A DNA stretch of 49,247 bases from Actinomycetales bacterium. Lineage in GTDB: Bacteria; Actinomycetota; Actinomycetes; Actinomycetales; CAWJMD01. The notes under the pieces are model-generated. The model saw only the letters and a list, made by a program, of their open reading frames with translations, was not told the DNA's origin and searched no databases. The stretch is taken from positions 1-49,247 of the forward strand of contig JBBQSN010000002.1 in NCBI GenBank assembly GCA_038213835.1, written 5' to 3'. Below are positions 1 to 49,247 of the stretch, one piece after another (the stretch's first letter is position 1; each line of letters starts with the position of its first letter). A program made the translations under genes and the position numbers.

Positions 1-1
1 C

Positions 2-400
2 GGCAGCACGGGCGAGCTGTGGTCCGAGCTGATCCAGGCCGACGGGGCCGAGGTGCTGGCCCGCTACGCCGACGGCCCGCTGGCCGGCGGCCCGGCCCTG
101 ACGCGGAACGCCGTCGGCGAGGGCGGCGCCTGGTACAGCAGCACGCGGCTCGACCCGGCCGGCACCCGCGCGCTGGTCGACCGGGTCTGCGCCGCAGCAG
201 GTGTCGCGGCCCCGGTACGCACAGAGGGCGCCGTCGAGGTGGTCCAGCGCGCCGGCGACACGGGACGCTGGACGTTCCTGGTGAATCACGGCGAGGATGC
301 CACCGTGCACCTCGACGGCCACGACCTGGTCACCGACGCGTCCGTGCAGGGCGCCTGGACGCTGCCGGCCGGTGCGGTGGCCGTGGTGCGAGAGACGTGA
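2..400 (+). CDS. beta-galactosidase (GH42-like), C-terminal fragment; 5' end outside window
   Basis: The frame is open from the window edge to TGA 398-400. The translation (..ADGAEVLARYADGPLAGGPALTRNAVGEGGAWYSSTRLD..TFLVNHGEDATVHLDG..) resembles the C-terminal domain of GH42 beta-galactosidases. It sits directly upstream of deoR-galT-galK, and its stop overlaps the next start (GTGA). Confidence 0.6.
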   Translation, partial: GSTGELWSELIQADGAEVLARYADGPLAGGPALTRNAVGEGGAWYSSTRLDPAGTRALVDRVCAAAGVAAPVRTEGAVEVVQRAGDTGRWTFLVNHGEDATVHLDGHDLVTDASVQGAWTLPAGAVAVVRET

Positions 401-1196
401 CCGTGCTGGCCAGCCAGCGGCAGGACCGCATCCTGGAGCAGGTGGCGGTCCACGGTGCCGCTCGGGTGTCGGAGCTGGTCGACCTGCTCGGCGTCTCCGA
501 CATGACGATCCGGCGCGACATCGACGCCCTGGCCCAGCGCGGCCTGGTGGCGCGGGTGCACGGCGGCGTCACGGCGGCGGGCGGGCGCAGCGCGGAGGAG
601 CCCGGCTTCGTCGCGAAGTCCACGCTGCAGATCACGGAGAAGGTGGCGATCGCCCGCGAGGCCGTTCGCCTGGTCGAACCGGGAGCGGCCGTGGCGATCT
701 CGGCCGGCACCACCACCTACGAGGTCGCGCGGCTGCTCCGGCACGTCGAGCAGCTCACCGTCATCACCAACTCCATCCCGGTGGCTCAGCTGCTGCACGA
801 GGACAAGCGAGCCGACATGACGGTCATCCTCACCGGGGGGGTCCGCACCCCTTCCGACGCCCTCGTCGGCCCCGTCGCCGTCGGCTCCCTCCAGGGCCTG
901 CACGTCGACTGGCTCTTCATGGGCGTGCACGGCATCGACCTGCGGGCCGGCCTCACCACACCGAACATGGTGGAGGGCGACACCGACCGCGCCCTGATCG
1001 GCTGCGCCCGCCAGGTGGTCGTCACGGCCGACAGCAGCAAGTGGGGGGTCGTGGCCCTCACCACGATCGTCAGCCTCGACGAGGTCGACGTCCTCGTCAC
1101 CGACTCCGGTCTGCCCCCGGGTGCGCACGACGTCCTGTCCGAGCGGTTGGACCGCGTGGTCGTGGCACAGGCCAGCACCCCCCAGGAGCAGACGGC

Positions 1197-1200
<4 letters not shown>
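397..1200 (+). CDS. DeoR family transcriptional regulator
   Basis: N-terminal HTH (DRILEQVAVHGAARVSELVDLLGVSDMTIRRDIDALAQRGLV) plus a DeoR C-terminal sensor domain. GTG at 397 is in frame with ORF 19..1200 and overlaps the upstream stop. The Arg-rich 126-aa N-terminal extension in the track is out-of-frame read-through of the bga gene and was rejected. Confidence 0.9.
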
Positions 1201-2342
<1,142 letters not shown>

Positions 2343-2349
2343 GCACGAG

Positions 2350-3546
2350 ATGAGCACCGAGATCCCCGCCGACGACCTGTCGGCCGAGGTCGTCGCGGCG
2401 TTCGGCCAGGTGTGGGGCGGGGACCCGTCAGGGGTGTGGCGCGCGCCCGGCCGGGTCAACGTCATCGGCGAGCACGTCGACTACCAGGGCGGCCTGTGCC
2501 TCCCGGTCGCGCTACCGCACAGCACCTTCGCCGCCGTGCGGCTTCGCGAGGACCACCACGTCCGGCTGTCCAGCACGGCCAGGCCCGACGACGACTGGGT
2601 GGGCGTGCTGGACGACATCGGGCCGGGCCGGCCGCGCGGCTGGGCCGGCTACCTGGCCGGTGTGCTGTGGGCCCTACAACAGGACGGCGTCGCCGTCCCG
2701 GGGGCCGACGTCGTGGTCGCGAGCTCGGTGCCGCTGGGTGCCGGCCTGTCCAGCTCGGCGTCGCTGGAGTGCTCCCTCGCGATCGCCCTGGCCGACCTGC
2801 TCGACCTGCCCACCGACGACGCCGGGCGCGCGCGCCTCGCCGCCGCCTGCGTGCGTGCCGAGAACGAGGTCGCCCAGGCGTCCACCGGCGGGCTGGACCA
2901 GGCCGCGTCGCTGCGCTCGGTGGCCGGGCACGCCCTGCTCGTCGACTGCCGCGACGGCAGCGTGGCGCCCGTCCCGATGGGCCTCGAGGAACATGCTCTG
3001 GCTCTGCTCGTGATCGACACGCGGGCTCCGCACCGCCTGGTGGACAGCGAGTACGCGGCGCGGCGCGCGGACTGCGAGCGGGCGGCATCGGTCCTGGGCG
3101 TCCCCACCCTGCGCGAGGTCGACGACCTGGACGCCGCCCTGGCGCGGCTGGACGACGACGCCCTGGTGCCCCGGGTACGGCACGTCGTGACCGAGATCGA
3201 GCGGGTCCGGCGAGCCGTCGCGGTGCTCGAGGAGAGCAGGCCTGCCGACCTCGGCCCGCTGCTCACCGCCTCGCACGCGTCCCTGCGCGACGACTACGAG
3301 GTGTCGAGCCCGGAGCTGGACCTGGTGGTCGAGACCGCCGGCTCTGCAGGGGCTCTCGGGGCACGGATGACCGGAGGTGGCTTCGGTGGTTCGGCGGTGG
3401 CGCTGGTCAGGGAGTCCTCGGCCGAGGCCGTCGAGGACGCCGTCGCCGCAGCCTTCGAGGACGCGGGCTGGGGCCGTCCCGGCTTCGTCCGGGCCGTGGC
3501 AGGGCCGCCGGCCGGACGCGCGGGCCGGCGACCTGACGTCCGCTAG
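2350..3546 (+). CDS. galK: galactokinase
   Basis: Galactokinase signature GRVNVIGEHVDYQGG and GHMP-kinase motif PLGAGLSSSAS. Starts 7 nt after the galT stop. Confidence 0.95.
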   Translation: MSTEIPADDLSAEVVAAFGQVWGGDPSGVWRAPGRVNVIGEHVDYQGGLCLPVALPHSTFAAVRLREDHHVRLSSTARPDDDWVGVLDDIGPGRPRGWAGYLAGVLWALQQDGVAVPGADVVVASSVPLGAGLSSSASLECSLAIALADLLDLPTDDAGRARLAAACVRAENEVAQASTGGLDQAASLRSVAGHALLVDCRDGSVAPVPMGLEEHALALLVIDTRAPHRLVDSEYAARRADCERAASVLGVPTLREVDDLDAALARLDDDALVPRVRHVVTEIERVRRAVAVLEESRPADLGPLLTASHASLRDDYEVSSPELDLVVETAGSAGALGARMTGGGFGGSAVALVRESSAEAVEDAVAAAFEDAGWGRPGFVRAVAGPPAGRAGRRPDVR

Positions 3547-4157
3547 GGCGCTTCGGGGTGCAGGCCGACGTAGAGGCCGAACGGCTCGCCGTCCGGGTCG
3601 CTCGGGTGGTTGGCCAGGTCGTCCAGCACGTCGTACAGGCGGGTCAGCAGACGCTCGCGGTCGGCGTCTGCGAGCCGGAAGCCCAGGCGGGTGCTGCTGA
3701 GTGCTCCGGGTGGCAGCCGCTGCACCTCGTCCAGGAAGGTCTGCAGCAGCAGGTCCTGCTCGCCGGCGCGGGTCGGCGTGACCGCCCCTGCGTCGAGGTA
3801 CCAGGACTTCCCTGAGGCCAGGTACGGGATCTCGCGGGACCCACGCTCCCCGCGGCGCACGTGCTGCTCGATGAGGAACCCGGTGTCGACCAGGGTGCGG
3901 ACGTGGTGCAGGACCGTGGCGGGGTTGCGACCGAGGGCTGCCGAGATCTCCTGGTTGGTGCGCGGCTCGTGCAGCGCCAGCCGCAGGATCTGCAGCCGCA
4001 GCGACGAGGCCATCGCCCGGGCCTCGGCGTCATCGGGTGTCCGGCGGGCCCAGACCTGTCGCGTCGAGCCCACCGGCAAGGGGCCGAACGGGGCAGGTTC
4101 GAGCTCGGGCGCCGCGACGGGCTGGGCGTCGCCGGGGACGGCTCGGGGGCTGCTCAC
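3543..4157 (-). CDS. ArsR-family winged-helix transcriptional regulator
   Basis: wHTH segment LRLQILRLALHEPRTNQEISAALGRNPATVLHHVRTLVDTGFL. Divergent from the MFS gene and convergent with galK (4-nt overlap). Confidence 0.8.
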   Translation of the reverse strand: MSSPRAVPGDAQPVAAPELEPAPFGPLPVGSTRQVWARRTPDDAEARAMASSLRLQILRLALHEPRTNQEISAALGRNPATVLHHVRTLVDTGFLIEQHVRRGERGSREIPYLASGKSWYLDAGAVTPTRAGEQDLLLQTFLDEVQRLPPGALSSTRLGFRLADADRERLLTRLYDVLDDLANHPSDPDGEPFGLYVGLHPEAP

Positions 4158-4188
4158 GCGGACACGATATCGCTCATGACATCAGTGA

Positions 4189-5538
4189 TTGACTTCTCCC
4201 AATGAGTGGGGTCACCCTGGCCTCGTGACCGACATCCCCGCGGCGGGGACGCTGCCCGGCGACACGCCACCCACCGACCTCGCACCGAAGCGGGTGCGCG
4301 GCGGCCTGCTGCGTCAGCACGACTTCCGCCAGCTCTTCCTCGGCGACGCCGTCAGCCAGGTCGGCACCCAGCTGACCGTCCTGGCGCTACCGGTGCTGGC
4401 CGTCCGCGAGCTGGGCGCCGACGAGCTCGAGATGGGCCTGCTCGGCACCTTCGAGTTCCTGGCCTTCCTCGTCATCGGCCTGCCGGCCGGTGCGTGGGTC
4501 GACCGCTGGCGCAAGCAGCGGGTGCTGATCTTGGCCGACCTCGTGAGGGCCGTGGCGCTGGGGTCGCTGCCGGTCGCGTGGTCGCTCGACCTGCTGACCC
4601 TCGTCCACCTGTTCGTTGTGGCGCTCGTGGTCGGGACCTGCACGGTGTTCTTCGACGTGGCCTACCAGAGCTACCTGCCCGACCTCGTCCCCAGCGAGGC
4701 GATCAGCGAGGGCAACGCCAAGCTCCAGGGCCTGCAGTCGGTCGCGCAGGTGGCCGGGCCGGCGACGGGCGGCTTCCTGATCCGCGCCATCGGTGCGCCG
4801 CTCACGATCGCGATCGATGCCGTGAGCTTCGTCGGATCGGCCCTGTTCGTCCGCCGGATCCGGCACGTGGAGACACCCCCCACCAAGGCCGAGCGGCGTC
4901 CTCTCCTGGTCGAGGTGAAGGAGGGGCTGATGTTCGTCGTGCGGCAGCCGCTGCTGCTGCGGATCGCCGCCTGCACGTCCATCGGCAACCTCTTCAACGC
5001 GATGTCCGGGTCGCTGCTGGTGCTGTTCGCGCTGCGCGAGCTCGGCCTGGACGAGAGCGACCTGGGTATCGCGTTCACCCTGGGGTCGGTCGGTGGGCTG
5101 CTGGGAGCCGTCGTCACCAGACGGATCAGCGGGTGGGTCGGCGAGGGGCGGACGATCCCGCTGTCCGCCCTGCTGTTCGCCCCGTTCACGGCGCTGATCC
5201 CCCTCGCCGGCGAGACGATCCCCCCGATGCTCGCCCTGGCGCTGTCCATGTTCGGCTTCTCGTTCTCCGTCCTGGTCTACAACATCACGCAGGTGAGCTT
5301 CCGGCAGCGACTGTGCCCCAAGCCCCTCCTCGGTCGGATGAACGCCTCGATCCGGTTCGTCGTCTGGGGGACGATGCCGATCGGCGCGCTGGTCGGCGGC
5401 CTGCTCGGCGCGCAGCTCGGCATCCGGCCGGTGTTCTGGATCTCCGTGGCCGGCGCGGTGGTCGCGGCGTTCCCGGTGCTGTTCTCACCCCTGATCCGGA
5501 TGCGCGACCTGCCGCGCGCGCTGGACCAGCACGCGTGA
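4189..5538 (+). CDS. MFS transporter (DHA3/EntS-like)
   Basis: About 12 hydrophobic segments, with N-terminal motif FRQLFLGDAVSQVGTQLTVLALPVLAV typical of PF05977-type MFS exporters. The start is uncertain: TTG 4189 or GTG 4225. Confidence 0.85.
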   Translation: MTSPNEWGHPGLVTDIPAAGTLPGDTPPTDLAPKRVRGGLLRQHDFRQLFLGDAVSQVGTQLTVLALPVLAVRELGADELEMGLLGTFEFLAFLVIGLPAGAWVDRWRKQRVLILADLVRAVALGSLPVAWSLDLLTLVHLFVVALVVGTCTVFFDVAYQSYLPDLVPSEAISEGNAKLQGLQSVAQVAGPATGGFLIRAIGAPLTIAIDAVSFVGSALFVRRIRHVETPPTKAERRPLLVEVKEGLMFVVRQPLLLRIAACTSIGNLFNAMSGSLLVLFALRELGLDESDLGIAFTLGSVGGLLGAVVTRRISGWVGEGRTIPLSALLFAPFTALIPLAGETIPPMLALALSMFGFSFSVLVYNITQVSFRQRLCPKPLLGRMNASIRFVVWGTMPIGALVGGLLGAQLGIRPVFWISVAGAVVAAFPVLFSPLIRMRDLPRALDQHA

Positions 5539-6338
5539 ACGGTCTCGACCCGGTCGGGCTGGCGAGGCGGCACGCGGCGCTGCTCGACCAGCACCTTCCC
5601 GGGGTGCTCCGCGGCGTGTACCTGGTGGGTTCGGTGGCTCTTGGCGACCACCGACCGGGACGCAGCGACGTCGACACCGTCACCGTCGTCGGACGCGAGC
5701 TCGTCCCCGCCGACGCGCCCTCGCTCCGTGCCGTGCACGCGGCGCTCTCCCCCGACGCCGTCGGCGTCGCCTACGACACCACCTACGTGCCGGTCGCCTG
5801 GCTGGCCGCCGTGCCCAGCAAGGAACCGGTGACCCCCTTCAGCCTGGACGGCGTGCTGCACCTGGACGGGAGCGCGTTCCAGGTGAACCCCGTGACCTGG
5901 GTCGAGCTGGGTGGTTCGGTCGCCGCCGTCGGGCCGGAGCCGGCCGAGCTGGAGGTCGCAGACGTCTCGGAACCGTTGCAGCAGTGGTTGGTCCAGAACC
6001 TCCGCTGCTACTGGGGACCGTCCGCGGCGAGGATGCGCGAGGAGCTGCTCACCCGACCTGTCGACCAGGAGGCGAACCCCGAGGCCGTGGCCTGGCACGT
6101 CCTCGGGGCGGCCCGATTGCACGCGACGCTGACCACGGGACGGATCCTGTCCAAGACGGAGGCCGGCGACCACGCCGCCAGCACCTGGCCCCGGCACGTC
6201 ACCCTGTGCCGGCGGGCCCAGGCCTGGCGGGCCGGCGACGACGTCCGGTTCACCTGCAGCGACGGGCTCGAGGCGGCCGACCTGGTCGAGGCGGTCGTGC
6301 GCGATTCTCCGACGTCGGGGCGCCTCAACCCGTCCTGA
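5535..6338 (+). CDS. nucleotidyltransferase domain protein (aminoglycoside adenylyltransferase-like)
   Basis: Contains a GS..(D)xD-type polymerase-beta NTase motif (YLVGSVALGDHRPGRSDVDTVTVV) followed by a helical C-terminal domain. GTG 5535 overlaps the MFS stop (GTGA) and is in frame with ORF 4206..6338. Confidence 0.6.
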   Translation: MNGLDPVGLARRHAALLDQHLPGVLRGVYLVGSVALGDHRPGRSDVDTVTVVGRELVPADAPSLRAVHAALSPDAVGVAYDTTYVPVAWLAAVPSKEPVTPFSLDGVLHLDGSAFQVNPVTWVELGGSVAAVGPEPAELEVADVSEPLQQWLVQNLRCYWGPSAARMREELLTRPVDQEANPEAVAWHVLGAARLHATLTTGRILSKTEAGDHAASTWPRHVTLCRRAQAWRAGDDVRFTCSDGLEAADLVEAVVRDSPTSGRLNPS

Positions 6339-6585
6339 CATGGGCGGCGAACCGTTCGAGCAGCACCGGCCAGTCGGAGAACCTCGCGCGTTCGGCGACG
6401 TTGCCCGACGTCCAACCCCCGTGGGTGAGCGTGAGGAGAGTCCCGCCGTCGTCCCGCTCGAACGCGACCTCGAGGAGGGTCGGGTGGTCCGCGTCCACGG
6501 CGAGCCAGAAGTCCAGCGAGAACCGTTGCGGTGGTTGCCAGCTCCGCATCCGGCCGACCTCGTGCTCACCCTCGCCTAGGCACAC
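6325..6585 (-). pseudogene. SRPBCC/Aha1-domain protein, C-terminal half only (probable truncated remnant)
   Basis: Only the last ~80 aa of ORF 6325..6696 look protein-like (..HEVGRMRSWQPPQRFSLDFWLAVDADHPTLLEVAFERDDGGTLLTLTHGGWTSGNVAERARFSDWPVLLERFAAHV). This matches the C-terminal half of ~150-aa SRPBCC proteins. The upstream part of the ORF is an out-of-frame reading of the glyoxalase gene's 3' end. Confidence 0.4.
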
Positions 6586-7147
6586 CGTGGTCGGCCACCC
6601 GGTCCGGTCCGTCCGACAGGGGCTGCAGGAACATGAGCCGGTTGAGGAACGGGTCGGAGACGGTGACCACCAGTCCCCACTCCTCGCGCTCCACACCGGG
6701 GCGGGCGTACTCGTAGTCCTTGGTCAAGAGCTCGCGCTGGAAGGAGCGGGCGTCGGCGATCTCGACGATGACCGCGGCGCCGGGGCTGGCGTCGCCGTGG
6801 TGCTCGGTGAGGTGCAGCCGGACGCCGTCGCGCACCACCTCCGCGTACAGCGGGGCGTGGTCGCTGAACCGGTGCTCCCAGACCACCTCGAAGCCGAGGA
6901 AGTCGCGGTAGAACTCCAGCGCCTTGCGGGTGTCGAAGATCCGCAGCAGCGGGATCGCACCGGGCGCCGGGGCGGCGCGCTCCTCGGCGCGAGGCCCCGC
7001 GACCAGGGTGTTCCAGTCGCGGCGGCCCAGCATCCTGGCCACCAGCTCGAGGGCGTGCCCGTGGCCGATCTCGGTGCCCTGCTCGGCCAGCGCGGCGCGC
7101 AGCCGCTTCGCCAGGTGCTTGGGGTGGGTCGTGCTCGACGTGCTCAT
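6566..7147 (-). CDS. glyoxalase/bleomycin-resistance superfamily protein
   Basis: VOC fold segment (LRIFDTRKALEFYRDFLGFEVVWEHRF..LHLTEHHGD..VIVEI) preceded by a short helical N-terminal domain. ATG 7147 is the 19th codon of ORF 6566..7201. Confidence 0.8.
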   Translation of the reverse strand: MSTSSTTHPKHLAKRLRAALAEQGTEIGHGHALELVARMLGRRDWNTLVAGPRAEERAAPAPGAIPLLRIFDTRKALEFYRDFLGFEVVWEHRFSDHAPLYAEVVRDGVRLHLTEHHGDASPGAAVIVEIADARSFQRELLTKDYEYARPGVEREEWGLVVTVSDPFLNRLMFLQPLSDGPDRVADHGVPRRG

Positions 7148-7366
7148 GACGGTGCCTCTCGGCCGGTGCCCTCGCCGGGTGCCTGCGCTGCCGGTCCGCA
7201 CCGACTCCGGTCAGAGGGTCGTCGCAGATCGTGGGGTGCTGCCGTGCCCCGGTGTCTACCGTCCCCGAGGGGTGCAGGCGGCCGGCCGCCGGTGGGCCGT
7301 GCTCAGAGGGTAGCCCCGCGCGCCCCGGGCTGTCGGCTTCCGCGCGATCGGTGGTAGAGACGTCCT

Positions 7367-8599
7367 ATGACCTCCGACTCCGCTGCCCACCGCCCGTACC
7401 TCGACGACACCAACGCCGGGGCCGGCGACCTCGCCGAGCTGCGGCACGCGCTGCACCGCACCCCCGAGATCGGGCTGCACCTGCCGACGACGCAGGCCAC
7501 GGTGCTCGAGGCGCTGTCGGGGCTCGACCTCGAGATCAGCACCGGGACGGGCACCACCTCGATCACCGGCGTGCTGCGCGGCGGCGGCACCACCGCGCCC
7601 GACGGCGAGCGACCCGTCGTGCTGCTGCGCGGAGACATGGACGCCCTGCCGGTGGCCGAGCAGGTCGATGTCGACTTCCGCTCCGGCACCGAGGGTCAGA
7701 TGCACGCGTGCGGCCACGACCTGCACACCTCGATGCTCGTCGGCGCGGCCCGCGCGCTGACCGCGCGCCGCGACGAGCTGCCCGGCGACGTCGTGTTCAT
7801 GTTCCAGCCCGGCGAGGAGGGCTTCGACGGTGCGGGCGTGATGATCGCCGAGGGCGTGCTCGACGTGGCGGGACGTCGTCCGGACGCCGCCTGGGCCCTG
7901 CACGTCATGTCGGGTCTGGCCCCGCGCGGCATCGTCGCCGGACGCGGCGGCCCGATGATGGCCTCGAGCAACGAGCTGCACGTGACGGTGAAGGGGGCCG
8001 GCGGCCACGGCTCGGCGCCGCACCGCTCCAAGGACCCGGTCCCCGCCGCCGCGGAGATGGTGACCGGCCTGCAGGTCCTGCTCTCACGCATCGTCGACCC
8101 GTTCGACACCGCGGTGCTGACCGTCGGCCAGTTCCACGCCGGCACCAAGGCCAACATCATCCCGGACGAGGCGAGGTTCTCCTGCACGTTCCGCTGCTTC
8201 GACGAGGCCGTGCTCGCCGTCGTGGAGCGCGAGACCGTGCGCTTCTGCCAGGGCACCGCGATGGCCTACGGGCTCGAGGTCGAGGCCGTCTTCACCCGTC
8301 AGTACCCCGTCACGGTCAATGACCCCGCCTCGGTGACGCAGGCAGGGGCGCTGGTCGAGAGGGTCCTGGGCGCAGGCCGTTTCGTCGAGATGCCCCGTCC
8401 GATCACCGGCTCGGAGGACTTCTCCCGCGTCCTGCAGGCAGCCCCGGGCGCGATGCTTTTCCTCGGCGCCTGCGTGACCGAGGACTTCGAGAGCGCCCCC
8501 GACAACCACTCCCCCTTCGCCTCGTTCAGCGACGACGTGCTGGCCGACGGCGCCGCCACCTACTGCGAGCTCGCGGTCGAGTCGCTGGCCCGCGCGTGA
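7367..8599 (+). CDS. M20-family amidohydrolase (N-acyl-amino acid amidohydrolase/hippurate hydrolase-like)
   Basis: Motifs LHRTPEIG, LLRGDMDALPV, MHACGHDLH and FQPGEEG are characteristic of the M20D peptidase family. Confidence 0.9.
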   Translation: MTSDSAAHRPYLDDTNAGAGDLAELRHALHRTPEIGLHLPTTQATVLEALSGLDLEISTGTGTTSITGVLRGGGTTAPDGERPVVLLRGDMDALPVAEQVDVDFRSGTEGQMHACGHDLHTSMLVGAARALTARRDELPGDVVFMFQPGEEGFDGAGVMIAEGVLDVAGRRPDAAWALHVMSGLAPRGIVAGRGGPMMASSNELHVTVKGAGGHGSAPHRSKDPVPAAAEMVTGLQVLLSRIVDPFDTAVLTVGQFHAGTKANIIPDEARFSCTFRCFDEAVLAVVERETVRFCQGTAMAYGLEVEAVFTRQYPVTVNDPASVTQAGALVERVLGAGRFVEMPRPITGSEDFSRVLQAAPGAMLFLGACVTEDFESAPDNHSPFASFSDDVLADGAATYCELAVESLARA

Positions 8600-9399
8600 C
8601 CAGCGCTCCGGTGGCGGCCGGACCGGGTGTCGGCCGGGTCGCCGTCGTCACCGGTGCGTCGAGCGGGATCGGCGAGGCCACGGCCCGCCGCCTGGCCGGG
8701 GACGGCTGGCACGTGGTCGTCGCCGCCCGCCGTGCCGAGCGCCTCGCCACGCTGGCGGACGAGATCGACGGCACTGCAGTTGTTCTCGACGTCACGTCCG
8801 ACGACTCGGTCGCCGGGCTCCTGGCCGCGCTCGGCGACCTCGGTCGCGAGGTCGCGCTGCTGGTGAACAACGCGGGCGGCGCGCTCGGCACCGACCGCGT
8901 CGCCGAGGCCTCGCTCGACGACTGGCGCTGGATGCACGAGGTCAACGTGCTCGGCACCCTGCGCGTGACCCGTGCCCTGCTGCCGGTGCTGCGACAGGCG
9001 CCCGCTGCGCACGTCGTCGTTGTCACCTCGACCGCGGCGCAGACCGTGTACCCGGGCGGAGGGGGATACACGGCGGCCAAGCACGCCGAGGGCGCCCTGG
9101 CGCGCACCCTGCGCCTCGAGCTCGTCGGCGAGCCCGTCCGGGTCACCGAGATCGCCCCCGGCATGGTGCACACCGAGGAGTTCTCCCTGGTCCGCAACCG
9201 CGGCGACGCCGAGAGGTCCGCGTCGGTCTACGCGGGCGTCGACCGCCCCCTCACCGCCGACGACGTCGCCGAGTGCATCCGCTGGACCGCCGGTCTCCCC
9301 GCCCACGTCGACGTCGACCTGCTCGTCGTGCGCCCCGTCGCCCAGGCCGCCCAGCACCTCGTCCACCGAGGTCCTCTGTTCGACGCGCCCGGGCCCTAG
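8596..9399 (+). CDS. SDR-family oxidoreductase
   Basis: Rossmann motif VVTGASSGIG, the NNAG motif and catalytic YTAAK. The start overlaps the upstream stop by 4 nt. Confidence 0.9.
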   Translation: MTSAPVAAGPGVGRVAVVTGASSGIGEATARRLAGDGWHVVVAARRAERLATLADEIDGTAVVLDVTSDDSVAGLLAALGDLGREVALLVNNAGGALGTDRVAEASLDDWRWMHEVNVLGTLRVTRALLPVLRQAPAAHVVVVTSTAAQTVYPGGGGYTAAKHAEGALARTLRLELVGEPVRVTEIAPGMVHTEEFSLVRNRGDAERSASVYAGVDRPLTADDVAECIRWTAGLPAHVDVDLLVVRPVAQAAQHLVHRGPLFDAPGP

Positions 9400-9556
9400 C
9401 GTTCCAGGACCGGTGCGCGATACGACGCTGATCGGGACTGGGAGTGGCGCACCGCACGCCTGGACGGCCCGGAGGAACTCCTCGCCCTGTTCGATGACGC
9501 GGGCGCGGGCCGTAGGTGTCGTCCCGGTCGACGGCGATCAGGGCCGCACGGCGAGG

Positions 9557-10441
9557 TCACGACGCGGCCAGGGTCCGCTCGGCCCGCTCGACGACGTTCT
9601 GCAGCAGCATCGCCCGCGTCATCGGACCCACTCCGCCGGGGTTCGGCGACAGCCAGCCGGCGACGTCGGCCACGCCGGGGTCGACGTCGCCGCGTAGCCG
9701 CGCCTTGCCGTCGTCGCCCGCGACCCGCGAGACGCCGACGTCGAGTACCGCCGCGCCGCGACGGACCATGTCCGCGGTGATGAGCCCTGGCACCCCGGCC
9801 GCCGCGACGACGACGTCGGCGTGCCGCACGTGCTCCGCGAGGTCACGGGTCCCGGTGTGGCACAGCGTGACCGTGGCGTTGACGTCCTTGCGCGTGAGCA
9901 GCAGCCCGAGCGAGCGGCCCACGGTGATGCCACGGCCGACCACGCACACCTCGGCACCGCGCAGGTCGACGCCGTGCCGCACCAGCAGCTCGATGATGCC
10001 GCGCGGCGTGCACGGCAGCGGGGTGCTCATCGGCTCGGACACCCGCAGCACCAGGCGCCCCAGGTTGGTGGGGTGCAGTCCGTCGGCGTCCTTCTCGGGG
10101 TCGATCAGCTCGAGCACCCGCTGCTCGTCCAGGCCCTTCGGGAGCGGCAGCTGGACGATGTACCCGGTGCAGGACGGGTCGTCGTTGAGGCGGCGCACCG
10201 CCGCCTCGACCTCGTCCTGGGTGGCGGTGGCCGGCAGGTCCTCGCGGATGGACGCGATGCCCACCTGGGCGCAGTCCTTGTGCTTGCCGTTGACGTACCA
10301 GCGGCTGCCGGGGTCGTCCCCGACCAGGACGGTGCCGAGACCGGGGGCGACGCCGCGCTCGCGCAGGGCGGTGACCCGTCCGGTGAGGTCGGTCTTGATC
10401 GCGGCCGCCGTGGCGGTGCCGTCGAGGACCTGTGCGGTCAT
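9557..10441 (-). CDS. folD: bifunctional methylenetetrahydrofolate dehydrogenase/methenyl-THF cyclohydrolase
   Basis: [16 protein letters not shown].., [35 protein letters not shown] and [11 protein letters not shown] 10441 is codon 65 of ORF 9557..10633. Confidence 0.95.
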
Positions 10442-10496
10442 GGGTTGTGCCTCCGTGACGGGGTGGACGACGTCGGACGAGGAGCGGACGCCCTCG

Positions 10497-11813
<1,317 letters not shown>

Positions 11814-11854
11814 GTCGTCTCCTCGAAGTGGCTGTCTCGCGCAATCCGGTGACG

Positions 11855-11942
11855 GCGGGCCCAGGCGATCGACCCGTGGTCGTGCTGCACTGCCCGTCAC
11901 TCCCCGGTGGTGGACCACCTGAACGCCAGTCGTGACGGGGGC
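11855..11942 (-). promoter_or_regulatory. ZTP (pfl motif) riboswitch in the glyA-folD leader
   Basis: The minus-strand read is CCCCGUCACGACUGGCGUUCAGGUGGUCCACCACCGGGGAGUGACGGG..(25 nt)..GAUCGCCUGGGCC. P1 is CCCGUCAC/GUGACGGG and P2 is GGUGG/CCACC. The conserved ACUGGCG and CCGGGGAG elements and the 3' pseudoknot element CGCCUGGGC match the ZTP consensus almost base for base. It lies ~45 nt upstream of the glyA ATG. Confidence 0.8.
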
Positions 11943-11969
11943 AGGCTACCAAGCCGTACCCTCTGGCCC

Positions 11970-12818
11970 GTGCAGCCGTCCTCCTACGTCCTGGCGCTGT
12001 CGTGCCCCGACCGCCCCGGGATCGTCCACGCCGTATCCGGCGTCCTCGCCGACGCCGGCGGCAACATCACCGAGAGCGGGCAGTTCTCCGACCCCGGGAC
12101 CGGTCGGTTCCTGATGCGGGTGCAGGCCGACGTCGCTCTGGACCAGGAGGACCTGCACGCGCGGTTCGCCCCCGTGGCCGAGGGGTTCGACATGACCTGG
12201 CGGCTGGACGTCCTCGGCCGACCGATGCGCACCCTGGTGATGGTCAGCCGCGAGGGGCACTGCCTCAACGACCTGCTGTTCCGCCAGCGGGCCGGGTTGC
12301 TCCCCGTCGAGGTGCCGGCCGTGGTGTCCAACCACGAGGACCTGCGCCCGCTCGCCGAGTTCTACCAGGTGCCGTTCCACCACCTCCCCGTGGTCGCCGG
12401 CGACAAGGCCGGCGCCGAGGCCGCCCTGCTGCGCCTCGTCGAGGAGGTCGACGCCGAGCTCGTGGTGCTGGCCCGCTACATGCAGGTGCTCTCCGACGAC
12501 CTGTGCCGCTCGCTGGCCGGTCGCGCGATCAACATCCACCACTCGTTCCTGCCGTCGTTCAAGGGCGCCCGGCCGTACCACCAGGCCCGCGAGCGCGGCG
12601 TGAAGCTGATCGGCGCCACCGCGCACTACGTCACCGCGGACCTCGACGAGGGCCCGATCATCGAGCAGGGTGTCGAGCGGGTGGACCACACCATGGACGT
12701 CCCCGCGCTGCGGGCGATGGGCCAGGACATCGAGGCGCAGGTGCTCGCCCGGGCGGTGCGCTGGCACGCCGAGCACCGGGTGCTGCTGGACGGCACCCGC
12801 ACCGTCGTCTTCCGCTGA
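11970..12818 (+). CDS. purU: formyltetrahydrofolate deformylase
   Basis: N-terminal ACT domain (YVLALSCPDRPGIVHAVSGVLADAGGNI) plus a formyltransferase domain (INIHHSFLPSFKGARPY, ATAHYVT.DLDEGPII). GTG 11970 is preferred over GTG 11907 because the latter would overlap the riboswitch. Confidence 0.9.
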   Translation: MQPSSYVLALSCPDRPGIVHAVSGVLADAGGNITESGQFSDPGTGRFLMRVQADVALDQEDLHARFAPVAEGFDMTWRLDVLGRPMRTLVMVSREGHCLNDLLFRQRAGLLPVEVPAVVSNHEDLRPLAEFYQVPFHHLPVVAGDKAGAEAALLRLVEEVDAELVVLARYMQVLSDDLCRSLAGRAINIHHSFLPSFKGARPYHQARERGVKLIGATAHYVTADLDEGPIIEQGVERVDHTMDVPALRAMGQDIEAQVLARAVRWHAEHRVLLDGTRTVVFR

Positions 12819-12855
12819 GGGGAATGCCGCGCCGCTGCCCCGCGCTGGCCCCGGT

Positions 12856-13692
12856 ATGAGCATCCCGTTCACGACAACCGTCCGCGGCGTCACCGTCCCC
12901 ACCCTGGGCTTCGGCACCTGGGAGGTCGAGGGCGATGACGCCGTCGAGGGCGTCCGAGACGCGTTGGTCGCCGGCTATCGCCACGTCGACACCGCCTTCG
13001 CCTACGGCAACGAGGACCAGGTCGGCGAGGGCATCGCCGCCTCCGGCGTCCCTCGCGACGACATCTGGCTCACCACCAAGGTGATCCAGGACGAGTTCGA
13101 GCCGGACCAGGTGCGGTTCAGCGCCGAACGCTCGCTGCGCGCGCTGCGCACCGACCACCTCGACCTGCTGCTGCTGCACTGGCCGGTCGGCGGCGACCAG
13201 GTGGTGGTCGACGCGCTGGGCGCCCTCGTCGGGCTGCGTGAGCAGGGCTCGGTGCGCGAGATCGGCGTCTGCAACGTCCCGGCGAGCATGCTCGGACGGC
13301 TGCACGACGCGGTGCCGCAGCTGTTCGCCGACCAGGTGGAGTTCCACGCCCAGCTCGGCGCCGACCGGCTGCTCGAGGCGGCCCGGGTCCGAGAGGTGCT
13401 GGTCACCGCGTACAGCCCGCTCGGGAACGGCAAGGGCATCATCGAGGCCGACGTCGTGCAGGAGGTCGCGGCCGCCCGCGGCGCCACCCCCGCCCAGGTC
13501 GCGATCGCCTACCTGGCCCGGCAGGACGGCGTCACGGTGCTGCCGCGCTCGACCCACCCCGACCGCCGCCGGGAGAACCTCGCCGCGCTCGAGGTCGACC
13601 TCACCGCCGACGACGTCGCCGCGCTGGACACCCTGGCCGCCACCGGCCGTCGCGTGGTCGACCCGCCGTGGTCCCCCGACTGGGAGGACTGA
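12856..13692 (+). CDS. aldo/keto reductase
   Basis: LGFGTW, GYRHVDTAFAYGNE, LTTKV and LDLLLLHWP motifs. ATG 12856 is in frame with ORF 12670..13692. Confidence 0.9.
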   Translation: MSIPFTTTVRGVTVPTLGFGTWEVEGDDAVEGVRDALVAGYRHVDTAFAYGNEDQVGEGIAASGVPRDDIWLTTKVIQDEFEPDQVRFSAERSLRALRTDHLDLLLLHWPVGGDQVVVDALGALVGLREQGSVREIGVCNVPASMLGRLHDAVPQLFADQVEFHAQLGADRLLEAARVREVLVTAYSPLGNGKGIIEADVVQEVAAARGATPAQVAIAYLARQDGVTVLPRSTHPDRRRENLAALEVDLTADDVAALDTLAATGRRVVDPPWSPDWED

Positions 13693-13738
13693 ACCCCCTG
13701 TCCCACCCCGGTTGCGGCGAGGTGCCAGGGTGGGATGC

Positions 13739-14968
13739 ATGTCATCGCGAACGGTCTTCAGTGGCGGGGTGCTGTTCGACGGCACCGGTTTCGAGGAGGG
13801 CGACCTCGTCGTGCAGGACGGCCGGGTGGTCGACGTCGGCCGTGGCCTGGACGGCGACGAGCAGGTCGACTGCACCGGCCGCACGCTGACGCCGGGGATC
13901 GTCGACTGCCACGTGCACGCGATGTTCTCCGGCATCGACGTCCTCAAGCAGATCCAGAACCCGTTCTCGTACCCGTTCTACGAGGCCGCCCGCAACCTCG
14001 GCGCCACCCTTCGCACCGGGGTCACCACGGTGCGCGACGCCGGCGGCTCCGACGCCGGGCTGCGCAAGGCCGTCAAGGACGGTCTGGTCACCGGCCCGCG
14101 GATGCAGATCGCGATCACGATCCTGTCCCAGACCGGCGGTCACGGGGACGACTGGATGCCCTGCGGCGTCGGAGTCCCCTTCCTCGTGACCCACCCGGGG
14201 ATGCCGTCCGGCGTGGTCGACGGCGTGGACCCGATGCGCCGCAAGACCCGCGAGATCCTGCGGGCCGGTGCCGACGTCATCAAGGTCTGCACGACCGGAG
14301 GGGTGCTCTCGGCGGCCGACGACCCGCGGCACTCGCAGTTCTCCCCCGCCGAGCTCGCCGTGCTGGTCGAGGAGGCGAACGCCCAGCACAAGCCGGTGAT
14401 GGCGCACGCCCAGGGCGCCGAGGGGATCAAGAACGCCGTGCGCGCCGGCATCCGCTCGATCGAGCACGGCATCTACCTCGATCCCGAGGGCATCGACCTG
14501 ATGCTGGAGAGCGGCACCTGGCTGGTGCCGACCCTGGTGGCCCCGCGGGCGGTCATCGCCGCCGCGGCAGCCGGCGCCGCCATCCCCGCCACCATGGTGG
14601 CCAAGGCGGTCGCGACGGCCGCGATCCACACCGACGCGATCACCGCCGCCGCGGCCGCGGGGGTGAAGATCGCGATGGGCACCGACTCCGGCGTCGGCCC
14701 GCACGGCTTCAACCTCGACGAGCTCGGCCTCATGGTCGGCTGCGGGATGAGTGCGGAACGGGCGTTCGCCGCGTCCACCACCAGCGCTGCCCAGCTGCTC
14801 GGCCTGGGTGATGAGATCGGCCGTCTCGCAACGGGTTTCGCGGCGGATCTCGTGCTCTTCGACGGCGACCTGCGCGGCCACCACCTCGCCGACCTGGGCG
14901 ACCGGCTGCGGGGCGTCTGGCAGGCCGGCTTCCCGGTCCAGGGCGTCCCCGCGCAGCCCGCCGCCTGA
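13739..14968 (+). CDS. amidohydrolase-family protein (metal-dependent hydrolase)
   Basis: GIVDCHVHA metal-binding HxH motif, VMAHAQG, SIEHG and GTDSG (Asp ligand). ATG 13739 is in frame with ORF 13238..14968. Confidence 0.85.
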   Translation: MSSRTVFSGGVLFDGTGFEEGDLVVQDGRVVDVGRGLDGDEQVDCTGRTLTPGIVDCHVHAMFSGIDVLKQIQNPFSYPFYEAARNLGATLRTGVTTVRDAGGSDAGLRKAVKDGLVTGPRMQIAITILSQTGGHGDDWMPCGVGVPFLVTHPGMPSGVVDGVDPMRRKTREILRAGADVIKVCTTGGVLSAADDPRHSQFSPAELAVLVEEANAQHKPVMAHAQGAEGIKNAVRAGIRSIEHGIYLDPEGIDLMLESGTWLVPTLVAPRAVIAAAAAGAAIPATMVAKAVATAAIHTDAITAAAAAGVKIAMGTDSGVGPHGFNLDELGLMVGCGMSAERAFAASTTSAAQLLGLGDEIGRLATGFAADLVLFDGDLRGHHLADLGDRLRGVWQAGFPVQGVPAQPAA

Positions 14969-14972
14969 CCGG

Positions 14973-15590
14973 TCAGACGGGTCGGCGCGCCGCCCTCGCC
15001 GACAGCACCACGACGAGCGGCCAACAGGCCTGCGCTGCGGCGGCCACGCGCTCGGCCAGGCCGACGCGGTCGCCGCCGAGCTCGACGGCGAACCACGCCA
15101 GGGTGCCGAGCAGGGCGATGGACGCCCCGGCCACGGCCGGCGTGCGCAGCCCCCAGGGCAGCGAGCGGTCGGCGCGACGGCCGCGGGCGAGCCGCTCGGC
15201 CAGGGGCCAGGTGCCGAGCAGCCCGAACGCCGCGGACGCGGCGAGGACGTGCAATGGCGCCCCGCCCTCGGATCCCCCCGCCGGCAGCGGGAACACCGCG
15301 ACCGCGGCCGTGGCGAGGCCGCCCGCCGCGTACCACCAGCGTCCCGGCACCGATGCCCGGCGCAGCGCCAGGGCCGTCACCGCGTGGCACAGCCCGGTGC
15401 CGGCGATCGCGGCCGTCATCACCCAGCGCTGGTCGGCGTCGAGCGCCGCGAGCGCGCTGATCGTCCCGGAGACCTGGTCGAACCCGCTCTCCTGCGACGC
15501 GGCGGCCAGGGTCCACCCCCCGATCAGCAGCACCGGCGCAGCCACGGCGCTCAGCACTCCCCACCCCGGTACCTCGCTCGGCTCGCTCAC
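14973..15590 (-). CDS. DUF998-like integral membrane protein
   Basis: Six or so hydrophobic segments, with the SGTISALA motif typical of DUF998. The GTG start overlaps the stop of the upstream phosphatase gene (GTGA). Confidence 0.65.
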   Translation of the reverse strand: MSEPSEVPGWGVLSAVAAPVLLIGGWTLAAASQESGFDQVSGTISALAALDADQRWVMTAAIAGTGLCHAVTALALRRASVPGRWWYAAGGLATAAVAVFPLPAGGSEGGAPLHVLAASAAFGLLGTWPLAERLARGRRADRSLPWGLRTPAVAGASIALLGTLAWFAVELGGDRVGLAERVAAAAQACWPLVVVLSARAARRPV

Positions 15591-17374
15591 GGCTCGTCAC
15601 CCTCCCCCCACGGTCCGGCGGGTCCGGGCACCCGGATCACGAGCACCGCGATGTCGTCGGCGGCGTCGTCGCGCTGGAAGGCCAGGACGTTGTCGGCCAC
15701 GCACCCGGCGAGACCCTCGGCGTCCAACCCGCGGACCCACTCCAGCAGCTCGACCAGCCGCTGCTCGCCGAACAGGCCGGTCTCGCCGCGCGCCTCGGTG
15801 ACCCCGTCGGTGAAGAGCACGAGCGCGTCGTCGGGACCGAGGCGCAGCGTCTCGTCGGCGTGCTCGACGTCGGCGAAGAGCCCGATCGCCCCGCCCGGGA
15901 CCCCGACGGCCCGCACCGGTCCCGTGCGTGGCACCAGCAACGGTTGCGCGTGCCCCCCGAGGGCCAGCACCACCTCGACGACGCCGTCCTCGCCCGGCGC
16001 CATGACGCCCGTGGCCACGGTCAGGTAGGTCTCGTCCTCGGTCTCGTCGACCATGTGACGGTTCAGGCCGGCCAGGGCAGTGGACGGCGGCTGACCCGGC
16101 ACCGACAAGGCCCGCAGCGTGTACCGCGCCATCGCCGTGATCGCTGCCGACGACGCCCCCTTGCCGCTGACGTCACCGATCGCGAACGCCCACCCGTCGC
16201 CCAGTGCGTGCACGTCGTAGAAGTCGCCGCCCACCTCGCGCCCGGCGCCCGCCGGCCGGTACACCGCGCCGAGCTCGACACCGGGGATCCTCGGCAGCGC
16301 GCGCGGGCGCAGCGACCGGCTGAGCGTGGCCGCCACCCGGGCCTGGTCGGCCAAGGCTCGGTCGCGCCGCAGCTCCTCGGCCCGGCGCCGGGTCACGTCG
16401 CGCACCACCAGCAGACGCCCGCCCGCGTGGCCGCGCGAGTCCGGCAGGTCGCTGACCTGGATCTCCAGGTCGAGCCCGCGCGAGTCGGTGACGAAGCGGG
16501 TCTCGTGCACGCCGTCGTGCCCCTGCGCGGCGGCGAGCAGCCCGTCGGGCAGGTCACGGCCGCGCCAGCCGGTGCGCCAGCCGAGCAGCTCGAGCGCGGC
16601 CGGGTTGGCCTCGACGACCCGGCACTCGTCGTCCAGGACGAGGACTCCCTCCCTCATCCCCCGCACCACGGTGCCGAAGGCGATCGGGGCGAGCCCCAGC
16701 AGCCGCCGCTCCAGCAGCGCCCGGGCGAGCACCGCGGCCGAGACCGTGAACGCGATCGGGGTGAGGTCGACCGACGCGAACGGACCGAGGCCGAAGTTGA
16801 ACCCCAGGTTCACCGCGAACGGCAGCAGGGCCGCCGCCACGAGCGTCCACGCCTCCGTCTGGTAGTACCGGGCTCGCCGTAGCAGGCTCGTGACGAAGAC
16901 GACCACCGAGCCGACCAGCAGCAGGTTCGCGTAGGCCAGGTGGAACCAGAACAGCGGGCCGGACAGCGCCAGCGCCGGCGCGTTCGGGTCGCCGGCAGGG
17001 TCGATGCTGCGGATCAGGTCGTGGGTCGCGGGGACGGCGAGGAGGGAGAGCACGACGACCGGCTCGATCGCCAGCAGCACCAGCAGGCGCGGGGTGAGCA
17101 GCCGACCGCGTCCCGTCCAGCACAGCACGAAGGCGATGAAGGACGGGACGAGCAGGCTGATGCCCACGTACTTGGCGTCACCCCACCGCAGCGAGGCCGC
17201 ACCCGTGGTGAACAGCTCTCCCGAGTAGGCGAGGCTCCACAGCGCGGTCGCCACGAGCTGGGCCGACAGGGCGGTGCCCGCGCCGCCGCGGCGGCGGGAC
17301 CAGACGAACGAGGCCAGCAGGAGGGAGAGCACCGCGTTGACCACGAAGATGGTACCGATGACGGTGACCGCCAC
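15587..17374 (-). CDS. membrane sensor PP2C/SpoIIE-family protein phosphatase (7TM N-domain - PAS - PP2C)
   Basis: The N-terminal ~230 aa contain about 7 TM helices. A PAS-like segment follows (LVLDDECRVVEANPAALELLG). The C-terminal PP2C/SpoIIE domain shows GGDFYD, FAIGDVSGKG and LFTDGVTEA. Confidence 0.85.
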   Translation of the reverse strand: MAVTVIGTIFVVNAVLSLLLASFVWSRRRGGAGTALSAQLVATALWSLAYSGELFTTGAASLRWGDAKYVGISLLVPSFIAFVLCWTGRGRLLTPRLLVLLAIEPVVVLSLLAVPATHDLIRSIDPAGDPNAPALALSGPLFWFHLAYANLLLVGSVVVFVTSLLRRARYYQTEAWTLVAAALLPFAVNLGFNFGLGPFASVDLTPIAFTVSAAVLARALLERRLLGLAPIAFGTVVRGMREGVLVLDDECRVVEANPAALELLGWRTGWRGRDLPDGLLAAAQGHDGVHETRFVTDSRGLDLEIQVSDLPDSRGHAGGRLLVVRDVTRRRAEELRRDRALADQARVAATLSRSLRPRALPRIPGVELGAVYRPAGAGREVGGDFYDVHALGDGWAFAIGDVSGKGASSAAITAMARYTLRALSVPGQPPSTALAGLNRHMVDETEDETYLTVATGVMAPGEDGVVEVVLALGGHAQPLLVPRTGPVRAVGVPGGAIGLFADVEHADETLRLGPDDALVLFTDGVTEARGETGLFGEQRLVELLEWVRGLDAEGLAGCVADNVLAFQRDDAADDIAVLVIRVPGPAGPWGEGDEP

Positions 17375-17520
17375 GCGCCCACCTCCCCGCCCGGGCGCCT
17401 GTCGGGCGCGCTCGGCCCATCCTCCCGGAACCCGGTGGTCCCGCGCGCCCGTTTCACCCCGACGGCGCGCACCCGTTCACCCGCCCGGGGCGCGCAGATC
17501 GCGCCGCGTAGGTTGCGGGG

Positions 17521-19554
17521 ATGCGTCCGGACGACCTGCCCCTGCTCCGCACCGCCTCCGCGCCGTCGCTGACCCCGGACGGAGCGATCGCCGTCGTGGC
17601 GGTCCAGCGTCTCAGCACCGATACGGACCGGTACCCCTCGTCGCTGTGGGCCGTGCCCACCGACGGCTCCCCCTCGCGGCGGCTCACGTCCGGCCCCGGC
17701 GACAGCGCCCCGACGGTCTCCCCCGACGGCCGGCTCGTCGCGTTCCTGCGCGCGCCCGACAAGGGTGCCCCGCAGCTGACCGTCGTCGGGCTGCACGGCG
17801 GCGAGCCGGTCGTGATCACCGACCACAGGACCGGCGCGGGTGCCGCCCGCTGGAGCCCGGACGGCACCCGGCTCGCCTACAGCACGCGGGTGCCCGAGGA
17901 GGGCCGGTACGGCACGAGCGAGGACGTCGGGCCGGACGCCGAGCCGCCGCGGCTGGTGACCGGCAACCGCTACAGGATCGACGGCCTGGGGTACACGGGC
18001 GACCGCCGCCAGCACCTCTTCGTGCTCGACCTCACCACGGTGCTGGACACCCTCGACGACCCGACCGCCGAGCTGGCGACCCTCCCCCTCGTGCCGCACC
18101 AGGTCACCGACGGCGACGTCGACGACGCCGCCCCGGCATGGAGCCCGGACGGCCGCTGGCTGGCGTTCGTCTCCGACCGGCACGACAGCCGTGACGACGA
18201 CCTGCGCTCCGGGGTCTACCGGGTCTCGGCCGACGGTGGCGAGGTGCACCCGGTGGCCACCGGTGACCTGTCGGTCGACCAGGTGGAGTGGGTCGGAGAT
18301 GACCGGCTGCTGCTGGTGGCGGGCGACCTCGGCGCCGAGGGCCTCGCGTTCGTGGGCTCCACCCCCGGCCTGTTCCGGCTCGACCTCCCGCAGGACCTTC
18401 CCGGCCGGCCGGCCGGCCCGGTCGAGGGCGTCCGGCTGACCGACCTCGACACCGACCTCGGCGAACCCGGGTCGCGGATCGTCCTGGCCGGGGACCACGT
18501 GCTGCTCAGCACGCGCGACCGCGGCGCGGTCCGTCTCGTCCGGCTGCCCGTGGACGCGGAGCCGGGGACGGCACCCGAGGTGCTCGTGGACGGCAGGCGG
18601 CTGGTGCGCGGCGCCGCCGCCACGACCGACGGTTCCGTCGTCGCCGTCGTGGTCTCCTCGCCGGAGCGCTCCGGCGACCTCGGCGTGGTCGAGGACGGCG
18701 ACGTGCGGCTGCTGACCGACCTGTCGGAGCCGCTGCGCGCGACCGGCCGGGTGCAGCCCCTGCACGAGCGCGAGGCCACCGCCCCGGACGGCTACCCGGT
18801 GCACGGCTGGGTCGTGCTGCCCGACGCCGAGGTGCACGGCGATGGCCCGTACCCGGTGCTGCTGAACATCCACGGCGGCCCGTACGCGATGTACGGCTGG
18901 ACCCTGTTCGACGAGGCCCAGGTGTACGCCGGTGCCGGCTACGCCGTGGTGATGTGCAACCCTCGCGGCTCCGCCGGGTACGGGCGCGACCACGGCCTGG
19001 CCGTGCAGGGCGCCTTCGGGGAGCGGGACGCCGACGACGTCCTCGCCTTCCTCGACCACGTGCTGACCAACGACTCCCTGCACCTGGACGCCGCGCGCGT
19101 CGGCGTCATGGGCGGCTCGTACGGCGGCTACATGACCGCGCTGCTCACCACCCGCACGCAGCGGTTCGTGGCGGCGATCGTCGAGCGCGGGTACCTCGAT
19201 CCGGAGACGTTCGCCGGGTCGTCGGACATCGGCTGGTTCTTCCCCTCGCAGTACCACGGCACGGTCGAGGCGATGCGCGCCCAGGCGCCGATGACGCACG
19301 TGGAGCAGGTGCGCACCCCCACGCTGGTGATCCACTCCGAGGCTGACTGGCGCTGCCCGGTAGAGCAGGGCCAGCGCTGGTACGCCGCGCTGCGCCGCCA
19401 GGGCGTGGCGACCGAGCTGCTGCTGTTCCCCGGCGAGGGCCACGAGCTGACCCGGGCCGGACGTCCGAAGCACCGGCTCGCCCGGTTCGAGCACGTGCTG
19501 CGCTGGTGGGCCACGCACCTGCCGGTGGACCGAGCCGTTGACACGAACCGCTGA
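17521..19554 (+). CDS. S9-family serine peptidase (acylaminoacyl-peptidase/prolyl oligopeptidase-like)
   Basis: The N-terminal beta-propeller carries repeated SPDG motifs (SPDGRLVAF, SPDGTRLAY, SPDGRWLAF). The C-terminal alpha/beta hydrolase has nucleophile motif GGSYGGYM and later D/H residues (HSEADWRCP, GEGHEL). Confidence 0.9.
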   Translation: MRPDDLPLLRTASAPSLTPDGAIAVVAVQRLSTDTDRYPSSLWAVPTDGSPSRRLTSGPGDSAPTVSPDGRLVAFLRAPDKGAPQLTVVGLHGGEPVVITDHRTGAGAARWSPDGTRLAYSTRVPEEGRYGTSEDVGPDAEPPRLVTGNRYRIDGLGYTGDRRQHLFVLDLTTVLDTLDDPTAELATLPLVPHQVTDGDVDDAAPAWSPDGRWLAFVSDRHDSRDDDLRSGVYRVSADGGEVHPVATGDLSVDQVEWVGDDRLLLVAGDLGAEGLAFVGSTPGLFRLDLPQDLPGRPAGPVEGVRLTDLDTDLGEPGSRIVLAGDHVLLSTRDRGAVRLVRLPVDAEPGTAPEVLVDGRRLVRGAAATTDGSVVAVVVSSPERSGDLGVVEDGDVRLLTDLSEPLRATGRVQPLHEREATAPDGYPVHGWVVLPDAEVHGDGPYPVLLNIHGGPYAMYGWTLFDEAQVYAGAGYAVVMCNPRGSAGYGRDHGLAVQGAFGERDADDVLAFLDHVLTNDSLHLDAARVGVMGGSYGGYMTALLTTRTQRFVAAIVERGYLDPETFAGSSDIGWFFPSQYHGTVEAMRAQAPMTHVEQVRTPTLVIHSEADWRCPVEQGQRWYAALRRQGVATELLLFPGEGHELTRAGRPKHRLARFEHVLRWWATHLPVDRAVDTNR

Positions 19555-19580
19555 CGAGGCGTGCGGGGACGTCGAGAGCG

Positions 19581-21815
19581 TCAGCGGGTGAGGGCGGCCA
19601 GCACCTCGTTGAAGGTGGAGGACGGACGCATCACGGCGTCGACCTTGGCGCGGTCGGGCCGGTAGTAGCCGCCGATGTCGGCCGAGGAGCCCTGTACGGC
19701 GAGCAGCTCGGCGGTGATGGTCTCCTCGTTGTCGCCGAGCGCGTGGGCGACCTCGGTGAACGCTGCGGCCAGCTCCGGGTCGTCGGTCTGCTGCGCCAGC
19801 TCGCGGGCCCAGTACATGGCCAGGTAGAAGTGGCTGCCACGGTTGTCGATCTGACCGACCTTGCGTGCCGGAGAACGGTTCTCGTCGAGCAGCGTGCCGG
19901 TGGCGCGGTCCAGGGTGTCGGCCAGCACCTGGGTGCGGGCGTTGCCGGTGGTCTGCGCGAGGTGCTCGAAGCTGACCGCCAGGGCGAGGAACTCACCGAG
20001 GCTGTCCCAGCGCAGGTAGTTCTCCTTCACCAGCTGCTGGACGTGCTTGGGCGCCGAGCCACCGGCGCCCGTCTCGAACAGGCCACCGCCGTTGATGAGC
20101 GGGACGACCGACAGCATCTTCGCGCTGGTGCCGAGCTCGAGGATCGGGAACAGGTCGGTGAGGTAGTCGCGCAGCACGTTGCCGGTGACCGAGATGGTGT
20201 CCTCGCCGCGGCGGATCCGCTCCAGCGAGAACGCCATCGCCTCGGCCGGCGTCATGATCTCGATCGTCAGGCCGTCGGTGTCGTGCTCCGGCAGGTAGGC
20301 ACGCACCTTGGCGATCAGCTGGGCGTCGTGGGCGCGGTCGGCGTCGAGCCAGAACACGGCGGGGTCTCCGCTCGCGCGGGCCCGGGTCACGGCGAGCTTG
20401 ACCCAGTCGCGCACGGGGACGTCCTGGGTGCGGCACATCCGCCAGATGTCTCCCTCGGAGACCTCCTGCTCGAGCAGGGTGGCGCCGGAGCTGTCGACCA
20501 CCCGGACCGTTCCCGCAGAGGCGATCTCGAAGGTCTTGTCGTGGCTGCCGTACTCCTCGGCAGCGCGCGCCATCAGCCCGACGTTGGCCACCGACCCCAT
20601 CGTGGACGGGTCGAACGCTCCGTTCGCGCGGCAGTCGTCCAGGACGACCTGGTAGATGCCCGCGTAGCTGGAGTCGGGGATCACCGCGAGGGTGTCGGCC
20701 TCCGCGCCGTCCGGGCCCCACATGTGGCCGGAGGTGCGGATCATCGCGGGCATCGAGGCATCGACGATGACGTCGCTCGGCACGTGCAGGTTGGTGATGC
20801 CGCGGTCTGAGTCGACCATCGCCAGCGCCGGCCCGTCGGCCAGCTCGGCCTCGAACGAGGCCGTGATCGCGGCGCCTCCCTCCGCCTGGTCGAGGCCGGC
20901 GAGGATGCCGCCGAGGCCGTCGTTGGGGCTGAGACCGGCGGCCCTGAGCGCCGCGCCGTGCTCGGCGAAGGTCTGGGGGAAGAACGCCTTCACCACGTGG
21001 CCGAAGATGATGGGGTCGGAGACCTTCATCATCGTGGCCTTGAGGTGCACCGAGAACAGCACGTCCTCCTCCTTGGCCCGGGCGATCTGCGCCGTGAGGA
21101 ACTCGCGCAGGGCGGCGACCCGCAGCGCGGTGGCGTCGACGACGTCGCCGGCACCGACCGTCACGGCGTCCTTGAGCACCGTGGTGGTGCCGTCGGTCGC
21201 CTCGTGCTCGATCCGCAGCTCGCCGTCGGCCTCCACGACCGCGGAACGCTCGTTCGAGCGGAAGTCGTCGGCGCCCATGTGCGCGACGTTCGTGCGCGAG
21301 TCGGCCGACCACGCGCCCATCGAGTGCGGGTGGCTGCGGGCGTAGCTCTTCACCGACGCCGGGGCGCGGCGGTCCGAGTTGCCCTCGCGCAGCACCGGGT
21401 TGACTGCGCTGCCCTTGACCTTGTCGTACCGGGCGCGGACGTCCGACTCGTCGTCGGTGCCCGGGTCGTCCGGGTAGGCCGGCAGGTCGAAGCCCTGGCC
21501 CCTCAGCTCGGCGATCGCGGCCTTGAGCTGCGGTACCGAGGCCGACACGTTGGGCAGCTTGATGATGTTGGCCTCGGGCAGCTGCGCCAGCGCGCCGAGC
21601 TCGGCCAGGGCGTCCGGCACCTGCTGGTCGGCCGGCAGCCGGTCGGCGAAGGCACCGAGGATGCGGCCCGACAGCGAGATGTCCGGCGAGTCCACCCGCA
21701 CGCCCGCCGTCGACGCGTAGGCCGAGACGATCGGTAGTAACGAGTGCGTCGCCAGCGCAGGCGCCTCGTCCGTGTAGGTCCAGAGGATCCGACCATCGTG
21801 CGTGGCGTCGCTCAC
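19581..21815 (-). CDS. icd: NADP-dependent isocitrate dehydrogenase, monomeric type
   Basis: About 740 aa with [18 protein letters not shown] near the N-terminus, typical of monomeric IDH. GTG 21815 (GGAG 9 nt upstream) is preferred over the TTG 21854 used by the ORF track. Confidence 0.93.
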
Positions 21816-21949
21816 CAGGGTGCTCCGTTCGTCTCGAAAGTAGTTCGACGTCAAGATAACGGACCCGGCGATGGATGCCGGATCGCCGGTCCGACGCCTA
21901 CCGTGTGACCTGGATCCGGCAGCGGTGCCGGAGCGAGGGGGGTACTGAC

Positions 21950-22246
21950 GTGTTCCGCACCCTGGCCGACCGCCCGTGGATGCTGCTGATCCTGCTCGCC
22001 GGGATCGTCGTCGCGATCGTCACGGTGGTGGTCGTCGTCGCCATCAACGCGGGCGGCGCCCGCCGCCGGCCACGGCGACGGGGTGGGCCCGACACCGGTT
22101 ACTACTACGCCGCCGGCGGAGTCGGCTCCGCGGTCGGTGACTCCGGCTCGTCCGGGGACGACGGCCGTGGCTCCTCCTGCGGCGGCGGCTCCTCCTGCGG
22201 CGGCGGCTCGTCCTGCGGCGGGGGCGGCTGCGGCAGCAGCGGCTGA
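21950..22246 (+). CDS. small membrane-anchored Gly/Ser/Cys-rich peptide (candidate MNIO substrate, copy A)
   Basis: 98 aa from GTG 21950 (GAGGGGGG SD 8-10 nt upstream). The sequence is [82 protein letters not shown]. It has one TM helix, a poly-Arg patch and a 4-Cys Gly/Ser tail. Third-position GC is very high in this frame. Its architecture matches the peptide at 24649-24849. Confidence 0.6.
22169..22222 (+). repeat. 18-bp tandem repeat x3 encoding (GSSCGG)3
   Basis: GGCTCCTCCTGCGGCGGC occurs at 22169-22186 and 22187-22204 (identical), then GGCTCGTCCTGCGGCGGG at 22205-22222. It is in frame with the peptide CDS. Confidence 0.9.
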
Positions 22247-22297
22247 CCTGCGCTAGCGTCGGGATGCCCGACAGCCAGCCGTTCGAAGGGGAACCCG

Positions 22298-23287
22298 TTG
22301 AGCGCCACTCCCGTCAAGATCGCCGTCACCGGCGCCGCCGGCCAGATCGGTTACAGCCTGCTCTTCCGCCTCGCCAGCGGCGACCTGCTGGGGCCCGACA
22401 CCCCGGTCGAGCTGCGGCTGCTCGAGATCACGCCGGCCCTGAAGGCCCTCGAGGGCGTGGTGATGGAGCTGGCCGACTGCGCGGTCCCCCCCCTGGCCGG
22501 GGTCGAGATCGGTGACGACGCCGCGACCGTCTTCGACGGCGTGAACCTCGCCCTGCTGATCGGTGCCCGCCCCCGCGCCGCGGGCATGGAGCGCGGCGAC
22601 CTCCTGGAGGCCAACGGCGCGATCTTCACCGCGCAGGGCAAGGCCCTCAACTCGGTCGCGGCGGCCGACGTCCGGATCGGCGTCACCGGGAACCCGGCCA
22701 ACACCAACGCGCTGATCGCGATGACGAACGCCCCCGACATCCCCACCGAGCGGTTCTCGGCCCTGACCCGCCTGGACCACAACCGCGCCATCTCGCAGCT
22801 GGCCGCCAAGACGGGCGCGGCGGTCACCGACATCGCGAAGATGACGATCTGGGGCAACCACTCGGCCACCCAGTACCCCGACATCTTCCATGCCGAGATC
22901 GGTGGCCGGAACGCGGCCGATGTCGTCGACGACCAGGCCTGGCTCGAGGAGGACTTCATCCCGACCGTCGCCAAGCGCGGCGCCGCGATCATCGCCGCCC
23001 GCGGTTCGTCGTCGGCCGCGAGCGCCGCCTCGGCCACGATCGACGCCGCCCGCGACTGGCTCACCGGCAGCGCGGCCGACGACTGGGTCTCGATGGCCGT
23101 GCGCTCCGACGGCTCCTACGGCGTCCCCGAGGGCATCGTCTCCTCCTTCCCCGTCACCACCTCGGGAGGCGACTGGTCGATCGTCCAGGGCCTGGAGATC
23201 GACGACTTCTCCCGCGGTCGGATCGACGCCAGCGTCGCCGAGCTGCAGGAGGAGAGGGACGCCGTCACCCAGCTGGGCCTGATCTGA
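22298..23287 (+). CDS. mdh: malate dehydrogenase
   Basis: [22 protein letters not shown] Rossmann motif, [23 protein letters not shown] and WGNHS. TTG start with a GAAGGGGA SD. Confidence 0.95.
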
Positions 23288-23339
23288 GCGACGCCAGCGT
23301 TCCCGACCGGAACGGTCGGATCGGCCGTACGCTGGAGCC

Positions 23340-24215
23340 ATGGAGAGCTCACCGCTCGCCGGACGGGGGGTGGGGGTGGCCTGGAGGCCCCCGCTCGGTG
23401 ACTGGCTGGTCGAGCGGACCGCGGACACCACGCACCCGCTGCGCTTCAGCGAGGTGGTCGCCGAGAACGTCTCCCCCGCAACGCTTCCGCGCGCACTGAC
23501 CATGCTCGTCGCGCGCGGTGCCGTCGTGGTTCCGCACGGCGTCGGCCTCGGGCTCGCCGGGGCCGACCTGCCCGACGCGGGACGACTGGCGCACCTGGCG
23601 TCCCTGGCCGAGGTGCTCGGCGCCCCACTGATCAGCGAGCACGTCGCGTTCGTCCGGGCCGGCGCCCCGGGGCCGGACGACCTGCACTCCGACGTGCTGG
23701 AGGCCGGCCACCTGGTGCCCGCGCCGCGCACCCGGGAGTCGCTCGACGTCCTGGTCGAGAACGTCCGGGCGGCCCAGGACGCCCTGCCGGTCCCGCTGGC
23801 CCTGGAGAACGTGGCCGCCACCCTGGCCTGGCCCGAGGACGAGCTGGACGAGCCGGCGTTCCTCACCGAGCTGGCCGAGCGCACCGGCTGCTGGGTGCTG
23901 CTCGACGTCGCCAACCTGTACGCGACCTGCCAGGCGCACGGCGGCGACCCGCACGCGCTGCTGGCCCGGATGCCGCTGGAACGGGTCGCCTACGCGCACG
24001 TGGCCGGTGGCGCCGTGCAGCACGGGGTGTACCTCGACACACACGCCCATCCGGTCCCCGAGCCGGTGCTCGACCTGGTGAGCGACCTGCTGGAGCGCAC
24101 CGGGCCGTACGGGCCGCCGTTGCTGCTCGAGCGCGACGAGGACGTGTCGGTCGGCACCGTGGCCCCTGAGCTGGCCGTGCTGCGGGCCCGGCTCCCCCTG
24201 GCGGTGACCTCGTGA
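23340..24215 (+). CDS. DUF692/UPF0276 family protein = multinuclear non-heme iron oxidase (MNIO, MbnB/TglH/BufB-like)
   Basis: 291-aa TIM-barrel-type sequence carrying the family's ordered ligand motifs: PHGVGLGL, SEHVAF, ALENV, LLDVANLY, AHVAGG, YLDTHAHPV and LLERDED. Confidence 0.85.
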   Translation: MESSPLAGRGVGVAWRPPLGDWLVERTADTTHPLRFSEVVAENVSPATLPRALTMLVARGAVVVPHGVGLGLAGADLPDAGRLAHLASLAEVLGAPLISEHVAFVRAGAPGPDDLHSDVLEAGHLVPAPRTRESLDVLVENVRAAQDALPVPLALENVAATLAWPEDELDEPAFLTELAERTGCWVLLDVANLYATCQAHGGDPHALLARMPLERVAYAHVAGGAVQHGVYLDTHAHPVPEPVLDLVSDLLERTGPYGPPLLLERDEDVSVGTVAPELAVLRARLPLAVTS

Positions 24216-24649
24216 CCACGACGACGTCGGCCCGGGAACAGTTGCGGCGCAGGCAGTCCACTGTGCTCGCCGAGGTGATGGCCGGCCGGGTGCCGGACGG
24301 CTTCGACGAACGCACGACCTGGGTCACCGGCCTCGTGCTGCGGTCCAAGCGGCGGCGGACCGCCGTCGGGGCGCTGCCGTTCCTGGCCGCCGTGCCGGAC
24401 CTGCCCGAGCGGTTCGACGAGTACGCGCTGCAGAACCCGCCGGCCGGGTGCGCCCACGACGACGCCGACGCGTTCGCCGCCTGGGCGCAGGCGCGGGGAC
24501 TGCTGCAGGAGCGAGCGGCCCGGCGTGGCTGGCGCGAGCGGCAGGTCGAGCTCGGACGGCGACGGCTCGCCGTCGTCGGACGGGGACGCCGACGACGCCT
24601 CGTCATCGGCGTCGGCAGCTGGGTCTACGACATCGGGAGGGGAGCGTGA
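24212..24649 (+). CDS. hypothetical protein, candidate MNIO partner subunit
   Basis: 145 aa. The GTG start overlaps the MNIO stop (GTGA) and its stop overlaps the next ATG. It has high GC3 and an Arg-rich C-terminus. No family is recognisable by eye, and it is shorter than typical DUF2063 (MbnC/BufC-type) partners. Confidence 0.55.
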   Translation: MTTTTSAREQLRRRQSTVLAEVMAGRVPDGFDERTTWVTGLVLRSKRRRTAVGALPFLAAVPDLPERFDEYALQNPPAGCAHDDADAFAAWAQARGLLQERAARRGWRERQVELGRRRLAVVGRGRRRRLVIGVGSWVYDIGRGA

Positions 24650-24849
24650 TGGTCGTGATGGTGATGGTGCTGGCGGTCGTCGTCGGGGTCCTGGTCGTGA
24701 TGGTGGCTGTAGGAGGTGCGGTGGCGACGGCGAACCGGCGCGAGCGCGACCCGCACCGCCGCGGTGACGACGGCGGTGGCTGCGGTTCCGACGGCGGCAG
24801 CAGCTGCGGCGGCGGGGGTGGAGGCTGCGGGGGTGGCTGCGGCAGCTGA
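24649..24849 (+). CDS. small membrane-anchored Gly/Cys-rich peptide (candidate MNIO substrate, copy B)
   Basis: 66 aa: [69 protein letters not shown] 24649 overlaps the upstream TGA (TGATG; GTG 24646 is also in frame). A GGGAGGGGAG SD lies 5-14 nt upstream. It has one TM helix, a basic patch and a 4-Cys tail. Confidence 0.6.
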   Translation: MVVMVMVLAVVVGVLVVMVAVGGAVATANRRERDPHRRGDDGGGCGSDGGSSCGGGGGGCGGGCGS

Positions 24850-24888
24850 TCCCCGCACCACCGCAGAGCCGGCGCGAGCCGCCGCCGA

Positions 24889-25245
24889 TCAGGCGCCCGT
24901 GGGCACCAGCCGGGAGACCACGAGCAGGAGCAACGCGAGCAGCAGGCAGGAGGAGACGTCGAGCGTCCGGGAGCGGACCACCAGGGGACCCACGGCACCG
25001 GCGGGGAGGAACGCCCGGGCGAGCGCGACCACGACGAGCAGGCCGGCGAGCACCAGGACCGCCAGGGCGGTGCCGGACCACGTCGCCGTCGCGAGGACCG
25101 CCAGCAGGCCGAGGGTCAGGACCGCGAACCAGGCCCGCCGCCAGCGCCCGCGCCCGCCCTCGGGCTCAGGCACGCCGGCCCGCGCCGTCGTTCGGCCCCC
25201 GCCTGGTCGACATCGCTCCGTCCCTCCGCTGGTCTGCCCGCACAC
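24889..25245 (-). CDS. DUF3017-like small membrane protein
   Basis: Two or three TM segments (WFAVLTLGLLAVLATA.., LAVLVLAGLLVVVALA.., LLLALLLLVV). It lies downstream of purH, as in other actinobacteria. The start is uncertain: GTG 25245 or GTG 25173. Confidence 0.55.
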   Translation of the reverse strand: MCGQTSGGTERCRPGGGRTTARAGVPEPEGGRGRWRRAWFAVLTLGLLAVLATATWSGTALAVLVLAGLLVVVALARAFLPAGAVGPLVVRSRTLDVSSCLLLALLLLVVSRLVPTGA

Positions 25246-25327
25246 CGTAGTGGGCCGTGCCGGACTGGCCGTCGCGGCACTCGGGGAGGCGTGCCGACGT
25301 CACGGTCCACTGCCCGGCACGTCGCGC

Positions 25328-26923
25328 TCAGTGGGCGAAGTGCCGGGTCCCTGTCGTGTAGAGGCTGGTGCCCGCGGCACGAGCAGCCTCGAACACCTCC
25401 TCGTCGCGCACCGAGCCGCCGGGCTGCACCACGGCCCGCACGCCGGCGTCGAGCAGCACCTGCAGGCCGTCGGCGAACGGGAAGAACGCGTCCGAGGCGG
25501 CGACCGAGCCGCGGGCCCGCTCCTCGCCGGCCCGCGAGACGGCCAGCCGGCACGAGTCGACCCGGTTGACCTGCCCCATGCCGATCCCGACGGTGGCACC
25601 GCCCCTGGCCAGCAGGATGGCGTTGGACCGCACCGAACGCACTGCACGCCAGGCGAAGGCGAGGTCGGCGAGGACGGCGTCGTCGGCCGGCTCCCCCGCT
25701 GCCAGCGTCCAGGCCGAGGGGTCGTCGCCGTCGGCGTCGATCCGGTCGACGACCTGCACGAGGACGCCGCCCGAGACCTGCCGGATCTCGGTCGGGTCGC
25801 GGCGGTAGCCGTCAGGGAGCTCCAGCAGGCGGATGTTCTTCTTGCGCGAGAGCAGCGCGAACGCGTCGGCCTCGAACGACGGCGCGACGACGACCTCGGT
25901 GAAGACGTCGGCCACCTGCTCGGCCATCGCCAGGGTGACCGGGCGGTTCGCCGCGATCACGCCGCCGAACGCCGAGACCGGGTCGCACGCGTGTGCTCTC
26001 GCGTGCGCCTGGGCGATGTCGGACCCGACCGCGATGCCGCAGGGGTTGGCGTGCTTGATGATCGCGACGGCGGGCTCGTCGAAGTCGTGGGCGGCGCGCA
26101 GGGCGGCGTCGGCGTCGACGTAGTTGTTGTACGACATCGCCTTCCCGTGCAGGACCGTGCCCTGCGCGATACCGGGCGTGGCGTTCTTCTCGACGTACAG
26201 CGCGCCGCCCTGGTGCGGGTTCTCGCCGTAACGGAGCACGTCGGCGCGCTCCAGCGCCAGCCCTGTGAAGGCGGGCCAGCCACCGGTCACGTCGTCGTCG
26301 AGGTTCGCGGCGCACCAGCTGGCCACGCCGGCGTCGTAGGCGGCGGTGTGGGCGAACGCGAGGGCGGCCAGACGGCGGCGGGCGGACAGGGCGAACCCGC
26401 CGGCGCCGGCGGCCTCGAGCACGGCCGGGTAGGCGGCCGGGTCGACGACGACGGCCACGCTGGCGTGGTTCTTCGCCGCCGCCCGCACCATCGAGGGCCC
26501 TCCGATGTCGATCTGCTCGACGACGTCCTCCTCGCCGGCCCCGGACGCGACCGTCTCGGCGAAGGGGTAGAGGTTGCCGACCACGAGGTCGAACGGCTCG
26601 ACCTCGAGGTCGCGCAGCTGCCGTTCGTGGTCGGGGTTGCGGCGGTCGGCCAGGATCCCGGCGTGCACGCGCGGGTGCAGCGTCTTGACCCGTCCGTCCA
26701 GGCACTCGGGGAAGCCGGTGAGGTCCTCGACCTTCGTGACCGGCACGCCGGCCTCGGCGATCCGGGCCGCGGTCGAGCCGGTGGACACGATGGCCACGCC
26801 CGCCGCGTGCAGCCCGACCGCGAGCTCGACCAGCCCGGTCTTGTCGTAGACCGAGACCAGGGCGCGTCGCAGCGGCCGGTGGCCGGCGTCGGTGCGCGTG
26901 CTGGCGTCGGGAGTCGTCGTCAC
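25328..26923 (-). CDS. purH: bifunctional AICAR formyltransferase / IMP cyclohydrolase
   Basis: [44 protein letters not shown] and the C-terminal SDAFFPF..GGS.RD motifs. GTG 26923 overlaps the purN stop (GTGA). Confidence 0.95.
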
Positions 26924-27573
26924 GGGAGGGTGACCCTTCTGTCGTCGATGGTCCAGCCGGTCCGGGCCATCTGGCCCACGGTGTCGACGAGCACGGCGCG
27001 CTCGACGGTCTTGATCCGCTCGTGCAGGGACTCGACGGTGTCGTCGTCGGCCACCTCGACGGCACCCTGGGCGATGATCGCGCCGGTGTCGACCCCCTGG
27101 TCGACGAGGAGGAGCGTGCACCCCGTGACCTTGACGCCGTACGCCAGGGCGTCCGCCGGGCCGCTCGTCCCGGGGAAGGACGGCGACAGCGCCGGGTGGG
27201 TGTTGACCACGCGACCGGGGAAGCGGCCGAGGAAGGCCGGCCCGGTGAGCTTCATGAAGCCGGCCAGCACCACGAGGTCGGGCTCGTGCGCGGCGACGGC
27301 CTCGGCGAGCGCCGCGTCCCAGGCGGCCCGGTCGGCGTGGTCCCCGAGCCGGAGCACGAACGACGGTACGCCCTGGCGTCGGGCGCGGGCCACGCCCTCG
27401 GTGCCCTCGCGGTCGGCCCCCACCGCCACCACGGCGGCGCCGAAGGACGGGTCGGCGGCGGCGTCCAGGAGCGCCTGCAGGTTGGTCCCGGCCCCGGAGA
27501 CGAGCACGACGAGGCGGGCCGGACGACCGGGTGCGGCGAGCGCCGGCACGCGGATGAAAGACTCGGCCGTCAC
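26920..27573 (-). CDS. purN: phosphoribosylglycinamide formyltransferase
   Basis: [38 protein letters not shown] and [13 protein letters not shown]. The start is GTG 27573 (alternative GTG 27549). Confidence 0.93.
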
Positions 27574-27633
27574 GGGTGCTGACGATATCGGCAGCCGGGC
27601 ACTCCCCGAGCACGGGACCGAGGAGGTACGACC

Positions 27634-28041
27634 GTGAGCGGCATCACCAAGACACCCGCACCACTCGCTTCGGCCGCGGCCGCGGGACCCGTCCGGCTGT
27701 TCGCGCTGTGCCTGGTCGCCGCCGTGGTGGCCTCGGGGCTGCCGCTGCCCTACTCCCTGGGTGCCACGGTGTTCCTGGTCGTGGGTGCGGTGGCAGGGGT
27801 CCGAGCCCTGGTGCTGCTGGTGCGCACGGGCGGCCGCCGGGGCGTGGTCCTGCTGGTGTCCGGCCTGCTGGGGCTGTGCGCGCTGATGCTGCTGGGCGAG
27901 CTCGCCCGACTGGCGTTCTGGCCCGCGTACTCCGACTACGAGCAGTGCCGCAGCGGCGCGATCACCGAGAGCGGCGCCGACGCGTGCGAGGCCGAGTTCA
28001 GGAACCGGATCGTGTCCGTGCTGCTGCCACCCACGCGCTGA
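27634..28041 (+). CDS. hypothetical small membrane protein
   Basis: 135 aa with 3-4 hydrophobic helices and high GC3. Divergent from purN. Its 3' end overlaps the convergent perM-like gene by 44 nt. Confidence 0.5.
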
Positions 28042-29236
28042 CCCGGCGACCCGCCAGCAGCGCACCGATCAGAGCCCCGGCGAGCACCTCGCCCCCCACG
28101 ACCGCCCCGGTCAGCAGCGGCGCGGGCCCCATCTCGGCCATCCGCCCCGGCCCGAGAGAGCCGGAGGCGGCGGCGCTGAGCACCAGCACCGCGACGGTGA
28201 CGGCGAGGACCACCAGGAACAGGTCGACACCCAGGGCGCGCCACCCGGCCTCGGACCGGCGGCGGGCGACGGTCCACCCGCCGAGCGCCCCGCAGGCCAC
28301 CACGACGAGCACCAGCAGGAGTCCGACGAGCGGGTCGTGCGTGGTCCCGGGCTCGGGCAGCCCGCCGAGGACGGGGACCGCCGGCAGCGGGCCGAGCGTG
28401 GTGCCACCCACCTGCACGACGGTGTCGGACCCCACGGCGAAGCCGGGGCCGGCGAGGTACGCGACCCCCCAGACCACCAGGACGGGGAGCACCGTGAGCT
28501 GGAGCAGCACCAGGCCGACGTGCCCGGCGGCGCCGGGGGCCAGTGCCTCGTGCACGGCCAGGACGCGGTCGCGGCCCGTGACCAGGGCCACCGCGACCAG
28601 CACCGTCCCGGCGACGCCGAGAGCGGCCAGGCAGCGCACCGACGCGGTGGCGAGCACGCCCGCGCGCTCCCGCAGCGGCCCAGCGGGCCACAGGTCCGGC
28701 ACCCGCGGGAGCCCGGCGGCGAGGCCTGCGACCAGTACGGCGCCGAGAACGGCGCGGGCCGCGAGCGGTCGCGCCGCCTCCGAGCCGGCCACGACGGCGG
28801 CGAGGCCGGTGAGCGCGGCGTAGGTGGACACGAAGGTGCCGAGTCCGGCGGCGAGGTCCCGGCGCGGCACCGGGTTCCGCACGGCCCGCAGCGCCTCGGT
28901 CACGCGGCGTCCCCCGACCCAGCAGAGCGCGGCCGCCAGGGCGGTGAGGCCGAGGGGCACCAGCGTGATCTCCCCGGACGGGAGCGCGAGCGGTGCGCCG
29001 TGCCCGAGCACGTGGACGTCGACGCCCACCCTGGCCGCCTCGGACCAGCGCGCACCGACCCGGGCCGACGTGAGCCAGACCAGCATCACCGGGACGACCG
29101 AGAACACCAGGCCGGCGACGCACGCCTGCACCGCCGCCAGCGCCCCCACGAGGTACGGCGACTGCAGCGCCGGGCGCTCTGGCAGCTGGCCGTCGACGAC
29201 CGGGGTCGGACGCGGCGCTCGGGTCAGCAGGCTCAT
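27998..29236 (-). CDS. perM: polytopic membrane protein, PerM-like (DUF6350 family)
   Basis: About 412 aa with roughly 10 TM helices. Its position immediately upstream of purN-purH and downstream of sucCD mirrors M. tuberculosis perM (Rv0955)-purN-purH. ATG 29236 is codon 16 of ORF 27998..29281. The assignment rests mainly on synteny and topology. Confidence 0.6.
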   Translation of the reverse strand: MSLLTRAPRPTPVVDGQLPERPALQSPYLVGALAAVQACVAGLVFSVVPVMLVWLTSARVGARWSEAARVGVDVHVLGHGAPLALPSGEITLVPLGLTALAAALCWVGGRRVTEALRAVRNPVPRRDLAAGLGTFVSTYAALTGLAAVVAGSEAARPLAARAVLGAVLVAGLAAGLPRVPDLWPAGPLRERAGVLATASVRCLAALGVAGTVLVAVALVTGRDRVLAVHEALAPGAAGHVGLVLLQLTVLPVLVVWGVAYLAGPGFAVGSDTVVQVGGTTLGPLPAVPVLGGLPEPGTTHDPLVGLLLVLVVVACGALGGWTVARRRSEAGWRALGVDLFLVVLAVTVAVLVLSAAASGSLGPGRMAEMGPAPLLTGAVVGGEVLAGALIGALLAGRRVSAWVAAARTRSGS

Positions 29237-29421
29237 CGCGTCCCATCCTCGCCCGGACCGTGCGCGGGGTGGCGCTCCCACGCCGCCCGCCTCCGAGTTC
29301 GGTGCGAACGGCAGTCCTCAGCCCTCGACGACCTCACGGACGCGCTCGACCTCGTCGTGGCGCGGCGGTCCCGGCCTCGTCGAGACTTGCCGTGGCGACC
29401 CCGAGGGCGCGGGACGCCTCG

Positions 29422-29994
29422 TCACCCGCGCGCCCGCCACTCCTCGGCGAGCAACGCGTAGCCGTAGCCGTCCATCCACTCGCCGCTACGGTGCAGGGAC
29501 TCGTGCACCGCGTGCGTCTCGCGACGCATGCCGAGCCGCTCCATCAGCCGCCACGACGGGGTGTTGTCGGCGAAGCACAGCGCCTCGACCCGCCGCACCC
29601 CGAGGTCCTCGAAACAGAGCCGGAGCAGCTCGGTGACCGCCTCGGTGGCGTAGCCGCGGCCGCCGACCCCGGGCGCGAAACACCAGCCGAGCTCGGCCTG
29701 GGTGGCCACCGCCTGCTCCTTGACCTCGGCCTGGGCCCAGGCGTCCTGGACCCGCACCATGAGGTCACCCACGACCTCGCCCTCGAGCTCGACCATGAGC
29801 GTGCTGGTGAGCCGGTGCGGCGCGAGGAACTGCTCCCGGAACGTGGGGAGGTCGGCCCCGGCGCTGCTGATCCAATGGTTGACGTCGTCGAGCCGCCGGT
29901 AGGACCAGGCCGCCTCGACGTCGTCCGGGGCGACCGGCCGCAGCACCAGCCGCTCGGTGCGCACCGGCCACCCGAGGTCCGCCAGGGACGTCAC
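29422..29994 (-). CDS. GNAT-family N-acetyltransferase (RimJ/RimL-like)
   Basis: RTERLVLRPVAPDD N-terminus and acetyl-CoA motif GVGGRGYATEAV. Begins 16 nt downstream of sucD. Confidence 0.85.
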   Translation of the reverse strand: MTSLADLGWPVRTERLVLRPVAPDDVEAAWSYRRLDDVNHWISSAGADLPTFREQFLAPHRLTSTLMVELEGEVVGDLMVRVQDAWAQAEVKEQAVATQAELGWCFAPGVGGRGYATEAVTELLRLCFEDLGVRRVEALCFADNTPSWRLMERLGMRRETHAVHESLHRSGEWMDGYGYALLAEEWRARG

Positions 29995-30010
29995 CTGAGC
30001 ACCCGCGATC

Positions 30011-30898
30011 TCACAGCGACTGCATGATCTCCCGCATCAGGTCCGCGGCCTCGCTCGGCGTCTTGCCGACCTTGACCCCGGCCGCCTCGAGGGCGTCCTT
30101 CTTGGCCTGGGCGGTGCCGGACGAGCCGGAGACGATCGCGCCGGCGTGGCCCATCGTCTTGCCCTCGGGGGCGGTGAAGCCGGCGACGTAGCCGACGACC
30201 GGCTTGGTCACGTGGTCCTTGATGTAGGCGGCCGCGCGCTCCTCGGCGTCGCCGCCGATCTCGCCGATCATCACGATCGCCGCTGTCTCGGGGTCGTTCT
30301 CGAACGCCTCGAGGCAGTCGATGTGCGTGGTGCCGATGATCGGGTCGCCGCCGATGCCGACGGCGGTGGAGAAGCCGAAGTCCCGCAGCTCGTACATCAT
30401 CTGGTAGGTCAGCGTGCCGGACTTGCTGACCAGCCCGACCTTGCCGGGACCGGAGATGGTGGCCGGGATGATGCCGGCGTTGGACTGCCCGGGGCTGATC
30501 AGGCCGGGGCAGTTCGGGCCGATCACCCGGGTGCTGCCGGAGGCCTTGGCGTGCGCCCAGAGCTCGGCGCTGTCCTTGACCGCCACGCCCTCGGTGATGA
30601 CCACGGCGAGCGGGACGCCGGCGTCGATCGCCTCCACCGCGGCCGCCTTGGTGAAGGCGGCCGGGACGAAGATGACCGACACGTCGGCGCCGGTCTTCTC
30701 GACCGCCTCGGCCACGGTGCCGAACACCGGGACCTCGACACCGCCGTCGAAGGTGACGGTCTCGCCGGCCTTGCGGGGGTTCACGCCGCCGACCACGTTC
30801 GTGCCGGAGGCCAGCATCCGCTGGGAGTGCTTCATGCCCTCCGAGCCCGTCATGCCCTGGATGATGACCTTGCTGTCCTTGGTGAGGAAGATCGCCAT
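30011..30898 (-). CDS. sucD: succinate--CoA ligase subunit alpha
   Basis: [25 protein letters not shown] and GHAGA (phosphohistidine loop). Confidence 0.97.
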
Positions 30899-30916
30899 GT
30901 CGTAGTGCTCCCTGTC

Positions 30917-32086
30917 TCAGCTCGCCGCAGCGAGCTCGGCGGCCTTGCGGGCCGCGCCGTCCATGGTCTCCGCGATCGTCACGAGGGGATGGTCCGCCTC
31001 CGCGAGGATGCGTCGCCCCTCCTCGACGTTGTTGCCGTCCAGGCGCACCACGAGCGGCTTGGTGGCCTCGTCGCCCAGCAGCTGCAGCGCCTGGACGATG
31101 CCGGTGGCGACGGCGTCGCAGGAGGTGATGCCGCCGAACACGTTCACGAACACGCTCTTGACCTGCTCGTCGCCGAGGATGACGTGCAGTCCGTCCGCCA
31201 TCACCTGGGCGGAGGCGCCGCCGCCGATGTCGAGGAAGTTGGCGGGCTTCTGTCCGCCGAACTCCTCGCCGGCGTAGGCGACGACGTCGAGGGTGCTCAT
31301 CACGAGGCCGGCACCGTTGCCGATGATGCCGACCGAGCCGTCGAGCTTGACGTAGTTGAGGCCCTTCGCCGCCGCCGCGGCCTCGAGCGGGTCTGTGGCC
31401 TCCTTGTCCTCCAGGGCCGCGTGCCCGGGCTGACGGAAGTCGGCGTTGGCGTCGAGCGAGACCTTTCCGTCGAGGGCGATGATCGCGCCGTCCTCGGTGC
31501 GGACCAGCGGGTTCACCTCGACCAGCGTGGCGTCCTCCTCGCGGTACACCACCCACAGCTTCTGCAGGACGTCGGCGACCTTGCCCTTGAGCTCGTCGGA
31601 GAAGCCTGCGGCCGTCACGATCTCGTCGGCCTTGGCGGCGTCGATGCCGACGGCGGGGTCGACCTCGACCTTGGCGAGCGCCTCGGGGCGCTCCTCGGCG
31701 AGGGTCTCGATCTCGACGCCTCCCTCGACCGAGCACATGGCGAGATAGGACCGGTTGGCGCGGTCGAGCAGCAGCGAGAAGTAGTACTCCTCGGCGATCT
31801 TGGCACCCTCGGCGATCATCACCCGGTGCACGGTGTGGCCCTTGATGTCCATGCCGAGGATCTCGCCGGCCCTCTCGGCGGTCTCGTCCGGGCTGTGGGC
31901 CAGCTTCACGCCGCCGGCCTTGCCGCGGCCACCGGTCTTCACCTGGGCCTTCACGACGACGGTGCCGCCACCGAGCTCCTCTGCCGCGGCCCGGGCCTCC
32001 TCCGGCGTGGTGGCCACCCGCGCTCGGAGCACGGGGACCCCGTGCGCCTCGAACACGTCACGTGCCTGGTACTCGTACAGGTCCAC
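30917..32086 (-). CDS. sucC: succinate--CoA ligase subunit beta (ADP-forming)
   Basis: [38 protein letters not shown] and NVFGGIT. Confidence 0.97.
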
Positions 32087-32222
32087 GAGATCCGTCCTCC
32101 GTCGTCGAACTGGGGTCAGTCGAACACTGTCAGAGAGTCCGGGCCGAGCCTAGCGGGGCGAGGGACCCCCGCCTCCTGGGTGCCGGGTGAGGCCGGTCAC
32201 CCGCGGTGGTCCGTGCGACTGC

Positions 32223-33662
32223 TCACCCTTGGACGGCCGGCCCGGAGAACAGCGTCGCGTTCTCGGCGGCGTAGGTACCGGCCGCCCAACCCTCGGCGTC
32301 GTTCACTGAGCCCAGGCTGCGCTCCTGGAGCTCGGGGAAGAGCGCCTCGACGGCGTCGTCGACCTCACGACCGCGGTCCGCCAGGACGGCGACCAGGTCG
32401 GTGCCGGGGCCGCGGTGGGCCCGGGTCCCGCCGGACGCCGCCGCGCCGGCCTGGTCGACCTCGGCGTCGACGGCCGCCCGCAGCCGCTGCCCGATCCGGT
32501 GCGAGTAGGCCAGCAGGAACGACTGCCGGAAGGACCGGGTCCGGGACCGCCCGCCGACAGTGGCGCGGGAGCCGTGCCCGGTCATCGCGTGCGTGGCCTG
32601 CACCAACAGGGACAGGTACAGGGTCTCCGTCGCCCTCAGGTCGGCCTCGAAGCCCACCACGGTGGAGAACCCGAGGTGCTTGGACCACACGGTGCGGCAG
32701 CGGTTGGCCCCGGCGACAGCATCCAGCAGCGACGCCTTGGGCGCCTCGTACGGCCGGTCCACCCCCACCCGGCGGGCGATCGGTGCGGCGGCGCGACCGG
32801 GCGGCTCCGACCTCGCCAGCAGGGCCTGGTCGATGCTGTGCCGGGCCATCAGCGACTGGGCCGCCGCGGTGAAGGTCTCGGCCTCCGCCTCGTACGGCGT
32901 CGACTCCGCCTGCGCCAGCAGCGCCCGCACCCGCTCCACCAGCCGGGCCGTCACCCTGGGCTCACCCTGCGAACGCGGCGCCACGGGGGCGCGCCACCGG
33001 CCCGGACGGGCGTCCACCGGGTCGAGGGCAGGGAGCTGGGCCAGCAGGTCGAGCAGGGTCGCGGCGTCGACCAGCACGTCGACCGCGGCACCGGCACCCG
33101 ACAGCCTCGCTGTCAACGGGTCCGTCTCCGGGGGCCACCACACCCGAGCCCGGTGGGAGTCCAGCTGCTCGTGCCAGCGGGGCGACACGGTGGCGGCCGC
33201 GTACCGGGACAGGGACAGGGCGACGAGGTCCGCGGTCAGTTCCACGGCACCCGGCTCGAGCCCCCGAGACACGTGCCGCACGAGGTCGGCCGGCTCCCAG
33301 CCGTGCTCCCAGGCCCACTCGACCTCGCCCGAGAGCCGGCCGAGGAGGTATCTGACCAGCTCGGACGTGGCCCTGCCGCTCGCGAGCACGGCGTGCACCT
33401 CGAACTCGGCGCTCTCGGCCTCCTCGGCGCGCCCCTCGGCACGCATCCGCAGCAGCCGGTGCAGCCAGGAGAGCGACCGCTCGGCCTCCCGGTCAGGTGA
33501 TGACCCGGCCTCGCCGCCGAACCCTGGCCAGGTCTGACCGAAGGCGCTCGGCCAGGCTCCGGTGAACGGCCGCTGCGGTGCGGCCCCACCCTGACGGGCT
33601 GCTCGGTGCTGTGCCTTGGCCCTCGCCTTGGCCTTGCGCCGCTGCTGGTTGTTCCGGCCCAC
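32223..33662 (-). CDS. DUF2786-domain protein (uncharacterised)
   Basis: The central motif VRALLAQAESTPYEAEAETFTAAAQSLMARHSI is typical of DUF2786. The N-terminus is Lys/Arg-rich (NNQQRRKAKARAKAQHRAARQ). GTG 33662 was chosen because further upstream the ORF collides with the ydeP promoter region; the start is uncertain. Confidence 0.6.
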   Translation of the reverse strand: MGRNNQQRRKAKARAKAQHRAARQGGAAPQRPFTGAWPSAFGQTWPGFGGEAGSSPDREAERSLSWLHRLLRMRAEGRAEEAESAEFEVHAVLASGRATSELVRYLLGRLSGEVEWAWEHGWEPADLVRHVSRGLEPGAVELTADLVALSLSRYAAATVSPRWHEQLDSHRARVWWPPETDPLTARLSGAGAAVDVLVDAATLLDLLAQLPALDPVDARPGRWRAPVAPRSQGEPRVTARLVERVRALLAQAESTPYEAEAETFTAAAQSLMARHSIDQALLARSEPPGRAAAPIARRVGVDRPYEAPKASLLDAVAGANRCRTVWSKHLGFSTVVGFEADLRATETLYLSLLVQATHAMTGHGSRATVGGRSRTRSFRQSFLLAYSHRIGQRLRAAVDAEVDQAGAAASGGTRAHRGPGTDLVAVLADRGREVDDAVEALFPELQERSLGSVNDAEGWAAGTYAAENATLFSGPAVQG

Positions 33663-33804
33663 TCGACACCGCCCTCGCCTCGCCTCGCCTCGCCACCGAC
33701 CCGCGAAGCCTGCCAGAGGCGACCGACAGCGGTCACATCGTCGTCCACAGCCTCGGCGCCCCGGTCGACCGACGTGACGCCTCGGCTCGACATAGGGTCC
33801 GGCC

Positions 33805-36204
33805 ATGGTGACCAGGCCCCCCGTCCAGGACGTCGACGACTCCGACCTCGAGGTATCCCCGCCCAAGCGCTCCGCCGCCGGTGTGCCGGCCGTGCTGAAG
33901 GCCCTCAAGATGGGCGTGGACCAGATGGGCGTGGTGCGCACCGCGCGCACCCTGCTCCGGGTGAACCAGGACGACGGCTTCGACTGCCAGGGCTGCGCGT
34001 GGCCCGACCCGCCGGCGGGGCACCGGCACACGGCCGAGTTCTGCGAGAACGGGGCCAAGGCCGTGGCCGAGGAGGCCACGGTGCGCCGCGTCGGCCCGGA
34101 GTTCTTCGCCCAGCACCCGATCTGCGACCTCGCCGAGCGCAGCGACTACTGGCTCGGCCAGCAGGGTCGGCTCACCGACCCGATGGTCCGACGCTCGGGA
34201 TCGGCCCACTACGAGCCGATCTCGTGGGACGACGCCTTCGCGATGGTGGGCAGGCACCTCAATGCCCTCGGCTCGCCGGACGAGGCCGTCTTCTACACCT
34301 CCGGCCGTACCTCCAACGAAGCCGCCTTCGCCTACCAGCTGTTCGCGCGCGCCTACGGCACCAACAACCTGCCGGACTGCTCGAACATGTGCCACGAGTC
34401 CACGTCGGTCGCGCTGGCGGAGACGATCGGCATCGGCAAGGGCAGCGTCTCGCTCGAGGACGTGCACGAGGCCGAGCTGATCGTCATCACCGGCCAGAAC
34501 CCGGGCACGAACCACCCGCGGATGCTGTCCGCGCTGGAGAAGGCGAAGAAGAACGGCGCCAGGATCCTCGCGGTCAACCCGTTGCGCGAGGCCGGGTTGA
34601 CGAGGTTCCACAACCCGCAGACCCCCCAGGGCCTCGTGACCGGTACGACGCTCGCCGACCTGCACCTGCCGGTGCGGGTCAACGGCGACCTCGCGCTGTT
34701 CCAGGCGATCGGGCACCTCGTCCTCACCGCCGAGGACGCCGCGGCCGCGGCCGGTCGCCCCGGCGCCGTCGCCGACCTGGACTTCATCGCCCGGCACACC
34801 ACGGGTTTCGAGGCCTGGGCCGACCACGTGCGCGCGCTCGACTGGGACGTCGTGCTGGAGTCCACCGGCCTGCCGATCGACCAGATCGAGGACGCCGCAG
34901 CGATGTTCCTGGAGGCAGGGTCCGTCGTGCACTGCTGGGCGATGGGCATCACCCAGCACAAGAACGCCGTCGGCACGATCAAGGAGTTCGTCAACCTCGC
35001 TCTGCTCACCGGCGACATCGGCCGTCCCGGTGCCGGTCTGTGCCCTGTGCGCGGCCACTCCAACGTCCAGGGCGACCGGACGATGGGCATCTGGGAGCGC
35101 CCGCCCGTGTGGTTCCTCGACGCCCTTCAGCGCGAGTTCGACTTCGACCCGCCGCGCGAGAACGGCCTCGACACCGTCGACTCGATCCGCGCGCTGCGCG
35201 ACGGGCTGGCGCACGTGTTCGTCGGCATGGGAGGAAACTTCGTCTCCGCCACGCCCGACACCGGGGTCACCGAGGGCGCCCTGCACAAGGCCGCCCTCAC
35301 CGTCCAGGTCTCGACCAAGCTGAACCGCTCGCACGCCGTGTGCGGCGAGGAGGCGTTGATCCTGCCCGCTCTCGGGCGCACCGAGATCGACCGCACCGGG
35401 GGGACCGAGCAGAAGGTCACGGTCGAGGACTCGATGTCGTCGGTGCACGCCTCGCGCGGCCGGCTGGAGCCCGCCTCGAGGAACCTGCGGTCCGAGGTCG
35501 ACATCGTCTGCCGGATCGCGGAGGCCACCCTCGGGGACCGGTACGGCATCGAGTGGTCGGCCTTCCGCACCGACTACACCGCGGTGCGCCACCGCATCGC
35601 CCAGGTCGTGCCGGGCTGCGAGGCCTATGACGAGAAGATCCAGCGCCCGGGGGGTTTCGTCCTCCCGCACCCGCCGCGCGACAACAGGAGCTTCCCGACG
35701 CCGGTCGGCAAGGCGGTCTTCTCGGTGATCCCCGTCGGGGTGCTGCAGGTCCCCGAGGGTCGGTTGCTGCTGCAGACCCTGCGCAGCCACGACCAGTTCA
35801 ACACCACGATCTACGGTCTGGACGACCGCTACCGCGGCATCCACCAGGGGCGGCGGGTGGTGTTCGTCCACCCCGAGGACGTGCGCGACCTCGGGCTGGA
35901 GGACGGCTCGATGGTCGACGTCGTCAGCGAGTGGGAGGACGGCTCGGAACGCACCGTCCGCGACTTCCGCGTCGTGCCGTACTCGACGCCTCGCGGCTGC
36001 GCGGCGGCGTACTTCCCGGAGACCAACCCGCTGATCCCGCTCGACTCCACCGCCGACCACAGCAACACCCCGACGTCCAAGTCGGTGATCGTGCGGCTCG
36101 TCGCACCGGCGGTGGCCGGCGAGCACTCGCACCCCGGCCACGGCGACCCCACCGGCTCGGACGAGAGCCACAAGAGCCACCCGCAGCCGCCGCACATGAG
36201 CTGA
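33805..36204 (+). CDS. FdhF/YdeP-family molybdopterin oxidoreductase
   Basis: 799 aa with N-terminal motifs GFDCQGCAWPDP, TAEFCENGAKAVA and CSNMCHEST. Molybdopterin-oxidoreductase and C-terminal molybdopterin-binding domains follow. Confidence 0.9.
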   Translation: MVTRPPVQDVDDSDLEVSPPKRSAAGVPAVLKALKMGVDQMGVVRTARTLLRVNQDDGFDCQGCAWPDPPAGHRHTAEFCENGAKAVAEEATVRRVGPEFFAQHPICDLAERSDYWLGQQGRLTDPMVRRSGSAHYEPISWDDAFAMVGRHLNALGSPDEAVFYTSGRTSNEAAFAYQLFARAYGTNNLPDCSNMCHESTSVALAETIGIGKGSVSLEDVHEAELIVITGQNPGTNHPRMLSALEKAKKNGARILAVNPLREAGLTRFHNPQTPQGLVTGTTLADLHLPVRVNGDLALFQAIGHLVLTAEDAAAAAGRPGAVADLDFIARHTTGFEAWADHVRALDWDVVLESTGLPIDQIEDAAAMFLEAGSVVHCWAMGITQHKNAVGTIKEFVNLALLTGDIGRPGAGLCPVRGHSNVQGDRTMGIWERPPVWFLDALQREFDFDPPRENGLDTVDSIRALRDGLAHVFVGMGGNFVSATPDTGVTEGALHKAALTVQVSTKLNRSHAVCGEEALILPALGRTEIDRTGGTEQKVTVEDSMSSVHASRGRLEPASRNLRSEVDIVCRIAEATLGDRYGIEWSAFRTDYTAVRHRIAQVVPGCEAYDEKIQRPGGFVLPHPPRDNRSFPTPVGKAVFSVIPVGVLQVPEGRLLLQTLRSHDQFNTTIYGLDDRYRGIHQGRRVVFVHPEDVRDLGLEDGSMVDVVSEWEDGSERTVRDFRVVPYSTPRGCAAAYFPETNPLIPLDSTADHSNTPTSKSVIVRLVAPAVAGEHSHPGHGDPTGSDESHKSHPQPPHMS

Positions 36205-36206
36205 GG

Positions 36207-36276
36207 CCACCGGGCGACCCGCCGACCGGGCGACCGGGCGACCGGGCGACCGGGCGACCGGGCGACCGGGCGACGG
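36207..36276. repeat. 8-bp tandem repeat (CGACCGGG)x6 plus degenerate flanking units
   Basis: There are six perfect CGACCGGG units at 36223-36270. Degenerate units (CACCGGG, CGACCCGC) lie 5' and a partial unit (CGACGG) lies 3'. The array is intergenic, starting 3 nt after the ydeP stop and ending 57 nt before the next ATG. Confidence 0.9.
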
Positions 36277-36332
36277 TCTCGACCTGCGGGGGCGCACGCG
36301 CTTGCTACCGTGCGCCGCAGGAGGCCATCTCG

Positions 36333-37283
36333 ATGTCGATGCCACGCCCCGCCGGTGCTGACCGCGCGGACTCCCCGCCCGGACGAGCGCTGTCCTGGTC
36401 CGCCGTCCGGGCCGCAGCGACCGGCAGCAGCCGGGCGGTCGGCGCGGCTGCTCGGGCGGTGCTGAGCCCGTCCGGGGTCCGGGGTCTGGCCGTCGAGGCG
36501 GTCTGGGGTGCCGCCCACCTGGCCGTCTACCCCCTCGGTCTGGTCCGCGAGCGTCAGCGCGAGCACGACCGCTACCGCCTCGAGGGAATGGGGCCCGCCC
36601 AGCGCGGCCTCCTGGTGGGCGACATCGAGGCCGCCGGGACGCCGATCCTGCTGCTGCACGGCATGGTCGACAACCGGTCCGTCTTCACCGTGCTCCGGCG
36701 CGGGCTGCGCCGTCGGGGCTTCGGCCGGGTGCTGACGTCCAGCTACGCCCCCACCACCAACGACGTCCGGGCTGCTGCCCGGGAGCTCGCCCTCGAGGTC
36801 GAGGAGCTCTGCGAGAGGACCGGGTACGAGCGCATCCACGTGATCGGGCACAGCATGGGCGGCCTCATCGCCCGGTACTACGTGCAGTGCCTGGGCGGTG
36901 ACGCACGGGTCGACACCCTGGTCACCCTCGCCACTCCGCACGCCGGGACCCTCACGGCACACGTGGTGGGCACCACCCTGACCCGCCAGCTGCGGCCCGG
37001 CAGCGACCTGATGCTCGAGCTCGACGCCCCCGTCGAGCGGTGCCGGACACGATTCATCGCCTACTGGTCCGACATCGACCAGATGATCGTGCCCCAGCGT
37101 CGGGCCCGGATCGTGCACCCGGACCTGACGGTGCGCAACCACCTGGTGCGGGGCGCCGGCCACATGTCGCTGCCCGTCTCGCCGCGCCTCGTGCACGAGA
37201 TCGGCTCGGCCCTCAGCCAGCTCCGCGCCGACGGCAGCACCGACACCCGGGGCGTCACGGCCCTGCCCGCCGCCCACGCTTGA
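36333..37283 (+). CDS. alpha/beta hydrolase (lipase/esterase-like)
   Basis: Nucleophile elbow IGHSMGGLI and ILLLHG motif. ATG 36333 has an AGGAGG SD 8 nt upstream and is in frame with ORF 35931..37283. Confidence 0.8.
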   Translation: MSMPRPAGADRADSPPGRALSWSAVRAAATGSSRAVGAAARAVLSPSGVRGLAVEAVWGAAHLAVYPLGLVRERQREHDRYRLEGMGPAQRGLLVGDIEAAGTPILLLHGMVDNRSVFTVLRRGLRRRGFGRVLTSSYAPTTNDVRAAARELALEVEELCERTGYERIHVIGHSMGGLIARYYVQCLGGDARVDTLVTLATPHAGTLTAHVVGTTLTRQLRPGSDLMLELDAPVERCRTRFIAYWSDIDQMIVPQRRARIVHPDLTVRNHLVRGAGHMSLPVSPRLVHEIGSALSQLRADGSTDTRGVTALPAAHA

Positions 37284-37411
37284 GCAGCGCGCGCGGAGCA
37301 GCTGGGGCCGGCGTCGTCGAACGGGTCTCGACCGGCCTCGTCCACCTCTCGGTCGGGCTGGACGTGAACCGCGAGATGCTGCACGCCGCAGAGGTCTTCG
37401 CCACACCTGAG

Positions 37412-39829
37412 TCAGGCGTGGAGCGCGACCGTGAACCCCTCGCCGTCGTCGGCGAACGCGAACCGGCCGTCGAGTGCAGGCACCGGCGCACCGTCGACCA
37501 CGACCGAGGCGGGCGCGGCGCCGTGCACGACCAGCGCCACCCGGGTCCGCCGCAGCTCCGGGAAGCCGTCGCCAGTGACCGTCGCGACCAGCTCGACCCG
37601 GTCGCCGGCACGGGTGACCGCGAACGTCGTCTGCCGGAACGCGCCCTCGCGCACCGCGAGCGTGGTGCCGTCGTCCTCGAACAGGTCCGTCGTGGTCGTC
37701 CCGTCGCGGTCGGGGACGAACAGGTGCAGCTCCACGAGGTCGGGGTGGTGGTCCGTCGTCGAGGCCGGTGCCTGCGCCCACATGGGCACGACGGCACCGG
37801 CCCGCGCGAACAGCGGGATCCGGTCCATCGGCGTCGGTGCCACCACGAACCGGCCTCCCGCGACGAGCTCGTGGGTGTGCCAGTCGTACCAGCCCCCGGC
37901 CGGCAGGTAGACCTGGCGCGCGGTCGCGCCCCGGGCCGTCACCGGGGCGACGAGCAGGTCACGGCCGAACAGGTACTCGTCGTCGACGTCCTTGGCCAGC
38001 GGGTCGTCCTGGTGGTCGAAGACGAGCGGCCGCTGCACCGGTTCACCGGTGCGGGTGGACCGCATGAACGCGCTGTAGACGTACGGCAGCAGCCGGTAGC
38101 GGAGCCGGATCGCCTCGCGCACCAGGTCGAGCACGTGGTCACCGAAGGCCCAGACGTACTGGTCGACGTTACCGATCTCGGAGTGGTTGCGGCAGAACGG
38201 CGTCAGCGTGCCGTACTGCATCCATCGGACGAACAGCTCAGCCTCGGAGTGGCCTTGGAAGCCGCCGACGTCGGCACCGACGAACGGCTGCCCCGACACG
38301 CCCAGGCCCGAGCCCATCGGTATGCCGACGGCGAGATGGTCCCAGCGCGAGCGGTTGTCGCCCATCCAGTTCGCGGCGCAGCGCTGGATGCCCGCCGAGC
38401 CCGCCCGCGAGAGGATGAAGGTGCGCAGCTGCGGCATGGCCGCCAGCAACCCCTCGCGGGTGCCCATCGCCATCAGCAGCGCGTACTGGTTGTGGTAGCG
38501 CTCGTGGGAGTGCTCGCCACGCCCGAAACGCATGCGCTCGGGCGGGATCGTGCCGGTCGCGGGCTCGTTCATGTCGTTCCAGATGCCCGCCAGCCCTGAC
38601 CTCACGTGGGCGGCGTTGAGCTCGCCCCACCACCGGCGTGCCTCCGACGTGACGAAGTCGGGGAACACGGTGTCGCCGGGCCACACCTGCCCGACGTACA
38701 GGTCCCCGCCCTCGGTGCGGCAGAACACGTCACGGTCGCGACCGTCGTCGAAGACCGCGTAGCCCGGCTCGTTCTTCACGCCGGGGTCGACGATCGTGAC
38801 GACCCGAAAGCCCTGCTCCGTCAGCCGCGAGAGCATCCCCTGCGGATCGGGGAAGCGTTCGGCGTCCCAGGTGAAGACCCGGTAGCCGTCCATGTACTCG
38901 ATGTCGAGCCACAGGCCGTCGCAGGGCACGTCGAGCTCCCGGTGGCGCGTGCCGAGCGCCTCGACGTCGTCCTGGGTGTAGGCGGCCCAGCGGCTCTGGT
39001 GGTACCCGAGCGCCCACATCGGCGGAGGTTCCATCCGCCCGGTGAGGGCCGTGTACGCAGTCAGGATCGCCGGCATGCCGGGGCCGCAGAAGACGTACTC
39101 GCGGTAGGCGCCCCCGGCGAACGAGATCCGGTACTCGTCGGGCGAGCCGAGCTCGTAGCTCCCCCGGTACCCGTTGTCGACGAACGAGCCCCCCATCGCA
39201 CCGGACGGCCGCACCTGGTGGTAGAGCAGCGGGACGTTGACGTAGAAGGGGTCGAAGTCGGCGCTGGTGCGATCACCCCGAGGGTCCCCGGGCTCCGTGC
39301 CGGCCTCGAACTCCGCGGCGGAGGTCGGATTCAGCACGTCGACGTTCCAGAGGGTGAAGTCGCGCCCGCGACGGTTGTGCCGACCGCCCTTCTCCCCGAG
39401 ACCGAAGAAGGCGTCGTCGGGACGGCACCGGCGGCGCAGCGTGAACGCGTCGTTCAGCGTGGCGTACGACCAGTACCGCCCCTCGGCGTCGGCAGCCGTC
39501 TCGATCACCGCCGTGCCGTCGGTGCGGTGCACGTCGACCCGGAACGGGTCGAGCCAGAGCGACACCACGAGCTCGGAGGTCCGCAACCTGACGCGCTCCT
39601 CGTCCTGCTCCACCTCGTGGCCGACCTCCGTGGCGAACGGGTCCACGCACACCGCGAAGGTCGGGACGTCGTCGACCAGGCCACCCCGGCTCATCGTCAG
39701 TCGCACCACGTCGACCGCCACGACCTCGACGTGCAGCTGCTCCCCGTGCACGTGCGCCACCACCCCACGCGGCGTGCGGTCGAACGAGGTGACCCGCTCG
39801 AACCGGAGGAAGTGGTCCGTGGGCAGCAT
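37412..39829 (-). CDS. glycoside hydrolase family 31 (alpha-glucosidase/alpha-xylosidase-like)
   Basis: 805 aa with the catalytic region GIWNDMNEP, plus LWLDIEYMD and RNHS motifs. Begins 5 nt downstream of the pcrA stop. Confidence 0.9.
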   Translation of the reverse strand: MLPTDHFLRFERVTSFDRTPRGVVAHVHGEQLHVEVVAVDVVRLTMSRGGLVDDVPTFAVCVDPFATEVGHEVEQDEERVRLRTSELVVSLWLDPFRVDVHRTDGTAVIETAADAEGRYWSYATLNDAFTLRRRCRPDDAFFGLGEKGGRHNRRGRDFTLWNVDVLNPTSAAEFEAGTEPGDPRGDRTSADFDPFYVNVPLLYHQVRPSGAMGGSFVDNGYRGSYELGSPDEYRISFAGGAYREYVFCGPGMPAILTAYTALTGRMEPPPMWALGYHQSRWAAYTQDDVEALGTRHRELDVPCDGLWLDIEYMDGYRVFTWDAERFPDPQGMLSRLTEQGFRVVTIVDPGVKNEPGYAVFDDGRDRDVFCRTEGGDLYVGQVWPGDTVFPDFVTSEARRWWGELNAAHVRSGLAGIWNDMNEPATGTIPPERMRFGRGEHSHERYHNQYALLMAMGTREGLLAAMPQLRTFILSRAGSAGIQRCAANWMGDNRSRWDHLAVGIPMGSGLGVSGQPFVGADVGGFQGHSEAELFVRWMQYGTLTPFCRNHSEIGNVDQYVWAFGDHVLDLVREAIRLRYRLLPYVYSAFMRSTRTGEPVQRPLVFDHQDDPLAKDVDDEYLFGRDLLVAPVTARGATARQVYLPAGGWYDWHTHELVAGGRFVVAPTPMDRIPLFARAGAVVPMWAQAPASTTDHHPDLVELHLFVPDRDGTTTTDLFEDDGTTLAVREGAFRQTTFAVTRAGDRVELVATVTGDGFPELRRTRVALVVHGAAPASVVVDGAPVPALDGRFAFADDGEGFTVALHA

Positions 39830-39834
39830 CGGGC

Positions 39835-42213
39835 TCAGAGCTTCTCGACCGGGGCGTAGCGCAGCAGCAGCCGCTTGCTCCCCTCGGACCGGAAGTCCAC
39901 GTGGGCGACGGTCTTGTCGCCCGTCCCCTCGACCGCCGTGACGGTGCCCATGCCGAAGGTGTCGTGGGTGACCCGGTCACCGGGCTCGAGGTGCAGGATC
40001 GCCCGGTTGCCCGGTGCCCTGACCCCCGGCCGGGCCGCCAGCCGCGCGATCGCGGGGGTCTGCCCCATCCCGCCGAGCCCCGCGGTGATCTCGCGCCGCC
40101 AGGCGACCAGCTGCTCGGGGACGTCGGCGAGGAACCGGCTCGGCGGCCCGTACTGCGGTGCACCCCAGCTGGTGCGCACCGCGGCGCGGGTGAGGTAGAG
40201 CCGCTGGCGGGCCCGGGTGATGCCGACGTACGCGAGCCGCCGCTCCTCGGCGAGCTCGGTGGGGTCGTCGAGCGAGCGCATGTGCGGGAAGGTGCCGTCC
40301 TCCAGGCCGGTGAGGAAGACGACGTCGAACTCCAGGCCCTTGGCGGTGTGCAGCGTCATCAGCGTGACCACGCCCAGGTCGGCCGCCTCCTTCGCCGCAG
40401 CCTCGCGCGCACCGTCGGCGACCGCCTCGTCCGGCACCTGGTCTGCGTCCGCCACCAGCGAGACCTGTTCCAGGAAGTCGGCCAGGGACCCTTGCGGGTT
40501 CGCCGTCTCGTACTCGGACGCGACCGCCGCGAGCTCGGCGAGGTTCTCGATCCGGCCCTCGTCCTGCGGGTCGTGGCTGGCCCGCAGCTCGGCCAGGTAG
40601 CCGGAGCGGTCGAGCACGGCCTCGAGCACGGTCACGGGCCCTGCGCCGGACTCGACCACCGTGCGGAGCTCCTCGATCATCGTGGTGAAGCCGGTGATCG
40701 CCGTCAGCGAGCGGGTGGCGATGCCCGGGGCCTGCTCGGCCCGCAGCAGCGCGGCCGGGAAGCCGATCCGCTCGCGCTCGGCCAGGAACCCGACCATCGC
40801 CTCGGCCCGGTCGCCGATGCCCCGCTTGGGGACGTTGAGGATGCGTCGCAGGTTGACGGTGTCGTCGGGGTTGGCGAGCACCCGCAGGTACGCCAGGGCG
40901 TCCTTGACCTCGCGCCGCTCGTAGAACCGGGTGCCGCCGACGACCTTGTACGGCAGGCCGACCCGCACCAGCACCTCCTCCAGCGCCCGGGACTGCGCGT
41001 TGGTGCGGTAGAACACCGCGACGTCGCCGTACCGGACGCCGTGCTCGTCGTGCAGCCGGTCGATCTCCTCCGCCGCGAACGACGCCTCGTCGTGCTCGTT
41101 GTCGGCCGCGTACCCGACGATCGGCGCTCCTGCGCCGGCGTCGGACCACAGGTTCTTGGGGCGCCGGTCCGGGTTCTTGGAGATGACGGCGTTGGCCGCG
41201 GCGAGGATGTTCTGGGTCGAGCGGTAGTTCTGCTCGAGCAGCACCGTGCGGGCGTGCGGGTAGTCGGCCTCGAACTCGAGGATGTTGCGGATCGTGGCGC
41301 CGCGGAAGGCGTAGATCGACTGGTCGGCGTCGCCGACGACCGTGAGCTCGCCGGGCCCGAGCACGGGGGCGCCGGGCTCGGCGGACAGGCCCGGGGCCGA
41401 GCCCTCGCCACCGACGAGCTCGCGGATCAGCGCGTACTGCGCGTGGTTGGTGTCCTGGTACTCGTCGACCAGCACGTGCCGGAACCGCCGACGGTAGTGC
41501 TCGGCCACCTGCGGGAACGCGCGCAGGACGTTGACCGTGGTCATGATGAGGTCGTCGAAGTCGAGGGCCTGCGCCTGCAGCAGCCGCGCGGTGTACATCG
41601 TGTAGGCCTCGGCGAGGACCTTCTCCTCGGGCGTCTCGGCGCGCGCGGTGAACTCCTCGGCGTCGACCAGCTCGTTCTTCAGCGCGGACACGCGGTGGCT
41701 GAGCTTGCGGGGCGGGTGCTTCTTGGGGTCGAGGTCGAGCTCACGGCAGGCCAGCGCCATCATCCGCTGGGCGTCGGCGGCGTCGTAGATCGAGAAGGTG
41801 GACCGAAGGCCCACGGTCTTCGCCTCGCGACGCAGGATCCGCACGCACGCGCTGTGGAACGTGCTGACCCACATCACCTTCGCACGCGGACCGACGAGCG
41901 AGGAGACCCGCTCGCGCATCTCGCCCGCGGCCTTGTTGGTGAAGGTGATCGCCAGGATCTGCCCCGGCTGGGCGCCGCGGTCGGCCAGCAGGTAGGCGAT
42001 CCGGTGGGTCAGGACCCGGGTCTTGCCCGACCCCGCTCCGGCGACGACGAGCAGCGGGCTCCCGGAGTGCAGGACGGCCTCGCGCTGTGACGGGTTGAGC
42101 CCGCGCAGCAACGCCTCGGCCTGCTCGCGCCGCGCGGCCTGCTGGGCGGCGGCGCCGGTCCGGCGGGAGGGGGGAGGCTCGGGCAGGTCGAGCTCGTCGA
42201 ACAGGGTGCTCAT
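39835..42213 (-). CDS. pcrA: ATP-dependent DNA helicase PcrA/UvrD1
   Basis: LNPSQREAV, Walker A AGAGSGKT, ITFTNKAA, DEYQDTN, YRS and TLHTAKGLEF. ATG 42213 is internal to the long ORF 39835..43926, whose upstream part is Arg/Gly-rich nonsense. Confidence 0.95.
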   Translation of the reverse strand: MSTLFDELDLPEPPPSRRTGAAAQQAARREQAEALLRGLNPSQREAVLHSGSPLLVVAGAGSGKTRVLTHRIAYLLADRGAQPGQILAITFTNKAAGEMRERVSSLVGPRAKVMWVSTFHSACVRILRREAKTVGLRSTFSIYDAADAQRMMALACRELDLDPKKHPPRKLSHRVSALKNELVDAEEFTARAETPEEKVLAEAYTMYTARLLQAQALDFDDLIMTTVNVLRAFPQVAEHYRRRFRHVLVDEYQDTNHAQYALIRELVGGEGSAPGLSAEPGAPVLGPGELTVVGDADQSIYAFRGATIRNILEFEADYPHARTVLLEQNYRSTQNILAAANAVISKNPDRRPKNLWSDAGAGAPIVGYAADNEHDEASFAAEEIDRLHDEHGVRYGDVAVFYRTNAQSRALEEVLVRVGLPYKVVGGTRFYERREVKDALAYLRVLANPDDTVNLRRILNVPKRGIGDRAEAMVGFLAERERIGFPAALLRAEQAPGIATRSLTAITGFTTMIEELRTVVESGAGPVTVLEAVLDRSGYLAELRASHDPQDEGRIENLAELAAVASEYETANPQGSLADFLEQVSLVADADQVPDEAVADGAREAAAKEAADLGVVTLMTLHTAKGLEFDVVFLTGLEDGTFPHMRSLDDPTELAEERRLAYVGITRARQRLYLTRAAVRTSWGAPQYGPPSRFLADVPEQLVAWRREITAGLGGMGQTPAIARLAARPGVRAPGNRAILHLEPGDRVTHDTFGMGTVTAVEGTGDKTVAHVDFRSEGSKRLLLRYAPVEKL

Positions 42214-42296
42214 GTCGCAGCCCACCCTATGCCGGGCCTCGGACGACCCCGACCGGGCCGTCCACGGACCGCGCGCCGTCGTGGCCGACGACCGGA

Positions 42297-44126
42297 TCAG
42301 CGTCCGACGGCGTACCCCTGCGAGCTGCGCGGGTCGGCGGCCGCGCGCAGCCACTCGCCGTCGCGGGCCACGGCCGACAACCGGCCCAGGGACCAGCCGT
42401 CGACGACCTCGACCTCGTGGCCGAGGCCGCGCAGGGCGTCCAGGGTCGCGGCCGGCCAGCGGTCCTCGGCGACGAGCACCCCCGGACGGGCCTGGCGGGG
42501 GTAGAACGAGGAGGTCACGTGGTCGGTGTGCACCATCGGGGCGTCGATCGCGGCCTGCAGCGCCTGGTCGACCCCGCGGGGCCCGTGCACGGCCCGTAGC
42601 AGGAAGGTGAGCTGCCACTGGTCCTGCTGATCGCCTCCCGGCGTGCCGAACGCCATCCACGGCTTCCCCTCGCGCAGGGCGAGCGCGGGCGACAGCGTCG
42701 TCCGCGGGCGCGCTCCGGGCCGCAGCGACGCCGGGAGCCCCTGCTCGAGCCAGAACATCTGCCCGCGCGTGCCGAGGGGGAACCCCAGGCCCGGCACCAC
42801 CGGGGACGACTGCAGCCAGGCGCCCGAGGGCGTCGCCGACACCATGTTCCCCCAGCGGTCGACGACGTCGACGTGGCAGGTGTCGCCCCGCGCCGCGCCG
42901 TCGCCCTCCACCCGCGTGACCGTCGGTTCGCCCACCCCCGGGCTCGGCGTGGCGCCCCCGCCTCCGGTCGCACGCTCCAGCGAGGGGACCGGTCGCGGCA
43001 GCACCGGGTCGAGACCGCCGGGCCGCCCCGGACGCAGGTCGGGCGAAGCCGCCCCCGGGTCCAGGAGCACTGCCCGCGCCGCGGAGTAGGCCGGGTCCAG
43101 CAGCGCCTCGGCACCGATCGGTGCACCGTCCGGCTCGCCGTACCAGGCCTCGCGGTCGGCCATCGAGAGCTTGAGCGACTCGACCACCGCGTGCACCCAG
43201 GTCGGGTCGGCGTCGTCCAGGCGGTCGGGCAGCCCCACCCGGTCGAGCACGGCGAGCGCCTGCAGCACCGTGGGCCCCTGACCCCACGGACCCGTCTTGG
43301 CGACCTCGACGTCGCGGTACCGGCCCACCAGCGGGGCCTCGACCGTGGCACGCCAGCCGGCCAGGTCGTCGGCCGTCAGCAGCCCGTGGTGCCGCTCGCC
43401 GGAGGTGTCCATCCAGGCGCGGTCGCGGCCGAAGGCGTCGACCGCCTCCGCGACGAAGCCCTCGTACCAGGCCCGCCGGGCCGCCTCGAGCTGGGTGTCG
43501 CGGTCGCCGCCCGCCGCCTCCGCCTGCGTCAGCACCCGGCGGTAGGTCTCGCCCAGACCGGTGAGCCGCAACCGGGACCAGGGCGTCGGCGCGACGCCGT
43601 CGACCAGGTAGGTGGACGCCGACGGCTCCCACTCCTTCGTGAAGGTGCTGCTCATCGCAGCGATGGTGGCGCTGACCCGCGGCAGCACCGGGGCGCCGTC
43701 CAGGGCGTACCCGATGGCCGGCTCGAGCACGTCGCGCAGCGACCAGGTGCCCCAGCGTCGCAACATCTCCAGCCACCCCCCGAAGGCGCCGGGGACGACT
43801 GCCGCGAGCGGCCCGGTTCCCGGCACGGCGTCCAGGCCGAGGTCGGTGAAGGCGGCCGCGGTGGCGGCCGCAGGGGCCACGCCCTGGCCGCACACCACGT
43901 GCACCTGCTGGTCCGCCTCGCTCCACAGCACCACCGGGAGGTCGCCGCCCGGCCCGTTCAGGTGCGGCTCGACCACCTGCAGGACGAACCCCGCCGCGGC
44001 GGCGGCGTCGAAGGCGTTGCCGCCCCGCTCCAGCACCGACATCGCCGTCTGGGACGCCAGCCAGTGCGTGCTGGCCGCCATCGCGAAGCTGCCGGCGAGC
44101 TCGGGGCGGGTGCTGGCGAGAGGCAT
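42297..44126 (-). CDS. ggt: gamma-glutamyltransferase family protein
   Basis: GGNAFDAA and PHLNGPGGD motifs, with the autoprocessing region DTCHVDVVDRWGNMVSATPSG. ATG 44126 is codon 9 of the tracked ORF. Confidence 0.88.
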   Translation of the reverse strand: MPLASTRPELAGSFAMAASTHWLASQTAMSVLERGGNAFDAAAAAGFVLQVVEPHLNGPGGDLPVVLWSEADQQVHVVCGQGVAPAAATAAAFTDLGLDAVPGTGPLAAVVPGAFGGWLEMLRRWGTWSLRDVLEPAIGYALDGAPVLPRVSATIAAMSSTFTKEWEPSASTYLVDGVAPTPWSRLRLTGLGETYRRVLTQAEAAGGDRDTQLEAARRAWYEGFVAEAVDAFGRDRAWMDTSGERHHGLLTADDLAGWRATVEAPLVGRYRDVEVAKTGPWGQGPTVLQALAVLDRVGLPDRLDDADPTWVHAVVESLKLSMADREAWYGEPDGAPIGAEALLDPAYSAARAVLLDPGAASPDLRPGRPGGLDPVLPRPVPSLERATGGGGATPSPGVGEPTVTRVEGDGAARGDTCHVDVVDRWGNMVSATPSGAWLQSSPVVPGLGFPLGTRGQMFWLEQGLPASLRPGARPRTTLSPALALREGKPWMAFGTPGGDQQDQWQLTFLLRAVHGPRGVDQALQAAIDAPMVHTDHVTSSFYPRQARPGVLVAEDRWPAATLDALRGLGHEVEVVDGWSLGRLSAVARDGEWLRAAADPRSSQGYAVGR

Positions 44127-44171
44127 CCGACCACCCTGCCAGTCCACCACCGACGTGTCAGGTCGAGCGGC

Positions 44172-44666
44172 TCAGGCGGCCTCGGGCAGGTAGTCCTCCC
44201 AGGTCCGGTGCCGACGCTCGGTGCCCCGCACGACCCAGGTGGGTCCGTGCGGTGGCTCCGGACGGTCGCGCAACGACCAGCCCATCTCCTCGGGCGTGCG
44301 GTTGCCCTTCCGGTTGTTGCAGCGCACGCAGCAGGCCACGAGGTTCTCCCACGAGTCCTGGCCGCCGCGGCTGCGGGGCAGCACGTGGTCGACCGTGCCC
44401 GCGGCGGTCCCGCAGTACACGCACAGGTGCCGGTCGCGGCGCAGCACGCCGCGTCGCGAGACGGGGACCGAGCGCCCGAACGGGACCCGCACGTACCGGG
44501 TGAGCAGGATGACCGACGGCCGCGGCAGGGACGTGGCTCCGGCCAGGACGGGGTGCTCGTCAGCGGCCAGCACCGAGGCCTTCCCGGCCAGGACGAGCAC
44601 CAGGGCACGCCGGAAGGACACCACAGCCAGCGGCTCGTAGCCGGCGTTCAGGACAAGCGTGCGCAT
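44172..44666 (-). CDS. HNH endonuclease
   Basis: MRTLVLNAGYEPL N-terminus and HNH core CVYCG..VDHV.PRSRGG..WENLV.CC.RCNNRKG. ATG 44666 is codon 67 of ORF 44172..44864, with a GAGGTGG SD. Confidence 0.85.
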   Translation of the reverse strand: MRTLVLNAGYEPLAVVSFRRALVLVLAGKASVLAADEHPVLAGATSLPRPSVILLTRYVRVPFGRSVPVSRRGVLRRDRHLCVYCGTAAGTVDHVLPRSRGGQDSWENLVACCVRCNNRKGNRTPEEMGWSLRDRPEPPHGPTWVVRGTERRHRTWEDYLPEAA

Positions 44667-45155
44667 GCGTCCACCTCGCTGTGCGGGTCCCGACGGCTTC
44701 GGGACACGTGAGGAACTGCTGGAGGAACCACCACCGGGTCCGGGACGACGGGATGCCCGCTCGCACACAGGAACAGGCGCCGCCCGGGAGGGACGACGCC
44801 TGGTGCTCGGCTCGAGATCGCACCCACCGGCTGGTGCGGCGGGGTCATTGCCCCGCTCCTGCACCGCTGCGTCCCGCGGCAGGCGTGGCGCCGGGGCAGC
44901 CGCGCTCCGCTCCGCGCCCGGTGCGGGCGGAGGGGGTCGACCTGGCCACGGCTACCTCCCGGGGACGTCCCTGGTGCGCCCAGCGTACGCCGGGACGTCG
45001 CGCCGGTCACCGACTTTCCCGGCCGACGCGCGGGGCGGGGCGCGCTGGGCGGCACCCCCGGCCGGCGGCACACAGGTCGTGCGGGCCGCCGTCAGTCCGC
45101 AGCGTGTGCCGGCCCCAGGGGGTGTGTGCGAACGCGCAGAGGGGGGACGCAGGAC

Positions 45156-45184
45156 GGCCCGGCCCCCGTGGCGGGGACCGGGCC
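45156..45184 (-). terminator. GC-rich hairpin downstream of the NlpC/P60 gene (possible intrinsic terminator without U-tract)
   Basis: GGCCCGGCCCC (45156-45166) pairs with GGGGaCCGGGCC (45173-45184), giving 11 bp with one bulge and a 6-nt loop. It lies ~85 nt past the stop codon. There is no T-run, so terminator function is uncertain. Confidence 0.3.
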
Positions 45185-45190
45185 GACCGG

Positions 45191-45229
45191 TGCTGCTGGG
45201 TGGTGCTGCTGGGTGGTGCTGCTGGGTGG
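45191..45229. repeat. 13-bp tandem repeat (TGCTGCTGGGTGG)x3
   Basis: Three perfect units lie at 45191-45203, 45204-45216 and 45217-45229, followed by degenerate copies to ~45267. This is the 3' UTR region of the NlpC/P60 gene. Confidence 0.85.
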
Positions 45230-45267
45230 TGCTCAGTCGTGCGGACGTGCTGGGTCGTGCGGGTGGA

Positions 45268-46080
45268 TCAGCTGTCGAGCACCCGGTAGAAGCCGAAGTC
45301 CGAGGACCACATCTCGCGCTTGGACACCGACTTGCCTGTGGTGGGCGAGTCGTACATGAGGTTCCCGCCGGCGTAGATGCCGATGTGGCCCGGCATGAAG
45401 ACCAGGTCGCCCGGCTGCGCCTCGGAGCGGGAGATCCTGACGGCCGCGCCGGCCTGGGCGCTCGAGGTGCGCGGCAGCGAGACGCCGACCTGCGCGAACA
45501 CGTACTGCACGAAGCCCGAGCAGTCGAACCCCGACGGCGTGGTGCCGCCGTAGCGGTACGGGGTGCCGACGTAGCGGGCCGCCACGGCCATCACGTTGGC
45601 GCGGGAGGAGGACAGGTCGCCGGTGACCGCGGGTGCGGGGGCGGCGGCGGCCTTCGTGGTGGTGCGCTGCTCGCTGCGGGAGACGCGGTCGGTGCTGGCG
45701 GCCCGGGTGGGCGCCACGACGACCGGCGGCGGCGGGGGCGGCGGGGGCGGCGGCGGCGCGACGACCTGGGCGGTGACGGCACCGACCGAGACGGTCTCGA
45801 CGTCGGCGGCGACGGTGAGCTGCTGCTCGACCTCGTCGACGACGGGGGCGACCACCTCGGCGGTGGGCGCCGCCCTCGGCTTCTCCTCGACGGCGTCGCC
45901 GATGGGGGCGGCGTCAGCCGCGGTGACACCCAGCGAGACGACCAGACCGGAGGACGCCGCGATGACGGCTCCCCGGCGACCGGCGGTGCCGACTCCGGCC
46001 TGCAGCTGTGCGGCGAAGGTGGACAGGGGGGTAGTGGGGCGGACCGCTGCGCGGTGCCGTCCCGGAGCACGACTCGACAA
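45268..46080 (-). CDS. NlpC/P60 (C40) peptidoglycan endopeptidase, secreted
   Basis: The C-terminal catalytic domain shows YRYGGTTPSGFDCSGFVQYVF, GDLVFMPGHIGIY and later residues. The N-terminus has a signal/TM region, and the linker contains an 11-Pro run. TTG start with an AGAGAGG SD. Confidence 0.9.
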   Translation of the reverse strand: MSSRAPGRHRAAVRPTTPLSTFAAQLQAGVGTAGRRGAVIAASSGLVVSLGVTAADAAPIGDAVEEKPRAAPTAEVVAPVVDEVEQQLTVAADVETVSVGAVTAQVVAPPPPPPPPPPPVVVAPTRAASTDRVSRSEQRTTTKAAAAPAPAVTGDLSSSRANVMAVAARYVGTPYRYGGTTPSGFDCSGFVQYVFAQVGVSLPRTSSAQAGAAVRISRSEAQPGDLVFMPGHIGIYAGGNLMYDSPTTGKSVSKREMWSSDFGFYRVLDS

Positions 46081-46097
46081 GAAATAGACCTCTCTAC

Positions 46098-46286
46098 CGC
46101 CTACGAGGTGAGCTGTCGGGTTCGGGTGGAGGTTGTGTCACCCGGCCGCGGTGCGAGCACCGCGGCTTCACCCCGAGGTCCGACGACCAGCTACTCGGGC
46201 TGTCGTCGAACCGGATGTGGTTCCCCCGCCCCTGCCAGGCGAAGATCGAGGGGCCACGTCGCGATGGCAGGGCTCGGCGTTCGCGA
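46098..46286 (-). promoter_or_regulatory. ydaO/yuaA-type cyclic-di-AMP riboswitch in the NlpC/P60 leader
   Basis: The minus-strand read is UCGCGAACGCCGAGCC..GGCAGGGGCGGGGGAACCAC..CUCGGGGUGAAGCC..CCACCCGAACCCGACAGCUCACCUCGUAGGCG. This parallels the B. subtilis ydaO elements UCGCUUAAUC..GAGCGGGGGACCCA..GGGGUGAAUCC..ACCCGAAUCCGUCAGCUAACCUCGUAAGCG. It ends ~6 nt before the SD of the hydrolase gene. Confidence 0.75.
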
Positions 46287-46370
46287 CGGGGCCGGTCCAA
46301 GGGTCTGGACCAGCGCCGCGAGGCTAACCCACCAGGTGGGGGAATGTCACACCGAGGTCACGGGGGCGTG

Positions 46371-46394
46371 TCGGTGTGGTCCAGGTCACACCGA
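46371..46394 (-). terminator. hairpin downstream of the DtxR-family gene
   Basis: TCGGTGTG (46371-78) and CACACCGA (46387-94) form an 8-bp stem with an 8-nt loop, 44 nt past the stop. There is no U-tract. It overlaps one copy of an 11-nt direct repeat GTCACACCGAG (46346-56 and 46385-95). Confidence 0.3.
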
Positions 46395-46437
46395 GAGTGA
46401 GCACGGGCACCGCCCAGGAGACCCGATCGGCCCAACC

Positions 46438-47151
46438 TCAGGCGGGAACGGTGACGAAGATGTGGCTGGCAGTGAGATCGGGCAGATCGAGGCCCTCGTC
46501 GTCGTCGCCCCCTCCGACGACGACACCGCCGTCGACCCGACGCACCTGCACGGTCAGACCCGGGCGCACGCCGTTGTCGCTGAGCTGGCCCAGCAGGTCG
46601 GTGTCGACCTGCACCGGCTCGCCGAGCCGGCGCACCTGCACCTGTGCCGCGCCGACCTTGGCCGCCTCGACCAGCGACACCACGCCGGTCATGAAGGTGT
46701 CGTCGTCGGCCGTCTCGCCGAGCTCGGCCAGGCCGGGGATCGGGATGCCGTACGGCGAGTGGGTCGGGTGGCCGAGCACCTCGATCAGGCGCCGCTCGAC
46801 CCGCTCGCTCATGACGTGCTCCCAGCGGCAGGCCTCCTCGTGCACGTGCTCGTAGTCGAGCCCGATGACGTCGATGAGCAGGCACTCGGCCAACCGGTGC
46901 TTGCGCATCACGGAGGTGGCCTTGGAACGCCCGGCGGCGGTGAGCTCGAGGTGGCGGTCGCCGGAGACGACGACGAGGCCGTCGCGCTCCATCCGGGCGA
47001 CGGTCTGCGACACGGTGGGCCCGCTCTGCTGCAGCCGCTCGGCGATGCGCGCACGCAGCGGCGTGATGCCCTCTTCCTCCAGCTCGAAGATGGTCTTGAG
47101 GTACATCTCGGTGGTGTCGATCAGGTCGGTCACGTCGTCCGTCGCCTCCAC
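46438..47151 (-). CDS. DtxR/MntR (SirR)-family metal-dependent transcriptional regulator
   Basis: LIDTTEMYLKTIFELEEEG, RIAERL..SGPTVSQTVARMERDGL and HRLAECLL, plus the metal-site region CRWEHVMS and a C-terminal SH3/FeoA-like domain. The exact start is uncertain: GTG 47151 or GTG 47133. Confidence 0.9.
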   Translation of the reverse strand: MEATDDVTDLIDTTEMYLKTIFELEEEGITPLRARIAERLQQSGPTVSQTVARMERDGLVVVSGDRHLELTAAGRSKATSVMRKHRLAECLLIDVIGLDYEHVHEEACRWEHVMSERVERRLIEVLGHPTHSPYGIPIPGLAELGETADDDTFMTGVVSLVEAAKVGAAQVQVRRLGEPVQVDTDLLGQLSDNGVRPGLTVQVRRVDGGVVVGGGDDDEGLDLPDLTASHIFVTVPA

Positions 47152-47263
47152 GTCCCGCGTCGCTGCCGTCCGTCAGCCTAGTGCTCGGCGCGTGTCGCGC
47201 CGGTCGTGTTCCCGGCCGGGGCCAGCGCTGGCGCGGCCCCCGGGACCGCGCGAGGCTGTCGGC

Positions 47264-48610
47264 ATGCCCGACACCGTGCTGTGGCTGCGCCGCGACCTGC
47301 GACTGCTCGACCACCCGGCCCTGCACGCCGCCGCCGAGCAGGCCGCCGGCGGCCGGGTCCTGCCCCTCTTCGTGCTCGACCCGCGGCTCCTCGCCACCGC
47401 CGGCGCGGCCCGCACCACCTGGCTGCTGCGCTCGCTGGCTGCCCTGCGCGCGGCGACCGACGGGGCGCTGGTGGTGCGCAGCGGCAGGCCGCGGTCCGTG
47501 CTGCCCGAGGTGGTGCGCGAGCTGGGCGGGGCCGCCGTCCACGTCACGGCCGATCCCGGTCCGTTCGGGCGTCGCCGCGACGACGCCGTCGAGCAGGCCA
47601 TGGACGTCCCCCTCGTCCGGAGCGGCACGCCCTACGCGGTCGGCCCCGGCTCGGTCACCAAGGGTGACGGCACGCCGTACGCGGTCTTCACCCCCTTCTC
47701 TCGCGCGTGGCGCGACCACGGCTGGCCGGCACCCGCCCCGGGGCCACCACCCGGCCTGCGCTGGGCCCGGTCGGTCGAGGGCCAGGACCTCCCGGACGAG
47801 CCGGCGCACGACCTCGACCTGCCCGCGGTCGGCGAGGCGGCCGCGCTGGCCCGCTGGGAGGAGTTCCTCGACTCCGACCTCGACGGCTACGCGGACGGCC
47901 GCAACCGTCCGGACCTGGACTCGACCTCGCGGCTGTCGGCGCACCTCAAGTACGGCGAGGTGCACCCGCGCACGCTGCTCGCCGACCTGGCCGGCCGTCG
48001 CTCGGGGGGCGCCGACACGTTCCGCACCGAGCTGGCCTGGCGTGAGTTCTACGCCGACGTGCTCTGGCACCGGCCGCAGACGGCCTGGGAGTACCTGCGT
48101 CCGGAGTTCGGCCGGATGCGGTACGCGCGGCCGGGCACGGCGTTCGAGGCCTGGCAGGCCGGCCGCACCGGCTTCCCGTTCGTCGACGCCGGCATGCGCC
48201 AGCTGCTGGCGACGGGCTGGATGCACAACCGGGTGCGGATGGTGACGGCCAGCTTCCTGGTCAAGGACCTGCACGTGGAGTGGCAGCTCGGCGCCCGGCA
48301 CTTCCTGGACCACCTCGTCGACGGCGACCTCGCGTCCAACAACCACGGCTGGCAGTGGACGGCCGGGTCCGGCACCGACGCCGCGCCGTACTTCCGGGTC
48401 TTCAACCCGGTGTCGCAGGGCGAGAAGTTCGACCCGGCGGGCGAGTACGTACGGCGGTGGGTGCCCGAGCTGAGGCACCTGGCGGGCAGGGCCGCCCACT
48501 CCCCCTGGGACGCCGCCGACGGCTACGCGCACGACTACGCGGAGCGCGTCGTCGACCACAAGGCCGAACGCCAGGAGTCCCTGGACCGGTACGCCGAGAT
48601 CCGGCGCTGA
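47264..48610 (+). CDS. phr: deoxyribodipyrimidine photolyase (cryptochrome/photolyase family)
   Basis: LWLRRDLRLLDHPAL N-terminus, TPYAVFTPF, LSAHLKYGE, WREFY, TGFPFVDAGMRQL, WMHNRVRM, NNHGWQW and PYFRVFNP. ATG 47264 is codon 134 of ORF 46865..48610. Confidence 0.92.
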   Translation: MPDTVLWLRRDLRLLDHPALHAAAEQAAGGRVLPLFVLDPRLLATAGAARTTWLLRSLAALRAATDGALVVRSGRPRSVLPEVVRELGGAAVHVTADPGPFGRRRDDAVEQAMDVPLVRSGTPYAVGPGSVTKGDGTPYAVFTPFSRAWRDHGWPAPAPGPPPGLRWARSVEGQDLPDEPAHDLDLPAVGEAAALARWEEFLDSDLDGYADGRNRPDLDSTSRLSAHLKYGEVHPRTLLADLAGRRSGGADTFRTELAWREFYADVLWHRPQTAWEYLRPEFGRMRYARPGTAFEAWQAGRTGFPFVDAGMRQLLATGWMHNRVRMVTASFLVKDLHVEWQLGARHFLDHLVDGDLASNNHGWQWTAGSGTDAAPYFRVFNPVSQGEKFDPAGEYVRRWVPELRHLAGRAAHSPWDAADGYAHDYAERVVDHKAERQESLDRYAEIRR

Positions 48611-48741
48611 GCGCCGGACCGTCCGCACGCCGGGACCTCGGGACGAATCGGGACGTCATGCCTTGACAACGGGCCCGGGTCGCGGTCCGATCAGGGGCCC
48701 CGGGGACCGTCCCCGTCGGCTGCCCGGGGAGCGAGGTCCAC

Positions 48742-49247
48742 GTGAGCGGCACCAGCCCGTCCACCACCGCCGGTGCAGAACCCGCCGATGGGGAGCTGAC
48801 CCGGTCCATCACCGGGAAGCTCCTGTTCTTCTACGTGCTCGGCGACGTGCTGGGCTCGGGGATCTACGTCCTCATCGGCCTGGTCGCCGGTGCCGTGGGC
48901 GGTGCCTTCTGGATCGCGTTCGCGGTCGGCGTCACGGTCGCCACCATCACCGGCCTGGCCTACGCCGAGCTGGTGACCAAGTTCCCGCAGGCGGCCGGAG
49001 CGGCCCTCTACGTCAACAAGGCGTTCCGCAACCGGGCCCTGACCTTCTTCATCACGGTGTGCATGCTGTCGGCGAGCTTCGCCGCCGCCGGGTCGCTGGC
49101 CACCGGATTCTCCCTGTACTTCGCACAGGTCTGGGCGCTCCCCCCGGCCCTGCTGATCGCGCTCGTCTTCGTGCTGCTCCTCGCGGTGGTCAACTTCATC
49201 GGCATCACCGAGTCGGTCGTGGCGAACATGCTGATGACCTTCGTCGA
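48742..49247 (+). CDS. APC-family amino acid permease, N-terminal part; 3' end outside window
   Basis: GTG 48742 opens a frame that stays open to the window end. The translation is VSGTSPSTTAGAEPADGELTRSITGKLLFFYVLGDVLGSGIYVLIG..AYAELVTKFPQAAGAALYVNKAF... It shows several TM helices and high GC3. It is absent from the ORF track because no stop is reached. Confidence 0.8.
   Translation, partial: MSGTSPSTTAGAEPADGELTRSITGKLLFFYVLGDVLGSGIYVLIGLVAGAVGGAFWIAFAVGVTVATITGLAYAELVTKFPQAAGAALYVNKAFRNRALTFFITVCMLSASFAAAGSLATGFSLYFAQVWALPPALLIALVFVLLLAVVNFIGITESVVANMLMTFV

Follow-up and report, generated by a model that had tools for sequence, protein, structure and literature searches.

A conserved membrane-anchored Cys/Gly peptide gene upstream of an actinobacterial MNIO cassette and its putative role as a second substrate

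In a 49,247-nt stretch of actinobacterial DNA (contig JBBQSN010000002.1; hereafter the window), an MNIO gene is followed by a short partner gene and by pepB, which encodes a small membrane-anchored Cys/Gly peptide. A second frame of this kind, pepA, had been predicted about 1.1 kb upstream of the MNIO gene on the same strand, and the locus raises the question of whether this low-complexity frame is a real gene and, if so, whether its product is a second substrate of the nearby MNIO. The coordinates and sequence of the 98-aa frame agree with the prediction, the distance from the pepA stop to the MNIO start being 1093 nt. The features of the locus are as follows.

21898 to 21904, plus strand: CTACCGT (−10-like TACCGT), lying about 45 nt 5' of the pepA GTG; invariant in the icd-pepA spacer alignment of seven genomes
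21935 to 21942, plus strand: Shine-Dalgarno-like GAGGGGGG, 7 nt upstream of the pepA GTG; GAGGGGG core kept in relatives
21950 to 22246, plus strand: pepA coding sequence, 98 aa, GTG start, TGA stop at 22244-22246
21977 to 22045, plus strand: transmembrane (TM) helix core, pepA residues 10-32, in an uncharged stretch that runs to residue 37
22061 to 22081, plus strand: basic patch RRRPRRR, immediately C-terminal to the helix, a positive-inside determinant
22100 to 22120, plus strand: YYYAAGG, an aromatic-Ala/Gly motif (family motif [WYF][WYF]xxGG, from alignments)
22169 to 22243, plus strand: Cys/Gly tail, 25 codons, four Cys
22169 to 22225, plus strand: 18-bp tandem repeat, 3.2 copies of GGCTCCTCCTGCGGCGGC (TRF: 94% matches, score 100)
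22250 to 22262, plus strand: GCGCTAGCGTCGG (TAGCGT, −10-like), about 40 nt upstream of the mdh start; invariant
22298 to 23287, plus strand: mdh, malate dehydrogenase (NF003916, E 2.1e-164), a housekeeping gene between pepA and the MNIO gene
23340 to 24215, plus strand: MNIO, DUF692 (PF05114, E 1.2e-66)
24212 to 24649, plus strand: partner, 145 aa, with a 4-nt overlap with the MNIO stop
24649 to 24849, plus strand: pepB, 66-aa TM-anchored Cys/Gly peptide, the ATG overlapping the partner TGA by 1 nt

The pepA product displays the organization originally predicted for it, i.e. one TM helix, the RRRPRRR patch, a Gly/Ser/Asp linker and a tail that holds the four Cys of the peptide. Its likeness in architecture to the product of 24649-24849 is also confirmed, as both begin with a TM helix, continue with a basic patch and carry a Cys/Gly tail. 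The best 19-residue window of the pepA helix has a mean Kyte-Doolittle hydropathy of 3.41. The basic patch is present as RRRPRRR or QRRPRRR in 6 of 7 related loci (two frameshift-repaired copies counted), and the counterparts of YYYAAGG in relatives and family members are GWYGAG, SWWAGG and YFGDGG. The CGS ending ascribed to both peptides holds only loosely and is not conserved: pepA ends in CGSSG, the pepB orthologues in CGGG or CS. Nor are the two close paralogues. They represent two separately conserved subtypes: pepA orthologues carry a conserved N-terminal FRxLxDxPW, the aromatic-AGG motif and a fixed ...GGGGCGSSG end, while the pepB subtype, with orthologues in L017-L019, has the motif RHERDPHRRGDDGG.

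Three of the four Cys of pepA are encoded by the 18-bp array as (GSSCGG)3, followed by GGCGSSG, in line with what had been proposed. The first two units have the same sequence, from which the third departs at two synonymous sites. The array is among the three in the 49-kb window that score at least 70 with TRF; it starts at 22169 as predicted but extends to 22225 rather than 22222. The expected change of repeat number by one unit is evident among relatives, with three GSSCGG-type units in five of them and two units in the other two, which are shorter by exactly 18 bp and one Cys.

Comparative data indicate that pepA is a real and constrained gene, since its frame is conserved in relatives, where variation falls at third positions; the contention that this low-complexity frame is more than GC-rich noise is thus borne out. 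In the 25 tail codons of the seven orthologues, 3, 0 and 16 variable sites fall at codon positions 1, 2 and 3, respectively; no second-position change occurs and the tail Cys are invariant. Indels among relatives are multiples of three, one of them being the loss of an exact 18-bp unit. The GC content by codon position, the check proposed along with the prediction, is 0.69/0.69/0.92 for the whole gene and 0.70/0.33/1.00 for the TM part. When all 398 stop-to-stop ORFs of at least 60 aa in the six frames of the window were screened for a tail with at least three Cys and at least 50% Gly/Ser, just two were retrieved, pepA and 24649-24849, both on the plus strand and both with a TM helix before the tail.

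The start of pepA was placed at the GTG because it aligns with the ATG/GTG starts of all relatives and GAGGGGGG precedes it by 7 nt. The ATG at 21875 was rejected on these grounds, the upstream extension being not conserved as coding, and the antisense, +1 and +2 frames were discarded for their stops or loss of conservation. CTACCGT is a candidate promoter element of pepA. The GCGCTAGCGTCGG motif, kept in the window, in L015-L020 and in the outgroups L023/L024 that lack pepA, would be mdh's own promoter-like element, older than pepA; co-transcription of pepA with the MNIO gene is therefore not implied. Both promoter assignments are made only from conserved TANNNT-like motifs, and sigma-70 and terminator consensus scans of 21700-25400 gave no plus-strand sites.

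Relatives of the locus were reached through near-identical mdh proteins, as an exact-sequence look-up of the window's MNIO and mdh matched no record. In all seven related Nocardioidaceae loci pepA lies between icd and mdh, with orthologues at the same position in L015-L020, and the seven keep the arrangement in which pepA is co-oriented with the MNIO cluster at a distance of 1.1 kb 5' of it, with mdh and its promoter-like motif between them. The MNIO-partner cassette accompanies pepA in these loci and both are absent around mdh in the Nocardioides outgroups N. terrisoli and N. panacis, a pattern of one clade and two outgroups that amounts effectively to one evolutionary event. L020 has two pepA-type genes 5' of mdh and no peptide gene 3' of the partner.

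The closest NCBIfam model to the MNIO is BufB (165 bits, below the cut-off of 310), followed by HvfB (119 bits, below the cut-off of 360), and its nearest solved structure is TglH (8hci). As these scores are well below both cut-offs, the chemistry of the enzyme could differ from that of BufB and HvfB. A partner is found after every actinobacterial MNIO retrieved; the assignment of the window's partner to PME-type 2 is based on gene order and on the precomputed PF26136 (SCO6045_C) annotation of its 74-82% identical orthologues. A profile search of this protein against PDB sequences gave nothing meaningful, and its single-sequence AlphaFold2 model has a pLDDT of 56. The neighbourhood encodes central metabolism and purine/folate functions, which give no functional hint, and no metal-homeostasis gene occurs nearby.

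Topology was assessed by comparing the Lys and Arg count ahead of the helix with that of the 15-residue segment following it. There are six after and two before the pepA helix. The same asymmetry is displayed by 57 of 58 family members (mean 5.6 after, 0.4 before) and by 122 of 128 further matches. This charge distribution predicts an N-out/C-in orientation of pepA, with a cytoplasmic tail. A signal peptide was considered and rejected, as the hydrophobic segment, with its 23-28 residues, exceeds the length of such a signal and the six Arg of RRRPRRR come after it; by the positive-inside rule, it is unlikely to be cleavable.

The relatives of pepA extend far beyond this clade. With pepA alone as query, phmmer retrieved P0001-P0005 (E 2.6e-6 to 2.3e-3), and profile searches with the family gave 40 and 173 matches with E down to 1e-17, the exhaustive one yielding 173 representative clusters, mostly stand-alone proteins of 70-110 aa. 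By sequence, pepA is a member of an unnamed actinobacterial family of 70-130 aa that has an N-terminal helix, an Arg/Lys-rich patch right after it, an aromatic-GG motif and C-terminal (S/G)C(G)n repeats. Its full architecture (helix, Arg-rich patch, [WY][WY]xxGG, Gly/Ser/Asp/His linker and C-terminal tail) is common to P0005 of Streptomyces sp. TRM70350, P0001 of Nocardia cyriacigeorgica and P0141 of Mycobacterium sp. OAS707, all annotated merely as hypothetical proteins, to which the pepA orthologues add FRxLxDxPW and the ...GGGGCGSSG end. The PF25184 model (YxzE-like putative bacteriocin) scores 14.7 bits with pepA, under its 40-bit threshold, and matches 4 of 21 family members (best E 2.2e-4). 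A metagenome scan with peptide alignment A1 (pattern GGGS[SG]CGGG) matched 600 stretches, none of which was confirmed by tblastn, probably because the low-complexity query defeats such confirmation; a second scan with the MNIO as query added only L026-L028.

An adjacent small TM-anchored peptide is encoded at every actinobacterial MNIO-partner locus retrieved, and those of L001, L002, L003, L006 and L026 have SCGGG-type tails like pepA. The L026 peptide, from a different actinobacterium, scores 72 bits with pepA and 44 bits with pepB. By sequence, pepA is the more canonical of the two putative substrates. At one Mycobacterium-type locus, the single Cys of the peptide is replaced by Tyr.

In the light of these observations, the pepA product is a probable second substrate for the MNIO encoded nearby. 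The suggestion follows from the conserved synteny and the joint absence of pepA and the cassette from the two outgroups, from L020, where pepA-type peptides precede mdh and none follows the partner, and from the closer resemblance of pepA to the MNIO-adjacent peptides of other actinobacteria than to the window's pepB. Cys, moreover, is the residue type that MNIOs modify in most families. pepA, probably transcribed from its own promoter, would be a single-pass peptide with a very short N-terminus outside and its C-terminal part held at the cytoplasmic face by RRRPRRR. In this Nocardioidaceae lineage, it would serve as a second substrate for the cytoplasmic MNIO acting with its short partner, the genes of both lying 1.1 kb downstream. 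By analogy with BufB/BufC and HvfB/HvfC, this pair may convert the Cys in every Cys-Gly unit into a 5-thiooxazole-type heterocycle by a four-electron oxidation, with a loss of 4 Da per Cys. The product would be an uncleaved, membrane-tethered, metal-binding tail, in which slippage of the 18-bp repeat would alter the number of modifiable Cys in steps of one. Several observations weigh against this reading: mdh with its older promoter-like motif stands between pepA and the MNIO gene, some family members have no MNIO in their flanks, two of the seven copies are frameshifted, the MNIO falls short of the BufB and HvfB cut-offs, one Mycobacterium-type peptide has Tyr for its only Cys, metal-homeostasis genes are absent from the neighbourhood, and TIGR04222 tails have been predicted to be periplasmic (PMC12452194). 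Taken as a whole, a real pepA with an N-out/C-in anchored tail, acting as a second MNIO substrate with a thiooxazole-type metal-binding product, is slightly favoured over its alternatives; topology, substrate status and metal-binding role are predictions, and the chemistry is by analogy.

The strongest competing explanation is that pepA is real but independent, its unmodified Cys/Gly(/His) tail binding metal or taking part in thiol redox, with its proximity to the MNIO gene incidental or only loosely functional. It finds support in the Streptomyces sp. TRM70350 gene, which has no MNIO or partner within 8 kb on each side, and in the Nocardia cyriacigeorgica gene, which has neither in 8 kb upstream, the contig ending about 370 bp downstream; the family can thus exist without an adjacent MNIO, as far as these local flanks show. 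The family also reaches Paenibacillus, its 173 clusters are mostly stand-alone proteins, a conserved promoter-like element precedes pepA and a separate one mdh, and MNIOs are entirely absent from one third of the genomes that encode the comparable TIGR04222 proteins (Antoine et al. 2025, Microb Genom, PMC12452194). Against this explanation stand the co-presence with the cassette in seven loci and co-absence in two outgroups, the pepA-type genes as sole Cys/Gly peptides near the MNIO in L020, and the recurrence of the pepA-type tail and aromatic motif in MNIO-adjacent peptides of other actinobacteria. An independent pepA is possible but clearly the less probable of the two.

Decay of pepA as a dispensable duplicate, i.e. 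a former MNIO substrate that drifts and is lost by frameshift in some lineages, is considered improbable. The prediction that the frame would stay open in relatives retaining icd and mdh holds in that pepA is kept at all seven loci, but two of the seven copies (L017 and L018) have single-base frameshifts between helix and tail. pepA is also 56-62% identical to its full-length orthologues as compared to 91-94% for mdh, its pN/pS is 0.5-0.8 in distant pairs, and it is not among the window's called proteins returned by the protein search. Both frameshifts, however, lie in G/C runs, and the L018 assembly has many broken genes, icd and MNIO among them, which points to assembly error there; L017 is otherwise intact. 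Single-base repair restores full read-through with the conserved motifs intact in both copies. Furthermore, pN/pS is 0.23-0.24 in close pairs, and the 3/0/16 pattern of tail variation is almost entirely third-position. Small membrane peptides normally evolve fast in their TM and linker parts. That pepA is an untranslated, accidental open frame in 73% G+C DNA with a GC-rich microsatellite is highly improbable and already contradicted by the comparative data, for although long chance ORFs are common at such G+C (398 in the window) and no curated family matches pepA, 100 dinucleotide-matched simulated windows contained no ORF with such a tail composition, the start codon and Shine-Dalgarno-like sequence are conserved along with the in-frame synonymous variation and indels, other frames have stops or no conservation, and gene callers report the orthologues in L015, L016, L019 and L020.

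The reading of pepA as a second MNIO substrate finds its closest described counterpart in the TIGR04222 Cys/Ser/Gly-tailed membrane proteins, which occur together with an MNIO and a partner of PME-type 2 and are known from bioinformatics only; Ser/Gly-rich Cys tails adjoining this pair are proposed substrates in Actinomycetota (PMC12452194). These proteins, mostly of Actinomycetota, resemble pepA in having a membrane anchor and an unstructured Ser/Gly-rich C-terminal region with interspersed Cys (the pepA tail is likewise of low complexity), in a gene that often follows the MNIO gene, in a short non-DUF2063 partner and in some orphans without MNIO. Distant MNIO relatives found here are accompanied by TIGR04222-type proteins with SSCGGGGGCGGGGG tails; the L008 protein, a positive control, scores 125.6 bits, while that of L010, with 39 bits, is under the 43-bit cut-off. 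Neither pepA nor pepB matched the TIGR04222 HMM at E<=1 (threshold 43 bits). In contrast to these proteins, which span the membrane several times and bear a large extracytoplasmic domain, pepA and pepB consist of one helix and a tail in 66-98 aa, the one hydrophobic segment of the 98-aa pepA leaving no room for more; pepA also lies 5' of a housekeeping gene rather than adjoining the MNIO, and its charge distribution predicts a cytoplasmic tail, whereas TIGR04222 tails are periplasmic by published prediction (PMC12452194). Since pepA fails the TIGR04222 model, it is by sequence a variant outside that model, related to the described kind.

Two better-characterized systems also share features with pepA. 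HvfB/HvfC installs six copper-binding 5-thiooxazoles on oxazolin (bioRxiv 10.64898/2026.07.17.739211), and oxazolin precursors have repeated EGKCG motifs (PMC12452194). The likeness of these precursors (Buf_EGKCG, HvfA) to pepA lies in short tandem units with one Cys then Gly each, a copy number variable among homologues, and an MNIO with an obligatory partner. They differ in having a Sec signal peptide, export, a DUF2063 (PME-type 1) partner and an origin in Pseudomonadota; Buf_EGKCG features are absent from pepA, with its GSSCGG unit and no signal peptide. BufB/BufC converts Cys to 5-thiooxazole with a loss of 4 Da each in the bufferins BufA1 (DUF2282) and BufA2 (PMC11626156). BufB is the nearest curated model to the MNIO, Cys is the target, and what results is a protein that chelates copper, not a small peptide released by cleavage. 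Bufferins, however, are folded, Sec-exported and periplasmic, with conserved Cys positions and operons containing DUF2063 and DoxX, none of which applies here; DUF2282 and DUF2063 searches at the pepA locus gave no matches. A bolder proposal is that pepA-type peptides form a RiPP-like class that undergoes neither cleavage nor export, in which the N-out/C-in anchor replaces the leader, the cytoplasmic MNIO and partner convert the (GSSCGG)n tail, tunable by slippage, into thiooxazole-type metal ligands at the inner face, and one MNIO locus per genome would act in trans on the many orphans found across Actinobacteria; this we regard as tentative and rather doubtful.

MNIO enzymes are a rapidly expanding source of new peptide chemistry. 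To our knowledge, the actinobacterial MNIOs with Cys/Ser/Gly-tailed membrane proteins form the largest group without a known modification or function. pepA and pepB represent the smallest form of such a putative substrate, a helix and a tail, and are convenient for co-expression and mass spectrometry. With pepA a real gene under constraint and probably linked to the cassette, this locus has twice as many candidate substrates, and since substrates can then sit outside the obvious operon, genome mining restricted to MNIO-adjacent genes would miss them. A tail on the cytoplasmic side, if true, would set this system apart from the periplasmic bufferins.

The 98-aa ORF singled out by the original prediction (pepA) lies between icd and mdh, in a window of 73% G+C. 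Its neighbourhood, including the genes of MNIO (a DUF692 iron-dependent peptide-modifying enzyme) and of a second anchored Cys/Gly peptide (pepB), is as follows.

19581-21854, minus strand: icd
21950-22246, plus strand: pepA, the flagged ORF
22298-23287, plus strand: mdh
23340-24215, plus strand: MNIO/DUF692 enzyme (PF05114, E 1.2e-66)
24212-24649, plus strand: 145-aa partner protein, overlapping the MNIO stop
24649-24849, plus strand: pepB, 66-aa peptide, its ATG overlapping the partner's stop
from 24889, minus strand: DUF3017, then purH

The description of pepA was accurate, and the observation is confirmed with minor corrections. Translation of pepA gives the expected four Cys; both peptides carry Cys/Gly/Ser tails as claimed, but pepA terminates in CGSSG and not in CGS. 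The 18-bp tandem repeat is recovered by Tandem Repeats Finder (3.2 copies, 94% matches), but spans 22169-22225 rather than ending at 22222; no more than three arrays of the window, this one included, score at least 70. The six frames hold 398 ORFs of at least 60 aa; a Cys/Gly/Ser-rich tail occurs in two of them, pepA and pepB, both with a helix upstream, and none of 100 dinucleotide-matched simulated windows contained an ORF of this kind. Genes of core metabolism (folD, glyA, purU-like, icd, mdh, purH, sucD; 9557-13692 and 25328-30898) surround the MNIO cassette, and metal-homeostasis, transporter or protease genes are absent nearby. An inverted repeat (CCGACCG-GAA-CGGTCGG, 23303-23319) within the 52-nt mdh-MNIO spacer could act as terminator or attenuator of mdh, with the T-tract lacking. 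Tandem repeats also occur at 36205-36274, where about 8.8 copies of the 8-bp unit GGGCGACC (score 119; not a multiple of three) lie intergenically, directly 3' of the stop of a 799-aa ORF (33805-36204), and at 45189-45233 (GGTGCTGCTGGGT, a perfect 13-bp repeat of 3.5 copies).

The composition of pepA is codon-like, as evident from the G+C at codon positions 1, 2 and 3 (0.69, 0.69 and 0.92 overall; 0.70, 0.33 and 1.00 in the helix). Comparative data are stronger evidence, and show pepA to be real and constrained rather than GC-rich noise, as had been argued. Relatives were reached from the nearest mdh proteins (91-94% identical), which led to six independent loci of Nocardioidaceae-like genomes and MAGs (L015-L020; L025 is the same contig as L019). 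A pepA orthologue lies between icd and mdh in all six, and had already been called by gene callers in L015, L016, L019 and L020. Between the closest pairs, pepA has a pN/pS of 0.23-0.24, which rises to 0.5-0.8 when distant pairs are compared. Across the 25 codons of the tail, the orthologues vary at 3, 0 and 16 sites in positions 1, 2 and 3, respectively; TCC is exchanged for TCG, and GGC, GGG, GGT and GGA for one another, with SSCGGG unchanged. Indels are in frame, and the GTG start of pepA aligns with ATG or GTG in the relatives, with a conserved GAGGGGG ahead. In both L017 and L018, a frameshift of one base lies within a run of G/C that separates helix and tail, and a one-base repair restores readthrough with every motif preserved. 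The frameshift of L018 is likely an assembly error, since its icd and MNIO genes are also fragmented; L017 is otherwise intact, so its frameshift could be real. pepA is, with high confidence, a translated gene. The window's own pepA was absent among the called proteins returned by the protein database search, which suggests that automatic annotation may miss it.

The number of repeat units in pepA had been expected to change by slippage, and the relatives bear this out, with two or three units differing by exactly 18 bp.

Table. GSSCGG-type units and total Cys in pepA and its orthologues
Window: 3 units; 4 Cys
L016: 3 units; 5 Cys
L017 (repaired): 3 units; 4 Cys
L019: 3 units; 5 Cys
L020, second copy: 3 units; 5 Cys
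L015: 2 units, exactly 18 bp fewer; 4 Cys
L018 (repaired): 2 units, exactly 18 bp fewer; 4 Cys
L020, first copy: full GSSCGG array absent; 3 Cys

Units 1 and 2 in the window, and 2 and 3 in L016, are identical in DNA, which together with the 18-bp losses shows that slippage or conversion does act on the array. The units of L017, L019 and L020 diverge at several sites, nearly all synonymous, and those of L019 carry two Gly-to-Ser changes. The peptide repeat is thus held by selection too, and not solely by recent duplication. The Cys count of the pepB tail is two in L017 and four in the window, L018 and L019.

That pepA is a second substrate of MNIO, as originally predicted, is the best-supported reading, which we infer with somewhat better than even confidence. 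The pepA-mdh-MNIO arrangement is constant within the window's clade; in the Nocardioides outgroups N. terrisoli and N. panacis, DUF3017-folD-purH directly follows mdh, and both MNIO and a Cys/Gly-tail ORF are absent within 5 kb. The most telling locus is L020, where two tandem pepA-type genes of 80 and 99 aa (4386-4927) lie upstream of mdh, and the peptide gene after the partner is absent, its place being taken by an unrelated 343-aa protein (7468-8499) that matches neither Pfam nor NCBIfam. Against the peptide beside the MNIO of L026, a different actinobacterium, pepA scores 72 bits and pepB 44 bits; pepA also has an aromatic-GG motif in common with it that pepB lacks. This makes pepA the more canonical peptide type, and pepB a shorter, separately conserved one (RHERDPHRRGDDGG). 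In L016, an extra 59-aa peptide with helix and basic patch but zero Cys (4734-4913) lies between pepA and mdh and may be a truncated second copy. In L015, MNIO and partner are called as a single fused 379-aa gene (6240-7379) and the pepB tail lies in an Ala-rich frame, probably reflecting indel errors of metagenome assembly rather than a genuine fusion.

The link is loosened by promoter-like motifs of pepA and mdh and by family members without MNIO in their flanks. The spacer between icd and pepA carries an unvarying CTACCGT in 7/7 genomes (21898-21904 in the window, about 45 nt ahead of the pepA start), which is a candidate -10 element of pepA, or a piece of a divergent icd control region; pepA thus seems to have its own promoter. 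About 40 nt ahead of the mdh start, and 4 nt beyond the stop of pepA, lies GCGCTAGCGTCGG (22250-22262), which includes a TANNNT-like TAGCGT. The window, L015-L020 and both outgroups without pepA share this motif unchanged; it probably serves as promoter of mdh or as another of its regulatory elements, so mdh seems to retain its own promoter just past the pepA stop. Searches with pepA and a profile of its relatives revealed hypothetical proteins of 70-130 aa that have the same architecture and form an unnamed family, with members in Streptomyces, Nocardia, Mycobacterium, Mycolicibacterium, Pseudofrankia and Paenibacillus; when 1.84 billion representatives were searched exhaustively with a profile, 173 of them matched at E<=0.001, most being small proteins in full length. 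No MNIO or partner was found within 8 kb on both sides of the family gene of Streptomyces sp. TRM70350, nor within 8 kb upstream of that of Nocardia cyriacigeorgica, a gene with about 370 bp of contig left on its downstream side. Of the genomes with the related TIGR04222 proteins, a known kind of Cys/Ser/Gly-tailed membrane protein, one third reportedly lack an MNIO (PMC12452194).

MNIO relatives (L001-L014, L026-L028) were drawn from species-representative genomes and metagenomes. In every actinobacterial locus retrieved, the partner adjoins MNIO and a small helix-anchored peptide is adjacent. The peptides of L001, L002, L003, L006 and L026 have SCGGG-type tails with 4-7 Cys; in L003 (Tsukamurella ocularis) the gene of the anchored Cys/Ser/Gly peptide (6889-7188) lies between MNIO and partner, not after the partner. 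The Mycobacterium-type loci L004, L005 and L007 (7264-7434) carry, after MNIO-partner, an anchored peptide of 56 aa that has one Cys (SGASCG), which Tyr replaces in L027 (SGASYG; about 2120-2296), raising the question of whether Cys is an obligatory target in this subgroup. More distant relatives (Acidimicrobiales, Myxococcota) have large proteins with a SSCGGGGGCGGGGGCGGGGGCS end instead of a small peptide, that of L008 being a TIGR04222 member (125 bits). Neither mdh nor icd was found nearby in the loci of these MNIO relatives, so the pepA-mdh-MNIO order is specific to the window's clade.

In 57 of 58 members of the family, all orthologues of pepA and pepB among them, the helix has more Lys and Arg in the 15 residues that follow it (mean 5.6) than before it (mean 0.4), as it does in 122 of 128 further hits; the profile that collected the family included the basic patch, which makes this count partly circular. 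The excess is also universal in the MNIO-adjacent peptides, gathered independently of the profile. By the positive-inside rule, an N-out/C-in topology is predicted and likely. The Cys/Gly tail would then stay cytoplasmic, membrane-tethered and accessible to MNIO, in which neither a signal peptide nor a membrane anchor was matched.

Among curated models, BufB (165 bits against a cut-off of 310) and HvfB (119 bits against 360) come nearest to MNIO; among solved structures, TglH and a DUF692 protein of unknown function do. BufB/BufC turn Cys into 5-thiooxazole (-4 Da each), giving copper-binding products (PMC11626156); HvfB/HvfC install six 5-thiooxazoles in oxazolin (10.64898/2026.07.17.739211), the precursors of which carry repeated EGKCG motifs (PMC12452194). 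The most likely mechanism, by analogy with these systems, would have MNIO and its partner oxidise the Cys-Gly units in the tails of both pepA and pepB, each to a heterocycle of thiooxazole type, although confidence in this chemistry is rather low. The product would be a membrane-tethered metal-binding tail, with repeat copy number setting the ligand number; such a metal-binding role is quite possible, and many members of the family have His beside Cys (GHSCGGG, HHGSSCGG), which fits it.

pepA is neither a bufferin nor an oxazolin, nor does it belong to the YxzE family. Of the kinds described, the TIGR04222 proteins come closest: mostly of Actinomycetota, they have C-terminal tails that are rich in Ser/Gly and contain Cys, and they go with an MNIO and a short partner of PME-type 2; their proposal as substrates was purely bioinformatic (PMC12452194). 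pepA has such a tail and such a genetic association, but fails the defining HMM and lacks the multi-pass, large-domain architecture. Candidate substrates in that study were taken from genes immediately before or after the MNIO gene, so a peptide third in the operon, or past a housekeeping gene, would go uncaptured; our literature search found no paper on such single-helix peptides. The pepA system is thus a variant of a known but uncharacterised kind, the general idea of which is already published, and for a branch of MNIO biology that is still open, it provides a minimal and tractable candidate substrate and poses a sharp question of topology.
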